Of a stretch of DNA of 64,000 nt, positions 1-64,000 are shown in pieces. How positions within the stretch are numbered: the stretch's first letter is position 1; the number at the start of each line of letters is the position of its first letter. The notes under the pieces are model-generated. The model had not been told where the DNA came from. It searched no databases and saw nothing but the letters and a program-made list of their open reading frames with translations. The DNA lies in assembly GCA_958295485.1 (NCBI GenBank), contig OY282354.1, forward strand, positions 2,083,417 through 2,147,416, written 5' to 3'. Origin of the DNA: an uncultured Gammaproteobacteria bacterium. GTDB lineage: Bacteria; Pseudomonadota; Gammaproteobacteria; Eutrophobiales; Eutrophobiaceae. The translations under genes and the position numbers were made by a program.

Positions 1-1378
1 CCGGCCTGTCAGCGATGAGGTCAGCAGCTGACGCAGGGGACGGAATACCCAATAAAGTAAAATTATAATTTGCCTTCTTTTTTTCGTAACTGTAACGCAG
101 GCCGAGCGTAGCGCGCCATTGCTCCGTGAAGTTATAACTGAATTGCCCAAATACGGCATAGGCCTCTGTCTCGACACTGGTGACATCAGCAATCCCCGTG
201 TCATAAAGTCCGCCGGCTGCCAAAGCTTGACCACCAAAGGGCTGGGCGCCAAACAGGAGTCGAAAGTCCTGCTCCGGTTCCTCAAAAAAGAGAAAAGCGC
301 CCACGAGCCATTCAAATGCCCCGTCATTCGTTGACGCCAACTGAAATTCCTGCAGTATCGACTCTGAACTTTCCGATGGCGCGGAGAATATTAAATTTAA
401 TTCAGAAACATCAAAATCCAGCGCCCAGGTTTGCTCATATTCCCGGTAACTGCTTAGAGACTTGAATTCCATCGCGCCCAAATCCCAAATTATTTCAGCG
501 CCGAAACCAAAATCTTCAAGATCGAGTTGAATTAGCGCATCTCCACTCGATGTCCTGACGTCGGTGCGGGGAAGGGCGCCAAACGCCAAACCGGCGTTCG
601 AGGCAAAAGGCGCCTGGATTTGCGCGGTTTGACCACGACTGCTTTCATCCTTGGTATAGTCACCAAACAAACGGACTGAAAGATTATCCGTCGCATGGAA
701 CAACAATTGCGGACGAAATGAAACCACGTCCGTTTCTTCAGAATCAGCATCAAGAAACGGATTGGTTGCATAGCCGTCATCAAAATTTCCCAGCGCGGCC
801 ACGCGCAGTATCGCCCTGTTTTCCGCCAGCGGGACATTGACGGCGCCACTCACTCGAATTGTCTCCGCATTGCCAGCCGTGAAATCGACATACCCGCCAA
901 ATTCTTCCTCTGGTTGCCTGTGGATGATATCTATAACGCCACCCGTCGCATTACGACCAAACAACGTTCCCTGAGGGCCTTTAATAACTTCAACACGCTC
1001 AATATCATAAAAATCGGTAATCGAACTGACTAACCTGGGGAGATAAACTCCATTCGAGTGTATTGCCACTGACCCTTCCAGGCCCACCGTGATCTGGTCG
1101 GTTCCCACGCCGCGCAGGAACGGTAAACCAAACTGCGCATTTGGCGTAAGTACGAAACCGGGGACGTGAAATTGTAAATCCGTCGTATACTCAATCCCTG
1201 ATTGTCTCAATTGTTCGCCACTCAGCGCATTGATGGTGATAGGAACATCCTGGAGACTCTCAGCTCGCCGTTGTGCCGTAATGACGATTTCTTCCAGTTG
1301 TTGCGCGGTCCCGGCAGGTGGGAGCAGCAGGCCAGCCAAACCAAGAAACAAGTACACTATGCGATTAGTCATCATAAA
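1..1378 (-). CDS. TonB-dependent outer-membrane receptor; the C-terminal part runs off the window start
   Basis: Reverse-strand translation from the ATG at 1378 gives MMTNRIVYLFLGLAGLLLPPAGTAQQLEEIVITAQRRAESLQDVPITINALSG...VEVIKGPQGTLFGRNATGG. This is a signal peptide followed by the TonB-dependent receptor plug motifs, with an open frame continuing to position 1. It is absent from the ORF track because it has no in-window stop. Confidence 0.85.
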
Positions 1379-1713
1379 CCTCCACAGGTATTTCCAGACC
1401 AAGTGATTTAGTTAATCAGTATAATCATTAACAGGGAATTCGGGTAGTATTTTCGATCTGTAACTCCTCCTTGACAGGAGAGGAAAAGGCGATAATGAAT
1501 TATCTGATATATGCGCATAATATATATTATGTTAAATAGTGTTTTGTCCCGGCATGGCTATTGACTTTTTTCGGGTTTTTCAGTATAGATTATAAGTTAA
1601 AGCAAAATGACATAACTTGACTGTAATGGACTGTTACCAAAATAAAAATTGATATTCCGGTTTCATCACGGCGAGCCATTTCGTCATGCCGCGCTGGATA
1701 CTGATAAATAATT

Positions 1714-2901
1714 ATGGTGAATAAAAAGTTATCGCGACGCGCCTTTATGCAGGTGAGCTCAGCAGGGCTTGTTGCATTGCCATCCGCCCTGCTATCCCCT
1801 CCCCTGCATGCCCGGATTGGAAAAATTGCGATTGAGGACATGGTCGTCATCAATGCGCTTGGGGGTATATCCAACCAGAACCTCTGGGCCGGAAGCGTGG
1901 GGCATGAAAATGAGAATGTGGGACAGGCAACCCTGAGGCGTATCCGCAGTATTGATCATCGCGCTATCAAAGATACACGCGCTTCCGGCACAACGGCAAT
2001 TAATGTGACCCTGGGTTATGTCGCGGGGCCGGAAGAACCTTATGAATATACGATTGATGACATTGCTGAATGGAATGCCTTGATTCGTCAATATCCGAAT
2101 GATCTACTCAAGGTCTGGACTGTCGATGATATATTGAAAGCCAAAAAAGAAAATAAGACAGGCATTATTTTTGGTTTTCAAAATGCGGAAAGCGTTGGCA
2201 ATAAGCTGGAGCGCGTAGAAACTTTTTCTAATCTCGGGGTAAGAATCATTCAGTTGACTTATAACGATCGTAATCACATTGGTAACGGTAGCGCAATGCC
2301 GGGAAACCGTGGTTTGACCCCATTTGGCTTTGAGGTCATCAAGGCATTGAATAAAAACAGGATATTGATCGACCTGAGTCACAGTAATGAAAAAACTTGT
2401 CTTGATGCCGTCAAGATATCCGGAATGCCAATTACGGTATCCCATACCGGTTGTCGCGCGCTGGTTGATATACCCAGAAATAAAAGTGACGCCGAATTGC
2501 GCCTGGTGGCGCAAAAAGGCGGAGTCGTTGGCATCTACTTCATGCCTTTTCTCAAGGAAGATGGACAAGCCCGCGCGGTCGATGTGGTTCGGCATATTGA
2601 GCATGCCCTTAATGTCTGCGGAGAAGAGCATGTGGGCATAGGGACCGATGGCGACGCCACGACAATAGATGATATGGCGATGTATCGCAGTGCAATAGCC
2701 CGTGAAGTATGGCAACGAAAGCAGGCCGGGATTGGAGCGGCGGGAGAATCGAACCAGGTCATACCACTTATCCCTGACCTGATGGGACCCACGCAGTTTC
2801 AAAAACTGGCTGATATGCTCCATCTGCGCGGCCATTCCAGCGCCAGGATCGAGAAAATACTCGGTGGGAACTTCCTGAGATTGATGCTGGAAGTATGGTA
2901 A
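1714..2901 (+). CDS. membrane dipeptidase (peptidase family M19) with a Tat-type signal peptide
   Basis: N-terminus SRRAFMQVSSAG resembles a twin-arginine signal. The conserved renal-dipeptidase motifs QLTYNDRN, DLSHS and VSHTG are present. Confidence 0.8.
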   Translation: MVNKKLSRRAFMQVSSAGLVALPSALLSPPLHARIGKIAIEDMVVINALGGISNQNLWAGSVGHENENVGQATLRRIRSIDHRAIKDTRASGTTAINVTLGYVAGPEEPYEYTIDDIAEWNALIRQYPNDLLKVWTVDDILKAKKENKTGIIFGFQNAESVGNKLERVETFSNLGVRIIQLTYNDRNHIGNGSAMPGNRGLTPFGFEVIKALNKNRILIDLSHSNEKTCLDAVKISGMPITVSHTGCRALVDIPRNKSDAELRLVAQKGGVVGIYFMPFLKEDGQARAVDVVRHIEHALNVCGEEHVGIGTDGDATTIDDMAMYRSAIAREVWQRKQAGIGAAGESNQVIPLIPDLMGPTQFQKLADMLHLRGHSSARIEKILGGNFLRLMLEVW

Positions 2902-2949
2902 AGCTGGTTTTCAGCTAAAAAATATCTTACTAAATAACGGAGCAATTTA

Positions 2950-4230
2950 ATGAAACACTTGTTGACTTTGGTTTTTCTATTATCAAGCGCCACTGCCTTG
3001 GCGGATAGTTACGTGATTCATGCCAAGGCATTGTTTGATAGTGTCTCTGGTCAAGTTCTTGAAGAACAGAGCATTCGCGTGGCTGATGGGAAAATCATCT
3101 CGGTTGCAGCTGGTTATAAAGATGTTACAGCCGATGAGAAGTTGATCGATTTGCGCGATTCCACCGTCATGCCGGGATTAATGGATATGCATGTACACCT
3201 GGATATGGAACTTGACCCAAAGTCATATTCGGAAAAGTATACGCTCAACCCGGCTGATCGCGCCTTCAGGTCAACGGTATACGCCCGGCGTACATTGCAA
3301 GCCGGGTTTACGACCGTGCGCAATACCGGGGACACTGACAATGTTACCATCTCCCTGCGCAACGCGATTGAACAAGGACTGGTAGACGGCCCGCGCATAT
3401 TTACCGCAGGAAAGGGCATTTCCGTGACCGGTGGTCATATGGATCCTACCAGTGGAAATAGTTATGATCTGATGGGTGATCCCGGTCCGGCAGATGGCGT
3501 GGTTAACGGACCTTTTGAAGCGCGTAAGGCGGTGCGCCAGCGTTATAAAGATGGCGCTGATGTGATTAAGCTGACTGCCACGGGAGGTATGCTAAGCAGG
3601 ACAAAAAATGGTCAGGCCCCGCATTTCGCCATGGATGAGATTGAAGCGATTGTGGAGACCGCCAGGGATTATGGCATGGTCGTGGCTGCGCATGCCCATG
3701 GCGCTGAGGGAATCAAGCGAGCTATACGCGCCGGCGTCGATTCCATCGAACATGGCACTGAGCTGGATGATGAAGGAATACGCCTGATGAAGAAGCACGA
3801 TACTTACCTGGTGCCGACAATGATGGCGCCGGATTTTGCTGTACAACAAGCGCGAATTGATGGTTTTTTTCCGAAAATCGTACAGGCAAAAATAAGTGTA
3901 TTTGAGCAAATTGTTCCCGCCATGGTGAATAAAGCCTATAAGAGTGTTGTCAACATTGCCTTTGGCACTGACAGTGGAGTGACGCCCCATGGGAAGAATG
4001 GAAAGGAGTTTGTCTTATTGGCAGGAGCCGGGATGAAGCCGGAGCATGCCTTGCAAGCAGCGACGATCAACGCAGCGAGGTTACTCAGAATTGAAGGTGA
4101 AGCGGGCAGTATTGAAGCTGGAAAACGAGCGGATGTCATTGCAGTAAAAGGTGACCCTCTAACAGACATCAGCCTGATGCAGAATGTCAACTTCGTCATG
4201 AAGCAGGGCAAAATCCATAAACAGGAATAA
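2950..4230 (+). CDS. secreted metal-dependent amidohydrolase family protein
   Basis: Signal peptide MKHLLTLVFLLSSATALA. The DMHVHLD metal-binding motif and AAHAHGAEG / FGTDSG match amidohydrolase superfamily signatures. Confidence 0.7.
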   Translation: MKHLLTLVFLLSSATALADSYVIHAKALFDSVSGQVLEEQSIRVADGKIISVAAGYKDVTADEKLIDLRDSTVMPGLMDMHVHLDMELDPKSYSEKYTLNPADRAFRSTVYARRTLQAGFTTVRNTGDTDNVTISLRNAIEQGLVDGPRIFTAGKGISVTGGHMDPTSGNSYDLMGDPGPADGVVNGPFEARKAVRQRYKDGADVIKLTATGGMLSRTKNGQAPHFAMDEIEAIVETARDYGMVVAAHAHGAEGIKRAIRAGVDSIEHGTELDDEGIRLMKKHDTYLVPTMMAPDFAVQQARIDGFFPKIVQAKISVFEQIVPAMVNKAYKSVVNIAFGTDSGVTPHGKNGKEFVLLAGAGMKPEHALQAATINAARLLRIEGEAGSIEAGKRADVIAVKGDPLTDISLMQNVNFVMKQGKIHKQE

Positions 4231-4244
4231 GCCAAACATGGTGA

Positions 4245-4961
4245 TTAACCGGCGTGAAAGGCCCCTTCCAATGCTACTTCTATCATTGGGTCCAGGCTGG
4301 TCCGGCGCTCTTCAGCAGACAGTCCTTTAGGGGCGCGTACCTCATCAGTGACGGTGCAAAGCGCAACCGCTTTGGCGCCATATTCGGCGGCCACGCCATA
4401 AATGCCCGCCACATCCATCTCCACTACGGGGATATTCAATCTTTCCATGATGTCCCACATCTCGCTGCCCGGAGGCGGATAAAATAAATCCGACGAGAAG
4501 ATATTCGCTACATGGAACCGGACGCCCTTCATCCTTGCAGCCGTTACGACATTCTCCAGCAGTTCATAATCAGCCAGGGCGGCGAAGTCAAAACCATTAA
4601 ACCGGACCCGATTTACCCCGGAGTCAGTGGAAGCCCCCAGCGCGATGACAATATCCCCCAGCTTGACTGACGCGGCAACCGTCCCACAGTTTCCCACGCG
4701 AATAATGCGTTTTACGCCATATTCGATGATCAATTCGGCACAGTAAACTGAGGCTGAGGGTATCCCTGTGTCATGAGCTATCACAGAAATCTTCTTCCCC
4801 TTGTAGGCGCCGGTGAAACCCAGCATGTTTCTGACATCCGTGATTTGTCCGGCGCCGCTCATATATTTCTCTGCAATATATTTCGCTCGCAGTGAGTCGC
4901 CGGGCATGAGTACTGTTTCGGCAAAATCACCCGGCTGCGCGTTAAAAATATTCGCGGTCAT
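4245..4961 (-). CDS. deoD: purine nucleoside phosphorylase, DeoD type
   Basis: About 238 aa, with motifs GDSLRAKYIAE, IRVGNCG and VEMDVAGIY typical of hexameric PNP/DeoD. Confidence 0.8.
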   Translation of the reverse strand: MTANIFNAQPGDFAETVLMPGDSLRAKYIAEKYMSGAGQITDVRNMLGFTGAYKGKKISVIAHDTGIPSASVYCAELIIEYGVKRIIRVGNCGTVAASVKLGDIVIALGASTDSGVNRVRFNGFDFAALADYELLENVVTAARMKGVRFHVANIFSSDLFYPPPGSEMWDIMERLNIPVVEMDVAGIYGVAAEYGAKAVALCTVTDEVRAPKGLSAEERRTSLDPMIEVALEGAFHAG

Positions 4962-5221
4962 GCCTCAACGCTATTGGCCAACGTTATTGAGATGCCCTGG
5001 TGGACATATCTTCAATAGCAGCCGGAAAGAGTGTAACGGGCCTTCGCCGGGTTTTGTCCCGTTGTACATTGTTGCGCTAACGGTATCGGCCAACTTGCCC
5101 GTGGACAGCGCCGGCTGGATATTGTTCAGCCATTACCTTATTCCTTCATAGACGATATTGCCGTCCAGGAGCGTTATCAGCGCGCCTTCATTGTAGAACG
5201 AACGGAATCGAAAACCTGGAT

Positions 5222-7501
5222 TTACTTCCAGCTATAGGATATCGTGCCGCCGGCCCAGCGCGGGTTGGCGTAAGCGTTATTGCCAATCGATAAAGTACTG
5301 ATGTCCAGCGAATAGAGACGATATGCCGTATCACTCACGTTATTGACAAAAGCGGCCAGCTTCCAGCGTTCATCTCCTGTTGTATAACTGACGCGGAAAT
5401 TCCCAATCACATAAGAATCTTCCTGGTCCAGCGGCGCGCACAGCGCGCTGAAACAGAAGTCATCCGAATAGTTGAAATCACCCTGTATCGCCATAGCGCC
5501 GCCAAATGCCGGCCATTCATACCGGGCCAGCCCATTCAGGCTGACTGTCGGGGCATACGGCAAGTCATTATCAACCAAACGGCCACTGGGCAGGAGAACG
5601 TCTTTCACTTCACTATCCATGAATGACGCGCCAAAACGGAAACTCAAGCGGTCCGTAGGCGCCAAGGCCAATTCAACCTCGCCACCGACTGCTTCCGCAT
5701 CCAGGTTGATAATGGACAAGGCAGCCGGTATCACACCCGGGATAACGATAAAAGCCTGGTAGTCCTGGTAATCGTAATAAAAGGCGCTGGCATTCAACTG
5801 TGCCCGTCCATCCAGTAAAGTGGTCTTGATACCCATTTCCCAGCTGTGCAACACTTCTTCATCATGTGGAAATGTTGGAATGGGGGTAGTTGGATTGCCT
5901 CCTGCCGGAACTCGCGACGCGCCGGCTTTGTGACCTCGGTTGAAACTGGCAAAGATCAAGGTATCATCGGTCGGCCGCCAGTCGATTTCGAATTTGGCGG
6001 AAACATTTTCAAAATTCTGGTCAAACAGGTCAAAATCCGGATCAGTCGACAGGTCAAACGGGACAGTGAGCGTGAACCCAAGGCCCGTAACGTTTCCACC
6101 AAGAACATCCGCTGATTCGAAGACCGTATCCTTCTTATCTTCCGTGTAGCGCAAGGCGGCAATCACGCTCCAGTTTTCATTCAAGTCATATTCAAGGTGG
6201 CCGAATATCGCCCAGGATTTAGTCTCTACACTATTGGTCGTCGGTCCTGAGATATAATTAGCGGGTTCGCCGAAGGAAAAAGTCGGGGAGGTAAAAGGCA
6301 GATCTAAAAAGTAATTAAGGTTCCCGGCATGTTCGATATCCAGGTAATAAAACCCCGTAGTCCAACGCAGGTTCTCACCTGCGGCGCTGCTTAACCTCAG
6401 TTCCTGTGAGAATTGTTCAAAATCCTGGTCGGTAATAAAGACGAAAACAGGATTGGGAGAACCATCCGTGTCTTCACCATAGTTTTTATTCATCTGCAGG
6501 TAATCAGTGACGGACGTCAGGGTGACAGCGCCAATATCCCAGGTCAACTTACCGGTAATGCCGGCAATTGCCCGGCGAAATTCCCCGGTGTAATCATAGG
6601 AACCGGTGAAGGGGTCGTCATCGGGATCCCTGTAACCAAAAAAATCACATCCCGGGCAAAAACCATTAACCAGGGAATCGGGGCCGATCTCATAACCGAG
6701 GCCATCTTCATCCGCCGAAATGGGCGTATGCGTGTAAGCATTGCCTTGGTCGTCATCATCATTGGCGTAATGCACTTTCAGGTTCACAGTCACGTCCTCG
6801 CTGGCGCGATATTCCAACTGGCCGCGTAAGGCATAGTGTTCACTGCCCCGGACGTCTGGTCCAATTCGATTCTCCCCTACCCCATCATGAAAATTACCGG
6901 CGAAAGAGACCCGCGCCAGGAGATTGTCGGTCAGCGCGCCGCTGAGCGCGCCTTCAAATTTCTTTTGATCGTAAGAGCCATAGGTAAATTCAGCATAGCC
7001 TTCAAACTCCTCCGTCGGTTTCGCAGTGATAAAATGCATCAGTCCACCCGTTGCATTCCTGCCAAACAAAGTCCCCTGCGGCCCGCGTAACACTTCCACG
7101 CGTTGCAAATCAAATAATTGCGCGTGTCCGGCGCCCATGGCGCTGACATAGGCCTCATCAACATACATGGCTATCGGGGGCTCAAGCTGATCGGCAAAAT
7201 CATTCTGCGAGATTCCACGGATCACAGTCGTCGTCAAGGTGGGATGAAACTGGATGATATTCAAGGCAGGCGTTTGCGCGGCGATATCGATGGTATTCGT
7301 GTAACCCAATTCCCGGATTTGATTGCCGCTGAAAGCCGTAACGGAAATGCCCACGTCTTGCAGACTCTGCTCGCGCTTTTGCGCCGTCACCACGATTTCT
7401 TCAAGCACTACCGCCTGGGCAGGCAAGCCGACAATCCCCACGGCAAACAGGACCCATGTCATGAATTTTATTGTTGTTGATACATAAAGCCGTAGCGTCA
7501 T
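5222..7501 (-). CDS. TonB-dependent receptor
   Basis: Plug motifs LEEIVVTAQKREQSLQDVGISV and VEVLRGPQGTLFGRNATGG, and a C-terminal beta-barrel ending ...ISYSWK. The start is trimmed to MTLRL at 7501, since the track's upstream extension lacks a signal peptide. Confidence 0.9.
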   Translation of the reverse strand: MTLRLYVSTTIKFMTWVLFAVGIVGLPAQAVVLEEIVVTAQKREQSLQDVGISVTAFSGNQIRELGYTNTIDIAAQTPALNIIQFHPTLTTTVIRGISQNDFADQLEPPIAMYVDEAYVSAMGAGHAQLFDLQRVEVLRGPQGTLFGRNATGGLMHFITAKPTEEFEGYAEFTYGSYDQKKFEGALSGALTDNLLARVSFAGNFHDGVGENRIGPDVRGSEHYALRGQLEYRASEDVTVNLKVHYANDDDDQGNAYTHTPISADEDGLGYEIGPDSLVNGFCPGCDFFGYRDPDDDPFTGSYDYTGEFRRAIAGITGKLTWDIGAVTLTSVTDYLQMNKNYGEDTDGSPNPVFVFITDQDFEQFSQELRLSSAAGENLRWTTGFYYLDIEHAGNLNYFLDLPFTSPTFSFGEPANYISGPTTNSVETKSWAIFGHLEYDLNENWSVIAALRYTEDKKDTVFESADVLGGNVTGLGFTLTVPFDLSTDPDFDLFDQNFENVSAKFEIDWRPTDDTLIFASFNRGHKAGASRVPAGGNPTTPIPTFPHDEEVLHSWEMGIKTTLLDGRAQLNASAFYYDYQDYQAFIVIPGVIPAALSIINLDAEAVGGEVELALAPTDRLSFRFGASFMDSEVKDVLLPSGRLVDNDLPYAPTVSLNGLARYEWPAFGGAMAIQGDFNYSDDFCFSALCAPLDQEDSYVIGNFRVSYTTGDERWKLAAFVNNVSDTAYRLYSLDISTLSIGNNAYANPRWAGGTISYSWK

Positions 7502-7685
7502 GATGTCGATTCCCCCCGAATATTTTTCTCGGAATTCCGAGCCTGGTCTGTTAAACTCTATAATGTGCGTAATGCGCACTATGGAACGATATACGTTCAT
7601 ATACATTAAGTGATCTCAGTTTTGATGTCAAGAAAAAAGACGTGCTGTTGCAGACAAACAACACTCAAGGTGAGAATTAATAACT

Positions 7686-9653
7686 ATGGCTAAATACAGA
7701 AAAAATGATGATCCCGATGAATCAGGTCTGAATGCGGCTATTACCCGTCGTGACTTTATCAATACGAGTTTGATCGGCAGTGGCGCAGCCCTGTTGTCAA
7801 TGAACGCGCCCGGGTTGTTGCAATCGGCCAACGCCCAGGCGCGGTTGGCTACCCTGGACAAAGACTGGAACGGTTATGGCGGGGTGGGAGATTATGCCCG
7901 ATCCAACGGCAACACGGCCGAGGTGGTTAACGCCGCCCACGATATTCGCGATCGGCAATATAGTTTCACCGCGGACAGTATCAATGACACGGGGGAGATT
8001 TTTGATATGGTCGTTGTGGGCGGCGGCTTTGGCGGTCTGGGCGCCGCCTATACCTTCATGCAGGAAGCAGGTAAAAACCAACGTTGCCTTATCCTGGACA
8101 ACCACGCCATTTTCGGCGGTGAAGCCAAGCAAAATGAATTTGATGTAGATGGTACGCATCTCACGGCCCCGCAAGGTTCCAATGGCATGGTATGGCCGCC
8201 AAAGTATGCCGAAAAATACGATTTGTTTCACCGATATTGGCATGAACTTGGCTTGCCGACAGAATTTACCTTCCAGGAAGTCACAGGCAGTCAACCTGGT
8301 TTAGCCGTGCCGGAAGACCACTATACATCCATGTACAGTGATCGAGGCGCCGCCACCACCGGTTATTTCTTCGACAATGATCAAGGTGGTGAATGGGTCG
8401 TAGACCCCTGGAGCAATGACTTCAAAGAAGCGCCATTAACAGAAAAAGTGCGACAAGACTTGATACGCCTTGAAAACTACTATGACGCGCCGCCGAAGGA
8501 AAACTGGGAGGCGTGGTTGGATTCCATGACCTATCGGGATTTCATTATCAAGGAACTCAATTGTTCACCCGAAGTAATGCCCTTTGTTGATAAGGCCTTC
8601 GCTGCTGCCGGCGGTGGATTAGGTGGCGACCAGGTTTCTGCTTATACCGGGTTTGAATTTTATCTGCCTGGCGTCCGAGCTTATACGGATCGATTTTATG
8701 TAGCGCGAAATATTGATCCCGGCGATATTGAAAAAATTTTTCTGGTCAGCTGGCCGGGGGGCAATACCGGCACTGCGCGGCATTTTGTCAAGGCCATGAT
8801 CCCCGATGCCATCGCCGGCGGTCAAAGTTTACGCGCGGTGTTGTGGGGCAAAGTCAATTGGCAGGCTTTGGATCGGCCCGGCCAACAAATGCGCATTCGT
8901 CTGGAATCCACGGCCGTGCATATAGAGCACCAGGGAAAACCGGGCAATGCCGACTACGTGAACGTGACCTACCACAAAGGCGGCAAGCTGTTCCGTATCA
9001 AGGCCCGCTCAGTGGTCATGGCCAGTGGCGGCTGGGTGAATAAATATATCTTGCGCGACTTGCCCAAGTCGCATAAAGAGGCCTACCAGCAATTTTATCA
9101 TGCCCCTATCCTGACAGTGAACGTCGCCGTGCGTAATTGGCAGTTTATGGAACGCCTGGGGATCTCAGCAGCCCAATGGTTTAGTGGTTTCGGCTGGTAT
9201 ACCAACCTGCGCCGACAACCGATCATTGAGGGAAAAGTGGACCCGTTGGATCCCGGCAAGCCTACGGTACTGACATTTTATGTGCCTTATCTTAATACGG
9301 GGATGCCGCTACAGGCGCAGACGATTGTCGGCCGTAATCAATTATTCGCCAGCAGCTATCGCGACATTGAAATCCAGGTAAGAAAACAGATGCAAAAATT
9401 GTTCGGGATGGCCGGGTTCGATGGGAAACGGGATATTGCCGGGATCATCCTCAATCGCTGGGGTCATGCGTATATTGCGCCCCAGCCGGGATTTTACTTT
9501 GGGAAAAACGGTATGCCGGCGCCGCGGGAAGTGATCCGGCAGGGTTACGGTCGTATCGCCTTTGGCCACTCTGAGCTGTCCGGCCAGCAACTCTGGTCAC
9601 GCGGCGTGGAAGAAGGTGAGCGGGCCGCGAAACAGGCGCTGGGCCTGATTTAG
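7686..9653 (+). CDS. Tat-exported FAD/NAD(P)-binding oxidoreductase (amine-oxidase / spermidine-dehydrogenase-like family suspected)
   Basis: Twin-arginine motif TRRDFINTSLIGSGAALL. Rossmann dinucleotide fold DMVVVGGGFGGLGAAY near residue 110. Length is 655 aa. The specific family is a recollection-based guess. Confidence 0.6.
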   Translation: MAKYRKNDDPDESGLNAAITRRDFINTSLIGSGAALLSMNAPGLLQSANAQARLATLDKDWNGYGGVGDYARSNGNTAEVVNAAHDIRDRQYSFTADSINDTGEIFDMVVVGGGFGGLGAAYTFMQEAGKNQRCLILDNHAIFGGEAKQNEFDVDGTHLTAPQGSNGMVWPPKYAEKYDLFHRYWHELGLPTEFTFQEVTGSQPGLAVPEDHYTSMYSDRGAATTGYFFDNDQGGEWVVDPWSNDFKEAPLTEKVRQDLIRLENYYDAPPKENWEAWLDSMTYRDFIIKELNCSPEVMPFVDKAFAAAGGGLGGDQVSAYTGFEFYLPGVRAYTDRFYVARNIDPGDIEKIFLVSWPGGNTGTARHFVKAMIPDAIAGGQSLRAVLWGKVNWQALDRPGQQMRIRLESTAVHIEHQGKPGNADYVNVTYHKGGKLFRIKARSVVMASGGWVNKYILRDLPKSHKEAYQQFYHAPILTVNVAVRNWQFMERLGISAAQWFSGFGWYTNLRRQPIIEGKVDPLDPGKPTVLTFYVPYLNTGMPLQAQTIVGRNQLFASSYRDIEIQVRKQMQKLFGMAGFDGKRDIAGIILNRWGHAYIAPQPGFYFGKNGMPAPREVIRQGYGRIAFGHSELSGQQLWSRGVEEGERAAKQALGLI

Positions 9654-9682
9654 TTATTTATTGACCAGGTTCACTCGTCCCC

Positions 9683-10342
9683 ATGCTTTCCATTGATCAT
9701 AAAAACCTCATATGTTTGATCACAATCGACAGGCCACCGGTCAATGCCCTGGATTTATCATTGCTGGAGAAATTGGTTGAGGCGATATCCCAGGCAGGGA
9801 CACAGCGCGCCCAGGCGCTTATCCTGTCCGGGGCGCCCGGTCGATTTTGCGCGGGGCTCGATACAAAAAAACTGGCGACAGCGACAACCGGGGAGCGAGC
9901 GAAGATCATGTCATCGCTAAGCAAACTGCTGGCTACCGTAGCCAACTGTCCGGTACCCATCGCGGCAGCCATTACCGGGCACTGTCTGGGCGGCGGCGCG
10001 GCGCTTGCCGCATTGTGCGACTACCGGGTAATGGCAAGCGGAGATTACAAAATTGGCGTGCCGGAAGTGACGCTCGGCATTCAAATACCCAAAAAAGTGG
10101 ATCGCCTGTTAGCCCGGCTTGTAGGCGCGCGGCTCGCGCAACGGCTTTGCATGGAAGGCATCCTTTTCGACCCGGAGCAGGCCCGCCGGACAAACCTGGT
10201 TGATGTCCTGGTTGAGCCGGATAGCGTCACCGGCGCGGCAATTGATTGGTGTGAGCGTATTTTGTCCCTGCCGCAAGAGGCGATGTTGGCGATACGTTCG
10301 CAAGCTCGCGAAGAAATTCGCTCACTCTGTGAAGTTGAATAA
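9683..10342 (+). CDS. enoyl-CoA hydratase/isomerase (crotonase) family protein
   Basis: Crotonase-fold motifs ITIDRPPVNAL and GHCLGGGAALAALCDYRV. It lies 29 bp after the upstream gene on the same strand. Confidence 0.7.
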   Translation: MLSIDHKNLICLITIDRPPVNALDLSLLEKLVEAISQAGTQRAQALILSGAPGRFCAGLDTKKLATATTGERAKIMSSLSKLLATVANCPVPIAAAITGHCLGGGAALAALCDYRVMASGDYKIGVPEVTLGIQIPKKVDRLLARLVGARLAQRLCMEGILFDPEQARRTNLVDVLVEPDSVTGAAIDWCERILSLPQEAMLAIRSQAREEIRSLCEVE

Positions 10343-10406
10343 CAAAAAAAGCCGGTCCTCAATGGTCAGGATGCGGGTTAACCCCTAAGGAAATCAAACA
10401 GCGATC

Positions 10407-12053
10407 ATGAAAATCAACCCGGCAGAATTTCAGGATAAACGCATCAGTGATTATCTTTATTGGCATGCTGAAAAGACGCCCGACAAGGAAGCTGTTGGTA
10501 TTGGCGAAAGCGTGCAATCCTATGCAGACCTGCTCAGGCGCGTGGAGGATTGCGCCAAAGGATTGATTGCACTGGGCATTAAAAAGGGCGACCGGGTGGC
10601 GACGCTCTCTCCGCCGCATCCCGATTATCTCATTATTTTTCTGGCGACAACGACAATCGGCGGGATTTGGACAGGTCTCAACCCCCGTTATACCCGCGCT
10701 GAATTAGAACACGTGATTTCGGACTCGGAACCTTCCATAATCTTCGCCAGGATGCAAATTGGCAAACGCCAATACCATGAGGAGCTACGCTACATTCACG
10801 ACAAGGTCCAAAGCGTCAAACGCGTTATTGCGCTTGGCAACGATTTTACGCGCTTTCCAACGTATTCTTATGACGATTTTCTTTCGACTCGCAACGCTAT
10901 CAGCGATGACATCCTTGCCGCCGCGCAAAGTGATGTCGCCAATAAGGATGCGGCGCTGCTTGTCTATACGTCCGGGACGACGGGCAGGCCAAAGGGGGCC
11001 GTTTTGCACCATTACGGCGCCATTCGTCATTCTCACGTACAGATGTCGCTTCGTTCATCCGGCGCTATCAGGCTGATCAACGCTTATCCCATCAATCACA
11101 TTGCCGGCGTCATCGCCAGTTCGGTGTATTGCCTCGTTGCCGGTGGCACGGGTTATTTTTTGGAAAAATTCGACCCTGAAGTAGTGTTGAAGACGATTGA
11201 AGAAAAACGCGTCACCGTCTGGGGCGGCGTGCCCATCATGTTGCAAGGCGTGCTGGATCACCCTCATTTTTCCAGTACGGATTTATCCTCAATCAATGAA
11301 ATCTCGTGCAGCGGAGGCGCTGTATCGAAACCCTTGTTAGCGCGCCTGAGCAAGGAAATTTGTCCCGCCATTACGACCATGTATGCCCTGACGGAAGCCG
11401 CCGGCGCGGCGACGGCGGTCCCCCCTACTGATAATATCGATCTATTGGCGGAGAGCGTCGGCAAACCACTCGATGACTGTGAGTTGCGCCTCGTCGATGA
11501 GTCCGGCAAGGAAGCGCGAAAAGGCGAGCAGGGTGAAATTCATATTCGCGGCCCGTTTATAATGAAAGGGTATTGGCGTATGCCGGAGGCCACCAGGCAA
11601 GCGATCGATAAAGAGGGTTGGCTGCGCACAAAAGACGTGGCCGTTGAACGTGACGACGGCAATATCGTATTGGTCGGACGATTATCCGACATGTACAAGT
11701 CAGGTGGCTATAACGTCTATCCAAAGGAAATCGAACAGGCGCTCGAAGCGCATCCATCGATTAATCTTGCTTGTGTCGTCGGCGTGCCTGATCCCGTTTA
11801 TCATGAGGTTGGCTATGCCTTTGTGACCCTGGCGCCGGGACAATCCATTGACAAACAATCCCTGCTTGATCATTGCCGGCGGTATCTTGCCAATTACAAA
11901 ATTCCGAAGCACGTCGTTATAGACGCGTCATTACCGCTTCTGCCGAACAACAAATCTGATAAACGCAGGTTAAAAAAAATGGCGCGGGAAGCTGTGAAGC
12001 GCCTGACGGAGCAACCCGTATCATCCAATGCAACACAAGGTAAATCCACATGA
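10407..12053 (+). CDS. AMP-dependent acyl-CoA synthetase/ligase
   Basis: AMP-binding signature YTSGTTGRPKGA and a C-terminal GEI...TKD...GR motif. Its stop overlaps the next start (ATGA). Confidence 0.85.
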   Translation: MKINPAEFQDKRISDYLYWHAEKTPDKEAVGIGESVQSYADLLRRVEDCAKGLIALGIKKGDRVATLSPPHPDYLIIFLATTTIGGIWTGLNPRYTRAELEHVISDSEPSIIFARMQIGKRQYHEELRYIHDKVQSVKRVIALGNDFTRFPTYSYDDFLSTRNAISDDILAAAQSDVANKDAALLVYTSGTTGRPKGAVLHHYGAIRHSHVQMSLRSSGAIRLINAYPINHIAGVIASSVYCLVAGGTGYFLEKFDPEVVLKTIEEKRVTVWGGVPIMLQGVLDHPHFSSTDLSSINEISCSGGAVSKPLLARLSKEICPAITTMYALTEAAGAATAVPPTDNIDLLAESVGKPLDDCELRLVDESGKEARKGEQGEIHIRGPFIMKGYWRMPEATRQAIDKEGWLRTKDVAVERDDGNIVLVGRLSDMYKSGGYNVYPKEIEQALEAHPSINLACVVGVPDPVYHEVGYAFVTLAPGQSIDKQSLLDHCRRYLANYKIPKHVVIDASLPLLPNNKSDKRRLKKMAREAVKRLTEQPVSSNATQGKST

Positions 12054-13423
12054 AAAATATCGCGAAATCAAATATTCAACAGCCTGTAACCCACCACTGG
12101 CATCCGATGGCCGAGCCGAAGCTGGCCGAACAGTCATCACCCCTGGTATTCGAGCGCGCGGAAGGCGTTTATATCTATGACACTGAAGGGAAGCGGTACC
12201 TGGATTCACAGGGGGGATTATGGTGCGTGAATGTAGGGCACGGACGTAAAGAAGTGAAAGAAGCCATCAATGCGCAGCTGGATCGACTCCCCTACTACAC
12301 CACCTTTGGCGACACCAGCAATTTGCCCGTCATGGAACTGGCGGAACGGCTGGCGCGTATGCTCGCGCCTGAAGGCATGCAGCGCGTTTTCTTCAGTTCG
12401 GGCGGTTCGGATGCAAACGAAACTGCGCTGAAGCTGGCCCGGCAATACTGGAAACTATCCGGTGAAGCGCAACGGTCAAAATTCATCTCACTGAAACAGG
12501 GGTATCATGGAGTGCATTTTGGCGGGACGTCCATCGGCGGTCAAATGTACCTGCGCTCGATGTACGAACCGGTTCTCCCCGGTTGTTTTCAGGTTGACAC
12601 CCCCTGGTTGTATCGCAACCCCTATTCGGATGATCCCGGGGAATTGGGGAAAATCTGCGCTAATCTGCTTGAGCGGGAGATCGTGCACCAGGGTCCGCAC
12701 ACGGTTGCGGCGTTTATCGCCGAGCCCGTACAGGGCGCCGGCGGCGTGATCGTGCCCCCGGCCAATTACTGGCCCTTAGTCAGGGAAATCTGTGATAAAT
12801 ACGGCGTGTTGCTCATTGCCGATGAGGTGGTCACTGGTTTTGGTCGTAGCGGCAGCATGTTCGGTTGTCGCGGCTGGGGCGTCAAACCCGACATTATCTG
12901 CCTGGCAAAAGGCATCAATTCCGGTTATATCCCCTTAGGCGCGACGGTGGTTAATGAGCGCGTGCGACAAGCCTGGGATGCCGATCATCCGCTGGCGGCC
13001 ATCCTGCATGGCTACACCTACTCGGGTCATCCGGTTGCCTGCGCCGCCGCCAATGCCGCCTTGCAAATTGTGGAAGATGAAGATTTGCCGGCGAACGCCG
13101 CCCGAGTGGGTAGCTATTGCCTGGCCAAATCAGAGAAGGAGTTCGCCGATTATGAATTTGTCGGTGATGTCAGGGGGAAAGGCCTGATGATGGCTATCGA
13201 GTTGGTTACAGACAAAATATCAAAAGAACCTTTCAGGCCGGACGATCCCTTTCTTGAACTTATTCAGGATTTGACGCGCAGGGAAGGCTTGCTGATCAGG
13301 AACCTGGGCTCAAACCTGATCATCTCGCCACCACTTGTTTTTACCAAAGAAAATGTTGACGAAATGACAGGCATGATCGCCAATGCTTTTAACCAGGCAA
13401 AATCAAAATTCAACAAGCGTTGA
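12050..13423 (+). CDS. class-III (omega) aminotransferase, PLP-dependent
   Basis: Motifs GGLWCVNVGHG, DEVVTGFGRSG and AKGINSGYIPLG; the Lys in AKG is the PLP lysine context. It is translationally coupled to the ligase. Confidence 0.85.
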   Translation: MKNIAKSNIQQPVTHHWHPMAEPKLAEQSSPLVFERAEGVYIYDTEGKRYLDSQGGLWCVNVGHGRKEVKEAINAQLDRLPYYTTFGDTSNLPVMELAERLARMLAPEGMQRVFFSSGGSDANETALKLARQYWKLSGEAQRSKFISLKQGYHGVHFGGTSIGGQMYLRSMYEPVLPGCFQVDTPWLYRNPYSDDPGELGKICANLLEREIVHQGPHTVAAFIAEPVQGAGGVIVPPANYWPLVREICDKYGVLLIADEVVTGFGRSGSMFGCRGWGVKPDIICLAKGINSGYIPLGATVVNERVRQAWDADHPLAAILHGYTYSGHPVACAAANAALQIVEDEDLPANAARVGSYCLAKSEKEFADYEFVGDVRGKGLMMAIELVTDKISKEPFRPDDPFLELIQDLTRREGLLIRNLGSNLIISPPLVFTKENVDEMTGMIANAFNQAKSKFNKR

Positions 13424-13530
13424 GGTTTTGTATGCCAGGAACCAATATCCAAGATTTGCTTGCTAGTCATATAACCGGCCACGCGTTTCAACAGGCTTTT
13501 TATAGCGCGGGACTGATAAGCGGATGCGGC

Positions 13531-14679
13531 TTATCGTACGGTCTCCCGCAGGCTGGTTTGCCGATCCAGGGGCCGGCAAACCAGCATGAGAAGCGGCGCG
13601 GCGACGATACCACCCAACACCGCCAACCAGCCTACCGCTTGCAAGTCGAAAGTTTCGACTACCATGCCGCCTATAACTCCCCCGGCGCCGAAACTGAAGA
13701 TTTCCACCGCCACCACGGCAGCCGATAGTCGTCCGCTACTTTCCAACGCCGCGCCCGTTCCGATTAAAAATGGTATGAATAACGCTTGAAGCGCTTGAAA
13801 ACTCAGCAAACAGGTCACATAGACAATAGCGATACCCGGATTAGCCATAAAATAGCAACAGAGGGAAATCAGTATCGCACAGACAACAAAGGGCAGTGTT
13901 CGACCAAATCGCAAACCCAACCAACCTGTAAACATGGAGCCGATGATGGACGCAATCATGGTGCAGGCAAAATAAAAGCCGATCTCCTTCGGACTTAAAT
14001 TGACGGCCAGCCCCATTCGCTCGCCAAAACCCCAGGCTGCGCCCATGCCAATCATTAAAAACACCTCTGCCGTAAACAATAACAACACAGGCACACTGAG
14101 GACGGCAGCCGGCCTGACTGCCGCTCTCTTTTTTAACGGCGTGTCGGGCAGGCCGAACAGCAAGGGCGTGAACAACAATACCACCGCCGCCAGGCTCAGG
14201 AACACCCCCTTGTGGTAACCGTATTCCGTCATATGCGGCGCCGCCAGGTACAGCAGCCCGCCAACTAAATAGACCAGGCCGAAGGCATAGCCCGCGGTGC
14301 GTTCCGGCGTCTTGAAATTTGCCGCTATGGTAATGGTGGCTGCGGCATTGGCAAAACCCGCGCCAAAACCGACGAGAAAACGTAGCGCCATTAAAACGGT
14401 GTAGTCGGCAATCAGCGCAGAACCAATTTGCCCTGCCGTTATTAACGCGACACCCATCAAGGCGTATTTCAAGGCCGATGTCTTTAACGGGTTCACGGCA
14501 ACAAACATGATGCCAATACCCAGCGCCGAGAATTCCAAGGTGGCAAGCAATCCCGCGGCCGCTGCGCCCAGTGAGAGACCATCAATCAGGGCGCCGATTT
14601 GAATCGGCATCAGCATCAGGCCGACGACACTCACAAATTTACCGGCGCTCACCGCTAAAAATGACTTATTTATCGGCAT
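13531..14679 (-). CDS. MFS-type transporter
   Basis: About 12 predicted hydrophobic segments and a glycine-rich MFS-like loop (LRFLVGFGAGFANA). It is transcribed divergently from the catabolic operon. Confidence 0.65.
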   Translation of the reverse strand: MPINKSFLAVSAGKFVSVVGLMLMPIQIGALIDGLSLGAAAAGLLATLEFSALGIGIMFVAVNPLKTSALKYALMGVALITAGQIGSALIADYTVLMALRFLVGFGAGFANAAATITIAANFKTPERTAGYAFGLVYLVGGLLYLAAPHMTEYGYHKGVFLSLAAVVLLFTPLLFGLPDTPLKKRAAVRPAAVLSVPVLLLFTAEVFLMIGMGAAWGFGERMGLAVNLSPKEIGFYFACTMIASIIGSMFTGWLGLRFGRTLPFVVCAILISLCCYFMANPGIAIVYVTCLLSFQALQALFIPFLIGTGAALESSGRLSAAVVAVEIFSFGAGGVIGGMVVETFDLQAVGWLAVLGGIVAAPLLMLVCRPLDRQTSLRETVR

Positions 14680-14756
14680 TTGCTATTCAACTCGATGTTA
14701 TCGCAGCATATTACCGGGCGGCTGGCCTGACCCTTGACAGACCATGGGCCCAGGTG

Positions 14757-15554
14757 TCAAAAGAAGGAATGATTATTGGGTAATAACTGCCCTATTCTTT
14801 CAGCCACCTTGAATAATTCAGGCAAATATTTTTTTTCGATGTTGCTGTCGTTTATTCGCGCGACATTCCCGCCAAAACTGACCGCGGCAACAGGAATTTT
14901 TGTATCAGTATAGATCGGTACCGCAACAGTGTATAAACCTTGTTCCAACTCCCCATCGACGGATGCGTAACCTTGTTGTCTGACATGATCCAGTTCTTTT
15001 TTCAAAACGGCTTTAGTTGTGATTGTGCTCGGGGTAAAGCATTTCATCTTGACCTCGGCAAAATAAGCGTCCACGTACTCTTCTGTCTGGTTGGCCAAGG
15101 TTACTCTTCCGGCGGCGGAGACAAAAGCCGGCATATGCGTTCCCGGGTAAAATGACACACGGTCATAGCGATCGATCAGGCTGTGCGCTATGCTGATGAC
15201 GTCTAGTCCATCCATTACCGACATCACGCAAGTTTCTCCTGCTTTTTTACCGGCTTTATTGATTATCGGTTGAATCACCTGACTTACTTGCATGGCGCTC
15301 AAATAAGAGTATCCCAAATCGAGAATCCGGGGCGCCAAACGAAACCATTTGCCATCACTGACGACATAACCCAGGGCGGCCAGGGTTAAAAGAATCCGCC
15401 TGGCTGTCGCACGCGTCAGGTTTGTCCGGGTTGCCACGTCGGCGGGTGACATTTCTACATTCTCTGCATCGAATGCCTTGATGACGTCCATACAGCGGGC
15501 GATTGACCTGATGAAATCTTTTGAGTCTTCTGTGATCATCGTACTTGCCGGCAA
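14757..15554 (-). CDS. IclR-family transcriptional regulator
   Basis: N-terminal wHTH (SPADVATRTNLTRATARRILLTLAALGYV) and a C-terminal IclR effector domain (VSFGGNVARI). Confidence 0.8.
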   Translation of the reverse strand: MPASTMITEDSKDFIRSIARCMDVIKAFDAENVEMSPADVATRTNLTRATARRILLTLAALGYVVSDGKWFRLAPRILDLGYSYLSAMQVSQVIQPIINKAGKKAGETCVMSVMDGLDVISIAHSLIDRYDRVSFYPGTHMPAFVSAAGRVTLANQTEEYVDAYFAEVKMKCFTPSTITTKAVLKKELDHVRQQGYASVDGELEQGLYTVAVPIYTDTKIPVAAVSFGGNVARINDSNIEKKYLPELFKVAERIGQLLPNNHSFF

Positions 15555-15564
15555 AATGTTTTTA

Positions 15565-15850
15565 CTATGTGGGTAATGTTAATATCACTCCTTCATTTAT
15601 CAAGGCCAGGAAGAAAAGAGAGAGCGCTTCCGGGTCTGAATTGATGAAATTTTCAAAGGTCGGTTTTTCACCGGAAAGGAATAATTGTAGCATCGGGCCA
15701 ATTTGATTGATATGACAGGGAATGTCGCGCGTCTGAAAAGCCTGACGAATGCCCCGGGCCAGCCTCTCGCCAATTTCAAAAAGAAGCATATACTGGTTAT
15801 CCGCTTCCAGGTCGCGATACGTATTTATGGCGCCGATTGATGCTGCCGGG
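15565..15850 (-). pseudogene. remnant of the C-terminal end of a class-III aminotransferase (HemL/GSA-aminomutase-like), about 90 codons with no N-terminus
   Basis: Open frame ...GAINTYRDLEADNQYMLLFEIGERLARGIRQAF...INQIGPMLQLFLSGEKP...FFLALINEGVILTLPT resembles only the last quarter of class-III aminotransferases. The frame is closed by a TAA at 15871-15873. Its 5' end runs into the intergenic repeat copy at 15841..15945. Confidence 0.5.
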
Positions 15851-15945
15851 CGAAAAGGCTTTGCATACTGCTTATAAACAGGTAATATTTAACTCGATTT
15901 GGTACCAAAACCGTTAACGGGCGCTAATATTTGTCGCTGATACGC
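15841..15945 (-). repeat. copy A of the same intergenic repeat of about 100 bp (contains the perfect palindrome TTTGGTACCAAA at 15898-15909)
   Basis: The reverse complement aligns with 29138-29245. It overlaps the 5' end of the aminotransferase remnant. Confidence 0.7.
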
Positions 15946-16035
15946 ATTGCAGCCGCTCGGCATTCACTGGCGGCGTGAGCGACGCCCGCGGCGCAACGAA
16001 CACAACGCGAAACGACACAGGACCCCACGCACGCG

Positions 16036-16497
16036 ATGGATATACAAGGTGAATACCACATAGCGGCGTCACCCACCGAGGTCTGGCAACGGCTCATAGA
16101 CCCCGACGTGCTGTCGGCCTGCATCCCCGGATGCGAGTCGATGACGAGGGCGTCGGAGGATGCCTATGACTGCGCCGTCATGGCGAAGTACGGCCCCGTC
16201 AAGGCGAAATTCAAGACCACCCTGACCTTGTCGAACATCAACGCGCCCGTGTCCTACACCTTGAGCGGGCGCGGCCAGGGCGGCGCGGCAGGGTTCGGAG
16301 AAGGCGTCGCCGACGTCATGCTCGAGGAAACCAGCGACGGAACGGCGTTGCGCTATACCGCCAGGTTCAATGCGGGCGGGCGCATCGCGCAGGTCGGATC
16401 GCGTCTGATCGTGGCGACCACGCGCAAGTTCGCCGACAAGTTTTTCGCGGCCTTTTCATCGGGTTTCGATGTCGCGGCGGATGACGCGACTGCGTAA
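16036..16497 (+). CDS. coxG: CoxG-like SRPBCC carrier protein of molybdenum hydroxylases
   Basis: 153 aa, with the [19 protein letters not shown] motif characteristic of the CoxG family. Confidence 0.75.
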
Positions 16498-16553
16498 ATC
16501 ATTCGGACATAATTCGCGAGAATACAGGGCCTTTGGCCGGGGGAGGAACAACA

Positions 16554-17012
16554 ATGAAAGTCTCGTTTTCAGTCAATGGCGCGGAGCTCAGCGGGGACGT
16601 GGAACCGCGCACCCTGCTGGTTGATTTTCTCCGCAACGACCTCGGTCTGACCGGCACGCACGTGGGCTGTGACACCAGCCAATGCGGCGCCTGCGTCGTT
16701 CACTTGGACGGCCGCTCCATCAAGAGCTGCACCCTGCTCGCAGTACAAGCCGAGGGCATGCAGGTTACGACTATCGAGGGCCTGGCCGACGGCGACGCGC
16801 TGCATCCCATGCAGGCCGCATTTCGCGAAGAGCACGGCTTGCAATGCGGGTTTTGCACACCCGGCATGATCATGAGCGCGATCGACCTGTTGCAGAACAA
16901 CGCAGCTCCGACGGAAAAGGAGATCCGGGACTGGCTGGAAGGCAACCTGTGCCGATGCACGGGCTATCAGAACATCGTCAAGTCGATACAAACAAACGCG
17001 AAATCGCAGTAA
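16554..17012 (+). CDS. [2Fe-2S]-binding small subunit of a xanthine-dehydrogenase/CO-dehydrogenase-family molybdenum hydroxylase (CoxS-like)
   Basis: Cys clusters CDTSQCGAC and CGFCTPG...CRCTGY. Start is set at MKVSF, with a GGGAGGAA Shine-Dalgarno sequence 5 bp upstream. Confidence 0.85.
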
Positions 17013-17054
17013 GATCCGCCTTCGCACCCACAACCAGGCAAGAGGAAACAAATC

Positions 17055-17849
17055 ATGTACCAGTTCGATTATCAGGCGCCCGACTCGCTCGAAGCCGCGT
17101 TGGCGGCGTTGCGCGAGAATGACGAGGCGAAGATCGTTGCCGGCGGCATGACGCTGTTACCGACGATGAAGCTGCGTTTGGCGCGTCCCGAGGCGCTGAT
17201 CGACATCAACCGCATCGGATCGCTCGCCGGGGTCACGGAGAAAAACCGGGCGATCGTGATCGGCGCTATGACGCGTCATGCCGATGTTGCCGCCTCGAAG
17301 CTCGTACGGGACCGCATCCCCGGTCTCGCAGACCTGGCGGAGACGATCGGGGATCCCCAGGTGCGAAACCGCGGCACAATAGGTGGCTCTGTCGCCAACA
17401 ACGATCCGGCGGCGGACTATCCTGCCGGGCTTGTCGGTCTCGGCGCGACGGTCGTCACCGACCGCCGCGAGATCGCGGCCGACGATTTCTTCACCGACAT
17501 GTTCGAAACCGCGCTCGAGGCCGACGAGATCATCACCGCCGTGCACTTTCCGATTCCCAAACGCGCCGCCTACATGAAGTTTCCCAATCCCGCCTCGCGC
17601 TACGCTATTGTCGGCGTCATGGTGGCGGAGACCCACGACGGGATCCGCGTCGCGGTCACCGGGGCCGCGCCCTGCGTGTTTCGGGTGACGGCAATGGAGG
17701 ATGCGCTCAAGAAGGATTTCACGCCGGACGCCATCGCGCCGATCGCAGTGGACGGCGCCGAATTTAACGAGGACATTCACGCCAGCGCCGAATATCGCGC
17801 CCATCTCGTGAACGTGATGGCCAGGCGCGCAGTGGCTGCGGTGGGCTAG
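17055..17849 (+). CDS. FAD-binding medium subunit of the molybdenum hydroxylase (CoxM-like)
   Basis: FAD-binding fold [13 protein letters not shown] and [15 protein letters not shown], in the molybdopterin-dehydrogenase FAD-binding family. Confidence 0.8.
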
Positions 17850-17852
17850 AAC

Positions 17853-17882
17853 AACGGTCTCGGCGGACTCGCGACCGTTTTC
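17853..17882 (+). terminator. candidate terminator hairpin after coxGSM
   Basis: AACGGTC-13 nt-GACCGTT followed by TTTCG. The loop is long, so this call is weak. Confidence 0.25.
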
Positions 17883-17926
17883 GATGACCTACGGCCGGAC
17901 ATCGTCGTGACGGCGGTCTGCCGGCC

Positions 17927-18436
17927 TCAGTCGGCGGGCACGTGCGCGATGAGCTGTATCTCTACCAGGCCCCTGTCCGGGAACAATTCACTGATGCCGA
18001 TCGCCGTCCAAGCCGTGTACGGCGCCGGCAGGTATTCATCCTTTACAGCCATGAACGCGCCGACGTGCGCGCCCTTGTCGCCGTCGAAATGGGGGCTGTC
18101 GAAGACGTGGAAGGTCGTGAGCTTTACGACCTGATCGAATCTCGCGCCGGCAGCGGTCAGCGTCGCCTTGATCGCCGAGAAGGCCTTATGGAGACTTTCC
18201 TGGAACTCTTCCGGCGTGGCGGGATTGTCCCCCGGCGGCTCGGCCACGACGCCGGAGAGGAACAGGAAGTCGCCCGCACGGTAGGCGGGAGAAAAATGGT
18301 ATTGATCATAGAGCTCCATATCCTGGCTCGTGGCTATGATCGCCTCACCACTCGCGCCGGCCTTGTTGAAATTGTCATCCGCCGCGAGGGTTGTCGCGAA
18401 CAGCATTGCAGCTGCCATCAGTACTAATCGGTTCAT
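17927..18436 (-). CDS. RidA/YjgF-family protein with an N-terminal signal peptide (predicted periplasmic)
   Basis: Start set at MNRLVLMAAAMLFATTLAADD (hydrophobic signal), preceded by a GGGAG Shine-Dalgarno sequence. The C-terminal part aligns with the RidA fold (VKLTTFHV...EIQLIAHV). Confidence 0.65.
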   Translation of the reverse strand: MNRLVLMAAAMLFATTLAADDNFNKAGASGEAIIATSQDMELYDQYHFSPAYRAGDFLFLSGVVAEPPGDNPATPEEFQESLHKAFSAIKATLTAAGARFDQVVKLTTFHVFDSPHFDGDKGAHVGAFMAVKDEYLPAPYTAWTAIGISELFPDRGLVEIQLIAHVPAD

Positions 18437-18476
18437 CACACGCTCCCATAATAGATGCTTTTCAGATGGTTCGAGA

Positions 18477-18863
18477 TCAGGCCTTGGCGGCGATAAGCTC
18501 GACCTCGACCAGCCATTCCTGCTTCGCCAGCGCCTTGACGATAATGCCCGTGGAAGCGGGCCGCGCATCACCCAGGAACTTGGCGCGGGCCTGCGCCATC
18601 GGCCAGAAGTCGTCCTCGCTCGTCACGTAGGTCGTTACTTTGACGATATCATCGATCCCCATGCCGGCGGATTCCAGAATGGCCATGAGATTGCTCCAGG
18701 TGGCTTGAGTCTGGGCCTCGATTCCTTCGGGCATCGTGCCGTCGGGCAACAGGCCTACCTGTCCTGCGGTGTGGAGGACTCGCGAGTTTGGTGGGATCTC
18801 AATGCCGTGGCTGTAGGCTGCGACCGGCGGCGCGATCGTGTCGGGCATATGTTTCTTGTTCAT
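18477..18863 (-). CDS. RidA/YjgF/TdcF-family enamine/imine deaminase
   Basis: 128 aa: PVAAYSHG...HTAGQVGL...VKVTTYV...EVELIAA is classic RidA. Confidence 0.8.
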   Translation of the reverse strand: MNKKHMPDTIAPPVAAYSHGIEIPPNSRVLHTAGQVGLLPDGTMPEGIEAQTQATWSNLMAILESAGMGIDDIVKVTTYVTSEDDFWPMAQARAKFLGDARPASTGIIVKALAKQEWLVEVELIAAKA

Positions 18864-18954
18864 GGGACCTCCCTTGATTGTGACTGGTAAGATGATATTT
18901 TTGGGCTACTTCGCGGCGCGTTGTGGGCATCCGGCGCGGATTTTCGACCCGCGC

Positions 18955-19356
18955 TCAATCGAGCAGCGCGATGCACTCGATCTCAATCATCAGCTCCGGA
19001 AAGGCCAGGCTGGCGCAGCCGATCCAGGTCGCGGCGGGTGGCGCGGACGCCGCTTCCTCGTAGAACCCAATGCGAATGTCGTTGTTGGCTACCAGCGCCC
19101 CCATGTCGGTAGTGAAGACGGTTTCCTTGATCACGTTCTGGAAGCTCGCGCCGTTGGCTTCCAGTGTTTCCTTGAGATCAGTGTAGACCTGCTTGATCTG
19201 TGCCTTCATGTCGCCCGCGCCGATGATATTTCCCTCGGCGTCCCAGCTAACGGCGCCCGAGACGTACAACATGTTCCCGGCCTTGCAGGCCTGCGCATAG
19301 TAGATGCTTTTCTCGATGTTGGGGCGCTTGTGATAGATCTGGTTGGCTTTGGGCAT
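18955..19356 (-). CDS. RidA-family protein (third paralog)
   Basis: 133 aa: YVSGAV...VFTTDM...IEIECIAL, matching the RidA/Rid family fold pattern. Confidence 0.7.
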   Translation of the reverse strand: MPKANQIYHKRPNIEKSIYYAQACKAGNMLYVSGAVSWDAEGNIIGAGDMKAQIKQVYTDLKETLEANGASFQNVIKETVFTTDMGALVANNDIRIGFYEEAASAPPAATWIGCASLAFPELMIEIECIALLD

Positions 19357-19479
19357 GGTGATTCCTCCGAATTATCGTTCTCTCATTAACTTTGACGGAC
19401 TGAAGCGCCGGGCGGGGTCGGTGACCCCGCCCGCCCGCATCGAGAATTTACACGCGTTAGCGGCTCGCACCGGGCTTCG

Positions 19480-21960
19480 TTAGAAGTTGATGCGCAGCGA
19501 TCCCGAGAACCACCTCGGGCGATTGAAGAAGCACTGGCGGCTGTTGAAGTCCTGTCCGACATCGTAGATCTGTGTGCAGAAGAACTGATTGCCGATATTG
19601 TGGACCATAAACGCCGCCTCCCAGCGGCCGTCTTCGCTGGCATAGCTGGCGCGCGCGTTGCCGACCACGTAGGCCTCCTGCTCTCCGATGGGCGCTTCCG
19701 ATAAGAGCATGTTCTGGTCGCTACGGTAATTGAAATCCGCCTGCACGGCGAAGTGGCCCCCTAAGCCGGTGTTTTCAAACGCGACAGGCCACTGGTAGCG
19801 CACCAGGCCGTTGACGGACCACTTCGGCGCTCTCGGAAGTTCCCGATCAAGCGGCTGGGTAAACTCACGGCCAGTGTTTGGATCGGTGAACGGGAAAGTG
19901 ACGTCATAGACTTCTCCCTGCAAGTACCCCACGCCGCCCTTGAAATTCAGGCCCTCCACCGGCGAGCCCTCGATTTCGAGTTCAGCGCCGTAGATTTCGG
20001 CGTCCTGGTTGGATATCAGGTTCGCCTGGCCTTCGAAAATGAAGGCCTGGAAATCATCGTAGTCGTAGTAGAACGCGGCCCCGTTCACGCGTAAGCGGTT
20101 ATCCCACAGGGTTTGCTTGAAGCCGATTTCGTAGGCCTTGAGTATCTCTTCCTTGATCGGAACCTGCTCGGGCCTTAACGCATCGCCCACCGCCGACCCA
20201 TTGAAGCCGCCGCCCTTGACGCCACGGTTGAAAGTGAAGTACGTCAGCAGGTCATCATTGACCTGCCAGTCAAGCCCTACCTTGGCTGACCACAGGCCCT
20301 TATCGTAGACGGCGAGGTCGCCGGCTGAATCTTTGTTGTGTACGACTAAGAAAGCAGCGGGTTCAGCAGGACTCAAGAAACCTCTTGGCTCGTCGGCCGG
20401 CCAGATGTCGAGCAGATAGGTGTAGTCGATGTCTTTTTCCTCTTCGATCCAGCGGAAGCCGGTGGTCAGCGTCAACTGGGGCGTCAGGTCGAACTCGGTT
20501 TGGGCGAATATCGAATACGAATCCGTATCCTGTTCCCAGAACGCAGACGCGACGAGGATGCCCGCATCATGCGACGTGGGTTGCAGACCGCAGGTCTGGG
20601 GTAAATCTTCGAACTGCCCTCCCCCAAAGCAAGGAATTTCGAGGCCTGCCTCGCCGACCAGCGAATTAGCCGGTGATATAGAACCTACTGTTTGAGGGCT
20701 GGGCTCGGCGCCGATCGTCCCTACGTCGGAACGTAACGTGACACCCGTGCCGTAGTCGCCACGAATACGCAGGTAGTAACCCCCCGCCACCCAGCGAACG
20801 CGCTCCATCTCCCCGCTCAAACGGATCTCCTGCGAGAATTGCTCGACGTCGTTCGCCAGAAAGGTTTCCAGGACAGGAAACGGCGTGTTGTCGCTGTCCT
20901 CCATGTACTCTTTATCGACGTGGTACCAGTCGGTGATCGAGACGAAATCGAAGTTTTCGGCGTCCACATCAAGGCGGGCACCGCCGCCCCAGGTGTGCAG
21001 GTCGGAGAACCCGATGAAGTCGTGGCTTACCGTTCGTCTGCCGTCTTCCGGTTCCGCCCAACCAAAGAAATCGCAGCCGGGACAATTTACCGCATTGTCC
21101 ACCCCGGTGTTACTGGTGACTTCGTTTGGTCCTCTCACGAAACCGAATCCGGTGTCCGGATCGAAGCTGGCTGGCTGAGTGTATGCGGCGCCGTCGATGA
21201 GCTCGCTGGAAGACCCGCGGCCGTTGAGAAGGAGGCTCACGTTTTCGCTGAACTCGTATAGAACCTGTCCGCGAAACGAAGCTGTGTTATCGTCGAACTG
21301 GTCCGTTCCGACGTTGTTTGTGGCATAGGCGTCGTGCCAATTCCCTGTGCCAGAGAAGCGGACGGACATACGGTCGGTAAGACCACCGCCGATCCCGAAC
21401 TCCATACCCTTGTTATCGTATGAACCATATTTGGCTTCGGCGTACGCCTCGAATTCCTGTGACGGCTTGTTGGTGGTGAACGATATGGCGCCGCCGGTGG
21501 CGTTCCTGCCCCACAGCGTACCCTGCGGCCCGCGCAGGATTTCGACCTGCTCCAGGTCGAAGAGCTGGAAACCCGAAGCAGAGGCCTGGCTGACGTACGC
21601 CTCGTCGACATAGACCGCGGTCGGGTGCTCCTGGTGATCGGCGAAATCGACCTGGAGGACGCCGCGCACGGAGAAACCGTAGGACTGGCGGGAGTTGGGC
21701 TGCACGAGCTGCACGCCGGGCGCCATGTCGGGTACCATCGTTGTATCCAGCATGCCGAGTTGGCGAACCTGATCGCCCGACAAGGCGGTGATGGCGATAC
21801 CGACATTCTGCAGGTTCTCCGCGCGTTTCTGCGCAGTGACGACGATCTCTTCCAACACTTGCGCGCCGGCGTTCATGCCGACCAGCAATAAAGTCGTTGC
21901 AAGGATTGAGATGAGCGGTACGGAATTCGGGCGCGTTTGCCCGGATGTCTGTTGATTCAT
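19480..21960 (-). CDS. TonB-dependent receptor
   Basis: Signal peptide, then LEEIVVTAQKRAENLQNVGIAITAL and VEILRGPQGTLWGRNATGG, ending ...GSLRINF (terminal aromatic). Confidence 0.9.
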   Translation of the reverse strand: MNQQTSGQTRPNSVPLISILATTLLLVGMNAGAQVLEEIVVTAQKRAENLQNVGIAITALSGDQVRQLGMLDTTMVPDMAPGVQLVQPNSRQSYGFSVRGVLQVDFADHQEHPTAVYVDEAYVSQASASGFQLFDLEQVEILRGPQGTLWGRNATGGAISFTTNKPSQEFEAYAEAKYGSYDNKGMEFGIGGGLTDRMSVRFSGTGNWHDAYATNNVGTDQFDDNTASFRGQVLYEFSENVSLLLNGRGSSSELIDGAAYTQPASFDPDTGFGFVRGPNEVTSNTGVDNAVNCPGCDFFGWAEPEDGRRTVSHDFIGFSDLHTWGGGARLDVDAENFDFVSITDWYHVDKEYMEDSDNTPFPVLETFLANDVEQFSQEIRLSGEMERVRWVAGGYYLRIRGDYGTGVTLRSDVGTIGAEPSPQTVGSISPANSLVGEAGLEIPCFGGGQFEDLPQTCGLQPTSHDAGILVASAFWEQDTDSYSIFAQTEFDLTPQLTLTTGFRWIEEEKDIDYTYLLDIWPADEPRGFLSPAEPAAFLVVHNKDSAGDLAVYDKGLWSAKVGLDWQVNDDLLTYFTFNRGVKGGGFNGSAVGDALRPEQVPIKEEILKAYEIGFKQTLWDNRLRVNGAAFYYDYDDFQAFIFEGQANLISNQDAEIYGAELEIEGSPVEGLNFKGGVGYLQGEVYDVTFPFTDPNTGREFTQPLDRELPRAPKWSVNGLVRYQWPVAFENTGLGGHFAVQADFNYRSDQNMLLSEAPIGEQEAYVVGNARASYASEDGRWEAAFMVHNIGNQFFCTQIYDVGQDFNSRQCFFNRPRWFSGSLRINF

Positions 21961-22022
21961 GGTCAGCTATCCCCCAATGTTGATTCTGAACGGCAAAAAA
22001 ATTGATCTGGTCCTTGTCAATG

Positions 22023-22166
22023 TTTTGGTACCAAATCGATAAAAATAGTACCACTTCATCTGAATATAGCACACACGATCGGAGGAATACAACTTTTTTG
22101 GTACTTAATCGATAAAAAAAGTACCATATCGTCCGGACATATCACAAACGACCGGGGGAATACTAC
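22023..22166. repeat. tandem direct repeat, two copies of about 72 bp, each starting with a TTTGGTAC(C/T)(A/T)AATCGATAAAAA..GTACCA motif
   Basis: Unit 1 (22023-22094) and unit 2 (22094-22166) align at about 75% identity. A third, inverted partial core (TGGTACCA) is at 22213-22220. All lie in the divergent intergenic region between the receptor/RidA operon and the PQQ/coxL operon. Confidence 0.7.
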
Positions 22167-22290
22167 TCATAAGGCGCTGTATACGGACCATCGGGTAATT
22201 TTTTACTCGATATGGTACCAAAAACGTTATATACTTACGACACGACCCTGGAGGTCGCCATCTGAAAATACGCAACTGGGAGATCGAACC

Positions 22291-24213
22291 ATGAGCAATC
22301 GGCGCCTGTTACATCTGTTAACCCTGTTTGGAATCCTCTTCGCGGCGACGTCGGTGTCAGCCGATATGGAAGCGGCCCCGCCGCCGCCTCCCGGAACCAA
22401 ATTTAACGTGCTCAACAGACCGTCGGGAGAACCGAACGCCGCCGTGATCTACGCCCAACGTTGCGCCGAATGCCATGCGCGCGCCTTTTTTTCGCCGACC
22501 GTAGAACAGATGTCGAACCTGACCCCGGAAGAGGCGCACAAGGAATTGACGTGGGGCGTCATGATGGAGTTCGCCAATGGCCTGGACGATTTTGAGCGCT
22601 GGGAGTTGGCCAAGTTCGTAACCAGTTTCAAAAAAGACAGCGAAAGAGACCCGCGCGGCCACGGCGCCAAAATGTGCAAGGATAAAACGCCGCTGGTGGC
22701 CGATGCCGAGCATGACTGGCCTGGATGGTCCAAGGACAACAGCTTCCACGCGAATGCGACCAATTCGAAGTTCACCGCCGCGAGCGTGAAAAACCTCAAG
22801 CTCAAGTGGGCCGTGGGGTTTCCGCAGGTCCATTCGTTCGTTAGTGGCGGGCACAAGGTCTCCGTCGTCGGCGACCGCATATTCGTGGGTAGTCTCAACC
22901 ACTGGGTCTACTCGTTCGATGCGGACTCCGGCTGCGCGCACTGGGCGTTCCAGGCTGAATTTCGGATTCGATCGAACGTCACCGTGCGCGATGGCATCGC
23001 TGTATTCGGCGATACCGGGGCGAACGCCTACGCAGTGAACGCGGAAACAGGCCAGCTGCTCTGGCGCAAAAAAGTAGACTGGACGCCGACCTCCCGCGTT
23101 TCGGGTAACATTACGGTGCACGACGGCGTCGTCTACGTGCCCATATCCAACTACCAGGAAGTGCTCAACATGGGTGGCAGAACCCTGGAATTCCCGTGCT
23201 GTACGGCTCGCGGCTCAATCTCCGCCTTTGACCTGCATACGGGTGAGCGCAAGTGGAAGACCTATACCATCGACCAGAGATCCGAGTTTATAGGCACGAC
23301 GAAAAACGGCGTGAATCGCTATGGCCCCTCCGGCGTTACGGTGTTCTCGGCGATCACAGTCGACGACAAGCGCGGCCTTTTGTACGTGCCGACCGCGAAC
23401 CAGCAGACCGAACCGGTCATTCCCGAATCCGACTCCGTGATCGCGCTCGACATGAAAACGGGCGCCAAGGTTTGGGTCAAAGGACTGGCGCCCGAGCAAT
23501 TTGGCGGCCAGGACGTCTACCACCTGGGCTGCGAAGCGTGGGTCGATGGCGAGCGGAAAACCTGCTCGCCCTTGAACCCGAAGGGACAGGGTGACCGGGA
23601 TATCGTGGCGCCCGTTATACTGGTGGAACGATCGGACGGCAAGGAGGTCCTCATGGCCGGCTCCAAGGACGGCATGCTTTACGCGTTGGACCCGGACGCC
23701 AAAGGAGAAATCCTGTGGCAGACCCGCCTCGGCAGGGGTGGGGAAGTCGGCGGCATCCAGTGGGGCTTTTCGAGCGATGGCAAGAATGCTTACGTTCCCG
23801 TCCAGGATATGGATGCGGACATGTTGGCGGACGGCTCGTTCACGGCGGTCGATCTCCTGACCGGAAAACAAGTATGGCGCGTCGAGAAAATGACGCCCGA
23901 CTGTGAGGGTAAGCCGGCGCCGCCGTGCAGCAATGCCTTTGGCTTGCCCAGCACCGTGGCGAACGACGTCGTTTTCACGGGCTCCGCGGACGGCTTGTTG
24001 CGCGCCTATAAGAAGGCGACCGGGAAGCTGGTGTGGAGCTTCGATACGGCGCGCGACTATGAAACCGTCAATGGCATCAAGGGCTACGGCGGGGGTCTGG
24101 GCTACGGCGGGCCGGTCATCGTGAAGGATAAATTGTTTGTGACATCCGGCAACGACTATGCGCAGTTCGCTATGCCCGGGAACGTCCTGCTCATGTTCGA
24201 GCTCGACGAATAA
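22291..24213 (+). CDS. periplasmic PQQ-dependent dehydrogenase with an N-terminal c-type cytochrome domain (quinohemoprotein; polyvinyl-alcohol-dehydrogenase-like architecture)
   Basis: Signal peptide MSNRRLLHLLTLFGILFAATSVSA. A single CXXCH (CAECH) sits about 60 residues from the N-terminus. At least five PQQ beta-propeller repeats of the A-D-x-x-TG-x-x-W type follow (AVNAETGQLLW, ALDMKTGAKVW, AVDLLTGKQVW, AYKKATGKLVW). Confidence 0.75.
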   Translation: MSNRRLLHLLTLFGILFAATSVSADMEAAPPPPPGTKFNVLNRPSGEPNAAVIYAQRCAECHARAFFSPTVEQMSNLTPEEAHKELTWGVMMEFANGLDDFERWELAKFVTSFKKDSERDPRGHGAKMCKDKTPLVADAEHDWPGWSKDNSFHANATNSKFTAASVKNLKLKWAVGFPQVHSFVSGGHKVSVVGDRIFVGSLNHWVYSFDADSGCAHWAFQAEFRIRSNVTVRDGIAVFGDTGANAYAVNAETGQLLWRKKVDWTPTSRVSGNITVHDGVVYVPISNYQEVLNMGGRTLEFPCCTARGSISAFDLHTGERKWKTYTIDQRSEFIGTTKNGVNRYGPSGVTVFSAITVDDKRGLLYVPTANQQTEPVIPESDSVIALDMKTGAKVWVKGLAPEQFGGQDVYHLGCEAWVDGERKTCSPLNPKGQGDRDIVAPVILVERSDGKEVLMAGSKDGMLYALDPDAKGEILWQTRLGRGGEVGGIQWGFSSDGKNAYVPVQDMDADMLADGSFTAVDLLTGKQVWRVEKMTPDCEGKPAPPCSNAFGLPSTVANDVVFTGSADGLLRAYKKATGKLVWSFDTARDYETVNGIKGYGGGLGYGGPVIVKDKLFVTSGNDYAQFAMPGNVLLMFELDE

Positions 24214-26579
24214 TGACTGAGATTGGAAAATCTGTACGGCGTAAGGAAGACCGGCGCTTCATCACGGGCGCGGGAACATACACGAGCGATGTCCAGTATT
24301 CCGACCAGGCCTATCTCTATATCGTCCGCGCGCAAACTGCACATGCCCGGATACGCAACATCGACGCATCGGCGGCACGGGCTGCGGCAGGCGTTGTTGC
24401 CGTCTACACTGCCGCGGATCTCGATGCCGGCGGGATAGGCGATATGCAGCCGGCCTGGATCATGTACAACCCTGATGGCTCTCCAATGCATGAAGCCCCG
24501 CGTGAAGCATTGGCGCGTGAGCGCATCCGCTATGTCGGGCAGCCGGTAGCGGCTGTGATCGCTGAATCCGGTCTTCTTGCGAAAGACGCAGCCGAACTAA
24601 TCGAACCCGATCTCGAGGAATTGCCTGCCGTTGCGAACCTGGCCGACGCGACCATTGCAAATGCCCCGAAGGTTTGGGACCACATCTCTGCCAACCAATG
24701 CTTCGAGTGGATCATCGGCAATACTGAAGCGGTAGCTGAGGCATTCGCGTCGGCTGCTCGAATTGTAGAGGTTGACATCGTTCAAAATCGCCTGACGCCC
24801 AATGCGCTCGAACCGCGCGCTGTTATCGCCCTTCATGATGCGAGCAACGATGAATTTACGCTTCATGCGGCGTGCCAGAATCCACATCTTCTACGGACTT
24901 GGACGTGCGCAAATTCGTTGCCGGTTCCGGAATCCAGACTCCGGATCATTTCGGCTGACGTTGGCGGTGGTTTCGGCGCCAAGATTTATCAGTATTCAGA
25001 GGACCTGGTTGCCTTGTTTGCAGCCAAGGCTTTGGGTCGACCGGTGAAATGGGTGGCTGAACGTAGCGAAGCCTTCGTTTCCGATGCCCACAGCCGCGAT
25101 CATGTAACTCATGCCACCCTGGCGCTGGACTCCGATGGAAAGTTTTTGGCCCTGCGTGTTGATACTGATGCCAATTTGGGCGCGGCGCTATCGCAATACG
25201 GCGCCGCCATTCCTACCGTTTTCTACGCCACCATGGTTTCGGGTGTTTACAAGATTCCAGCTATCGCAATAAGAGTACGCGGCATAATGACGAATACGGT
25301 GCCGGTGGACGCATACCGTGGGGCCGGACGCCCGGAAGCGACGTATTTGGTGGAACGTCTGGTCGACCTCGCTGCGGAGGCAACCGGCATCGACCGCGTC
25401 GAGATCAGGCGACGAAATTTCATTCAGCCGTCGGACTTCCCGTACCAGACGCCCCTGGGACTCGTTTATACCGAAGGCGCGTACGATCAATGCGTCGACC
25501 GCGCATTGGAAAACGCAGACATGAAAGGGTACGACGCACGCAAGGCGGCATCACAGGCCGCCGGCAAGCTGCGTGGGTTAGGCATAATCGCGTATACCGA
25601 GCAAGCCGGCGCGGCGCCTTCCCAGGCGGCGATTGCTTTCGGCGCGGGACACGCATTTTTCGAGGTTGCGACGGTCCGGGTAAATCCGGATGGATCGGTG
25701 CGCGTCCTTACCGGCGCGCACAGCCACGGACAGAGTCACGAGACGACGTTTGCCCAAATCGTTTCGGATCAACTTGGCTTGCCCCTGGACGAGATCGAAG
25801 TAATCCACGGTGATACCAGTCAACTGCCGTTCGGCATAGGAACATACGCATCACGCTCAATCAGCGCCGGCGGCAGCGCAGTACTCCTAAGCGCCGGGAA
25901 AATCATCGCCAAGGGCAAAAAGATCGCGGCGCATATGCTTGAAAGCAATGCCGACGACATCGAATTCATCGACGGGTTCTTCAAACACAAGGATGCGGTC
26001 CATAGCATGTCATTCAAAGAAATTGCGCGCCAAGCGTATGTTCCGGGGAACTATCCATTGGAGCAGCTCGAGCCTGGGCTTGAAGAAACCACCTTCTTCG
26101 ACCCACCGAACTTCACTTTTCCTGCCGGCTGTCACATTTGCGAGGTCGAAATCGATCCGGAGACCGGCGAGACAAGGGTCGATCGTTACACCGTCTTCGA
26201 TGATTTCGGCGTGGTGATCAATCCGATGGTCGTGCATGGTCAGGTTCATGGCGGCCTTGCCCAGGGCATTGGTCAGGCGCTTCTCGAAAACGCCGTATAC
26301 GATGCCGATTCAGGCCAGCCGTTGAGCGCGTCCTTCCTTGATTACACTATGCCGCGCGCGGATGATCTGCCAACATTCGAAGTTTCGGAATTAGATGCGA
26401 TCTCGATATCAAATCCGTTAGGCGCCAAGGGCGCCGGTGAGGCAGGAACCATTGGCGCGCCGATTACCGTCATGAACGCCATTTTCGATGCGCTCAAACC
26501 CATCGGTGTCACCGACCTTTCAATGCCGGCGACACCTACAAAGATCTGGGCGGCTATTCAAGCGGCAAACACTGCCTAG
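24213..26579 (+). CDS. molybdopterin-binding large subunit of a xanthine-dehydrogenase-family hydroxylase (CoxL-like, form II motif AYRGAGR)
   Basis: 788 aa with GGGFGAK and VPVDAYRGAGRPEA motifs. The start ATG overlaps the stop of the PQQ gene (TAATG). Confidence 0.85.
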   Translation: MTEIGKSVRRKEDRRFITGAGTYTSDVQYSDQAYLYIVRAQTAHARIRNIDASAARAAAGVVAVYTAADLDAGGIGDMQPAWIMYNPDGSPMHEAPREALARERIRYVGQPVAAVIAESGLLAKDAAELIEPDLEELPAVANLADATIANAPKVWDHISANQCFEWIIGNTEAVAEAFASAARIVEVDIVQNRLTPNALEPRAVIALHDASNDEFTLHAACQNPHLLRTWTCANSLPVPESRLRIISADVGGGFGAKIYQYSEDLVALFAAKALGRPVKWVAERSEAFVSDAHSRDHVTHATLALDSDGKFLALRVDTDANLGAALSQYGAAIPTVFYATMVSGVYKIPAIAIRVRGIMTNTVPVDAYRGAGRPEATYLVERLVDLAAEATGIDRVEIRRRNFIQPSDFPYQTPLGLVYTEGAYDQCVDRALENADMKGYDARKAASQAAGKLRGLGIIAYTEQAGAAPSQAAIAFGAGHAFFEVATVRVNPDGSVRVLTGAHSHGQSHETTFAQIVSDQLGLPLDEIEVIHGDTSQLPFGIGTYASRSISAGGSAVLLSAGKIIAKGKKIAAHMLESNADDIEFIDGFFKHKDAVHSMSFKEIARQAYVPGNYPLEQLEPGLEETTFFDPPNFTFPAGCHICEVEIDPETGETRVDRYTVFDDFGVVINPMVVHGQVHGGLAQGIGQALLENAVYDADSGQPLSASFLDYTMPRADDLPTFEVSELDAISISNPLGAKGAGEAGTIGAPITVMNAIFDALKPIGVTDLSMPATPTKIWAAIQAANTA

Positions 26580-26633
26580 GGCTGGGTCGCAGGTAATTCA
26601 GAAATCGCCACCGACAGGACTCGGTTCCGGATC

Positions 26634-27320
26634 TCACCGTGGCAAGCGCGAGTCTGCTCTCGGATAAATGTGACGCCGCGCGGACCGCGACAAGTTGAAC
26701 GTCTCCCTCTCAAGTCGCTCGCTGCGAGGCATGAGCGAGTGCAGGAGCATTTCGTAGAGCTCGTGGAATGCCTCGGAGATCGTCAGGCCCGTGGAATCGC
26801 TGAAGTCAGGTTCACGCAATCGGTTGATGCTGGCGAACACGATTTCGGCGACGAACGCCGGTAGTACCTCCCGGAAGACGCCGGCCTTGACGCCGTTGTC
26901 GATAATCCGGCACATGCCGTCGATGCGCAGGCTGATGTGTTCCCGCCAAAGCGTTCGCGCCGGTTCCCATTCGTGAATGTCGGCGACCACAGCCTGGCTC
27001 AACCGCTCGGCGGCGCGCGCCCCAACCTCAAGATATTCATAGACCTGACGTTCCGGATCCAAGGTGTTATCGGTCAAATGGTCGGCTTCTTGCCTGATGC
27101 GGCTGAAAAAGTTGTCCAGGGCCTTCAGCACCAGCATCTTCTTGCTCGGGGCGAGCTCATAGAGGGTGCGCTTCGAGCACTTGAGACGCGCGGCGATCTT
27201 CGAGACATTGAGCCGCGAGAACCCCTCGGCAAGGATGAGCGCTTCAAATGCTTCGAGAGTATCTGCCCGGCGCTTGTTGATCGGAGCGCTACGGGAGTTA
27301 TGGAAGTGCATGGTCGACAT
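26634..27320 (-). CDS. TetR-family transcriptional regulator
   Basis: N-terminal HTH LNVSKIAARLKCSKRTLYELAPSKK, with a TetR-like helical C-terminal domain. Confidence 0.75.
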   Translation of the reverse strand: MSTMHFHNSRSAPINKRRADTLEAFEALILAEGFSRLNVSKIAARLKCSKRTLYELAPSKKMLVLKALDNFFSRIRQEADHLTDNTLDPERQVYEYLEVGARAAERLSQAVVADIHEWEPARTLWREHISLRIDGMCRIIDNGVKAGVFREVLPAFVAEIVFASINRLREPDFSDSTGLTISEAFHELYEMLLHSLMPRSERLERETFNLSRSARRHIYPRADSRLPR

Positions 27321-27515
27321 ATTCGAATTATATCCGAATGATTAACGCGATTCCACCGCTCGTCGTAACCCGTGAACTACTCGATCCCGGCAATGCGCCG
27401 ATTCGATATTGCGTCAACGGTGAATTGCCTCAGGACGGCAACGCGGAGCTCCTGATGTTCGATGTCCCGACTTTACGGCGTCAGCCGGCGGTAGATGTCG
27501 GCGACTGATTGGTTG

Positions 27516-29039
27516 TTATTCATACTCCTGCTCCATTTCCCGTAGTTTTGTCTTCAGCACCTTGCCGTAGTTGCTCTTGGGCAGACTGTCCACCGCACGA
27601 TAAAACCTGGGGCGCTTGAAGCGCGCGATATTTTCGATGCAGAAATTATCCAGGGACTTTTTATCAATCTTTTCGGCCGTCGATGTAACCACGTAGGCAA
27701 TGACAACCTCACCCCATTCGCGATCGGGTCGGCCGATAACCGCTACCTCCGACACGTCAGGATGCTTGATCAGGACTTCTTCCACTTCACGTGGATAGAT
27801 ATTTGTTCCCCCGGAGATGATCAGGTCTTTTGAGCGATCCTTCAGGGTCAGGAAGCCTTCCTCGTCAAAACATCCGTAATCGCCCGTGTGCAACCAGCCG
27901 TTGCGCAAGGTTTCCTCACTCGCTTCCGGATTACGCCAGTATCCGTTCATAACGCTTTCTCCCCGCACCAGCACCTCTCCCACTTCCCCTGTGGGAAGCC
28001 AGTCCCCTTCCGTGTTGGCGACGCGTACCTGGACTGCGCTCTGTGGCGTGCCCACCGATGAAAGCCTCTGGCGCCAGCGGGGATGATCTTTCTCTGCATG
28101 TATGCGCGAACTCAAGGCGGTGATGGTCATGGGGCTCTCCCCCTGACCGTATAGTTGCGCGAGCTTTGGTCCGTATCGTTCCAGTCCGGCAAGACAATCC
28201 TCCAGATACATGGGACCGCCGCCGTAGATAATGGTTTTCAGGTTGGTGGTGTCGGTATCGACCGGATGATCCAGCAGTCGTTTCACCATGGTCGGGGCGG
28301 CAAAAAATACTGCGGCGGGCCAGGATTCGATCAAGTGATAAATCTCTTCAACATCAAATCCACCGGTTTCCGGGATCACGTGACAACTTGCCTGCATGAC
28401 ATGGGCGAGCGCATAAACACCTGAACCGTGGCTCATGGGCGCCGCATACAGGATTGCCCGCCAGGGAGATTCCTGGTCGACATCCGCAAAATAACAAAAC
28501 GACGTGGCAAGCAGGTTGCGATGACTGAGTACCGCGCCTTTTGGTTTGCCCGTAGTGCCGCTGGTGTAAAACAACCAGGCGGGATCCCGTGGTTCGCGGG
28601 AAACCATGGGTAAAGGATCACATTCAAATAACCGCTGATAATCCCGGGCGGAAACGTCAACGACAGCTTCGAGCGTTTCCCCCGCAAGCAGGGGAGCTAT
28701 GGTCTCGACGAGAGCGCGCGTGGCAAAACAGAGCTTTGCCTGGCTGTTTTCCAGGATATAAGCGAATTCGTTTTGGTGAAATTTGGCATTGACCGGTACG
28801 GTGACCAGTCCTGCATGCCAGCACGCATACAGAATCTCCAGATACTCCGGGCAATTACTCATCGCCAAGACGACGCGATCTCCCTGCTCGAGTTTGAAAT
28901 GCCCGGTCAATGCGAAGGCGAGACGGGATACGCGTTCCGCCATTTCACTGTATGTTCGCAAAACCGTGGAGCCTTTTGCTATAGCAGGATACTCCGAGAA
29001 AGCGCTCCCGGATCGTTGCATGTGTATCGCTATGTTCAT
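27516..29039 (-). CDS. AMP-dependent acyl-CoA synthetase/ligase
   Basis: Motifs FYTSGTTGKPKGAVLSH and YGQGESP, about 507 aa. Confidence 0.85.
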   Translation of the reverse strand: MNIAIHMQRSGSAFSEYPAIAKGSTVLRTYSEMAERVSRLAFALTGHFKLEQGDRVVLAMSNCPEYLEILYACWHAGLVTVPVNAKFHQNEFAYILENSQAKLCFATRALVETIAPLLAGETLEAVVDVSARDYQRLFECDPLPMVSREPRDPAWLFYTSGTTGKPKGAVLSHRNLLATSFCYFADVDQESPWRAILYAAPMSHGSGVYALAHVMQASCHVIPETGGFDVEEIYHLIESWPAAVFFAAPTMVKRLLDHPVDTDTTNLKTIIYGGGPMYLEDCLAGLERYGPKLAQLYGQGESPMTITALSSRIHAEKDHPRWRQRLSSVGTPQSAVQVRVANTEGDWLPTGEVGEVLVRGESVMNGYWRNPEASEETLRNGWLHTGDYGCFDEEGFLTLKDRSKDLIISGGTNIYPREVEEVLIKHPDVSEVAVIGRPDREWGEVVIAYVVTSTAEKIDKKSLDNFCIENIARFKRPRFYRAVDSLPKSNYGKVLKTKLREMEQEYE

Positions 29040-29137
29040 ATCCGGCCAGTCAAAACGCTGGACCTCGATCTAACGATGCGTTCATTGCTTTTGGGTGTTC
29101 GATCAGAATTTCCTCTTGTCGGTCGTGCGGGTCAATG

Positions 29138-29245
29138 GGCATAAGCGAATACTATTAGCGCTGACTAAGGTTTATGGTACTAAATCAATTTAAATATTAC
29201 CTGCTTATAAGCAGTATGCAAAACCTTTTTGTCTGGCAGCATCCC
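29138..29245 (+). repeat. copy B of an intergenic repeat of about 100 bp (TATTAGCGC...TGGTAC.AAATC..TTAAATATTACCTG.TTATAAGCAGTATGCAAA.CCTTTT...GGCAGCATC)
   Basis: Aligns at about 85% with the reverse complement of 15841-15945. Confidence 0.7.
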
Positions 29246-29443
29246 TGCGTCCCGGTTGTCGGTCGCCCGAGTGACTCGCGAACGCCCTTAAACCGGCATT
29301 CCGGGGGTAACCGCCTCGAACAGGATCAGGCTTGGAATATGTAGAATTGTGTAGAGGTCTGCGGGGAGCCGGGAGATGATGCAGATAACTGGTTTGTTAC
29401 CGGCGATGTTGCGACAATTGATCCTGTGCGTTGCGCTCAATCA

Positions 29444-29482
29444 TCCTTGCATATTTAATATTGAATATTAAATATGCAAGGA
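29444..29482. promoter_or_regulatory. 39-bp perfect inverted repeat TCCTTGCATATTTAATATT-g-AATATTAAATATGCAAGGA
   Basis: Exact 19-bp arms around a single central base, 110 bp upstream of the TraR/DksA-type gene. It is a candidate operator or cruciform. Confidence 0.5.
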
Positions 29483-29592
29483 AAATAGAAAAGTGGACTC
29501 ATATGGAATATCGTAAATATCAGCAGGGACAAATTCGCGGTTTCATGGTTAAATATTGTTCATTGGCAACAGCAAACCCGGAGGAAAACACC

Positions 29593-29859
29593 ATGGCTGG
29601 CGGTTTCACCAAAGACGGGGCAGTCCAGGACCAGATCGATGCGACCATCGAAGATGCGGTAAAGAACGCCCGCAGTCGCCTGCCGCAAGGGGCAAGTCTT
29701 GCTGAATGTGAAGCCTGTGGCGATGACATACCCGAAGCGCGTCAGGCCGCCATTCCGGGTGTCCGCTTGTGCGTAACCTGCCAATCCGAACGGGACCAGG
29801 CGCAGGAGCAGTTCAGCGGATATAACCGCCGGGGTAGCAAGGACAGCCAATTGAGGTAA
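29593..29859 (+). CDS. TraR/DksA-family C4-type zinc-finger protein
   Basis: CEACGDDIPEARQAAIPGVRLCVTCQ four-cysteine finger. Start is set at MAGGFTKDG, with a GGAGG Shine-Dalgarno sequence 8 bp upstream. The track's longer ORF uses a TTG inside the palindrome. Confidence 0.7.
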   Translation: MAGGFTKDGAVQDQIDATIEDAVKNARSRLPQGASLAECEACGDDIPEARQAAIPGVRLCVTCQSERDQAQEQFSGYNRRGSKDSQLR

Positions 29860-30145
29860 GTCAGGCAGGCGCTCGACCCGCCAAATTCCTTCCAAGATCA
29901 AGGATGCCTGATCACATCCTGGGATCGATTAGATATGATACTCAACCGGCGTGAAAGGCCGCTTCTAACCCGCGTATCTAACCAATCCGCTTTTCATCAA
30001 CGGAAAATTATTTTCTATCAATGAGTTACAGTGATTATATCACTTTATTTCTATCACAGTTTGAAGCGTGAAATCATTGAAGATATTTTGCATGAGATGC
30101 TTGTGTCCTATGGACTGCAACCAGTTAAGACTGTCTGATTTCGCG

Positions 30146-31192
30146 TTATTGCGCCAGTGGGGTTTGAATCCTGTCCACAAACATGTTGATGAAGCGCGGC
30201 CAGTCGAGATCATATTGAACGTCTACCTGCCTGGCCCCTTCCGCGCCGGGCCATAACTTGCGGCCACCAACTGATACGCCATAGCTGATTCCATGTTCTA
30301 TATTCACGTCAACGTATAATCGTTCCTTGCTGACAAGCGCAGGGTCGATGAGACTCGCTACTGCAATCTGGTCATACATGAAGTCCAGCCTGTCCGGTTC
30401 GTTTTCAAAACGGGGGCCTAAAGTAACTTTGAGAAGTCGCGTAAGAGGGGTATCCGTCTCCACCATCTTTTCATACCAATGCCTGGTCAACGCACTTTTG
30501 CGGGAAACATTGAGGGGAGACAATTCGATCGGAATGCCGGAACGAAGAGTGACATACGCGGCTTCCGGGTCTACCCAGAAATTGAATTCAGCGTTTGGCG
30601 TAATATTTCCACTACCGTCCGGCAGGAGCGCTATCGCGCCTCCCATGATAACCATCCGCTTTACTTTTTTCGCAAAACCGGGGTCGGCCCGAATTGCTTG
30701 CGCAATGTTCGTCAACGGCCCGATTGCAACCAATGTCACCTCGTGGGGATTTGTCAGAACTGTTTTGACTATAAATGATACTGCGCTTTCGGGAGCCGCC
30801 TTTTTATTCGCATAACCCCCCGGAGGCGCCGGTGGGGGCTCGTTTGAATACCACCTGCCGTATTCACGCACCGCAAAATCACTCTTTTCGTGAACAAGTG
30901 GCATATCTGCCCCCCTGTGCACGGGGATAGCGGTTTGATTCGCTATCTCCAGCATCCTTAAAACGTCGGACGTGGCGCGCTCAACGCTATCGTTGCCTGC
31001 TACTGTAGTAATCCCCAGTATCTCGATTTCCGGCGACTGCATCGCTAACATCAACGCCATGCTGTCATCTTGAGGGGGCATTACAAAGTCGGTATCAAAA
31101 ATAATTTTGATACGCTCTCCACTTTGCGCCGCGCTCATGCCAGCTGACGTGAATATCAATATACCTAAGACTAACAGCAATACCCTTCTCAT
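30146..31192 (-). CDS. secreted nucleoside hydrolase (inosine-uridine-preferring nucleoside hydrolase family)
   Basis: Signal peptide, then the IIFDTDFVMPPQDD aspartate cluster typical of the IU-NH fold. Confidence 0.6.
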   Translation of the reverse strand: MRRVLLLVLGILIFTSAGMSAAQSGERIKIIFDTDFVMPPQDDSMALMLAMQSPEIEILGITTVAGNDSVERATSDVLRMLEIANQTAIPVHRGADMPLVHEKSDFAVREYGRWYSNEPPPAPPGGYANKKAAPESAVSFIVKTVLTNPHEVTLVAIGPLTNIAQAIRADPGFAKKVKRMVIMGGAIALLPDGSGNITPNAEFNFWVDPEAAYVTLRSGIPIELSPLNVSRKSALTRHWYEKMVETDTPLTRLLKVTLGPRFENEPDRLDFMYDQIAVASLIDPALVSKERLYVDVNIEHGISYGVSVGGRKLWPGAEGARQVDVQYDLDWPRFINMFVDRIQTPLAQ

Positions 31193-31497
31193 CAGAACAC
31201 CTCGCAGCTATAGTTCCAGTATGAACATGATGTCAACCCAAAATAGCAATGTCCCCTTTTCCCCAAAGCAGATGCCCCCTTTTAACCCAACATTATAACC
31301 CGGATGTTTGTTTTTCAACGGATGCGCCGGCGATCACTGTCCGGATTCTGGTAACGCAGGCGCCTGAAAAATCTTCCTCCGACAGCGCGCCCGGTGGACG
31401 GATGGCCCAGGCCGGCGTGGAAACGGATTGCTTCGAGTAAGACCCCAGCAACAACCCCAGAATACTCATGGAGCCCACCATATGGGCGCATTCACAT

Positions 31498-32532
31498 TTA
31501 CCCTGCGAGCTCACCCAGTACGGCGTTCCACGCGTGAGCCAGGTTAGCCCGATCGTAACCGCCGCCGCCGAACGCCATGATACGTCCCCTGGCGAACTTA
31601 TCCGCCAGCATGACCATGCGGCGCGTCGCATGTCCGTGCACGGCAGGAGAATATTCGAGTTGCGCCAACGGATCACCCTTGAGGCCGTCGGCGCCACATT
31701 GAAAGATGAAGAACTCCGGTTGGTATGCTTCGAAATGCCCTTCAATACGCGGCCAGGCCTCCATGAACTCGGCATCGCCCGAAAACGGCGGAAGCTCAAT
31801 GTTGAGCTTGGCGCCTTCTGCCCTGCCCTTGCCTGTTTCGTGCGCCCGACCCGTGCCGGGATAAAGCGTGCGCCCATCCTGGTGAATATCCGCAAAAATC
31901 AGGTCCGGATCGTCTTCGAACGCGTAAAACACGCCATCGCCGTGATGCACATCAATATCGAGATAACCGACGCGCTGAACATCGTATACGCGGCGCAATG
32001 TTTCGATCACTACTCCGAGATCATTGAACACGCAGAATCCGGCAGCACGACCGCGCGCCGCGTGATGGAGTCCGCCAATGGGTTGCAGACTGCGCAAGCA
32101 ATGCCCGTCCATCACCTGTGCGAGCCCATCGAGGGCTGCGCCGACGACGTGCGCAGAGGCGCGATACACCCCGGGAAAGACCGGCGTATCACCGTCATCG
32201 AGCAGACGCACACCCTTCTCTTCTGCCGTGAACACCCGTTCGACGTATTCGTCGCGATGAAAACGGACCAACTCCTCGCGTAACGCCTCACGTGAATCTC
32301 GCCTGGTTGTATGCTCGATCAGACCCCGTTCAACCGCTTCACGCAAAAACGCGCCCTGGCGATCGATACCCAATGGATGACCGTCTGGGAAACCATAGGA
32401 GGCCAAGTGGTCATCAACGTATAGATTCACGCTCTTATCACCCGCCTGAACAAGGCGTAGCCCCGGGGGTAGTGAAGCAAGCATCGCAGTCGCGGCCGAT
32501 GTCTGCATTATCGCGCGGCGGAGGCGGTTCAC
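31498..32532 (-). CDS. histone-deacetylase-superfamily amidohydrolase (AcuC / acetylpolyamine-amidohydrolase-like)
   Basis: HDAC motifs GFCVFNDLGV and DIDVHHGDG...GADGLKGDPL. An alternative start is MQTSAATAM at 32508. Confidence 0.75.
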   Translation of the reverse strand: MNRLRRAIMQTSAATAMLASLPPGLRLVQAGDKSVNLYVDDHLASYGFPDGHPLGIDRQGAFLREAVERGLIEHTTRRDSREALREELVRFHRDEYVERVFTAEEKGVRLLDDGDTPVFPGVYRASAHVVGAALDGLAQVMDGHCLRSLQPIGGLHHAARGRAAGFCVFNDLGVVIETLRRVYDVQRVGYLDIDVHHGDGVFYAFEDDPDLIFADIHQDGRTLYPGTGRAHETGKGRAEGAKLNIELPPFSGDAEFMEAWPRIEGHFEAYQPEFFIFQCGADGLKGDPLAQLEYSPAVHGHATRRMVMLADKFARGRIMAFGGGGYDRANLAHAWNAVLGELAG

Positions 32533-32844
32533 TGCGTCTCCTCATATGCCGGACCACCGGCTGTTAATAACCGGAGTTCATCGTAGTGAAACACACGAAC
32601 TTCCAAAGCATGATCATAGCCTTATCCTCATAGTTGCCAGTTAGACGCCCGCGGCGTGAGAAGCAATGACGTATCCCCTGAAAAATCCTTCAAGTCGATC
32701 CAATAACGTTGAACAAAACCATTTTGTTCCCTTGGATACTCCTCAGTGTCAGGCATGCCGCCATTTCTAATAATAGCGCGTACTGATGCTTTATTCCTCT
32801 TATCACAAGTAACGAGCGCATTCCCTATTCCTTTTTTTAACGCT

Positions 32845-33126
32845 TCATCCCTGTTGGTTTGTTTTCTTGTAAACCGGCAGCAGCAGGGTTATGAAAGCTG
32901 AAATAACCATAACAATCACGGCTGTTATCAACACTTCCATATAAGATCCGTAAGTTTCAAAGGCAAGGCCAAAAGCATAGGGCCCAAGTGATGCGCCAAA
33001 TGCAAATTGCCCCGGCCCGGTGGACATGGCAACGGCCGACACCGCCACGGTCCACCAACCATGATAAGTAACGCGGCTTTCCATATCGCCTGTATCAAAC
33101 ACATGACGTGATAGCATCAGAGGCAT
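32845..33126 (-). pseudogene. possible C-terminal remnant of an MFS transporter
   Basis: The 93-aa ORF has two hydrophobic helices and a GPGQFAFGASLGPYAFGL loop. There is no N-terminal body, and it lies in a region of low coding density. Confidence 0.3.
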
Positions 33127-33448
33127 TCTTTTTTAATGATAATATCATTCTATACTATGCGATATGGCAAGTAACATGCGACCCATACATCCCGGCAAGC
33201 ATTTGAGGGATGAATTAAATGCTTGATACCAAAATTAAAGCCCTGACCCTTTAGCCTGTTAACCAGGTGTTCCTCGATCAGTTTCAGGTATTTGACGAAT
33301 TGCGAAAAAACCAGCGCCTTGTGCTGGTTAGCGAGCAGGTTACCTAAAGGTCTCGGCGAATGCCTCCAGCTTGGAACTCCCCGGCGCGTTTGTAAACGAA
33401 AAAACCATCCAGGGATTCCAGACTGCTGGCCTGAACAAGGACAAGGAC

Positions 33449-33478
33449 TTGACGACGGCACCGGTAGCGTATTAGAAT
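33449..33478 (+). promoter_or_regulatory. sigma70-like promoter for the RHH antitoxin gene
   Basis: TTGACG - 18 bp - TAGAAT, about 30 bp upstream of the ATG at 33507. Confidence 0.35.
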
Positions 33479-33506
33479 ATACCATCATGTTATCAGAATT
33501 GCAGTC

Positions 33507-33760
33507 ATGCCATCACTTGTAAGAACGCAGGTCCAACTGACGAAAGAACAAGCCCGGGACCTCAAAGCGCAAGCGCGCAGCGAAGAACGTTCAATGGCCG
33601 ACCTGGTGCGCGAGAGTGTCGCCGAGTATCTGGCGCGACGACCCATGAGGGACCGTCGCGAGCTTATCCGTCGCGCCCGCGACTTGGCCGGGCGCTACCA
33701 CTCAGGTTGCCCGGATGTCGCAGAAAACCACGACCGCTATCTCGAGGATGCGTTTGACTC

Positions 33761-33764
<4 letters not shown>
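33507..33764 (+). CDS. ribbon-helix-helix (CopG/RHH) antitoxin
   Basis: 85 aa. The N-terminal segment (VQLTKEQARDLKAQARSEERSMADLVRESVAEYL) is RHH-like. Its stop overlaps the GTG of the downstream PIN remnant. Confidence 0.6.
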
Positions 33765-34693
<929 letters not shown>

Positions 34694-34710
34694 GGCAACA
34701 CTCTCTTATT

Positions 34711-34731
34711 TGTACATGTTCAAAGTGTACA
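34711..34731. promoter_or_regulatory. candidate autoregulatory operator of the DUF1778/GNAT module (two palindromic TGTACA hexamers 9 bp apart)
   Basis: TGTACATGTTCAAAGTGTACA lies 18 bp upstream of the antitoxin start and overlaps a TTGTAA-17-TACACT promoter-like element on the minus strand. Confidence 0.4.
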
Positions 34732-34842
34732 TATATACCGATGTCATTACAATATTTCTACCTTGAAATTATACAAACGAGGGTGTCGCAAAAGGGCCGG
34801 GAGAGGGACGCTCAGGCTCAGGCAGGCGACTTTGATCTCACG

Positions 34843-34945
34843 GAGGCAGGCCCTGCGCCTGCCCTGCTCCATGCCGGCAGGTACCAGGGGCAACTCGCCC
34901 CTGCGGGTCATCGCCAGTGACAGTGATGGCGCTCTTGTGGTCTCT
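34843..34945. repeat. GC-rich intergenic repeat, copy 1 (..GGCAGGCCCTGCGCCTGCCCTG..GCCCCTGCGGGTCATCGCCAGTGA..)
   Basis: Aligns with 44875-44980 along about 100 bp. Confidence 0.65.
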
Positions 34946-34965
34946 CCGCAGGTGGGATATACGAA

Positions 34966-36231
34966 TTAATCACGCTTGAAATAACCACGGGTATGATCGA
35001 TGGTCTGTATGCCGCGAGCATGTTTGCTGGCAAACCGGCGCCACATGGTCAATTCGACGTCCGGTTGAAACAGCCGCTCTCGTTGCCAACCGTCTTCCTC
35101 AGCGTAATATTTGTGTAGCTGTTCACGGGCAAAGGCGTCATCCACGGTAAATCCTTCCACTGCCGGCACTTCCCACATGATCCGGCCATCCTCGCCCAAC
35201 CAACGTTCCGCTTCTTCCTCATCGTCAGTATGAATCACGCCGAACTGAAAATACGTGTGCACGTCCTTGCTCTTAGGCACGTAGAACTCATAGTGGGTGC
35301 AATGGGGCGCGGGGAACGTGGTGACTTTCAAGGAACAAGGCATCCACAAGCCGACGGTGCCCAGACGAATGATGTCGGTCAACTGCGCCAGTTCCTCTGT
35401 GGACTTGCCTCTTGCCAGGGGCAGGACCAGGTCTTTTCGACCGCCGTTCCTGAGCGGGATGGACGCTTCATGCTTGAATTCCGTCTTTTCCACCTTGCGG
35501 GTAAAACCTTTTGGCCCGTCTTCATCTTCAACGTAGCGGGTTGTATCCAGCACGTCTTCCCTGGTGGATGTATAACCATAGGACGTGTGCATGCCGGCAT
35601 TGATGCACATCTCAGACCAGTTGTGAATAAACTGGTGACCGGGATCATAGCCATTCTCACAACCCAATCGCCAATTAGCCTTGATGTCATAGGGCTCGCC
35701 ACAGTAGACCACGGCATTGTCATCCAGCAGGCCCGGCGCCAGATCATGGCGCAGCGGCGGCGGTTCAATATCACCAATAAAGATAAAGATGATGCCTTTT
35801 TGCTCCTCGGCCGGATAGACCTTGGTCTTGCATTTGCCTATCATCTTTGATTCTGGCGAGCTGAGTATGGTACGCAGGCTGCCGTCTTCCAGGTCAAACG
35901 TCCAGGTGTGATACCAGCAGGTTAAAGTCTCCCTGGTGTAGAACAGCGGCCGGGCCGAGAAACGCATCCCGCGGTGAGGACACCGGTCCTCCAGGGCATG
36001 GACTTTCCCATTCTGGCGAGTGATTAAAATTTCCTCCCCCAGCAATTCAATCCCCTTGGCGGCGCCTTCGTCAAGATGCCGCGACAACGCCGCAGGGTAC
36101 CAGTAATTACGGAACCCCCATTCCGCATCGAGCCAGACCTGCCAGGGTTTCTTCGCCCGCGTTGTCCTGGCCCTGGCTTGCTCAACGTGGCCCTGGGTTT
36201 CTTCCAGCAGGGTTTTGGTTATTTCAGTCAT
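34966..36231 (-). CDS. Rieske [2Fe-2S] non-heme-iron ring-hydroxylating oxygenase, alpha subunit
   Basis: Rieske motif CPHRGMRFS...CWYHTW, followed by a catalytic domain with a His/Asp mononuclear-iron region. Confidence 0.8.
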   Translation of the reverse strand: MTEITKTLLEETQGHVEQARARTTRAKKPWQVWLDAEWGFRNYWYPAALSRHLDEGAAKGIELLGEEILITRQNGKVHALEDRCPHRGMRFSARPLFYTRETLTCWYHTWTFDLEDGSLRTILSSPESKMIGKCKTKVYPAEEQKGIIFIFIGDIEPPPLRHDLAPGLLDDNAVVYCGEPYDIKANWRLGCENGYDPGHQFIHNWSEMCINAGMHTSYGYTSTREDVLDTTRYVEDEDGPKGFTRKVEKTEFKHEASIPLRNGGRKDLVLPLARGKSTEELAQLTDIIRLGTVGLWMPCSLKVTTFPAPHCTHYEFYVPKSKDVHTYFQFGVIHTDDEEEAERWLGEDGRIMWEVPAVEGFTVDDAFAREQLHKYYAEEDGWQRERLFQPDVELTMWRRFASKHARGIQTIDHTRGYFKRD

Positions 36232-36465
36232 AGAGTTTGAATTTATAATCCGGCTTGTCGATTAGCGCAAGCTCTTTATTTGCCAGCTTACCCCTTCAGG
36301 CAAACCCTTGGGCCAGTGCATGATCATCGGTATCCGCGCCGCTTCATCATATTAGCGGGAATTGCCGCTCTATGGCGAGCTTTGTATCCATTAACGTATA
36401 ATGCAATATCTATCGAGTGATTACAGCTTGTAAAACCAAATCAAGGGTATCTTCCCGGGAGATAA

Positions 36466-37776
36466 ATGAAACTTGCCGTCAGCATCCTGATTTTCGGCAT
36501 TGTACTGCATAGCCTTGGCAGTCCCTCGACCGCTTTGGCGGCAACGCCGCCAAACATCGTTTTGATCCTTGCGGACGATCTTGGCTATGGCGATATCGGT
36601 GTCTACGGCGCGACGCTCATCAAGACACCGCACCTCGACCGGTTGGCTGGCGAAGGCATGCGCCTCACAAATTTTTATGCAAGCGCCAACGTCTGTAGTC
36701 CGTCGCGCGCCGGCATCATGACCGGTCGCTACGCGATTCGAGACGGATTGGCTGACAAAACGATCACCGTCACGGATCAGCGTGGATTGCCTGACCGGGT
36801 GACGACGGTCGCATCGATGTTGAAGCGCAACGCTTATCGAACGGGGTTGATTGGCAAGTGGCACCTGGGGCATCACTTGCCAGGGCAGCGTCCAAACGCC
36901 CACGGGTTTGATTTCTTCTATGGATTGCTGCAACCCAACGATGCCGCCGGACTGATTATGTACCGCAATACCGAACCCGCCGGCGAACCCATTGACCAAG
37001 GCGCGCTGACCCGGCGTTTTACCGAAGAGGCGGTCAGGTTCATAGAACGCAATTCCGGTGCGCCGTTCTTTCTTTACATGTCCCACAGCGCGCCGCACAT
37101 CCCCCTGGTTCCATCCCCTGCGTTCGCAAATACTTCCCAGGCCGGCGCCTATGGCGATGTTGTGCAGGAACTCGACTGGAGCGTCGGCCAGTTACTCGAC
37201 GCCATAGGACGCAACGGCCTGGCGGACAAAACGGTAATCATATTTACCAGTGACAACGGCCCGTTTCCGGAAGGCAGCGCCGGCGGGTTGCGCGGCGGCA
37301 AGGGCACTGCCTGGGACGGCGGTTACCGCGTGCCGTTCATCGCTCGCTGGCCCGGTCACATCCCTGCCGCCGGCATGGCAAGCGCAATGGCCATGAATAT
37401 CGACTTGCTGCCGACTTTCGCGGCAATGGCTAGTGCGTCATTACCGCAGTCCATGCAATTAGATGGCCGGAGTATCTTACCCATCATGAGCGGCGATGCG
37501 GACGAATCACCGCACAAGGCGCTGTATTTCTTCAACAACGAACGCATAGCGGCGGTACGCACCCAGAACTGGAAGATGCTGATTCGGGCCCGCTATCTTG
37601 GTATAGACCGCCAGCTGCCGGAGCACGGCGTCTTGCTGTTGTTCGATATGCAGGGAGACCCAATGGAACGTTACAGCATGGCGGCGCATCGGCCTGACAA
37701 GTGGCGGGAGCTACAGGCGCACCTGGCGCGCGGGCAGCGGGAACTCGAATCATTGGCGCTGCCTCCCACAAAATGA
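36466..37776 (+). CDS. secreted sulfatase (formylglycine-dependent)
   Basis: Signal peptide, sulfatase signature CSPSRAGIMTGRY, and GKWHLG. Confidence 0.85.
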   Translation: MKLAVSILIFGIVLHSLGSPSTALAATPPNIVLILADDLGYGDIGVYGATLIKTPHLDRLAGEGMRLTNFYASANVCSPSRAGIMTGRYAIRDGLADKTITVTDQRGLPDRVTTVASMLKRNAYRTGLIGKWHLGHHLPGQRPNAHGFDFFYGLLQPNDAAGLIMYRNTEPAGEPIDQGALTRRFTEEAVRFIERNSGAPFFLYMSHSAPHIPLVPSPAFANTSQAGAYGDVVQELDWSVGQLLDAIGRNGLADKTVIIFTSDNGPFPEGSAGGLRGGKGTAWDGGYRVPFIARWPGHIPAAGMASAMAMNIDLLPTFAAMASASLPQSMQLDGRSILPIMSGDADESPHKALYFFNNERIAAVRTQNWKMLIRARYLGIDRQLPEHGVLLLFDMQGDPMERYSMAAHRPDKWRELQAHLARGQRELESLALPPTK

Positions 37777-38291
37777 AACCCATCTATAGCTTGTTTCTGA
37801 TCCTGCTGCTGGCGCTCGGATTCACAATCGTCGTACTCGTCACTCCCGAGCCGGCCAATGGTCACGGCATTGCCCATCTCCAATTTCCCGGCATGAAACA
37901 GGTCGGCGATGCCCTGGGCGCGGCCCGGCCCGTGTTAATCCCTGGCTTGGCGTTAGGTGTGTTGATGTACATGTTAGTCGCTACCCTGATCTACCTGAGC
38001 GTGCCTGAACGTAAACGCTCCCGCCCCTTCCTGCTCAGTGTACTTGCGGCCTTGCTGGTTGCCTTGCTCGCATGGATTTCACTTACAACCACCTATCAAC
38101 ATTATTTATCAGAAAATGAACTGACCCTGATACTCGGCTTTCCCGTTCCTACTATCCTGATGCTGTTGGCTGTCTGGTTGGCGCCACTGTGTTTTACGCT
38201 GATCTTTGTCGCGGGTTTTCGTCATTGGATTTATACGGAAGAAGATGAAGCGCGTTTTAATTCACTGATGGAAAAGGCGAAAAAACAATGA
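37773..38291 (+). CDS. small integral membrane protein (4 predicted TM), probable accessory subunit of the downstream symporter
   Basis: Start MKPIYSLFLILLLALG overlaps the sulfatase stop (ATGA), and its own stop overlaps the symporter start (ATGA). Confidence 0.5.
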   Translation: MKPIYSLFLILLLALGFTIVVLVTPEPANGHGIAHLQFPGMKQVGDALGAARPVLIPGLALGVLMYMLVATLIYLSVPERKRSRPFLLSVLAALLVALLAWISLTTTYQHYLSENELTLILGFPVPTILMLLAVWLAPLCFTLIFVAGFRHWIYTEEDEARFNSLMEKAKKQ

Positions 38292-39787
38292 TAGAGGCTT
38301 GGCGCAATCCCGTCATCCTGATGTTTTTGATCCTGTATCTGGGCATGTGTATTGGCGTGGGCATGTGGGCCATGCACAAAACCAGATCCACCCGTGATTT
38401 TTTTATGGCGGGGCGGGCGGTTGGCCCCATGGTTATTGCCTTCGCCATCTTTTCCAGCACCTTGAGCGGGTTTGGTTTTGTTGGCGGGCCGGGGCTTATC
38501 TATTCCATGGGCATGAGTTCCATGTGGATGGTAATCCCCTCTACGATAGGCACCACCTTGATATTTTTTTTGATCTCAAAACGAATTCGGCTCATTGCAG
38601 AACTGAGAGATTGTATCTCTTTACCCGATATCGTTGCCGCGCGATATAACAGCGACAGCGCCCGGTTATTAAGCGCTGTGGCCATTTTGCTGGGCGTGCT
38701 GGGTTACCTGGCCGTACAGATTCTGGCCATGGCCGTGGTCATGCAATCCATCATTAACAATGTCGGCTGGTTCGGCCAGGTAAATCTGTTATTTTGCATG
38801 GTTATCTCTTCCACCGTCCTGATTTTCTATTGCGTCACCGGTGGCATTATCGCTTCCGTTTACACCGACGTGGTCCAGGGCCTTGTCATGGCCATGGCGG
38901 GGATTTTGATCCTGGTTACGGCATACATGTTGTTTGAAAACGGCTACGTGGATATGTCCCGCCTCATGTATGCCGATGACCCGGCCTCTATCGGACCGTT
39001 TGGCACCCAGGGGATGATCGGTTGTTTGTCCTGGTATTTTGTGTTCGGACTGGGCGCCGCCGCCCAGCCGCACATTATTACCAAGCTGATGATGACCCGG
39101 GAGCTCAAGGACACCCGCATTATTCTGCCGGCATCAATCCTGGGTTATTCACTCTCTGCCTTGTTGTGGTTGTTTATTGGCCTGGTCATGCGTTCCGTGG
39201 TGCTTGCCGGTACCCACGCGCCACTGGAAGCGCCAGATATGGCGGCGGCAGAATTCCTGCAATACTACGTCCACCCTGTTCTTGCCGGCGTCGTCTTTGC
39301 AGCATTATTTGCAGCCATCATGTCAACCGCGGACGGTTTTCTGAATGTCGGCGCCGCGGCCATCATCCATGACATTCCCATTGCCGTTCGCGGGCATGGC
39401 GTGAAAAACGAGTTATTCTGGGCGCGGGTAGTGACAATATTGCTGGCTATCGTGGCAGCCGGATTTGCCTTGTTTTCTTTTTATATCAACGAGCGGCTTG
39501 TCGCAATTCTCGGCGTGTTTGGCTGGGCCACATTCGCTGCTGCATTGGTGCCGGTAGTGGCGCTTGGGTTGAATTGGAAAAGGGCTACGCCATTGGCTGC
39601 ATGCACGGCCATTCTCGTCAGCCTGCTTGTGAACCTTTCATTGGAAATTTTTGCCATTAAGATCCCGTGGGGCATACATGGCGGGTTTATTGCGTTGTTA
39701 CTGTCTTTGTTGATATTTATTTTTATCTCGTTACTGCAAACACAGCCGAAGCTCGCTGAAGATATTGATGCCATACTGGAAATTTAA
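38288..39787 (+). CDS. sodium:solute symporter (SSS/SLC5 family)
   Basis: 499 aa, about 13 TM helices, and the conserved MAGRAVGP / GGPGLIY N-terminal region. Confidence 0.8.
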   Translation: MIEAWRNPVILMFLILYLGMCIGVGMWAMHKTRSTRDFFMAGRAVGPMVIAFAIFSSTLSGFGFVGGPGLIYSMGMSSMWMVIPSTIGTTLIFFLISKRIRLIAELRDCISLPDIVAARYNSDSARLLSAVAILLGVLGYLAVQILAMAVVMQSIINNVGWFGQVNLLFCMVISSTVLIFYCVTGGIIASVYTDVVQGLVMAMAGILILVTAYMLFENGYVDMSRLMYADDPASIGPFGTQGMIGCLSWYFVFGLGAAAQPHIITKLMMTRELKDTRIILPASILGYSLSALLWLFIGLVMRSVVLAGTHAPLEAPDMAAAEFLQYYVHPVLAGVVFAALFAAIMSTADGFLNVGAAAIIHDIPIAVRGHGVKNELFWARVVTILLAIVAAGFALFSFYINERLVAILGVFGWATFAAALVPVVALGLNWKRATPLAACTAILVSLLVNLSLEIFAIKIPWGIHGGFIALLLSLLIFIFISLLQTQPKLAEDIDAILEI

Positions 39788-39970
39788 CCCGCTTCTTTGG
39801 TGAAACCTGCGCCAACCGGTGGAGCCAGGGCATGCCCTACGCCCGCCGCGCCGCGGCGAACTACGAAGGTGGTTCCTGGTATCTCCGGGGGAGCTACCGC
39901 TGGTAGCCCCCTCTCCCCTGCCCCTTTTACGACGGCATCTCAAAGAGAGGGGGAGATGATGGCGCCTGTT

Positions 39971-42900
39971 TTACATGTTGCGCCGGTATTGCCCCCCTGT
40001 TTCAAAGAAGGCGTTGGTCAACTGTCCCAGTGAACAATAGCGCGCGGCATGCATCAACTCGGCAAATATGTTTTCATTGCTGATTACCGCGACTTTAAGT
40101 CGTTCCAACGCTTTCCCTGACTTGGCGCGATTGCGCGCCTGAAATTCCTTTAATCGTTTTAACTGTCCTTGCTTTTCTTCATCGGTTGAACGGCTCAGTT
40201 CGGCGGTGTATTCCTCGTCCGCGCCGGGGTTGAGAAATGTATTCACGCCGATGACGGGGTAACTCCCATCATGCTTCTTATGTTCATAGTAAAGGGATTC
40301 ATCCTGTATCCTGCCCCGCTGGTAGCCGGTTTCCATTGCGCCTAAAACGCCGCCGCGCTCGGAAATACGTTCAAATTCCTGTAATACCGCCGCTTCCACC
40401 AGGTCGGTCAGTTCCTCGATAATGAAAGAGCCCTGGTTGGAATTTTCGTTCCTGGTCAAACCCCATTCCTTGTTGATGATCAATTGAATAGCCAAGGCGC
40501 GGCGCACCGAGTCCTCGGTCGGCGTGGTAAAGGCCTCATCGAAGGCATTGGTATGCAGGCTGTTGCAATTGTCATAAACGGCGATAAGGGCCTGCAGGGT
40601 TGTGCGAATGTCATTGAATGTCATTTCCTGCGCGTGCAGGGAACGCCCGGACGTCTGGACGTGGTATTTCAATTTTTGGCTGCGCTCATCCGCGCCGTAT
40701 TTATCCCGCAGGGTAACGGCCCAAATGCGCCGCGCCACCCGGCCAAGCACGGTATATTCAGGGTCCATCCCATTGGAGAAAAAGAAAGACAGGTTGGGCG
40801 CGAAATCATCGATGCGCATACCCCTGGCCAGGTAGGCTTCAACAAAAGTAAACCCGTTCGCCAGGGTAAACGCGAGTTGCGAGATGGGGTTGGCGCCGGC
40901 CTCTGCGATGTGGTAACCGGATATGGAAACCGAATAAAAATTACGGATGCGATTATCGATAAAGTATTGCTGTATGTCCCCCATCATGCCCAGGCTGAAT
41001 TCCGTGGAGAAAATACACGTGTTCTGCCCCTGATCTTCTTTCAGTATGTCGGCCTGCACGGTGCCGCGCACATTTTCCAGGGTATAGGCGGTAATCCCGG
41101 ATAATTCCTCAGGGTCCGGCGACCTGTTGTTTTCCCGTTTGAATTTCTCCACCTGTTGGTCGATGGCGGTATTCAGGAAGTATGCCAATATCGTCGGCGC
41201 AGGGCCGTTGATGGTCATGGATACGGAGGTATCGGGGTCACACAGGTCAAAACCGTCATACAGGGCTTTCATGTCGTCCAACGTGGCAATGGACACGCCG
41301 GAATTGCCGATCTTGCCATAGATATCCGGCCGCTCATCCGGGTCAAACCCATACAATGTTACTGAATCAAATGCCGTTGACAAACGTTTCGCGCTGGCGT
41401 ATTCCGATAATTTCTTGAAGCGCCGATTCGTCTTGAACGCATCCCCCTCGCCCGCGAACATGCGGGTGGGGTCCTCCCCTTCTCGTTTAAATGGAAACAC
41501 GCCGGCGGTAAATGGAAAATGACCGGGCAGGTTCTCCCGCATGATCCATTTCAACAACTCGCCGTGATCCTCATATTCAGGCAGCGCGACTTTAGGGATG
41601 ATCGTGCCGGAGAGTGTTTTCGAGGTGATTTTTACCTTGAGTTCCGCATCCCTTACCTTGGTGATGAACTCATCGCCACGGTATTTTTCCTTGAGCGTCG
41701 GCCAATTTTCCAGCAATTCCCTGCAGCGCGGGTCCAGCGACTCGTCTTTCTGCTCCGCCAGTTTTGCCAACGCCCCAAGCCCGGCGTCACGTTCAGCGCC
41801 CTGGTCATTCCCGGCGGCCTGCAACATCGCCGCGCTGGCTTGCAGCTGTTGCTTCTCCCGCGCGAGCGCGGCTTGTTCACGGGCATGTTGATGATATCGG
41901 CGGACGGTCTCCGCGATGTCTCCCAGGTAACGCTGTCGTCGCGGGGGTATGAAGGCGGCGCATTCCGTAGAAGTTTTGCCGTTGACAACGGGCAAGGCCC
42001 CCTTGTATGCCGGCAAGCCTTTTTGTCTTAATGCGGGCAATAACCCCTGGTAGAGGGCCGTGACGCCGTCATCGTTGAACTTCGAGGCAATGGAGCCGAA
42101 TACGGGCATGTCCTCCGGACGCTCGGAGAAGGCCTGGCGGTTCCGTTGCACCTGTTTTGCCACGTCCCTCATGGCGTCTTCACCGCCTTTACGATCAAAC
42201 TTATTGATTGCCACTACGTCGGCAAAGTCCAGCATGTCGATTTTCTCTAATTGACTTGCCGCGCCGAATTCCGGCGTCATGACGTATAAAGCCGTATCAA
42301 CGAAGGGAATAATACCCGCATCACCCTGTCCGATACCGGGTGTTTCCATGATGATGAGATCAAACCCGGATACTTTGACCGCATTGATAATATCCGCCAG
42401 GTAGCCGGGAATCTCAGTCACCGCGGCGCGGGTGGCGATGGAGCGCATGAAAACCGTTTCATGGTAAACCGCATTCATGCGAATCCTGTCGCCCAACAAG
42501 GCGCCGCCGGTCTTTTTACGCGTGGGGTCGATAGCGAGCACGGCGATATTCAGGTTGTCACCGCTGTCCAGGCGAAAGCGCCGGATGAGTTCGTCAGTCA
42601 ATGACGACTTCCCGGCGCCACCCGTGCCGGTAATGCCCAGGATGGGTATATCGGCGCCCCGCACAAACGCCTCCTTCTCCAACCGGACTTTTTGTCGATC
42701 AGCCAATTTACCGTTTTCAATCGCGGTAATGACCCTGGACAAGGTCAATCGATTGCCCCGGTTCAGTTCTTCCAGCCTGGCAGGACCGGCATCAACAGGG
42801 TCAAAGCGACATGCCGCTAACATGTGATCGATCATGCCCTGCAACCCCAATCGGCGTTCGTCTTCCGGTGAAAATATCCGTTGCACGCCGTATTCATGCA

Positions 42901-43258
42901 GCGTTCGAATCTCAGCGGGAGCAATCACGCCGCCACCGCCGCCGAACACCTTGACGTGCCCGGCGCCGCGTTCGTTCAGCATATCGATCATGTATTTGAA
43001 GTATTCGACGTGGCCGCCCTGGTATGAACTGACGGCAATGCCTTGCACGTCTTCCTGCAACGCCGATTCAACGACTTCATGCGCCGAGCGGTTATGACCC
43101 AAATGGATCACTTCCGCCCCGGATTGTTGCAATATGCGCCGCACGATGTTGATCATCACATCGTGTCCGTCAAACAGGCTGGCAGCCGTGATAAAGCGGA
43201 GACTGATTTTCTCAGCCGCTTCTGTTTGCTCTCTTCTCGCTGACGGTACGGTTGCCAT
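39971..43258 (-). CDS. icmF: fused isobutyryl-CoA mutase (B12-binding domain + MeaB-like GTPase + mutase catalytic domain)
   Basis: 1095 aa. N-terminal B12-binding DxHxxG context ([11 protein letters not shown]), P-loop [12 protein letters not shown], and a C-terminal methylmalonyl-CoA-mutase-like (beta/alpha)8 domain. Confidence 0.8.
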
Positions 43259-43338
43259 GCCTTATTTATACACTATTTCTGCAGGCATTGCGATATAATG
43301 CCCGCTTTCTTCTTTCACTTGCTTGCGGAGAAACCGTA

Positions 43339-44826
43339 ATGAAAATGCCGCCTGTCGATAATGCCATCCTGCAAAACAGACCGGCTTTGATCAGACAAAT
43401 CAAGGCAATACTCCCTGATGAATGCGTGATTGTCGATGAGGCGGCCTTGCGCGCCTATGAAACCGATGCCCTGACGGCTTACCGACAGAGGCCGATGCTG
43501 GTGGCGCTGCCCGAGACGACGGCACAAGTCGCAGATGTGTTGAAACTGTGCAGCCGGCTGAAAATAAAGGTCGTGCCCAGGGGCGCCGGCACCTCCCTGT
43601 CAGGGGGCGCCCTGCCTTTGGCCGACGGCATAGTATTGGGGTTGGGCAAATTCAATAAAATTTTAGACGTTGATTTCGACAACCGGTGCGTAGTGGCCCA
43701 ATCGGGCGTGACCAACCTTGCCATCAGCGAAGCGGTCAACCACAGGGGGTTTTATTATGCCCCTGACCCCTCCAGCCAAATCGTCTGCACTATCGGTGGC
43801 AACGTCAGCGCAAATTCGGGCGGCGTGCATTGCCTTAAATACGGCCTGACAACAAACAATATCATGGGGATAGAAATGGTGACCATGACAGGAGAAATCC
43901 TGCGCATCGGGGGAAAATACCTGGATCCGGCCGGTTATGACCTGCTGGGCATCATAACCGGTTCGGAAGGATTATTAGGAGTGATCACGGAAGTGACGGT
44001 GCGGATTATCCAACAGGCTCAAACGGCAAGGGCCATGTTGCTCGGGTTTCCAAGCAATGAAGCTGCGGGAGAGTGTGTCGCCGGGATCATCAGCAGCGGC
44101 ATTATCCCCGCCGGGGTAGAAATGATGGATGAGTTCGCTATCAAGGCATCTGAAGATTACTGTCATGCGGGTTATCCCGTAGACTGCCCTGCCCTGGTGA
44201 TCGTGGAGCTTGACGGCCAAGAGGGGGAAGTGACCGAGTTAATCGGACAAGTCCGGGAGATTGCAGAGAACTGCCAGGTCGTATCCATACAAGTCAGCGA
44301 GACGGAAGCAGAGCGGCAGCGTATTTGGGCCGGCAGAAAAGCGGCCTTTCCCGCGTTAGGGGATATATCGCCTGATTATTATTGCATGGATGGCGTCATA
44401 CCCCGCCGCAAGCTCCCCCAGGTCTTGACTCGAATAAGGGAAATGTCCGATCAATACGGCCTGCGCGTGGCCAACGTGTTTCATGCCGGCGACGGCAATT
44501 TGCACCCGCTGATTTTATTCGATGCGAGCAACCCCGGGGAATTGCAAAAAGTCGAAGAATTTGGCGCTGATATTCTACGCTTATGCGTCGAAGTCGGCGG
44601 CGTGTTGACCGGTGAGCACGGCGTTGGCGTTGAGAAACGGGACCTCATGCACACCATGTTCGATGAACAAGACCTGCAACAGCAGCAACGGCTTAAATGC
44701 GTATTCGACCCGGACGGCGGGTTAAACCCCGGCAAGGTCTTCCCCACCCTGCGCCGCTGCGCGGAATTGGGTAAATTGCACGTGCATAAAGGGAATATCC
44801 CCTTCCCCGACATCCCCAGGTTTTAA
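43339..44826 (+). CDS. glcD: glycolate oxidase subunit GlcD (FAD-linked oxidase)
   Basis: FAD PCMH domain (VVPRGAGTSLSGG) and C-terminal GEHGVG. Start is set at MKMPPVDN. Confidence 0.8.
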   Translation: MKMPPVDNAILQNRPALIRQIKAILPDECVIVDEAALRAYETDALTAYRQRPMLVALPETTAQVADVLKLCSRLKIKVVPRGAGTSLSGGALPLADGIVLGLGKFNKILDVDFDNRCVVAQSGVTNLAISEAVNHRGFYYAPDPSSQIVCTIGGNVSANSGGVHCLKYGLTTNNIMGIEMVTMTGEILRIGGKYLDPAGYDLLGIITGSEGLLGVITEVTVRIIQQAQTARAMLLGFPSNEAAGECVAGIISSGIIPAGVEMMDEFAIKASEDYCHAGYPVDCPALVIVELDGQEGEVTELIGQVREIAENCQVVSIQVSETEAERQRIWAGRKAAFPALGDISPDYYCMDGVIPRRKLPQVLTRIREMSDQYGLRVANVFHAGDGNLHPLILFDASNPGELQKVEEFGADILRLCVEVGGVLTGEHGVGVEKRDLMHTMFDEQDLQQQQRLKCVFDPDGGLNPGKVFPTLRRCAELGKLHVHKGNIPFPDIPRF

Positions 44827-44874
44827 CAGGTAAAATAACCATAGGCAGGAAAATGAACCAGTCCGATTTCACTC

Positions 44875-44980
44875 TCGCAGGGGCAGGCCCCCGCGCCTGC
44901 CCTGGACAATGCCGGTCCGTGCCGGAGGGCAACCACGGGGGGTTGCCCCTGCGGGTCCTCACTGGCGGCGGCGCTGGTCG
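44875..44980. repeat. GC-rich intergenic repeat, copy 2, between glcD and glcE
   Basis: CTCGCAGGGGCAGGCCCCCGCGCCTGCCCTGG...GCCCCTGCGGGTCCTCACTGGCGG aligns with 34843-34945, and its first 30 bp with 52341-52395. Confidence 0.65.
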
Positions 44981-44995
44981 CCCTTCCCCTCGAGA

Positions 44996-46297
44996 ATGAG
45001 CGAGAGATTTTTACCCGAAACGGAGCAACAGGCGCTGGAACTCGTCCGGTGGGCTGTTGCCGGGAACAAGACCATCGCCATCCAGGGAGAGAATACGAAG
45101 CAGGGTTTCGGGTTGCTTGCTGAAACAGACTGTATGGTATCAATGAGAAATCTTGCCGGGATCGTGGAATACCACCCGGAAGAGTTGGTCATGCAGGCAT
45201 TGCCCGGCACCCCGGTCGAAGAAATAAAACAAGAATTGAATAAACATGACCAGCGTCTGGAATTCGAGCCGCTGAACTTGGGCAGGATGTACCAAACAGG
45301 GGGCGAAGGCACGATCGGCGGGGTCTTCTCAGGCAACTTGGCCGGCCCGCGCCGGTTCAAGGCAGGCAGCGCGCGAGATCATATATTAGGGATCAAGGCG
45401 ATCAACGGCCGCGGCGAAACCTGTAAATCCGGCGGCAAGGTGATTAAAAATGTCAGCGGTTATGACATGAGCAAGTTAATCGCCGGTTCCTGGGGCACTT
45501 TGTCCGTCATCACTGAAGTGACATTCAAAGTCCTGCCCGCGCCCGCAGCGTCGGCCACCCTTGCCGTTCAAGGGTTGTCAACCGAACAAGGTCTGAAATT
45601 ACTGGCGACTGTTCTCTCCACCCCCTGCGAAACCTCGGGTCTGGCCTATTTGCCTGCCCCGGCATTAGCAGCCATTGAACCAGGCGAGGAGCCTGTTCCG
45701 CAGGATACAGGAAGTCCTCCTGGCAAGGGGGATTCAGGGGGGAGTCAGGGCGAGAGGGACGGAAAGCTGTTATTTCCCGATGAATCCATGACCTTGATAA
45801 GACTGGAAGGCACGGAATTATCGGTGAACGAACGAATACAGACCCTGCGAAAGCTGTTGCCGGGCGACCGCAAAAACAGTATCCTCAACCAGGCTGACAC
45901 CACCTTGCTGTGGTCCAAAATCCGTGATGTAGCGCCCTTGCATGACGTTCATCGCACACCCGCTATTTTAAAAATATCGACTCCTCCCACGGCCGTCCCG
46001 GGTTTAACACGGTTCCTCGATCAATCAGGCGGTTGTACTTGGTACCTGGACGCTGCCGGCAGCTGGTTATGGGTGGGTGTATGCCAGGCAGCGACAGCGG
46101 ACAAGCTCAATTCCATAAAGCGGGAAGTCAGTATCAGCGGCGGCAACGCAACCCTGTATCGCGCCCCCGACGCCGTTAAAAAGAATACGGGAATTTATTC
46201 CTTCCCTGACAGTTCGATTAAAAATCTCAACGAAAAGATAAAAAACAGTTTTGATCCGGGTAATATCTTTAATCCCGATAGATTGTATTCACTTTAA
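44996..46297 (+). CDS. glcE: glycolate oxidase FAD-binding subunit GlcE
   Basis: FAD-binding PCMH domain. Start is set at MSERF; the track's upstream extension is translated repeat sequence. It contains a low-complexity insert (EPGEEPVPQDTGSPPGKGDSGGSQGERDG). Confidence 0.7.
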   Translation: MSERFLPETEQQALELVRWAVAGNKTIAIQGENTKQGFGLLAETDCMVSMRNLAGIVEYHPEELVMQALPGTPVEEIKQELNKHDQRLEFEPLNLGRMYQTGGEGTIGGVFSGNLAGPRRFKAGSARDHILGIKAINGRGETCKSGGKVIKNVSGYDMSKLIAGSWGTLSVITEVTFKVLPAPAASATLAVQGLSTEQGLKLLATVLSTPCETSGLAYLPAPALAAIEPGEEPVPQDTGSPPGKGDSGGSQGERDGKLLFPDESMTLIRLEGTELSVNERIQTLRKLLPGDRKNSILNQADTTLLWSKIRDVAPLHDVHRTPAILKISTPPTAVPGLTRFLDQSGGCTWYLDAAGSWLWVGVCQAATADKLNSIKREVSISGGNATLYRAPDAVKKNTGIYSFPDSSIKNLNEKIKNSFDPGNIFNPDRLYSL

Positions 46298-46379
46298 CAT
46301 TGCTTCATAATCCATTGAAAAAAAGAATTTTGATTATTTATATCCTGTATATCCTGCGTATGCGCCTTAAGGGTTGATT

Positions 46380-47762
46380 ATGCGTACTGAATTTACAACA
46401 GAGCAGTTGGCAGACCCCAGGTTGGATGAAGCGAACAGCATACTCCGCAAGTGTGTTCATTGTGGGTTTTGCAACTCGACCTGCCCTACATTCAAGTTAA
46501 TCGGCGATGAACTGGATGGGCCCAGGGGGCGTATTTACCTGTTAAAAGATATGCTGGAACGTGACACAACGCCTTCAAAACAGGTGGTTAAACATCTGGA
46601 CAGGTGCCTGTCTTGCCTGTCGTGCATGACGGCCTGCCCATCCGGCGTAAATTACATGCGCCTGATAGATGAAGGCCGTAGTTATATCGAGAAAAAATTC
46701 AATCGCCCCCTCATGGAGCGGCTTTTCAGGAACGCGCTGGCGTTGACTCTACCCTGTCCAGGCAGATTTCGACTGCTTTTAATCTTGTCCGGGTTGCTGT
46801 CACCCATCAAACAACTGTTGCCCGAACGATTTCGCGCAGCTATGAATCTCCGCTCCGGCGTGACCCGAACAGGGCAGAAACAGCGAACAGGCAACGGGAA
46901 TAACAGGTCGTCCGCCTCTTCCCTTCCTCCTGAAAGCGGCAGGTTATCTCCTTCCCCCCTTGAGGGAGGGAACCGGAAAGGCGCCGTAGGTCTTATTGCC
47001 GGTTGTGTTCAACAAGTCATGGGAACCAACATCAATTCGGCCAGTATCCGGCTACTGGAACAGCAGGGCTACCAAGTCCACCTGCTGTCAGACCCCCCGT
47101 GCTGCGGCGCGGTCGAGCATCATTTAGGCAAAACAGCCAAGTCGGAAAAGCGCTTCAAGCAAAATATCGCCACCTGGATAAAAATCGCCGATGAACTCGG
47201 CCTGGAGGCCTTAATCGTCAATGCCTCCGGCTGCGGCACCATGATGAAAGAATATGGCCACCTTTTCCGTCATGACGAAGCCCTGGCCGCGGATGCCGAC
47301 AGGGTCAGTGAGATGTGCCGGGATATTTCCGAATTTCTATCCGGCCAGACGATGGAGTTCAGAAGCGTTGAGATGAACAACATCCGCGTTGCCTACCAAA
47401 GCCCCTGCTCCATGCAACACGGGCAGAAGATAGACTCCCAACCCCTGAACCTGTTGCAACAAGCCGGTTTCGACGTACAGGAATTCCCGGAAAAATACAT
47501 GTGTTGCGGCTCAGCGGGCGTCTACAACCTCCTGCAATCCGAAATTGCACATGAATTGGGAAAAAGAAAAACAGCCCACATCGAACAGGCAAATATCGAC
47601 GTTATCGCCAGCGGCAACCTGGGCTGCATAATGCACATGCAGCAATTCACCAGCATACCCATCGTACACACTGTGGAATTACTCGACTGGGCAGCCAGTG
47701 GGCCTGAACCTTTTCAGGGCGACACGCGCTTTCCCCTTGACAAAAAGTCAAACACATTGTGA
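46380..47762 (+). CDS. glcF: glycolate oxidase iron-sulfur subunit GlcF
   Basis: CxxCxxCxxxCP ferredoxin motifs (CVHCGFCNSTCP, CLSCLSCMTACP) and C-terminal CCG domains. It carries a low-complexity insert of about 50 aa (RTGNGNNRSSASSLPPESG...). Confidence 0.8.
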   Translation: MRTEFTTEQLADPRLDEANSILRKCVHCGFCNSTCPTFKLIGDELDGPRGRIYLLKDMLERDTTPSKQVVKHLDRCLSCLSCMTACPSGVNYMRLIDEGRSYIEKKFNRPLMERLFRNALALTLPCPGRFRLLLILSGLLSPIKQLLPERFRAAMNLRSGVTRTGQKQRTGNGNNRSSASSLPPESGRLSPSPLEGGNRKGAVGLIAGCVQQVMGTNINSASIRLLEQQGYQVHLLSDPPCCGAVEHHLGKTAKSEKRFKQNIATWIKIADELGLEALIVNASGCGTMMKEYGHLFRHDEALAADADRVSEMCRDISEFLSGQTMEFRSVEMNNIRVAYQSPCSMQHGQKIDSQPLNLLQQAGFDVQEFPEKYMCCGSAGVYNLLQSEIAHELGKRKTAHIEQANIDVIASGNLGCIMHMQQFTSIPIVHTVELLDWAASGPEPFQGDTRFPLDKKSNTL

Positions 47763-47844
47763 ACCATGCTGAATATGACAAGCTCTTAAAACGATATGGA
47801 AACGAGGTGAATCGGCGTGAGATTCAGGACTATTAAAGAATAAA

Positions 47845-50226
47845 GTGCATGAACTCTTTAATGGGGTATCTTATATCAGCCGCATCAACAAGAAGATGAC
47901 CACGCTGGATACCGTTGCGCCGACGGGCCGCTGGCGCGCTCTGGCCGCCCGCTGCCTGAATCAGCCAGGGGCGGGAACTCTGTCTTCCCGGCTGCGTAAC
48001 GCGCTGTTCATCCTGTTTATCGGCGGCGTCATGGCCTACGGGGCCGGGTTCGCCTGGTACACGCTCGCTCGTTTCGACCTCCTCGACCTGATCCGCGACC
48101 TGATCCACGACGATGCCTTCTATTACTTCCAGATCGCCCATAACCTGGCCGAGGGGAAGTTCTCGACCTTCGACGGCGGCATCACGCGCACCAACGGCTA
48201 TCACCCGCTCTGGCTGTTTCTGATCACGCCGTTCTACTGGGTATTCGACAAGGAAACCGCGCTGTTCGCCATCAAGGCGTTCGAGATCATGCTCGTGGCC
48301 GGCGGCGTGGCCCTGGTCGCCGCGGCCGCCCGGCTGGCGCGCCTGCCGTGGTATCTGATGTTCGCCGCGCTGCCGATGCTCTACCAGCAGGGCGTCTTGA
48401 TTAAAGGAATGGAAGCGGCGGCAGCGCTGTTCATGCTGGGCCTGTTCATCCTGACCGTCTGCCTCTTTGCGCGAAGTCCGGCGCGGTGGCAGTGGCCGCT
48501 GGCCGCGGTAGCCTTTGCCCTGCCCTGGGTGCGTCTGGAGTACATCGCCATATCCTTGGCGGCAACCGCGGCGCTGTGCCTCGTCGAGTGGTTGGGACAG
48601 GAACGAGCGCCCGGCGCGCCACTCGGAGAGCGGGCTGGTTCTGCGCGCTCCGTCAAGGCGCTCGTCCCGTTTCTCGCCGCTGGGACAGGCATCCTGGTGT
48701 ACTTCGCCTACAACAAGCTCGTGTTCGGCGGTATCGTGCCGGTGAGTGGCGCGACCAAGGCTGCTTGGTCGCAGTTCAGGTGGGAGGGAGAAGGCGGATA
48801 CAGCCTGACGCAGAACTTTTGGGGGATATTGCAGGTTCCTGTCTTTGACTATGAACTGCTGGTTGCGCTGGAGATTTGCGCCTACCTGCTGTTGGTCTGG
48901 CGGTTCTCCCGCCGCTTCCGGAGTCAGGAGGACTGGCTGCTGCTGACCTTTCTGGTGGGCGTGTTCGGCTTGGCGGCCGGCCATCTGGCCAAGTTCGCGC
49001 AGACTGTTCTCACGATTCACCCTTCCCTGGGGCCTTGGCTTTGGTATTTCATCCCGGCGTACCTGATGATGGCGCTGATTGTTCCCGTACGATGTTACGT
49101 CGCCATTTATTTCATTCGCCGGTTCATCGGGTCGAAGTCGCAATACGCGACCAACATCCTGAGCATGGGTATTGTCCTTGCGGGCGCGGCCTTCCTGCTC
49201 GCAAAGACGGATTTCGCCGCCTCGTTCCGGTGGGTTGAAGCGAGTAGAAACTCAACCAGGGTTGCCAGCGAATGGACTGATGCCGTCTATGGGGGTACGC
49301 AGCTTATGAATCACGTGCTGCCCGAGGACAGCTTGGTCGGGTCGTGGGAGGCTGGCATCATAGGGTATTTCTCGCGCTTTCCGGTGGTGAACCTGGATGG
49401 TCTGGTCAACTCTTACGACTATTTTCACGGAACGAACGTGGCGAGAGATGGATACGCCAGCTGGGATGAAAAACTCATCTCCCTCCATCGAGAATTCGGG
49501 ATAACTCACTTTGTCATCCTTAAGCGCTTTGAAGGTTTACTATCAAGTACGCTTGATAGACTGGAATTCCAAATACGTCCTGTCGGACTGCCGGCAGATG
49601 ACAATACCGTCGCCAGGACTTGGGAGAGGATTGAACCCCACTTCGACCACCAGTCGGATAGTATCGGGCTGATCGTGGACGGTCGGCTGGCGCAGGCGTT
49701 CGTCAGGAACTGTGCGCCGAACGAGTTGGCAGCGTTGTCCTGGGTTGGCCAAGGAGAGGAAACGGTCGCCAAAGTCTGGACGCAAACGCAAACCGGGCTG
49801 TGCGTGGCAGCGTTCGTGCTGCCTCACAATGCGCTCCCGCCGGTCAGTGTGGAAACAATGGATGTCCCGGTGAGCGATTACCTGGCAAGACTACTTGGAG
49901 ACAACCGGCCGGTAATCCGCTCCGATTGGAATGTACATCTCGTCGGGAATAGTCTTATCTACAAGAAGGAGCAGTGCACCCCGGCGGATACTGAACCGAC
50001 ATTCTTCCTCCACCTGTACCCGGTTGACGTGAACGACCTCCCCAGCCACCGCCAGCAGTATGGCTTCGATAACCTCGACTTTGCTTTCGGGGAGCAAGAT
50101 GTCATCGCGAGAGGAGTCTGCGCAGCGAGGCGGCAACTGCCTGATTACGACATCGCCGCGATCGGCGCCGGTCAGTACATCGGTGAGGGCCGGATCTGGG
50201 AGGGGCGCTTCAACATCCCCTTGTAG
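47845..50226 (+). CDS. large polytopic membrane protein with a GT-C-fold glycosyltransferase-like N-terminal domain (PMT/ArnT-like DDxFYY...HPPLW loop) and a C-terminal soluble domain of about 330 aa
   Basis: 793 aa with at least 11 hydrophobic helices in the first 450 aa. The first loop HDDAFYYFQIAHNLAEG...GYHPLW resembles the catalytic DE/DD loop of GT39/GT83. The N-terminal half has very high GC (about 80% locally). Confidence 0.5.
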   Translation: MHELFNGVSYISRINKKMTTLDTVAPTGRWRALAARCLNQPGAGTLSSRLRNALFILFIGGVMAYGAGFAWYTLARFDLLDLIRDLIHDDAFYYFQIAHNLAEGKFSTFDGGITRTNGYHPLWLFLITPFYWVFDKETALFAIKAFEIMLVAGGVALVAAAARLARLPWYLMFAALPMLYQQGVLIKGMEAAAALFMLGLFILTVCLFARSPARWQWPLAAVAFALPWVRLEYIAISLAATAALCLVEWLGQERAPGAPLGERAGSARSVKALVPFLAAGTGILVYFAYNKLVFGGIVPVSGATKAAWSQFRWEGEGGYSLTQNFWGILQVPVFDYELLVALEICAYLLLVWRFSRRFRSQEDWLLLTFLVGVFGLAAGHLAKFAQTVLTIHPSLGPWLWYFIPAYLMMALIVPVRCYVAIYFIRRFIGSKSQYATNILSMGIVLAGAAFLLAKTDFAASFRWVEASRNSTRVASEWTDAVYGGTQLMNHVLPEDSLVGSWEAGIIGYFSRFPVVNLDGLVNSYDYFHGTNVARDGYASWDEKLISLHREFGITHFVILKRFEGLLSSTLDRLEFQIRPVGLPADDNTVARTWERIEPHFDHQSDSIGLIVDGRLAQAFVRNCAPNELAALSWVGQGEETVAKVWTQTQTGLCVAAFVLPHNALPPVSVETMDVPVSDYLARLLGDNRPVIRSDWNVHLVGNSLIYKKEQCTPADTEPTFFLHLYPVDVNDLPSHRQQYGFDNLDFAFGEQDVIARGVCAARRQLPDYDIAAIGAGQYIGEGRIWEGRFNIPL

Positions 50227-50238
50227 TGACATCCTTTG

Positions 50239-52332
50239 CTATTTAAACTTCTGGAAGCCGCAGTCGTTCGCCAGAAAGTCGAGCAGCGTCCGGTAGTAAT
50301 CCAGGTAGTGCTGGTAACTCAAGGTGTCAACCGTATGCGCGGCATCCACCAGCTTTAGGTATTTGTAGGGCTTGCCCCGCTTGTTCAGTTCGTGCGCGAA
50401 GAGATCACTGTGCTTGATGGGAACGATCAGGTCGCGGTCTCCGTGTACGAGGAGCACGGGCACGTTGACGTTTTCCATATGCTTGATCGGCGACAGGCCG
50501 CCTCGCCACTTTTGTATGACGTCCCGGAAGCGGTAGTTCCATTCTTCCTTGGCGATCAATTCCATGCTGCTGACGCCGGCGCCCGCGATCGCGCAACGGT
50601 AAAGATTAGGCTCCCGCATGGCACCTACCATCGCGGAGTAACCGCCGTAACTCCAGCCGAAGATCGCCAGACGATCGGGGTCGGCGATACCTTGTTCAAT
50701 GAGGTAACGTATCCCGTCATCCACGTCGTCCTGCATCTTGTAGCCCCACTGCTTGTTCCCGGCCGTGTAGTACTCGAAGCCGAACCCGGTGGAGCCGCGA
50801 AAATTGGGTTGCAATACGGCGTAGCCGCGAGTCGCCAGCAACTGCGGCCACTCGTCCCAGAAAGTCGAATTCCAGAATAGCGAATCGCGCGATCGGGGGC
50901 CGCCGTGGGGATGGGCGACGGTAGGATAAGGCGGTTTACCGCTGGTAGGGAGCGTCAGCACCCCATTGAGCTTCATGCCGTCCCGGGCTTTGTACCACAG
51001 GAATTTACGTTCGCCGAGCTGATCGGGTTCAATGGCGGAAGTCCGTCCCACAAGTTGCAGGCGCTCGCGGTCCCGGAGCAGGTAGAAGCGACCCGGTTCT
51101 CGTGGTCCTATGGAGTGGACGATGATATACTTGTCATTTGCCGCCCGATCATGGATCCTGTTGAAATTGCCCGGAGGCAGGGCGGCGTCGATGGAATGTT
51201 GCAAGGCCGCGGCGGCCTCGTCAATATAATGAATTTTGGGGCCGTCAGCCACGTAATAAAAACCGACCAAGTAAGGATCCACCTCGCCGTCCACGCATTT
51301 TTGCGAGATGCACGCGGTCAGGATGTTGCGAGCGTCATAGCGATTGGTGGCGAAGAGCAATTCCGGCTCTGCGGCAGGGTGGTTCATGTCGAACAGGTAG
51401 ATGCCCTCCGTATCGCGATCCTTTGACCACCGGACATAAGCCTTGTTGTAGTCCGGTGGCTGAAAACCCAGGATTGCTACGTAACGATCTTCGTCAACGT
51501 CCCAGGTAAGCCAGTCAGTCCATTTACTCCAACCGTCACCGTCCCTGGTCCGGAACTGCAACGTAATAGTGTTGTCACTGCGGCTGATGCGCTCGCGAAC
51601 ACGCACGTTTCCATCCCCGTCATACCTGTACCCGCCGTAGTCCGCCGAGAATTTGAAGACTGGCTGGGACCGGCCGTTCTTTACGTTGACTTTGAACAAT
51701 TCAGTGCCACTCTCTTCAGAACCAAACCATTCTATCAACACCCAGTCATCTTCTTCGGGCAGGCGGCCGACCACCGCAGGGCTGGCAAGCCGCTGTGCAA
51801 AGGTTTCGCTTGCGAAGCGGGTGATATTCGACTTGCTCGGCAACTCGACCCAGCGACCGCCGTCGAGCCCCACGGACAGGAGTTTGTAGGCATAAGTCTT
51901 CACCTTCCCGGGTAAACCGATGCCTGCCGAATTGTAACCGACGCGCCGCCCCGGCACCTCCACTGGTTGGCGCGTGCTGATCAGCAGGCGCTCGTCATTG
52001 ACCCACATGATCCCATAGGAGCGGCTGGCGGTAGCTGTAGCAACGTCGATAATATCCATGTGTTCCGACCCCAGCGTATAGGGATCCTTGTCCATGTGTT
52101 CGGTTTCGTATACGTCCACTACATAGCGCTGCCCCCGGCCGAGCAACCGCATTACGGCCAGGCGCTTGCCGGAGGGAGAGAGATCCACGTCGCGTACGAT
52201 GGGCCGCATGGCAAAGGCCTCAAGGGAAGGAGGCTCAGCCGCTGCCACGGCCCCCGCGAGCATGACAACGAACGCAAGCCAGGCATTTCTCAATGCGCGG
52301 CAAACCTGGAACCATACCCAATCCATGATCAT
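50239..52332 (-). CDS. secreted S9-family serine peptidase (prolyl oligopeptidase / dipeptidyl-peptidase fold)
   Basis: C-terminal alpha/beta-hydrolase GWSYGGY nucleophile elbow with Asp/His downstream, and an N-terminal beta-propeller region. Start is set at MIMDWV, because the track's GTG extension is translated GC-rich repeat. Confidence 0.75.
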   Translation of the reverse strand: MIMDWVWFQVCRALRNAWLAFVVMLAGAVAAAEPPSLEAFAMRPIVRDVDLSPSGKRLAVMRLLGRGQRYVVDVYETEHMDKDPYTLGSEHMDIIDVATATASRSYGIMWVNDERLLISTRQPVEVPGRRVGYNSAGIGLPGKVKTYAYKLLSVGLDGGRWVELPSKSNITRFASETFAQRLASPAVVGRLPEEDDWVLIEWFGSEESGTELFKVNVKNGRSQPVFKFSADYGGYRYDGDGNVRVRERISRSDNTITLQFRTRDGDGWSKWTDWLTWDVDEDRYVAILGFQPPDYNKAYVRWSKDRDTEGIYLFDMNHPAAEPELLFATNRYDARNILTACISQKCVDGEVDPYLVGFYYVADGPKIHYIDEAAAALQHSIDAALPPGNFNRIHDRAANDKYIIVHSIGPREPGRFYLLRDRERLQLVGRTSAIEPDQLGERKFLWYKARDGMKLNGVLTLPTSGKPPYPTVAHPHGGPRSRDSLFWNSTFWDEWPQLLATRGYAVLQPNFRGSTGFGFEYYTAGNKQWGYKMQDDVDDGIRYLIEQGIADPDRLAIFGWSYGGYSAMVGAMREPNLYRCAIAGAGVSSMELIAKEEWNYRFRDVIQKWRGGLSPIKHMENVNVPVLLVHGDRDLIVPIKHSDLFAHELNKRGKPYKYLKLVDAAHTVDTLSYQHYLDYYRTLLDFLANDCGFQKFK

Positions 52333-52340
52333 CGAAGCAT

Positions 52341-52395
52341 CTCGCGGGGGCAACCCCCCGCGCCTGCCCCCAGCCACCCGGTCTGCCCTGATAAA
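52341..52395. repeat. GC-rich intergenic repeat, partial copy 3
   Basis: CTCGCGGGGGCAACCCCCCGCGCCTGCCCCCAGCC matches the 5' 30 bp of the copy at 44875. Confidence 0.5.
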
Positions 52396-52427
52396 ACGCC
52401 GGCGAAAGTTTTACAAGCGAACATGGT

Positions 52428-55400
52428 TCAGAAGAGCGACGCGAGGTTATAACTCAACGAGGCGAAAAACCGGCGGTCGAGCAGGTCGTAACCAGCGCCC
52501 AAGGGGACATTGTAGTTGACATTCGTACCGGCGGACGGGCTGGAAGCCCCCCATCCAACTATAGGTGGCTCCTCGTCGAAGACGTTGCGGACGCCGACGA
52601 TTACCTCGAAGCGCCTGTTGGAGTCCCGGTACCTGAACGACACGGTGTGAAAGAATTTGTCGCCGGCAGAGGTCACGTTGGTGACAGTCCCGTCATTGAA
52701 AAGATCATAGATGGGTTCCTCATCGGTCTTTCCGATATAGTCCGTAGTCCATGCAAAGGTAAAATCACGCCAGTCGAAGCGGGCAGCCAGCTCGCCGCGC
52801 CAGCTCGCATAGGCGTGCCGGCCGGCGTAATTGGTCGGTTTGCCGTCGCCCAAGCCGAATTCATAGGCAAGCAAACGCGCTGCCAGTATATCTACACTGA
52901 GGTCACCGAAAGAGAATTCGCGATCAGTTCGCACGGTAATATCATAGCCCGTCGATCGCTCGACTGCGACGTTGATGTATGAAGAATTCACCCCTTCGAG
53001 TTGGCCGTCACTGGACCTGCGCGCTCCCACCAGGGTGCATTCCTGGGCTGAAAAGTTGGAGGAGCTATAGCACCTGGACAGAATTTCGCGCGCCGAAAGC
53101 CTCGATATCGAATTATCGAGATCGATATCGTAGTAGTCAAAGGCCAGGCTTAAATCAACGCCCAGGGACGGAAACAGGCCGACAAGATCAGGTGTCACTA
53201 CGAATCCCAGGGTCCAGGATTCCGAAGTCTCCGCCTTCAAGTCGGGGTTGCCGCCGCTGATCACCAGGATGCCCGAATTCGCGGTGTAATCCGGGGGAAT
53301 AACGCCTTGCATTTCGAGGGTTTCACAATTTTTGAAAAGGTTGCTGCCGGGGTCCACATCACTGGACGAGTCCCTGAAGTTGTCACAGGGATCGTCCCTC
53401 GAGGTGACAAAGCTTGTTTGATTGGCCAGGTTCAGTTCGTACAGGGCGGGGGCGCGAAAAGAGGTGCCCACCGTCGAACGAACGCGAAACACCGGGTTCA
53501 CGGCATAGTTGAAAAGCAGCCGCCAAGTCGAATCACTGCCGTAGGAGCTGTAGTCGGTGTAGCGGTACGAGCCGTTCACCGTAAGTTCCTCGGCCACGCT
53601 GACGTCACCCACCTTGAACCCCGAAAGCAATGGAATTTCCACCTCCCCATAACCTTCGATCACATAATCGCCGCCCTTGGTGCGCCCGGCCGCCGTGAAG
53701 CCCCACTGGTTATCTTCCACCGAGGGAATGGGGGGACGATCATCCAGGTTGCGGCTGCGCCAATCCATGCCCGCCACGCCGCGCACCTCACCAGCCGGCA
53801 CGTCGAACAGGCGCCCCTCTACATCGAAAGCCACGGTCCAAAGATCGTAGTCGGTCTCGAGTTTTACCCGTTCACTGAGGTAATCCGCGGCTTCCTGCGG
53901 GATGATCCCGCGCTGGGCATCTTCGCTAAAGAGATCCAGGGGAACGCAATTCGGATCGGGTCCTTCCGCAAGGATGCGGTCAACAACGGCATCCTCGAAA
54001 TCGGCGGCGAAGAAAAGCTGACTCCGATCAAGAACGCATTGAAGACTTCCGTCCGGGCCGAGCGCGGCAGAAAGCGCGCGCGCCACCTTGTCTTTCAGCC
54101 AGGTATCATAAGTAAATTCACCGCGACTCCAGGAATAGCTGGCGTCAAAGTTCCACGAGAATCCACCAAGATCGCCATCCAGCCCCAAGCGGATAGAGGC
54201 GACGTCGTTCTTTACCTCATTAACCGGGTCAAGCATGTCATAGCTCATGATTACCGGCCGGGCAATTCCCCCGAAGGGCCTGAATGGATTGGTTGGGTTG
54301 CCCGGGTGGACGAAGGGGAAGAATTGACGATGCCCGCGATTATAAGAGTCCTCGCGGTGGGAGTAGTAGAACTCATAGCTGCCGCTGACCGTGCCGAGCA
54401 AGTTACCCAGGTCGAAATCCAACTGGCCGTCACTATAGACCTGGATGAGTTGGCGCTCCGGTATCAAGTGCTCTTCACTCCAGTTACGATCGTCCCGGAG
54501 GCCCGTTTCAGCCACGCGACGGCCATCCGGGCCAACCGGATTAGCGGCCCGCCAGGGAAGACCGGTCCCGAAAAAATTTGCTTCGGGATCCCGGATTGCT
54601 GAGAATCGGGAGCCTAAACCATATATATCCGTGAAAGCGTTTGTCGCGCCAAAACAACGGCCGTCGCGGGTGGGAGCGAAAGCCGCGGGGTGTACGCCGC
54701 CATTCGTCAGCGGACGCTCATCACAAAAGCTGTAATCTTGCTCGTCCCGTCCCACCGGACCGAATTCTGAAAATTCAACTGCCACGTCGAAGTAACCGCG
54801 ATCCCATGTCTTTCCGTAAAGCGCGCTCGCGGAACCTGCATCGAGCTCATCCTGATAAAAACCTTCAAGGACGAAAGCGTCAAAACGCTTCTTGGTGATG
54901 ATATTCACCACCCCTGCCACGGCATCGGCGCCGTAGATGGATGAGGCCCCGTCCTTCAGTATCTCGATGCGTTCTATCGCGACAGTCGGGATAGAGTTAA
55001 GGTCGACACTGGCGACTTGGCCGCGGGTTCCCGCCGGCGTGAAGCGCCGACCGTTCACCAGGACCAGGGTGCGGTCGGGGTCAAGGCTGCGCAGGCCGAA
55101 GGTGTTGACGCCAGGGCCGCCAGACACCACGAGACCACCGAAACTGTTGTCAACCTGGGCGCCCGAAGCCAAGGCGCTCGATTGCAGCATCTCGGAGGCA
55201 TTGGCAAGCCCGGCCAGCATGGAGCGCTCTTCGGTAATGACCGTCACCGGCAAAGCCGCAGTAAATGCATCGCGTCGTATGCGGGAACCTGTTACGATGA
55301 TTTCCTCAGTTGCTTCAGGGAGCGTGATCTCCGTGGCAGGCCCTGCGGCCTCGGATTCCGGGGCCTGTTCCGGGCCAGTCGCCTCGACGGCAGGCGGCGA

Positions 55401-55493
55401 ATCCACCTCCTGCGCCGCTACCCCCCCAAGAAACCAAAGCAGGCCAAGGCTGAACAGCGCAAATACGGACAGCAACCGCTGTAAAGTAACCAT
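52428..55493 (-). CDS. TonB-dependent receptor (large, about 1021 aa)
   Basis: Signal peptide, an N-terminal extension, plug motifs IIVTGSRIRRD and IEILKDGASSIYGADAVAGVVNIITK, a long barrel, and a terminal aromatic (F). Confidence 0.85.
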   Translation of the reverse strand: MVTLQRLLSVFALFSLGLLWFLGGVAAQEVDSPPAVEATGPEQAPESEAAGPATEITLPEATEEIIVTGSRIRRDAFTAALPVTVITEERSMLAGLANASEMLQSSALASGAQVDNSFGGLVVSGGPGVNTFGLRSLDPDRTLVLVNGRRFTPAGTRGQVASVDLNSIPTVAIERIEILKDGASSIYGADAVAGVVNIITKKRFDAFVLEGFYQDELDAGSASALYGKTWDRGYFDVAVEFSEFGPVGRDEQDYSFCDERPLTNGGVHPAAFAPTRDGRCFGATNAFTDIYGLGSRFSAIRDPEANFFGTGLPWRAANPVGPDGRRVAETGLRDDRNWSEEHLIPERQLIQVYSDGQLDFDLGNLLGTVSGSYEFYYSHREDSYNRGHRQFFPFVHPGNPTNPFRPFGGIARPVIMSYDMLDPVNEVKNDVASIRLGLDGDLGGFSWNFDASYSWSRGEFTYDTWLKDKVARALSAALGPDGSLQCVLDRSQLFFAADFEDAVVDRILAEGPDPNCVPLDLFSEDAQRGIIPQEAADYLSERVKLETDYDLWTVAFDVEGRLFDVPAGEVRGVAGMDWRSRNLDDRPPIPSVEDNQWGFTAAGRTKGGDYVIEGYGEVEIPLLSGFKVGDVSVAEELTVNGSYRYTDYSSYGSDSTWRLLFNYAVNPVFRVRSTVGTSFRAPALYELNLANQTSFVTSRDDPCDNFRDSSSDVDPGSNLFKNCETLEMQGVIPPDYTANSGILVISGGNPDLKAETSESWTLGFVVTPDLVGLFPSLGVDLSLAFDYYDIDLDNSISRLSAREILSRCYSSSNFSAQECTLVGARRSSDGQLEGVNSSYINVAVERSTGYDITVRTDREFSFGDLSVDILAARLLAYEFGLGDGKPTNYAGRHAYASWRGELAARFDWRDFTFAWTTDYIGKTDEEPIYDLFNDGTVTNVTSAGDKFFHTVSFRYRDSNRRFEVIVGVRNVFDEEPPIVGWGASSPSAGTNVNYNVPLGAGYDLLDRRFFASLSYNLASLF

Positions 55494-55558
55494 GGAACTT
55501 TCCCCCTCGAGGAAATTTGTCTATAATTATAGTAATTTACTAATGGGGAAAGTTCCAT
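55492..55558 (-). promoter_or_regulatory. 5'-leader stem-loop predicted to sequester the Shine-Dalgarno sequence and AUG of the TonB-dependent receptor gene
   Basis: A perfect 14-nt inverted repeat, ATGGAACTTTCCCC (55492-55505) against GGGGAAAGTTCCAT (55545-55558), separated by a 39-nt AT-rich loop. On the minus-strand mRNA the 3' arm is GGGGAAAGUUCC-AUG, that is, the ribosome-binding site plus start codon. Confidence 0.45.
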
Positions 55559-55689
55559 ATGAAATACCGAAGATTTTCCTGGTCGCGTTGCCAAGAGCAA
55601 ATAGATGAACAAGTGGTAACGCCCCATGCCATCAGGCGACTCGGCCTGGATATAATATCCGCAAACGAATAAACGATCAGGATTCTATT

Positions 55690-56304
55690 ATGAATAAGCC
55701 GGTAAATATTACCGTATTCCGCTGGGCTGGTTCCTGGGGGCCTTTCAAAGTCAAGATTCCCTGCGGGGAGTGTTCGCTGACCAAGGATATTATCCAGGAT
55801 TGCATCGATACGGACTTGACCGGCATAGAGGTAAAGCTCGACCTGCGTGACTGGCTGAGCGAATGGTGGAAGCCGCTGCCTAAAGGGGGCTGGCATGCCC
55901 CGATTGTGTTGGTGAACGGCAGGCTGATCTCCCAGGGGGCGGCGCTGAACCGGGGGGTGCTGACCCAGGCCACCATCAAGGAGGCGATTATCGATACCCC
56001 GATGCAAGGCAACCATATCTTCGGCAAGGCCACCTGCCCTCACTGCATTCGCTCCAAGGAGTACCTGGAACAGGCAGGGGTTGAGTATCAGTATCACGAC
56101 GTTGTGAAAGACCCCAGGTCACTTTACGAAATGCTTGCAAGAGTCAAACCGATTATCGGTCCCAAAACCCCGGTTACCGTGCCCCAGATATGGATCGGCG
56201 ACCGGTACGTAGGCGGCGCCGACGAATTGAAACAAATCCTCGAGTTGCCCGAAGTCCAGCCAAACCCGGACCGCGGCCAGTGCTCCCTGTCTCCCACCCG
56301 CTGA
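55690..56304 (+). CDS. two-domain thioredoxin-fold protein (N-terminal CGEC domain + C-terminal CPHC glutaredoxin domain)
   Basis: The second domain, ATCPHCIRSKEYL...TVPQIWIGDRYVGG, is canonical glutaredoxin. The first has CGEC in a thioredoxin-like context. Confidence 0.6.
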   Translation: MNKPVNITVFRWAGSWGPFKVKIPCGECSLTKDIIQDCIDTDLTGIEVKLDLRDWLSEWWKPLPKGGWHAPIVLVNGRLISQGAALNRGVLTQATIKEAIIDTPMQGNHIFGKATCPHCIRSKEYLEQAGVEYQYHDVVKDPRSLYEMLARVKPIIGPKTPVTVPQIWIGDRYVGGADELKQILELPEVQPNPDRGQCSLSPTR

Positions 56305-56452
56305 AAATATCGCATCCCCAGCTTCCTCCTAATCTCGTCGAAAGCAGGTTTGGGGGCTGTTTTGGAATAACTAACGCCAGGAATGAGCACGGGACAGGCC
56401 AGGGATAGCCCATGGTTCGTGGTACAAGATTGGGGAGAGGGTCACCGCCACT

Positions 56453-57808
56453 CTAAACAATACTCAATATCAAAATACACAGGGCTGATAGCGCTGCCGC
56501 AATGACCGCATAGGGCAACTGCGTCAAAGCATGCTGAATAGGCGGGCAACCGCTTCCCTTAGCGGACAGTATCGTCGAATCACTATAGAAACAGGCGTGG
56601 CTACCGAAAGCGCCTGCTGAAATCACTGAGCCTATCATTAAGTTGATATCAACACTCATCGCTTGACCTAGAGGTATAATGATAGGTAACGCCACCGCGT
56701 ACAGCCCCCAAAAGGTTCCAGTGCAGAAAGCTATAGTCGAAAGACAGAGAAAAGTCATAACCGGGAGTATTACAGGGTTCACAAAGGATGTCGCCAGCTC
56801 AATGATGTACTGAGTTAGTTCCAGTTGGTCATTAACGTCTTTTAATACGAAGGACATGATCAAAATTATGATCACCTCGACCATGCTCTTAGCGCCATCG
56901 ATTGCGGTATTGAATACTTCGTGAAGATCGAAAACACCCTGAACTTTGAACATTACGACTGTCATTACCAATGTGACCGCAGCGCCTTTTAATATATCGA
57001 CGTCAAATAGCCAAGTGAAAAATATCAGAGCCACCATCGGTAATATAAAATTGATGGCCTTTTTGCCTTTGTCATTAGTTGGCTGGTCATCCCCGTTTTC
57101 TTCTTCTGCATAATCAGGAGGCAAATGCTGCCCGGCTTGAGCTCTTATCTCAGCTTCTTTCATAGCGCCAATAAGCGGTATCTTACCTGTTGAAAGTAAC
57201 GGTGGCATGATCAATGCTATCCATGCATAAATCATATAGGGTATTGCGCTGATATAAGCTTTTAAACCTTCACCTGTAGCGGCGACCCCATTACTTTCCA
57301 AAAGTCCTGATACATAAATAGCCCAAGTGGAGAATGGCAGCAAAATGCAAACGGGCGCAGCAGTCGTGTCGACAACATAAGAAAGCATTTCACGGGAAAT
57401 TTTAAATTTGTCGGTTACTTGTTTCATTGACGAACCGACTGCTAGCGCATTTAGATAGTCGTCAATGAAAATTGCTACCCCTAACCCCCAGGTTGTAAGT
57501 AATGCCTGGGAGCCTGATTTTACTAATCGAGATAGTGATTCGGCGAAAGCTTTAGCGCCACCGGATTTAACTAGTAGACCTATTATTGCGCCAAATAAAG
57601 CTACAACAAGTACGATCCATCTTACTGTCTCATCGCCCATGGATTTTAATACCGCATCCAAAAAGCTACTGGCAAAATTTTCGCCAGACAACATTGCAAA
57701 ACCAACCAAACAGCCAAATACCAAGGGTTCCAGGGCCCTCTTCATTATTATCGCAGATGTGATAACAACAATAGTTGGAATTAGAGCTTCAATTCCTGAC
57801 TCAGCCAT
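56453..57808 (-). CDS. Na+/H+ antiporter, NhaC family
   Basis: 451 aa, about 11 TM helices and an acidic central loop. Family assignment is by overall topology and the conserved N-terminal region; confidence is moderate. Confidence 0.55.
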   Translation of the reverse strand: MAESGIEALIPTIVVITSAIIMKRALEPLVFGCLVGFAMLSGENFASSFLDAVLKSMGDETVRWIVLVVALFGAIIGLLVKSGGAKAFAESLSRLVKSGSQALLTTWGLGVAIFIDDYLNALAVGSSMKQVTDKFKISREMLSYVVDTTAAPVCILLPFSTWAIYVSGLLESNGVAATGEGLKAYISAIPYMIYAWIALIMPPLLSTGKIPLIGAMKEAEIRAQAGQHLPPDYAEEENGDDQPTNDKGKKAINFILPMVALIFFTWLFDVDILKGAAVTLVMTVVMFKVQGVFDLHEVFNTAIDGAKSMVEVIIILIMSFVLKDVNDQLELTQYIIELATSFVNPVILPVMTFLCLSTIAFCTGTFWGLYAVALPIIIPLGQAMSVDINLMIGSVISAGAFGSHACFYSDSTILSAKGSGCPPIQHALTQLPYAVIAAALSALCILILSIV

Positions 57809-57947
57809 ATAACGAAACCAATAATAAAATTGAAGATAAGTATTTTATGATGAAGTTGTAAGAGGTAGCCAGAGGTGGCCCCGTTTATCTGAAAATAGGT
57901 GTGAACTATGGCTTGCAGCCATAGTTCACACCATCAAGGGAGGAAAC

Positions 57948-60230
57948 TTAAAATTTAAAAGACACGTCTAAGCCAAACGTTTGCGGATAGCCAGGCGTTC
58001 TGATAATTGAACCTAATCCCTGGAGATCGTTAACGTACTGAAAATACTCTTTATCAGATAAGTTTTTAATCCACAGAGCAGCTGACCAATTTCCTTCTAG
58101 TGGCTCCAAGCCAACCCTGGCATTGAATAATGTGTACCCGCTTAGTCTAGAGACATCAGTATTTTGAGCTTCGCCAAAATGGTGGGACCGAGTTGTGAAG
58201 TCAAATTGAATTGATCCTGTGAATTGTTCAAAGATGCTGGATTCATATCGCATTAATCCATTTGCACTAAATTCAGGAGCATAAGGCAACTCACTACCAT
58301 CCAGGTCTTCTGATACTTGGAATGGAGAGGTATCGAGAGCGTCCTGTTCGGTATCAAGATAAGTGAATCCAAATTTAATATTAAGGTTGTCTGTTGGCAC
58401 CCACCACATTTCAGACTCAAATCCAAAGATATCTGCGTCAGCGCCATTTTCATTTGTAAGCAATAAATCGAGCGCTGGGTTTCCAGTAATGGTTAATGCC
58501 AAAATAATATCTTTGTAGTCATAGTAGAACAGCGATGAGTTCCACCGGACAGAACCCCCAAAAAGGTCGGTTTTTAAACCTATCTCATAAGCAGTCAGGG
58601 TCTCCTCATCATAAGGTTCTACTAAAATATCAGTAACAGTAATATCTCCAACAAACCCGCCGCTCTTGAATCCATTTGATACACTTGCATAAAGTAAAGT
58701 TGATTCATTGAGATCAAAATTTGCACCGAAGCGCCATGAGAACTCTTGAAAATCAACAGTATTATCCAAGAAGGCTGAATCAAAAATCGCAGGATCTGAC
58801 AAATTTACTGGAAGGGGCCCTGGAGATGGTATGAAATCTCCATTTGCAGTTGGTGCAGAACCTGGATCGACTGTAATTGTGCCACCTCTAAAGGAGCGTT
58901 CTTCATCTGTATATCGGATTCCCGCGATAATAGAGACGGTATCATTTATACGGAAATCGTTATGCCAGAATATTGCAAAGGAATCAGTTTCTAACTCGTA
59001 AGCATGGTTTTGCCTGAAGCCACCAAACAAATCTCCCAAGTCTGTTTCGGTACGTGGCGTTTCTAGCTCATCTGTTGAATAAAACAAACCAACAGTCCAG
59101 TTCCACGCACCTTCGCCACTGTTTGCAAAGCGCAATTCTTCTGTAACTTGTGTAAATTCGGTTTCATATCCAACATCAATATTCCTCTCAAATGAACCAT
59201 CGGCATCTTCCTGAGATAGCCGGTCGACAGTATTATAACCAGTGATTGATGTTATGGTGATCGATCCCAAATCCCAACTTAGAGCGAGAGAGCCGCCATA
59301 AGCCTCAATCTCATCTCTATTTATGACCCCGTTTTGTAAACTAAACGGCTCGTCATCATCTATCAGAGATTGGCCAAATCCATCGAATGAACAATTGGGA
59401 GATGGGCTTAGATTACCTGCTGCTATAGAAGGGCAAATTGAAAGTGTTCCATCATTGGTAAAGGTTGGAAAGCCTTGGTATTGATTACCGTCGGAATCGT
59501 CCTCACCACCAAAAATAGACAGATGAGCTGAAAAATCATCAGTGGGGGACCAGAGTAATTGGCCACGAAGTGCGAAACTATCTTTTTCTCCTATTTCTCC
59601 AATAGTTGGATGGTCATAAGGCCCGCCATCCTGCCTTGTGATTTTTCCTGAAAGACGACCTAAGAGATTATCGCTTATCGGACCGCTTATAAATGCGTCC
59701 GCGGAATATGATTCATAATTGGCCAGTCCAAAATCAATGCCCGCTTCAAACTCATCGGTTGGTTTGTTTGAAAAGAAATTGACTGCGCCTCCGGTAGAGT
59801 TACGACCATATAATGTCCCCTGTGGGCCTTTCAAAACCTCTACGCGATTAATATCAAAAAGAGCAAAGTTCAGTAGCGTTGAGTTGCCGTAATAAACGTC
59901 ATCCACGTGAATTGCAACAGGAGAGCTTTGAATCGCGGTAAAGTCATTCAAGCCAACCCCGCGTAAGGAAAAGTTTGGAATTGCATTCGTGGATGAATAA
60001 GAAACTACTAACCCTGGTGTTTGAAATTGCACATCAGCTGCAGTTTCAAAACCGAATGATTTTATTTCTTCGCTGCTGAGCGAGGTCACTGCGATTGGCA
60101 CCTCTTGTACACTTTGTGTGCGCTTTTGGGCTGAAACAACTATTTCTTCCAGAACTGCAGACTGTGAATTTGTGCTACATAAAATAGCTGCTGTAGCAAT
60201 AGATAGTGAGAGTTTGTTTTTAGTGAACAT
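57948..60230 (-). CDS. TonB-dependent receptor (AT-rich codon usage)
   Basis: Signal peptide, LEEIVVSAQKRTQSVQEVPIAVTSL, VEVLKGPQGTLYGRNSTGG, and a terminal ...DVSFKF. Confidence 0.9.
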   Translation of the reverse strand: MFTKNKLSLSIATAAILCSTNSQSAVLEEIVVSAQKRTQSVQEVPIAVTSLSSEEIKSFGFETAADVQFQTPGLVVSYSSTNAIPNFSLRGVGLNDFTAIQSSPVAIHVDDVYYGNSTLLNFALFDINRVEVLKGPQGTLYGRNSTGGAVNFFSNKPTDEFEAGIDFGLANYESYSADAFISGPISDNLLGRLSGKITRQDGGPYDHPTIGEIGEKDSFALRGQLLWSPTDDFSAHLSIFGGEDDSDGNQYQGFPTFTNDGTLSICPSIAAGNLSPSPNCSFDGFGQSLIDDDEPFSLQNGVINRDEIEAYGGSLALSWDLGSITITSITGYNTVDRLSQEDADGSFERNIDVGYETEFTQVTEELRFANSGEGAWNWTVGLFYSTDELETPRTETDLGDLFGGFRQNHAYELETDSFAIFWHNDFRINDTVSIIAGIRYTDEERSFRGGTITVDPGSAPTANGDFIPSPGPLPVNLSDPAIFDSAFLDNTVDFQEFSWRFGANFDLNESTLLYASVSNGFKSGGFVGDITVTDILVEPYDEETLTAYEIGLKTDLFGGSVRWNSSLFYYDYKDIILALTITGNPALDLLLTNENGADADIFGFESEMWWVPTDNLNIKFGFTYLDTEQDALDTSPFQVSEDLDGSELPYAPEFSANGLMRYESSIFEQFTGSIQFDFTTRSHHFGEAQNTDVSRLSGYTLFNARVGLEPLEGNWSAALWIKNLSDKEYFQYVNDLQGLGSIIRTPGYPQTFGLDVSFKF

Positions 60231-60283
60231 AATTTCCCTCCGGTTTAAGTATTATTTTGGCTAAAAATCAAGTGATAAAAGAC

Positions 60284-61669
60284 CTACATAAGCATCGGGG
60301 CGGCTTCATTAATGCTCTGCTTGATTGCATCCAACAATCTGTCTATTTCGTTCTTTTGAAGTGTTAAAGGGGGAGAAATAATGATGGTATTGCCCACAGG
60401 GCGTATCACTACTCCTTTCTTCAAACAGCGGGTAAATACTTGGTGTGCCGCGTTTTTATCTATAGAAAATGGTTCTTTGCCAGCCTTATCCTTGACCAAC
60501 TCGATTCCCAGCATGAACCCAAGACCTCGAACATCACCTACTATGTCGATTGCGAGTAATTTCTTAGCTTGTTCTTGTAAATAAGGTCCCAGCTTTTGGA
60601 CATTCCCAAAAATGTTTTCTCGTTCCAATATCTCGAAGTTCTTAAGGGCTGCTGCGCAGGCCACTGCATGCCCGCTATATGTAAATCCCATTGAAAAAAC
60701 TCCGCCTTCACATTGCGGTTGGCTTATCACGTCATAAATTTCCTTGGAAAAAATCGCAGCTCCTAAAGGGACATACCCGGAATTTATTCCTTTAGCGACA
60801 ATCAACACATCGGGGGTGTAGTCAAATAGTGTCTCTGATGCAACCCATTCACCAAGGCGACCAAAAGCGGTTACAACTTCATCGGCAACATATAGAACGT
60901 CGTATTTCTTACAGATTTCCCATGCCATGCGGTGGTAGCCTTCCGGAGCAACCAGTACACCTCCAGCGCCCATAATTGGTTCAGCAATAAAGGCTGCAAC
61001 ATTGTCAGGACCTGATTGTAAAATGTGGTTCTCTAATTCATTAACCAGGAATTGAGAATAATCAGCTTCAGAAAGATTTTCCGAGCCTGATGGACGACGA
61101 TAAAGATTTGCTGCGGAGACATGGCTAATCCAATCGTCACAAACCCGGTCCAAGCTGTTTTTTGTAGCATGAATGCCTGTTAAATTGGCCGTGATATAAG
61201 TGCTGCCGTGATACCCGTCGTTACGAGAAATTACCTTTTTCTTGGTCGGCTTTCCGCGCAAGTTGTAGTAGTAGTGAATAATTCTCATTGCTGAATCATT
61301 CGCTGTAGATCCTCCGCAAGTGAAATACACATGATTTAAAGAGGATGGGCTAAGCTGCGCTAGTTTTTCAGCCAGGAGTGCGGCCGGTTCATTCGTGGTA
61401 TGACCAAATGGGTTGTAATACTGCATCTTCAAAACTTGTTGGCTAATAGCTTCAGCCATTTCATGCCGTCCGTGGCCGATATTGACGCACCAAAGCCCGG
61501 CTATACCATCCAGGTATTTGTTACCTTCGATATCGTATATATAATTACCTTCTGCTCTACTTACTACCTGGCTCCCCTCTTCCTTGAAAGAAGAGAAATC
61601 GGTATAGGGATGGATAAGATGATCCTTATCTTTTTGCCAATATGGACTCTGGTTGTTTTCGATGGCCAT
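60284..61669 (-). CDS. class-III (omega) aminotransferase, paralog of the 12050 gene
   Basis: GLWCVNIGHG, DEVVTAFGRLG and AKGINSGYVPLG. It lies 53 bp upstream of the TonB-dependent receptor on the same strand. Confidence 0.85.
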   Translation of the reverse strand: MAIENNQSPYWQKDKDHLIHPYTDFSSFKEEGSQVVSRAEGNYIYDIEGNKYLDGIAGLWCVNIGHGRHEMAEAISQQVLKMQYYNPFGHTTNEPAALLAEKLAQLSPSSLNHVYFTCGGSTANDSAMRIIHYYYNLRGKPTKKKVISRNDGYHGSTYITANLTGIHATKNSLDRVCDDWISHVSAANLYRRPSGSENLSEADYSQFLVNELENHILQSGPDNVAAFIAEPIMGAGGVLVAPEGYHRMAWEICKKYDVLYVADEVVTAFGRLGEWVASETLFDYTPDVLIVAKGINSGYVPLGAAIFSKEIYDVISQPQCEGGVFSMGFTYSGHAVACAAALKNFEILERENIFGNVQKLGPYLQEQAKKLLAIDIVGDVRGLGFMLGIELVKDKAGKEPFSIDKNAAHQVFTRCLKKGVVIRPVGNTIIISPPLTLQKNEIDRLLDAIKQSINEAAPMLM

Positions 61670-61851
61670 TTGAGAACGGGGTTACTCTTGGAACATTAAT
61701 TGGTAATCATATTCATAAAACCATCATTCAAAATGCCCGGCAAGCCCCCAAAAGGGGTACGATTTGCCTCTTGATTTAGTTTTCTCAAGGAGCTTTAATG
61801 CTTTTCTGTTCTTTCGACTTGACCAGAACACTTCTACCAAAGCTTTAGCCT

Positions 61852-62703
61852 ATGAATCCATCGAATTGGTGTGACTTACTAAGCAGCCTGATAGCAGCTA
61901 TTGGTGAGAACTCATTTTACGAAAAAGTTGCAGATTGCGGGGAAGTGCTGACTGGATATGACAGCACGGTGGTCGTGGCCTTTTTTACGAAACAAAAGCC
62001 GGTTCTCTTGTACAGCAATTTATCTGAAATAGATGAGACGTCAACCCTCTCTCCTTATTTTGATGGAGCATATTTATTGGACCCTTTGTACGCGTGCTTT
62101 AAAGAAGAAGAACCAGACGGTGTTTTTGTAATAGAGGATATAGCGCCAGAAGACTTTTTTAAGACTGAGTATTTTCTGCGCTATTACCGTAAAACACGGA
62201 TAATTCATGAAATAGGGCTGTCCGTAAAAATCAACTCTGAAATAAGTGTATCAATATCTTATGGGTTGCGAGAGGATAGTAATCCAAAAGAAAATCATAT
62301 CGAGACACTAAAAGAGGTATACCCAATACTAGCTGCTGCCTGTAAGCAAAATTGGTCACGTGAAAACCAATTCGCACCACTACAAAAAAATATTATTGCA
62401 GGGGGGGAATTTGGGTCAACTTTGGATAATGCTTTTATCAATTTCGGGAAAAACTATCTGACTCCCAGAGAATGCGAAATTGTTTGTATGATTTTAAAAG
62501 GTTATTCAAGTAAATCTATATCAGAGTTATTCGATATAAGCCTGGAGACCGTTAAGGTTCATCGTAAACGTATTTATGCAAAATTAGACATAGCATCTCA
62601 AGCTGAGCTTTTTTCGCTGTTTTTAGAATCTATCTCTTTAGTGCCACCAATGGGTATCGGCGAAGAGGATCCACTTTCACTCTATTACCACACACAGTCA
62701 TAG
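61852..62703 (+). CDS. LuxR-family transcriptional regulator (N-terminal ligand-binding-like domain + C-terminal HTH)
   Basis: The C-terminal segment LTPRECEIVCMILKGYSSKSISELFDISLETVKVHRKRIYAKL is a LuxR/GerE HTH. The N-terminal domain has a Y...YLLDPLY patch reminiscent of autoinducer-binding domains but lacks the conserved Trp. Confidence 0.65.
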   Translation: MNPSNWCDLLSSLIAAIGENSFYEKVADCGEVLTGYDSTVVVAFFTKQKPVLLYSNLSEIDETSTLSPYFDGAYLLDPLYACFKEEEPDGVFVIEDIAPEDFFKTEYFLRYYRKTRIIHEIGLSVKINSEISVSISYGLREDSNPKENHIETLKEVYPILAAACKQNWSRENQFAPLQKNIIAGGEFGSTLDNAFINFGKNYLTPRECEIVCMILKGYSSKSISELFDISLETVKVHRKRIYAKLDIASQAELFSLFLESISLVPPMGIGEEDPLSLYYHTQS

Positions 62704-62959
62704 CTTTTAGCATTTCATTCTTCTTCTATATTAAAAAAATCATACTCAGCTTAAATCCAGCGACTGCAGAGCCTCACCTCCTCAATTACAAACCTTCTTT
62801 CCATGAGTAACACTTTATGGGGATTGTTGCTGATATCTGCGAGATATATATTGGCTGCAATCTTGGTAGCTGATCAAGTTAATAAAATTCCATCCTTATA
62901 AAACAAATTGATTAGGCTGCTTCCTTGCTAACAAGATTCTGCATAAAAGGTCCAGTGAA

Positions 62960-64000
62960 ATGAGAGAGTTGAGGATAAACGGAGATCGACTTTGGGCGTC
63001 AATAATGGAAATGGCCGAGATTGGAGGCACTAGTGATGGTGGCTGTAACCGTCAAGCGTTAACCGAACTCGATAAACAAGGACGGAATCTTTTTGTAACT
63101 TGGTGTAAAGATGCAGGCTGTACGGTCACCGTTGATGCAATGGGAAATATTTTTGCTCGCCGCCATGGGCCTGGTAAGAATACTAGCGCGGTTATAACGG
63201 GATCACATTTAGACACGCAGCCTACTGGTGGAAAATTTGATGGGGTTTATGGTGTTCTTGCTGGTTTGGAGGTTATCAGGACTTTAAATGATGCTAATGT
63301 CGAAACTACACACCCTATAGAAGTCGTTTGCTGGACGAATGAAGAAGGGGCCAGGTTTTCACCAGCATTGATAGGATCCGGTGTATGGAGTGGAGTATTT
63401 GAACTTGAATATGGCCATAGCCGATTAGACAAGCAAGGTATCTCAATAAAACAATCGCTCGAAGATATCGGATATCTTGGTGAAACTGCGGCGGCATCCA
63501 GCAAAAATATTAAAGCTGCATTTGAATTGCATATAGAACAGGGGCCAATACTGGAGGATAAGGGAAAGCAGATAGGTATTGTTTCTGGGGTCCAAGGGAT
63601 GAACTGGTATGACGTTACTCTCGTAGGCGTACCTTGTCATGCTGGCCCTAGTCCTATGGATGTCCGCGTAGACCCTGTGATGGGCGCTGCCAAGATCATA
63701 AACCGTCTCTATAAACTGGTGGACCAATATAAACCTTGGTCAAGAGTGACATTTGGAGATATTAAAGTTGAGCCAGGCGTTCGTAATACCGTGCCGAAGA
63801 AATTAATACTATCAGTGGATTTGAGACACCCTGATCAAAATACCTTAAACAGGATGGACTTGGATTTGCGTGCAATCGTAGAAGAAATTTGCACGCCGCT
63901 CATGATTGATTATCAAATTTTTGATGAATGGGCCTCTCAGGCTGTGTCATTTGCTGAGTCATGTATCAATGCAGTTCGGCAATCTGTATCAGAATTAGAT
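62960..64000 (+). CDS. Zn-dependent M20-family amidohydrolase (N-carbamoyl-amino-acid / allantoate amidohydrolase-like); the C-terminus runs off the window
   Basis: Manual translation from the ATG at 62960: MRELRINGDRLWASIMEMAEIGG...VITGSHLDTQPTGGKFDGVYGVLAGLEV...WTNEEGARF. The M20 metal-ligand pattern is present, and the frame is open to position 64000. Confidence 0.7.
   Translation, partial: MRELRINGDRLWASIMEMAEIGGTSDGGCNRQALTELDKQGRNLFVTWCKDAGCTVTVDAMGNIFARRHGPGKNTSAVITGSHLDTQPTGGKFDGVYGVLAGLEVIRTLNDANVETTHPIEVVCWTNEEGARFSPALIGSGVWSGVFELEYGHSRLDKQGISIKQSLEDIGYLGETAAASSKNIKAAFELHIEQGPILEDKGKQIGIVSGVQGMNWYDVTLVGVPCHAGPSPMDVRVDPVMGAAKIINRLYKLVDQYKPWSRVTFGDIKVEPGVRNTVPKKLILSVDLRHPDQNTLNRMDLDLRAIVEEICTPLMIDYQIFDEWASQAVSFAESCINAVRQSVSELD

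Follow-up and report, generated by a model that had tools for sequence, protein, structure and literature searches.

The palindrome-bearing elements that recur in the promoters of a 13.4-kb gene cluster within the 64-kb window (the whole stretch of DNA that was analysed) are very likely operators of the TetR-family regulator encoded in the same cluster (26634–27320, minus strand). This reading is supported by motif statistics, by conservation at the same promoters in relatives and by a family-wide association with TetR homologs. The five copies, found in four promoters of which one is duplicated, most likely join four operons into one local regulon, a case of ordinary bacterial gene regulation.

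The P1 operon (16036–17849, plus strand) encodes a coxG-like protein together with the [2Fe-2S] small subunit and the FAD medium subunit of a molybdenum hydroxylase (coxG-S-M). The P2 operon (17927–21960, minus strand) starts with a TonB-dependent receptor gene (19480–21960) followed by three RidA-family genes, and the P3 operon (22291–26579, plus strand) consists of a PQQ-dependent dehydrogenase gene (22291–24213) and coxL, which encodes the molybdopterin-binding large subunit (24213–26579). The first gene of the P4 operon encodes an AMP-binding acyl-CoA synthetase (AMP-ligase; 27516–29039, minus strand), and the TetR gene lies last, downstream of it, after a 195-nt gap (27321–27515) that contains no operator site. 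The TetR protein matches the Pfam domains TetR_N and TetR_C_27 and carries the recognition-helix motif CSKRTLY. Its AlphaFold model (pLDDT 86) adopts the canonical TetR fold, and the nearest solved folds include the acyl-CoA-responsive PfmR, FadR, AibR and FasR. At the left end of the cluster is a truncated gene (ORF 15565–15789, minus strand) whose translation we take to be the C-terminal end of a class-III aminotransferase; the aminotransferase remnant described in the initial annotation is thus real.

All of the TTTGGTACCAAA-type sites reported in the initial annotation exist and their coordinates check out, with exact copies at 15898–15909 and 22024–22035, one mismatch at 22211–22222 and two mismatches at 22097–22108 and 29173–29184. 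The 12-mer is only modestly above chance, with 7 matches observed at ≤2 mismatches where 2.4 are expected. The functional unit extends beyond this palindrome and consists of a 26-bp inverted repeat, GGTA(A/C)-N16-GTACC, within a conserved core of ~32 nt; judged from the sequence, TTTGGTACCAAA is the gene-proximal arm of this predicted operator, extended into a palindrome. The repeat occurs at five distinct sites in 64 kb against 0.08 expected, a count reached by 0 of 100 shuffles. All five sites are intergenic and lie within the one 13.4-kb cluster, each in the promoter region of one of the four operons, oriented toward its gene and 67–140 nt upstream of the operon start. Scanning the 64-kb window with a position weight matrix derived from the 32-nt core detected no sixth copy. 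Further two-mismatch matches to TTTGGTACCAAA at 24673 and 33222, as well as an exact TGGTACCA at 20921 within the receptor gene, lack the extended core and are therefore read as chance. The arm sequences are invariant in 28 distinct close and 52 distinct distant sites; as the search pattern used to collect these sites prescribed the arms, the real evidence is the number and placement of the sites against chance, which fits a protein-binding site.

Operator P1 (GGTAATATTTAACTCGATTTGGTACC; 15881–15906, plus strand), the core of which runs to 15912, is located 130 nt upstream of coxG (16036) and faces that gene, not the IclR gene to which it had been assigned in the initial annotation. Operator P2a (GGTACTATTTTTATCGATTTGGTACC; 22027–22052, minus strand) precedes the TonB-receptor start (21960) by 67 nt, and P2b (GGTACTTTTTTTATCGATTAAGTACC; 22100–22125, minus strand) is a second copy with a decayed proximal palindrome that stems from a window-specific tandem duplication. 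This duplication had been described as a 72-bp unit at 22023–22166; it spans 22023–22167 with a period of 73, two copies and 80% matches, and is a recent local event that doubled the P2 operator and the promoter-like sequence upstream of it. Operator P3 (GGTAATTTTTTACTCGATATGGTACC; 22194–22219, plus strand) precedes the PQQ-dehydrogenase start (22291) by 72 nt. The gene that operator P4 (GGTAATATTTAAATTGATTTAGTACC; 29176–29201, minus strand) faces, from 137 nt upstream of the start at 29039, is the AMP-ligase rather than the DksA/TraR-type gene.

The P1 cassette (15839–15949, plus strand) and the P4 cassette (29133–29243, minus strand) form the left and right arms of an inverted pair. The ~100-bp inverted element that had been noted at ~85% conservation is present, with a length of 111 nt and 81% complementarity, and represents two copies of one promoter–operator cassette facing inward. 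The P1 cassette contains a -35-like TTGCAT (15860–15865), the palindrome CTGCTTATAAACAG (15868–15881), the operator and a shared downstream stretch, and the P4 cassette holds the perfect palindrome CTGCTTATAAGCAG at 29201–29214. The promoter hexamers are weak (TTGCAT, 3/6; TAATAT, 4/6), and the promoter called by a consensus scan lay around the P3 palindrome instead (TCGATA-17-TATACT).

Comparison of orthologous promoters revealed that related Gammaproteobacteria MAGs keep sites at the same promoters. A site is present in the P1-equivalent promoter of L004 and L007, in the P2-equivalent promoter of L006, L007 and L008 (a single copy in each), in the P3-equivalent promoter of L001, L002, L006, L007, L008 and L012–L015, and in the P4-equivalent promoter of L008 and L010, and the TetR gene is kept within the cluster in L008–L015. 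Marine relatives (GC 0.45, TetR ~72% identical) carry up to four sites per cluster, arranged in two divergent intergenic regions. The core can be aligned between promoter classes, whereas the flanking sequence cannot. In line with the promoter association claimed in the initial annotation, a genome-wide search with a strict 30-nt pattern in six related Gammaproteobacteria MAG genomes, of which three are complete chromosomes and three large contigs, placed every match upstream of coxS, the TonB receptor, the PQQ dehydrogenase or the AMP-ligase; this pattern catches about half of the known sites, and absence elsewhere in the genome is that seen in these relatives.

The association extends to the wider TetR family. 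In 73 metagenomic loci (484 kb, GC 0.53–0.77) that were fetched only by homology to the cluster TetR (32–69% identity), we found 65 exact GGTAC-N16-GTACC sites against 0.475 in shuffles, and the histogram of arm spacings showed a sharp peak at N16. Fifty-nine of the 65 sites, in 59 loci, lie ≤400 nt upstream of the TetR gene and the other six lie ~100–200 nt upstream of an adjacent TonB-receptor gene, with none elsewhere. The genes beside the TetR homologs vary (AMP-ligase or acyl-CoA dehydrogenase), which leaves TetR as the common factor. The CSKRTLY motif is ≥90% conserved across these homologs, an invariance that is partly built into the sampling because the recognition helix itself was among the three peptides with which the loci had been retrieved. 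For the TetR homologs L016–L022 (55–69% identity), no exact site was present in the upstream sequence available. The interior of the operator differs by lineage, with an inner GGTAC box in the distant loci and T-G-A (mostly TCGA) in the lineage of the window, so that only the architecture of arms and spacing is common to both. In the distant sites this third, inner box makes GGTAC-N4-GTACC with one arm, which suggests two overlapping dimer sites. Their position differs as well: the site is directly upstream of the TetR gene in distant homologs, whereas no operator is directly upstream of TetR in the lineage of the window.

From these features we infer TetR binding to the operators, repression, stoichiometry, promoter positions, effector and co-transcription as follows. 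Without inducer, each operator would be occupied by TetR. The arms are 21 bp, or about two helical turns, apart, which in TetR–DNA structures is beyond the reach of one dimer, so that two dimers probably bind each operator, as with QacR. The gene-distal arm, GG-TAATAT or GG-TACTAT, may double as a sigma-70 -10 hexamer, which it resembles; among the 27 sites of the close lineage that have a GGTAAT arm, this arm is gene-distal wherever the neighbouring gene is in view, and T3, A4 and T8 hardly vary, in keeping with a TAnnnT -10 hexamer. Bound TetR would then cover the region from about -14 to +12, blocking RNA polymerase. The signal that frees the operators of TetR and leads to joint induction of all four operons would be an intermediate of the pathway, with the acid or the acyl-CoA from the co-regulated ligase as plausible candidates. 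Since P4 precedes the AMP-ligase and TetR follows that gene, TetR is probably autoregulated via P4, assuming co-transcription across the 195-nt gap.

The inverted cassettes allow a different emphasis, which we consider unlikely, namely that the ~110-nt promoter–operator cassette, which holds a -35 element and a second palindrome, CTGCTTATAAGCAG, besides the TetR operator and a leader, is itself a unit of evolution that is copied and exchanged between operons, and that its inverted copies delimit a transposase-less 13.4-kb catabolic island moving from genome to genome by recombination at the cassettes. This proposal draws on the end of homology at the cassette ends, the truncated gene at the left junction, the jump in GC and the swaps of cassette flanks between operons in L005 and L010. 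Slightly less probable still is an explanation without regulation, in which a mobile 13.4-kb island terminates in the 111-nt repeats, the inner copies arose as by-products and the similarity results from mobility. Nucleotide homology between the window and L007/L008 does end within ~10 nt of the outer arm ends (15848 and 29250 versus 15839 and 29243), the genes flanking the cluster differ in every genome, GC rises from ~0.50 outside to ~0.58–0.63 inside, and the truncated aminotransferase gene adjoins the left end. However, a search of 12 ORFs between 16036 and 29039 revealed neither a transposase nor an integrase domain, a target-site duplication is absent (left flank ...gccgatt, right flank tgcgtcc...), and the ends differ among genomes, with L004 extending to 29266 and L010 lacking the cassette flank. 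The shared core is also found inside the cluster, always facing a gene, two cassettes stand back to back in one intergenic region in marine relatives, and the swapped flanks in L005 and L010 fit gene conversion among paralogous promoters.

Returning to the sites as operators, it is improbable that they serve the neighbouring IclR regulator (PcaR/PcaU/PobR-like, 14757–15554) or an unlinked GntR/FadR-type protein recognising the TGGTACCA palindrome. The IclR gene is divergent from P1, and the sites contain GT-N-AC cores, which are typical of GntR-family operators. Yet tblastn detected no IclR homolog beside the coxS-/coxG-facing site in L004, L007 and L013–L015, and the IclR gene of the window lies in the lower-GC flank outside the cluster, beside the truncated gene. 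The initial annotation had offered the adjacent IclR or TetR as one option for the binding protein, and it is TetR that comparative genomics strongly supports. Its alternative of a GntR/FadR-like regulon mark did not hold: the resemblance concerns the 12-bp palindrome, that is, the gene-proximal arm of the 26-bp unit, no GntR domain occurs among the cluster ORFs, and the 26-bp N16 architecture, predicted by neither IclR nor GntR, tracks TetR homologs across very different neighbourhoods.

A MITE-like repeat, a transcribed RNA element (leader hairpin or riboswitch) or an alternative sigma factor promoter would account for a multi-copy, AT-rich element with inverted arms and a fixed orientation relative to genes, but is very improbable: the MITE reading, also raised in the initial annotation, is ruled out by copies that occur only at the promoters of a single cluster, occupy matching positions in relatives (strict pattern, six genomes) and always face a gene; Rfam gave 0 matches at the gathering threshold in the whole window, and the arms, whose pairing as RNA would be limited to a 5-bp stem closing a 16-nt loop, are without any variation and give no sign of compensatory change; and, by inspection, neither the sigma-54 (GG/GC spacing) nor the ECF (-35/-10 spacing) consensus fits the five aligned copies, with no ECF sigma factor or anti-sigma factor in the cluster.

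As operators of the cluster TetR, the sites recall those of Thermus PfmR/FadR, Bacillus FadR, Myxococcus AibR and Mycobacterium KstR/FasR, TetR-family repressors that control catabolic clusters in response to acyl-CoA or to intermediates of the pathway. These proteins, which are among the nearest solved folds, likewise combine a TetR_N helix-turn-helix with an all-helical ligand domain, are encoded within or beside the genes they control, near acyl-CoA synthetase or dehydrogenase genes, and use inverted-repeat operators in several promoters of one pathway. The cluster TetR differs in that its identity to solved or named members is ≤21% and it passes no NCBIfam subfamily model (KstR model, 18.9 bits versus a cut-off of 280). 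To our knowledge, GGTAC-N16-GTACC matches no published operator of this group; we found no paper in the literature describing it and no characterised member of the TetR subfamily. QacR (28-bp IR1 operator) and EthR exemplify TetR proteins of which two or more dimers occupy a long operator, and the present operator is similarly long (26 bp), with arms about two helical turns apart. In contrast to theirs, it is asymmetric, with three strong half-sites instead of four, and it is unrelated to their operators in sequence, the proteins being only distant fold relatives.

These results turn a string of palindromes into a testable regulon and pair an uncharacterised TetR subfamily, marked by the recognition helix CSKRTLY and represented in uncultured Gammaproteobacteria, marine ones among them, as well as in metagenome contigs of high GC, with the predicted operator GGTAC-N16-GTACC. 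The general understanding of gene regulation is unchanged, and the predicted compact repressor–operator pair is on offer for synthetic biology. By sharing the operator, the genes for the TonB-dependent receptor, PQQ dehydrogenase, CoxSML-type molybdenum oxidoreductase, acyl-CoA ligase and RidA proteins would form a single inducible unit. This helps to give a role to a cluster for which metagenomes are the only source, and the ligand of TetR would reveal the substrate. By its domains, the cluster resembles the Sphingopyxis peg operon (TonB-dependent receptor, alcohol dehydrogenase, aldehyde dehydrogenase and acyl-CoA synthetase, with an AraC-type regulator) in its predicted combination of outer-membrane uptake, oxidation from alcohol through aldehyde to acid, and CoA activation; it differs in its PQQ and molybdenum enzymes. 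The domains detected in the receptor were Plug and the β-barrel and no other, and the PQQ-dependent dehydrogenase showed a weak, sub-threshold match to cytochrome c.

Exact copies of the palindrome TTTGGTACCAAA are found at 15898–15909 and 22024–22035, where the initial annotation had placed them, and the degenerate copies it listed are also present, with extents of 22097–22108, 22211–22222 and 29173–29184. The 12-mer alone is weakly above chance (7 matches at up to two mismatches versus 2.4 expected). When the five copies were aligned so that each reads towards its downstream gene, a common core of ~32 nt, GGTAMTWTTTWWMTYGATWWRGTACCAWAA, emerged, and a position weight matrix derived from this core recovered exactly these five sites in the 64 kb and no others. 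The inverted-repeat skeleton of the core, GGTA(A/C)-N16-GTACC, has 5 distinct sites versus 0.08 expected, a count reached in 0 of 100 shuffles, and the palindrome is the gene-proximal arm of this larger unit. A scan of the window allowing one mismatch yielded a possible second operator at 22214–22239, downstream of and overlapping the P3 copy; the additional matches at 9266, 9932, 52504, 53564, 56421 and 61210 were rejected as too few to distinguish from the ~3.6 expected by chance.

The five copies, designated P1, P2a, P2b, P3 and P4, belong to four operons within 15.8–29.2 kb of the window. All are intergenic, 67–140 nt upstream of a start codon and oriented towards their own operon. P1 (predicted operator 15881–15906, + strand) would drive the coxG-like, [2Fe-2S] and FAD subunits of a molybdenum hydroxylase, and P2a and P2b (22027–22052 and 22100–22125, − strand) would drive a TonB-dependent receptor and three RidA genes. 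P3 (22194–22219, + strand) would drive a PQQ-dependent dehydrogenase, whose cytochrome c match is weak and below threshold, together with the molybdopterin large subunit, and P4 (29176–29201, − strand) an AMP-dependent acyl-CoA synthetase and then the TetR-family gene (26634–27320). Exact-sequence look-ups gave no record for the PQQ dehydrogenase of the window or for two close homologs. The IclR gene (14757–15554) and the DksA/TraR-type gene (29431–29859) are located outside the cluster, in flanks of lower GC. The tandem duplication in the P2 region was confirmed with a unit of 73 bp at 22023–22167, instead of 72 bp ending at 22166; it is confined to the window, with a single P2 copy in the related loci L006–L008. 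The P3 leader contains a small conserved hairpin, CGACC-CTGGA-GGTCG (22243–22257), the stem of which is kept in L001, L005, L006, L007 and L008 with a loop of 4–5 nt; an Rfam scan of the whole window matched no known RNA.

A strict 30-nt pattern scan of one genome per species (GTDB representatives) returned 7 loci, against a chance expectation that we estimate at about 9. Six of the seven are Gammaproteobacteria MAGs, three of them complete chromosomes (OZ252091.1, OZ220714.1 and OZ242169.1). Each of these six matches is upstream of one of four genes, namely coxS, the TonB receptor, the PQQ dehydrogenase or the AMP-ligase, and a matrix scan of these loci recovered neighbouring operators too. 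The sole match outside this class, in a KSB1/Deferribacteres MAG (L003), has multihaem cytochrome neighbours and no TetR homolog and was set aside as chance. The cluster is also kept in marine relatives whose GC content is far lower (0.45); their TetR is about 72% identical, and each cluster has as many as four GGTAAT-N16-GTACC sites, distributed over two divergent intergenic regions. The close lineage provides 32 sites, 28 of them distinct, with the consensus GGTAaTaTttta.T.gattTgGTACCa.aa; outside the core, the promoter classes cannot be aligned with each other. These results identify the element as a conserved local site associated with promoters, and not the MITE-like dispersed repeat that had been offered as one option.

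Gene content around these sites varies. The coxG gene (16036–16497), which lies between P1 and coxS in the window, is absent there in L004 and L007, where coxS directly follows the operator, and in the marine relatives L013–L015 it stands as a separate gene, has an operator to itself and diverges from the AMP-ligase operon. The P4 operon of marine relatives (L012, 530–6306; also L010, 3–1361) has three extra genes ahead of TetR that are not at the corresponding position in the window and which, from their translations, we take to encode a 454-aa permease-like membrane protein, a MoxR/CoxD-like AAA ATPase and a CoxE-like vWA protein. Among at least five IS transposase genes, the 5.8-Mb relative L001 (1–9900) has three PQQ-dehydrogenase paralogs along with a truncated fragment of coxL, and an operator (18729–18760) is found only at the paralog preceding full-length coxL.

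Thirty homologs of the cluster TetR were aligned, and the alignment was used to fetch metagenomic loci by protein similarity alone. The resulting 73 loci (32–69% identity, GC 0.53–0.77) have very different gene neighbourhoods, the gene divergent from TetR being an AMP-ligase in some and an acyl-CoA dehydrogenase in others. Together the loci span 484 kb and have 65 exact GGTAC-N16-GTACC sites, versus 0.475 in shuffles: 59, each in a different locus, are located no more than 400 nt upstream of the TetR gene, six lie about 100–200 nt upstream of an adjacent TonB-receptor gene, and none was found elsewhere in these loci. The histogram of GGTAC-to-GTACC spacings has sharp peaks only at N16, at N4, which reflects an inner third box, and at −4, which is GGTACC itself. 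TetR is the constant partner of the site across varying neighbourhoods. All these TetR proteins share the recognition-helix motif CSKRTLY with at least 90% conservation, although this peptide was itself among the three with which the loci were fetched. Among the regulators suggested at the outset, the cluster TetR is thus the one favoured, and we consider it quite likely that the element is its operator. An operator for the neighbouring IclR regulator would place the IclR gene beside P1-type sites, and it was not found there in the other genomes that reach this promoter (L004, L007 and L013–L015). The resemblance to GntR-type operators had no counterpart in the cluster, which contains no GntR domain. 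Sigma-54 and ECF-sigma readings of the core were rejected on inspection of the aligned copies, since the GG/GC and −35/−10 spacings misfit.

Individual homolog loci differ in detail. Two with TetR proteins of intermediate identity (L023 and L024) have two sites upstream of TetR (at 1568 and 1806 in L023), one of the two with an ATTACC arm like that of the window lineage, and L016–L022 show no exact site in the sequence available upstream of TetR. In L021 (58% identity), two one-mismatch sites at 18241–18286, 8 kb away, have a central GGTACC in common and lie upstream of a hydantoinase/oxoprolinase-like gene; they were rejected as supporting evidence because they are too weak.

The centres of the operator arms are separated by 21 bp, or about two helical turns, which, judging from TetR–DNA structures, is beyond the reach of one TetR dimer. 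In distant loci, the inner GGTAC box and one arm form a 14-bp palindrome, GGTAC-N4-GTACC, with the other arm left as a third half-site; this architecture suggests two overlapping dimer sites, comparable to QacR on its 28-bp IR1. The window lineage has a conserved T-G-A (mostly TCGA) in place of the inner box and a proximal arm extended to TTTGGTACCAAA. The operator has a direction: 27 of the close-lineage sites have a GGTAAT distal arm, and wherever the neighbouring gene is in view, this arm is on the side remote from it. Positions T3, A4 and T8 hardly vary in the close lineage and spell TAATAT or TACTAT, a −10-like TAnnnT hexamer, with TTGCAT 16 nt upstream in P1 and P4. If this hexamer is the −10 element, the operator would reach from roughly −14 to +12, and a repressor bound there would keep RNA polymerase out. 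A consensus promoter scan omitted these hexamers and listed TCGATA-17-TATACT around the P3 palindrome instead; assignment of the promoter to the distal-arm hexamers is a weak prediction, but the operator overlaps core promoter elements under either assignment. The enzyme set suggests a route in which uptake is followed by oxidation of an alcohol, then of an aldehyde, and finally by activation with CoA. Because of this route, the acyl-CoA enzymes that also adjoin distant TetR homologs and the acyl-CoA-responsive TetR proteins among the nearest solved folds, the effector would plausibly be the acid or its CoA ester. TetR is probably autoregulated, as its gene lies downstream of the ligase behind P4, although a gap of 195 nt separates the two genes.

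The inverted pair noted initially as ~100 bp at ~85% proved to be 111 nt with 81% complementarity (15839–15949 versus 29133–29243). Beyond the operator, P1 and P4 have in common ~40 nt on the upstream side, where TTGCAT and a second palindrome, CTGCTTATAA(A/G)CAG, are located, and ~35 nt downstream, and the similarity of these promoter cassettes holds across species (P1 of L007 versus P4 of L008). This second palindrome (15868–15881 and 29201–29214) abuts the distal arm, between the −35-like TTGCAT and the −10-like TAATAT; it is absent in marine relatives and L010, and in L007 it reads CTGTTTATAAACAG, a symmetric double change that preserves it. A second regulator might bind this palindrome. 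Cassettes have been exchanged between operons, as the P4 site of L010 (1442–1500) has P3-like flanks, including downstream, and the AMP-ligase of L005 is preceded by a P3-type cassette (5620–5699, 94% identical to window 22186–22265), with no TetR downstream.

The P1 and P4 cassettes might mark the ends of a relocating island, given that cross-genome nucleotide homology stops within about 10 nt of their outer ends, that the genes flanking the cluster differ in every genome, that GC jumps at the cluster boundary and that a truncated aminotransferase gene abuts the left end. However, no transposase or integrase domain was found among the ORFs searched, there is no target duplication and the termini differ between genomes, all of which argue against a transposon, and we regard such an island as improbable. 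The ORF at 15565–15789 (− strand, 74 aa), presumably the C-terminal end of a class-III aminotransferase from its translation, lacks its 5′ part, and about 50 nt separate it from the outer end of the P1 cassette. Across this junction the GC content climbs from about 0.49 to about 0.61; the GC rise and the truncated ORF suggest a rearrangement or insertion boundary.

The sites constitute what we predict to be a real, conserved operator family. The system would work like TetR-family repressors of catabolic clusters, which it resembles in the features that can be compared computationally. The best PDB sequence match of TetR (E = 3.5e-8) is largely over the N-terminal DNA-binding region, its structural neighbours are at most 21% identical, no NCBIfam subfamily model passed, and searches of PDB and NCBIfam found no characterised close relative. 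Literature searches by sequence word and gene combination returned only cloning primers and unrelated papers, and we found no paper on a GGTAC-N16-GTACC operator, although coverage was incomplete and a prior description is possible. The analysis pairs an uncharacterised, widespread TetR subfamily with a predicted operator and defines a putatively co-regulated uptake and oxidation cluster in uncultured Gammaproteobacteria.

The window has two more repeat pairs, neither related to the operator. One is a direct repeat of 34 nt (82%; 4238–4271 and 29935–29968), with one copy immediately downstream of the DksA/TraR-type gene; the other is an inverted repeat of 64 nt (77%; 12783–12846 and 60858–60921) with arms 48 kb apart. 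The GC content is 0.38–0.44 at 57001–64000 versus 0.50–0.60 elsewhere in the window, and this segment may have been acquired separately.

Follow-up and report, generated by a model that had tools for sequence, protein, structure and literature searches.

The window analysed here is a stretch of 64,000 nt from an uncultured gammaproteobacterium (contig OY282354.1). It contains a putative catabolic gene island of ~13 kb (15.84-29.24 kb) that recurs within a group of marine Gammaproteobacteria, all uncultured, and consists of four transcription units: coxG-coxS-coxM, the minus-strand operon TonB receptor-rid3-rid2-rid1, PQQ/haem dehydrogenase-coxL, and acyl-CoA synthetase(-tetR). All genes described in an earlier note on this DNA were recovered in place by Pfam searches. 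The features are:

15839 to 15949, plus strand, coxG promoter/operator region, the left-hand arm of an inverted repeat with arms of 111 nt
15881 to 15910, plus strand, copy 1 of a 30-nt motif (GGTAATATTTAACTCGATTTGGTACCAAAA), 126 nt upstream of the coxG ATG
16036 to 16497, plus strand, coxG, SRPBCC/CoxG family, 153 aa (PF06240, E 2e-33)
16492 to 16516, plus strand, 25-nt element (GCGTAAATCATTCGGACATAATTCG) in the coxG-coxS spacer, containing a -10-like CATAAT
16554 to 17012, plus strand, coxS, 152 aa from ATG, two [2Fe-2S] clusters (PF01799, PF00111)
17055 to 17849, plus strand, coxM, FAD-binding medium subunit, 264 aa (PF00941, PF03450)
17927 to 18436, minus strand, rid1, secreted Rid of about 169 aa, YjgH-like/Rid7 type (PF01042)
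18477 to 18863, minus strand, rid2, cytoplasmic Rid, 128 aa (PF01042)
18955 to 19356, minus strand, rid3, cytoplasmic Rid, 133 aa (PF01042)
19480 to 21960, minus strand, TonB-dependent outer-membrane receptor, 826 aa, first gene of its operon (PF07715, PF00593)
22023 to 22052 and 22096 to 22125, minus strand, two motif copies facing the receptor gene, within a 72-nt tandem duplication
22194 to 22223, plus strand, motif copy facing the PQQ gene, whose ATG follows 68 nt downstream
22291 to 24213, plus strand, predicted periplasmic quinohaemoprotein of the polyvinyl-alcohol-dehydrogenase (PVADH) type, 640 aa (Pfam)
24213 to 26579, plus strand, coxL-like large subunit of form II type, molybdopterin-binding, 788 aa (Pfam, NCBIfam, PDB)
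26634 to 27320, minus strand, tetR, candidate regulon repressor (PF00440, PF17935)
27324 to 27348, minus strand, 25-nt element with a TATAAT box, directly upstream of tetR
27516 to 29039, minus strand, AMP-forming acyl-CoA synthetase, 507 aa, with a motif copy upstream (PF00501, PF13193)
29172 to 29201, minus strand, motif copy 5, which precedes the acyl-CoA synthetase start by 133 nt

The expected cofactor motifs are present in CoxS, CoxM and CoxL, the latter with AYRGAGR and GAGEAG (residues 367 and 740), and the N-termini of all three lack an export signal (no signal peptide or Tat motif in CoxS/CoxL). The coxS open reading frame (16533-17012) opens at TTG 16533, the likely true start being the ATG at 16554. 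The large subunit is indeed distant, with 6.36 kb between the end of coxM and the start of coxL, and no further CoxS/M/L homologs were detected in the 64-kb window. For all three subunits the top NCBIfam model is the archaeal Mo-dependent glyceraldehyde dehydrogenase, under whose cutoff each of them stays, while the structurally characterised relatives of CoxL include the N-heterocycle hydroxylases Qor and KdhL (PDB).

The PQQ protein starts with a Sec-type signal peptide, which is followed by a cytochrome c domain (CAECH) on the N-terminal side of a PQQ-ADH-like propeller with eight blades. In an AF2 model (pLDDT 90) it folds as a PQQ-ADH propeller, with Foldseek matches to PQQ ADH/MDH at E about 1e-29. 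Its homologs are labelled PVA dehydrogenase (cytochrome) by JGI. Polyvinyl-alcohol dehydrogenase, the namesake of the family, converts secondary alcohols to ketones, not aldehydes. The TAATG overlap of the PQQ stop with the coxL start, from which co-translation had been proposed, is present in the window but is not a conserved feature, as it recurs only in L004 among eight relatives; in the remaining relatives a spacer separates the two genes, 20-105 nt long or, in L008, 792 nt. The adjacency itself outlasted three rearrangements, namely overlap or short spacer, the 792-nt spacer in L008 and a reversed gene order in L011. Since the two genes are thus co-located in related genomes, the case considered in the earlier note, that they never occur together elsewhere, does not apply. 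Outside the clade the link was found in 0 of 70 more distant PQQ-homolog loci. Encoding a periplasmic and a cytoplasmic protein in one operon, which had been called unusual, is not so in itself.

Three PF01042 genes are present as described, but the name RidA is too specific for their products, as the catalytic Arg is missing in all three. Rid1, whose top PDB match is YjgH (1pf5, E 2e-16), has a Trp at this position, Rid2 a Ser (alignment to PH0854 and YabJ), and Rid3 likewise no Arg (alignment). All three therefore fail the defining-residue test (PMC4433059) on which the suggested quenching of imines depends. The start of rid1 lies at 18436, and 11 orthologs retain its signal peptide MNRLVLMAAAMLFATTLAADD. 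The rid3 type is also found behind PQQ homologs in two outgroup loci, L015 and L028.

The 30-nt motif precedes all four units. At ≤3 mismatches, five copies were observed in 64 kb compared to none in 100 shuffles; every copy lies upstream of an operon, in the same orientation and facing it, and the motif overlaps a -10-like hexamer. The region 15839-15949 is 81% complementary to 29133-29243 before the acyl-CoA synthetase (repeat search and alignment), the right arm of the inverted repeat, within which copy 5 is located. In relatives, the counterpart of copy 1 is found before coxG in L004 and directly before coxS in L003, L007 and L009, from which coxG is missing; among close relatives, only the window and L004 carry this variable gene. 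The PQQ-side position is kept in L001, L003-L010 and L088, copy 5 in L005, L007 and L009. Overall, the motif sites of the island are conserved in L001, L003-L010 and L088 (the coxS site in L003 by direct reading), L011-L081 contain no copy, and the G-S-M operon of L090 lacks the motif. Because it is kept at the same positions in orthologous loci, the motif points to one regulon, and we consider it likely that the four units are controlled together. The adjacent TetR-family protein is most likely the one that binds the motif. Its gene adjoins coxL in L003-L005, L007-L010 and L088. The element at 16492-16516, conserved in relatives, is a 92% copy of the one directly upstream of tetR (27324-27348), which is itself conserved in L003, L004, L008 and L088.

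About nine related loci preserve the split layout as a whole, all relatives compared being uncultured MAGs; it was seen in L003, L004, L005, L007, L009, L010, L087 and L088, where receptor identity goes down to 56% (56-88% across relatives). The acyl-CoA synthetase is present in L005, L007, L009 and L010, and the DNA fetched for L003, L004 and L008 showed none. Purifying selection acts on all genes (dN/dS 0.13-0.33; 0.175 for coxL, 0.18 for coxM). Homology of the relatives to the window starts at 15848. A uniform GC content of about 62% had been taken as an argument against recent insertion. The block mean is 58.8%, above that of the left (51.2%) and right (55.1%) flanks. At third codon positions (GC3) most block genes reach 0.74-0.82, with coxL (0.61) and the ligase (0.60) below this range. 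The block is a compositionally distinct, relocatable unit, in which coxL is unlike the rest, and the argument does not hold. IS elements are plentiful in related regions.

Form II cox clusters have the order coxS-coxL-coxM, an AYRGAGR loop and membership in the xanthine-oxidase family, their role being unresolved in the literature (PMC13203968). The island shares their three-subunit composition, domain sets and loop, but its L is not placed between S and M; it stands 6.4 kb off, behind the quinohaemoprotein gene, and the shared motif wires the enzyme to receptor, Rid proteins and ligase. Moreover, the S/M pair and L go back to separate lineages of such clusters. The canonical G-S-L-M cluster L089 is 75%, 70% and 53% identical in S, M and L, whereas for the canonical S-L-M cluster L082 the values are 66%, 57% and 73% (CoxS identity to canonical clusters thus 66-75%). 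In sister genomes there is a coxG-S-M operon that lacks L, its CoxM being 85% identical, besides orphan coxL genes; G-S-M and PQQ-coxL occupy separate sites there, and several coxL paralogs exist (four CoxL clusters). The discordant nearest relatives and the deviant GC3 of coxL suggest that the partnership of CoxS/M with CoxL is secondary. Each side could pair with subunits encoded elsewhere. As both operons share the operator motif, the distant CoxS/M are plausible partners, and on balance we think that CoxL works with the island's own CoxS/M, the Mo enzyme presumably assembling in trans.

Read together, importer, periplasmic dehydrogenase, Mo enzyme and ligase would form one coherent catabolic pathway under TetR-type control, a reading that we consider about as likely as not. 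The TonB-dependent receptor would import a scarce or bulky substrate, a hydroxyl of which may be oxidised in the periplasm by the secreted quinohaemoprotein, with electrons leaving via its own haem c domain and the secreted Trp-type Rid acting on or near the product. This product would enter the cytoplasm, where the trans-assembled enzyme of CoxL and CoxS/CoxM might oxidise or hydroxylate it and CoxG, where present, could hand electrons to the quinone pool; the resulting carboxylic acid would be converted to its CoA thioester. No inner-membrane transporter is encoded in the block. The two-compartment idea of the earlier note is plausible in that export signals occur on the PQQ protein, one Rid and the receptor and on none of CoxS, CoxM and CoxL. 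Both the substrate class and the order of steps are inferred. Our tentative preference is a route from alcohol to aldehyde/ketone, acid and acyl-CoA, with CoxSML as an aldehyde oxidoreductase. This route is at least as well indicated as the N-heterocycle or amine substrate of the earlier note, because the acyl-CoA synthetase is co-regulated and alcohol dehydrogenases lie near related coxL genes (non-homologous Zn-alcohol dehydrogenases in L082 and L085/86). It leaves the three Rid proteins without an assigned role, which counts against it, as do the ketone products of the family's namesake and the N-heterocycle hydroxylases among the CoxL relatives. Modules of receptor, PQQ and Rid genes in outgroups lack an aldehyde-oxidising enzyme or ligase.

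A regulon for an imported N-heterocycle or amine, in which Rid proteins would hydrolyse imines/enamines, CoxSML hydroxylate the ring and the quinohaemoprotein dehydrogenate a C-N bond like lupanine hydroxylase, appears rather unlikely, and no result favours it over the alternatives. Quinoline 2-oxidoreductase, at 449 bits, and 6-hydroxypseudooxynicotine dehydrogenase, at 413 bits, are indeed among the CoxL relatives with structures, and lupanine hydroxylase shows that an alkaloid can be the substrate of a PQQ/haem c enzyme (PMC6472588). Yet the PQQ protein is a member of the PVADH lineage and does not have the type II/lupanine hydroxylase architecture: its haem domain is N-terminal, and its TIGR03075 score is 77 (cutoff 480). 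[quoted passage not shown] The nicotine hybrid (VPP) cluster of A. tumefaciens S33 resembles the island in combining a Mo hydroxylase (ndhAB), a rid gene, a TonB-dependent receptor, cytC and tetR; the listing for it gives ndhAB and pseudoazurin in place of a three-subunit CoxSML type, and no PQQ enzyme (PMC7688666). The island differs from it further in its Rid proteins without catalytic Arg and in lacking pyridine-ring cleavage genes; ring-cleavage or amidase genes are absent from the block, and its co-regulated synthetase is of a generic, fatty-acid-like kind, reaching 425 bits with the NCBIfam model long-chain-fatty-acid-CoA ligase-like (cutoff 476).

Mo-dependent acyl-CoA hydroxylases exist, and ligation could precede the Mo step. 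The PQQ enzyme would then start from an alcohol or aldehyde and make a (hetero)aromatic acid, the synthetase its CoA ester, and CoxSML would hydroxylate the ester in the manner of 2-furoyl-CoA dehydrogenase or 4-hydroxybenzoyl-CoA reductase. The shared motif before the synthetase would fit, as would the abundant acyl-CoA dehydrogenases and a MaoC dehydratase around the closest CoxL relatives. The subunits of 4-hydroxybenzoyl-CoA reductase are detectable homologs, but the corresponding models score far under cutoff (376 against 995). PQQ-coxL is intact in the three loci in whose fetched DNA the synthetase was not found, and the block contains no hydratase or thiolase for downstream steps. We regard this order as improbable.

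A similarly low probability is given to the absence of any functional partnership, whereby a rearrangement made CoxG-S-M and CoxL neighbours, the PQQ-coxL adjacency is a lineage-specific accident, and CoxL pairs with S/M from elsewhere or CoxS/M serve another L. The discordant ancestry, the deviant coxL GC3, the separate sites and coxL paralogs in sister genomes, the link missing from all 70 more distant PQQ loci and the richness of related regions in IS elements speak for it. Against it stand the conserved motif before both operons, a split layout kept down to 56% receptor identity, an adjacency that outlasts three different rearrangements and the lack of other S/M/L genes in the window. A genuine aerobic CO dehydrogenase, suggested by the large subunits of such enzymes among the top PDB and NCBIfam matches and by the label "carbon-monoxide dehydrogenase" that sources give to homologs, is effectively refuted by the active-site loop, which is AYRGAGR and not AYXCSFR (definitions in PMC13203968), in agreement with the form II assignment of the earlier note, and is opposed by the TIGR02416 score (600 against a cutoff of 991), a gene order that is neither coxMSL nor coxSLM and the absence of the coxDEF maturation genes from the block.

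For the preferred alcohol-to-acid route, two known systems offer comparison. The PQQ/haem protein on the Sphingopyxis sp. 113P3 plasmid (NZ_CP009453), probably PvaA, shares the N-terminal CXXCH plus propeller, an invariant vicinal Cys-Cys and 32% full-length identity with the island protein, and TonB-dependent receptors and an adenylate-forming enzyme are encoded nearby. Its neighbourhood includes a cytochrome c, whereas the island has no separate cytochrome c and no candidate oxidised-PVA hydrolase; conversely, the pva locus is devoid of Mo enzyme and Rid genes. With PQQ proteins only 32% identical, the 113P3 substrate is not transferable to the island. The sphingomonad peg operon encodes a TonB receptor (PegB), an alcohol DH (PegA), an aldehyde DH (PegC) and an acyl-CoA synthetase (PegE), and the proposed pathway would follow the same logic and compartment order of receptor uptake, alcohol oxidation, aldehyde oxidation and CoA activation (PMC11644497). 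The comparison is an analogy only: the FAD dehydrogenase and NADP aldehyde DH of peg are non-homologous to the PQQ/haem and Mo enzymes of the island, and peg further encodes a permease and an AraC regulator but no Rid proteins.

Rid7 (YjgH-like) and other Arg-less Rid subfamilies are of unknown function (Niehaus et al. 2015, PMC4433059). Rid1, closest to E. coli YjgH with its Trp at the Arg position, and the equally Arg-less Rid2 and Rid3 resemble them. The terms "signal peptide" and "periplasm" do not occur in the main text of that study (PMC4433059), whereas Rid1 has a conserved Sec signal peptide and in the island the rid genes are found together with those of a quinohaemoprotein and a TonB receptor.

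The genes of the block are listed below; the first six entries come from the ORF list and Pfam/NCBIfam scans, which bore out the gene map drawn in the earlier note.

Genes of the block (window coordinates)
16036-16497, + strand, coxG
16533-17012 (ORF; probable ATG at 16554), + strand, coxS
17055-17849, + strand, coxM
17927-21960, - strand, three PF01042 (Rid) genes and the gene of a TonB-dependent receptor
22291-24213, + strand, gene of a 640-aa PQQ-propeller protein
24213-26579, + strand, gene of a 788-aa CoxL-like protein
27516-29039, - strand, gene of an acyl-CoA synthetase

Nucleotide similarity of 86-94% to relatives spans window positions 15848-27360, and additionally 27513-29128 where the ligase is present. 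Beyond the block, the flanks of each relative (4-7 kb) are unrelated to those of the window. Because similarity ends at these limits, the IclR, MFS and aminotransferase genes upstream (12-15.5 kb) were placed outside the unit; they lack the operator motif described below, have a lower GC3 and are absent from the flanks of the relatives. A scan found no tRNA genes, and no integrase was present at the block ends. The GC content had been described as uniform at about 62%, a figure that did not stand: 16036-26579 has 58.8%, above both flanks (51.2% left, 55.1% right), and GC3 is 0.74-0.82 in coxG/S/M, the rid genes, the receptor gene, the PQQ gene and tetR versus 0.61 in coxL and 0.60 in the ligase gene. 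No further CoxS, CoxM or CoxL homolog is encoded elsewhere in the 64-kb window. Judged from its sequence, the block forms a discrete unit of chimeric make-up.

A profile of the PQQ protein was searched against 185,579 species genomes, yielding 79 loci onto which the window proteins were mapped. The complete layout consists of coxS-coxM, rid1-rid2-rid3-receptor on the opposite strand, PQQ-coxL, tetR and then usually the acyl-CoA synthetase gene. It recurs in the loci L003, L004, L005, L007, L009 and L010, and was found independently via CoxM homologs in L087 (a Halieaceae MAG) and L088. Across the loci with this layout, the PQQ proteins share 78-97% identity while receptor identity goes down to 56%. 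In the related locus L008, 792 nt separate the PQQ gene from coxL, and coxS and coxM are absent from the surrounding 10 kb; L011 has the reversed order, coxL before the PQQ gene. The co-location of both genes in related genomes, proposed earlier as a synteny check, was thus recovered, the adjacency surviving three different configurations. The earlier note had also described the two genes as fused at TAATG and translationally coupled. The overlap exists here, but the coupling is not a conserved property, because only L004 shares the overlap and the spacers in seven other orthologous loci measure 20, 54, 68, 68, 105, 105 and 792 nt. Unlike the overlap, the same-strand adjacency of the PQQ gene and coxL is conserved.

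The block genes are under purifying selection when compared with L005 (dN/dS 0.13-0.33; coxL 0.175), hence coxL is not decaying into the orphan pseudo-subunit that had been considered. Within the clade the genes were judged to be co-inherited as a block, making a mirror-tree analysis there uninformative. The DNA fetched for L003, L004 and L008 yielded no acyl-CoA synthetase gene. Outside the clade, xanthine-oxidase-family subunits occur in none of the 70 loci with PQQ homologs, and among 18 gammaproteobacterial relatives a receptor gene is present in 5 and a Rid gene in 4, with receptor, PQQ and rid3 genes on one strand in L015 and L028. On this distribution, the older and wider module is the receptor, the quinohaemoprotein and Rid, and the Mo enzyme is a lineage-specific addition.

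Four units of the block, namely coxG-coxS-coxM, the receptor-rid genes, PQQ-coxL and the acyl-CoA synthetase gene, share a cis-element. GGTAC-rich elements are repeated in the receptor/PQQ intergenic region, and the 30-nt pattern GGTAMTWTTTWWMTCGATWTGGTACCAAAA was derived from these repeats. Searching the window for this pattern with at most 3 mismatches returned five matches, versus none in 100 shuffles.

Copies of the 30-nt motif (window coordinates)
15881-15910, + strand, upstream of coxG
22023-22052, - strand, upstream of the receptor gene
22096-22125, - strand, upstream of the receptor gene
22194-22223, + strand, upstream of the PQQ gene
29172-29201, - strand, upstream of the acyl-CoA synthetase gene

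All five copies are oriented toward the downstream gene and open with a -10-like hexamer (TAATAT/TACTAT), a layout that a promoter-occluding repressor would need. The sites are kept in L001, L003-L010 and L088, and no copy was found in L011-L081; in L003, L007 and L009, which are without coxG, the motif directly precedes coxS. The element thus stands upstream of every member operon at positions conserved in orthologous loci, the pattern of a shared regulon. Between the receptor and PQQ genes, a 72-nt tandem duplication (22023-22167, 81% identity) accounts for the two receptor operator copies, of which there are likewise two in L005 and L009 and one in L003, L004 and L006. The TetR-family gene is a conserved neighbour of coxL. 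Immediately upstream of it lies a 25-nt element with a TATAAT box that is conserved in L003, L004, L008 and L088 and is duplicated in the coxG-coxS spacer. The TetR-family protein is the obvious candidate for the regulator of the motif-bearing units, presumably by binding to the motif.

Both ends of the block carry a 111-nt inverted repeat (81% complementary; arms 15839-15949 and 29133-29243) coinciding with the limits of nucleotide homology to the relatives. One arm is the promoter/operator region of coxG and the other that of the acyl-CoA synthetase gene, and the paralogy of the two regions (81% identity over 111 nt) explains the repeat better than transposon ends do. A sigma-54 reading of TGGTAC-N-... 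was discarded by eye, as the GG-N10-GC spacing misfits and no enhancer-binding protein is encoded nearby. Scans for terminators and sigma-70 consensus sequences performed no better than shuffles.

The PQQ protein has the signal peptide and N-terminal CXXCH attributed to it earlier: a Sec-type signal, MSNRRLLHLLTLFGILFAATSVSA, is followed by CAECH at residues 58-62. Cys58, Cys61 and His62 do not vary across 60 homologs, nor does a vicinal Cys-Cys shared with the PQQ/haem protein encoded on a plasmid of Sphingopyxis sp. 113P3, a PVA degrader. The two proteins align end to end with 32% identity over 630 residues (E 1e-90), including the CXXCH; the plasmid-encoded PQQ-propeller protein is probably the characterised PvaA. 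The AlphaFold model (pLDDT 90.4, pTM 0.90) comprises a helical haem domain at the N-terminus and a propeller with eight blades, and its top Foldseek matches are all PQQ ADH/MDH (E 1e-29 to 1e-22, 13-18% identity). An export signal and an N-terminal cytochrome c domain ahead of the propeller constitute the PVADH-type architecture, and the homologs bear the JGI label 'polyvinyl alcohol dehydrogenase (cytochrome)'. A type II quinohaemoprotein ADH was rejected, since the haem domain is N-terminal, not C-terminal, and TIGR03075, the model of the methanol/ethanol PQQ family, scores 77 vs a cutoff of 480. The protein is therefore predicted, from sequence and model, to be a PVADH-type quinohaemoprotein (EC 1.1.2.6 family). 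The block holds no gene for the oxidised-PVA hydrolase that partners PVADH, and the 64-kb window showed no genes of pqq biosynthesis.

Two or three PQQ/haem paralogs (66-81% identical to that of the window) stand in a row in the sister-genome loci L001, L002 and L008, with a secreted Rid1-type gene and with a coxL N-terminal fragment upstream of one paralog. Such arrays (e.g. L001 10001-20693) lie amid IS110, IS4/DDE, IS630-like and rve transposases. In a cultured organism, plasmid 2 of Aromatoleum aromaticum EbN1 (L093, 168920-182677) carries a PVADH-like gene (33% identical) that overlaps an upstream gene for an FAD-binding protein. A RidA-family gene and a MOSC-domain (Mo-cofactor-related) gene lie about 3 kb away, across an IS5 element, giving another loose co-occurrence of a PQQ propeller, Rid and Mo-related genes. 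Hydantoinase/oxoprolinase A and B genes adjoin the receptor-PQQ-Rid module of L028 (5192-7207) as well as the orphan coxL of L085/L086 (3741-7536).

CoxL matches Ald_Xan_dh_C, MoCoBD_1 and MoCoBD_2 over its full length (E 3e-24, 2e-70 and 4e-91), the domain set of a Mo-hydroxylase large subunit of the xanthine-oxidase family. The AYRGAGR motif pointed out in the earlier note is present at residue 367 as a form II loop (as defined in PMC13203968), and the C-terminal G-x-G-E motif occurs as GAGEAG at residue 740, its Glu probably being the catalytic glutamate. Form I CO dehydrogenase can be dismissed, as the AYXCSFR loop with its Cu-binding Cys is absent and TIGR02416 scores 600 vs a cutoff of 991; by its motifs, CoxL is a form-II-type large subunit. 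Archaeal glyceraldehyde dehydrogenase is the top model for S, M and L, with CoxL scoring 635, under the cutoff of 790. Among the relatives of CoxL with solved structures are CO dehydrogenases, quinoline 2-oxidoreductase and 6-hydroxypseudooxynicotine dehydrogenase. The N-termini of CoxS and CoxL bear neither a signal peptide nor a Tat motif, and CoxM has none either, so the Mo enzyme is predicted to be cytoplasmic.

The canonical form II order coxS-coxL-coxM is broken here: coxG-coxS-coxM form one operon and coxL lies 6.4 kb downstream in another. The canonical cox gene order is seen in the S-L-M cluster L082 and in the Aquibaculum G-S-L-M cluster L089, to which the window proteins compare as follows.

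Identity of the window proteins to two outgroup clusters
L082 (S-L-M): CoxG absent, CoxS 66%, CoxL 73%, CoxM 57%
L089 (Aquibaculum G-S-L-M): CoxG 50%, CoxS 75%, CoxL 53%, CoxM 70%

Ranked CoxL homologs form a tight clade at 73% or more and then fall to 61% or less; in the CoxM ranking, many homologs at 64-70% are placed above the CoxM of L082. This discordance, which rests on the two outgroup clusters and the rank order in the CoxL and CoxM searches, joins the deviant GC3 of coxL in indicating separate cox-type clusters as the ancestors of the S/M pair and of the L subunit. An orthologous coxG-coxS-coxM operon (CoxM 85% identical) stands alone in sister genomes, with neither an L gene within 10 kb nor the motif; in L090/L091 (8977-10795) this L-less operon adjoins cytochrome c maturation genes (ccmABCDEFGH) and an AsnC-type regulator gene. 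In the sister genomes, coxL is an orphan (L084, L085/86) or lies next to PQQ genes (L001, L008, L011). One 6.3-Mb longest contig is common to four CoxL clusters of the homolog search. The PQQ gene near the orphan coxL of L084 was not counted as an independent PQQ-coxL association, being non-homologous to the PQQ protein of the window.

The Rid proteins had been taken for three RidA proteins quenching imines. None of them has the catalytic arginine (Arg105 of E. coli TdcF / S. enterica RidA) that is required for RidA imine/enamine deaminase activity (PMC4433059). The position is occupied by Trp in Rid1 (YjgH-like), Ser in Rid2 and Ala, with a Trp nearby, in Rid3. All three match the Pfam PF01042 superfamily, and their NCBIfam TIGR00004 scores of 37, 66 and 71 bits lie under the cutoff of 106. 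The first rid ORF (about 169 aa, start 18436) has the N-terminus MNRLVLMAAAMLFATTLAADD, and the signal peptide is kept in 11 of the 11 orthologs inspected. The function of Arg-less Rid proteins is unknown (PMC4433059). The acyl-CoA synthetase is of a generic medium- or long-chain type.

All relatives are uncultured MAGs, and for this reason we infer whatever function goes beyond sequence features. The best-supported reading is that the four units form a single regulon for a two-compartment oxidative pathway. A substrate would be taken up by the TonB-dependent receptor and dehydrogenated in the periplasm by the quinohaemoprotein, and the secreted Rid protein would act on the product or close to it. 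Oxidation would continue in the cytoplasm through the Mo enzyme, whose subunits CoxL and CoxS/CoxM, being encoded apart, would assemble in trans, and the product would be activated to a CoA thioester. In CO dehydrogenase, CoxG provides a link to quinone, and from this role CoxG, a variable accessory, may link the Mo enzyme to quinone.

The chemistry we tentatively favour, while rating it less likely than not, runs from an alcohol over an aldehyde or ketone to an acid and an acyl-CoA. It is suggested by the co-regulated ligase, by the aldehyde-oxidising archaeal enzyme as best family model, by unrelated alcohol dehydrogenases near related coxL genes (L082, L085/86) and, by analogy, by the peg operon with its like logic but non-homologous enzymes (PMC11644497). 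Support for it is weak: the Rid proteins have no role in this scheme, the outgroup modules have no aldehyde-oxidising enzyme and the DNA fetched for three relatives yielded no ligase gene. The main rival is the proposal of the earlier note that an N-heterocyclic or amine substrate is processed. The strongest parallel to this proposal comes from the nicotine cluster of A. tumefaciens S33 with ndhAB, rid, a TonB receptor, cytC and tetR (PMC7688666), but the argument from Rid falls with the missing arginine. Possibly, the Mo enzyme would instead hydroxylate a CoA ester, or CoxS/M and CoxL would have no partnership.

For the split enzyme, we consider the following origin conceivable though rather doubtful: in this lineage of gammaproteobacteria CoxG-CoxS-CoxM would be an L-less generic electron-transfer chassis into which several dispersed orphan CoxL proteins of different ancestry plug in trans, and one CoxL plus chassis would have been captured into a TetR-operator regulon around the older module, which comprises a TonB receptor, a PVADH-type quinohaemoprotein and Rid proteins lacking the Arg. 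If this holds, the block would provide the first defined enzymatic partner for the unexplained Rid4-7-type proteins, including a secreted one, and a case of modular subunit swapping in the xanthine-oxidase family. Should it be wrong, the locus would remain a clean instance of relocatable catabolic genes that have an operator in common.

Catabolic clusters that combine enzymes of the xanthine-oxidase family with TonB receptors and TetR regulators have been described before. In the searchable literature, outside which most subscription journals fall, we met no match for a conserved separation of L from S/M with one operator shared by both, for different lineages of L and S/M alongside L-less G-S-M operons and orphan L, for a form II CoxL coupled to a PVADH-type quinohaemoprotein, or for a trio of Arg-less Rid proteins with one secreted; searches on orphan coxL or on sponge symbionts with PVA dehydrogenase gave nothing relevant. 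Form II cox genes are ubiquitous and their role is unresolved; form II CoxL is very common in marine and soil bacteria and routinely mis-annotated as CO dehydrogenase (PMC13203968). The island sets such a CoxL in a defined context of uptake, periplasmic quinohaemoprotein, CoA activation and shared cis-element, and thereby suggests substrates to test. It also gives an accessible system in which to ask if the large subunits of Mo-hydroxylases can pair with S/M modules that are heterologous or shared. Moreover, it links Arg-less Rid proteins to PVADH-type quinohaemoproteins, a link recurring in loci without the Mo enzyme.

Several other features of the window were noticed. At least five TonB receptor genes are present in total. 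A second, unrelated-looking catabolic cluster without the operator motif (5222-13423) encodes a TonB receptor (37% identical to that of the island), an enoyl-CoA hydratase, an acyl-CoA ligase, a class III (omega) aminotransferase and a 655-aa FAD/NAD-binding protein without a family name. The segment 56001-64000 may be a separate island (GC 0.43 vs 0.53 in the whole window); it encodes a TonB receptor (57948-60230), an Na+/H+ antiporter-family protein, a LuxR-type regulator and a class III aminotransferase 40% identical to that at 12050-13423. A 1095-aa protein encoded at 39971-43258 fuses a B12-binding domain with a MeaB GTPase and a methylmalonyl-CoA-mutase domain (IcmF-like fused mutase); after it, on the opposite strand (43252-47762), come genes for FAD-oxidase and Fe-S/CCG proteins that resemble glycolate oxidase GlcDEF. 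Finally, a 793-aa ORF (47845-50226, + strand) overlaps an antisense 436-aa ORF (47833-49143, - strand), neither with a Pfam match; the kilobase in which they lie has the highest GC (0.637) and the strongest AT skew (-0.26) of the window.
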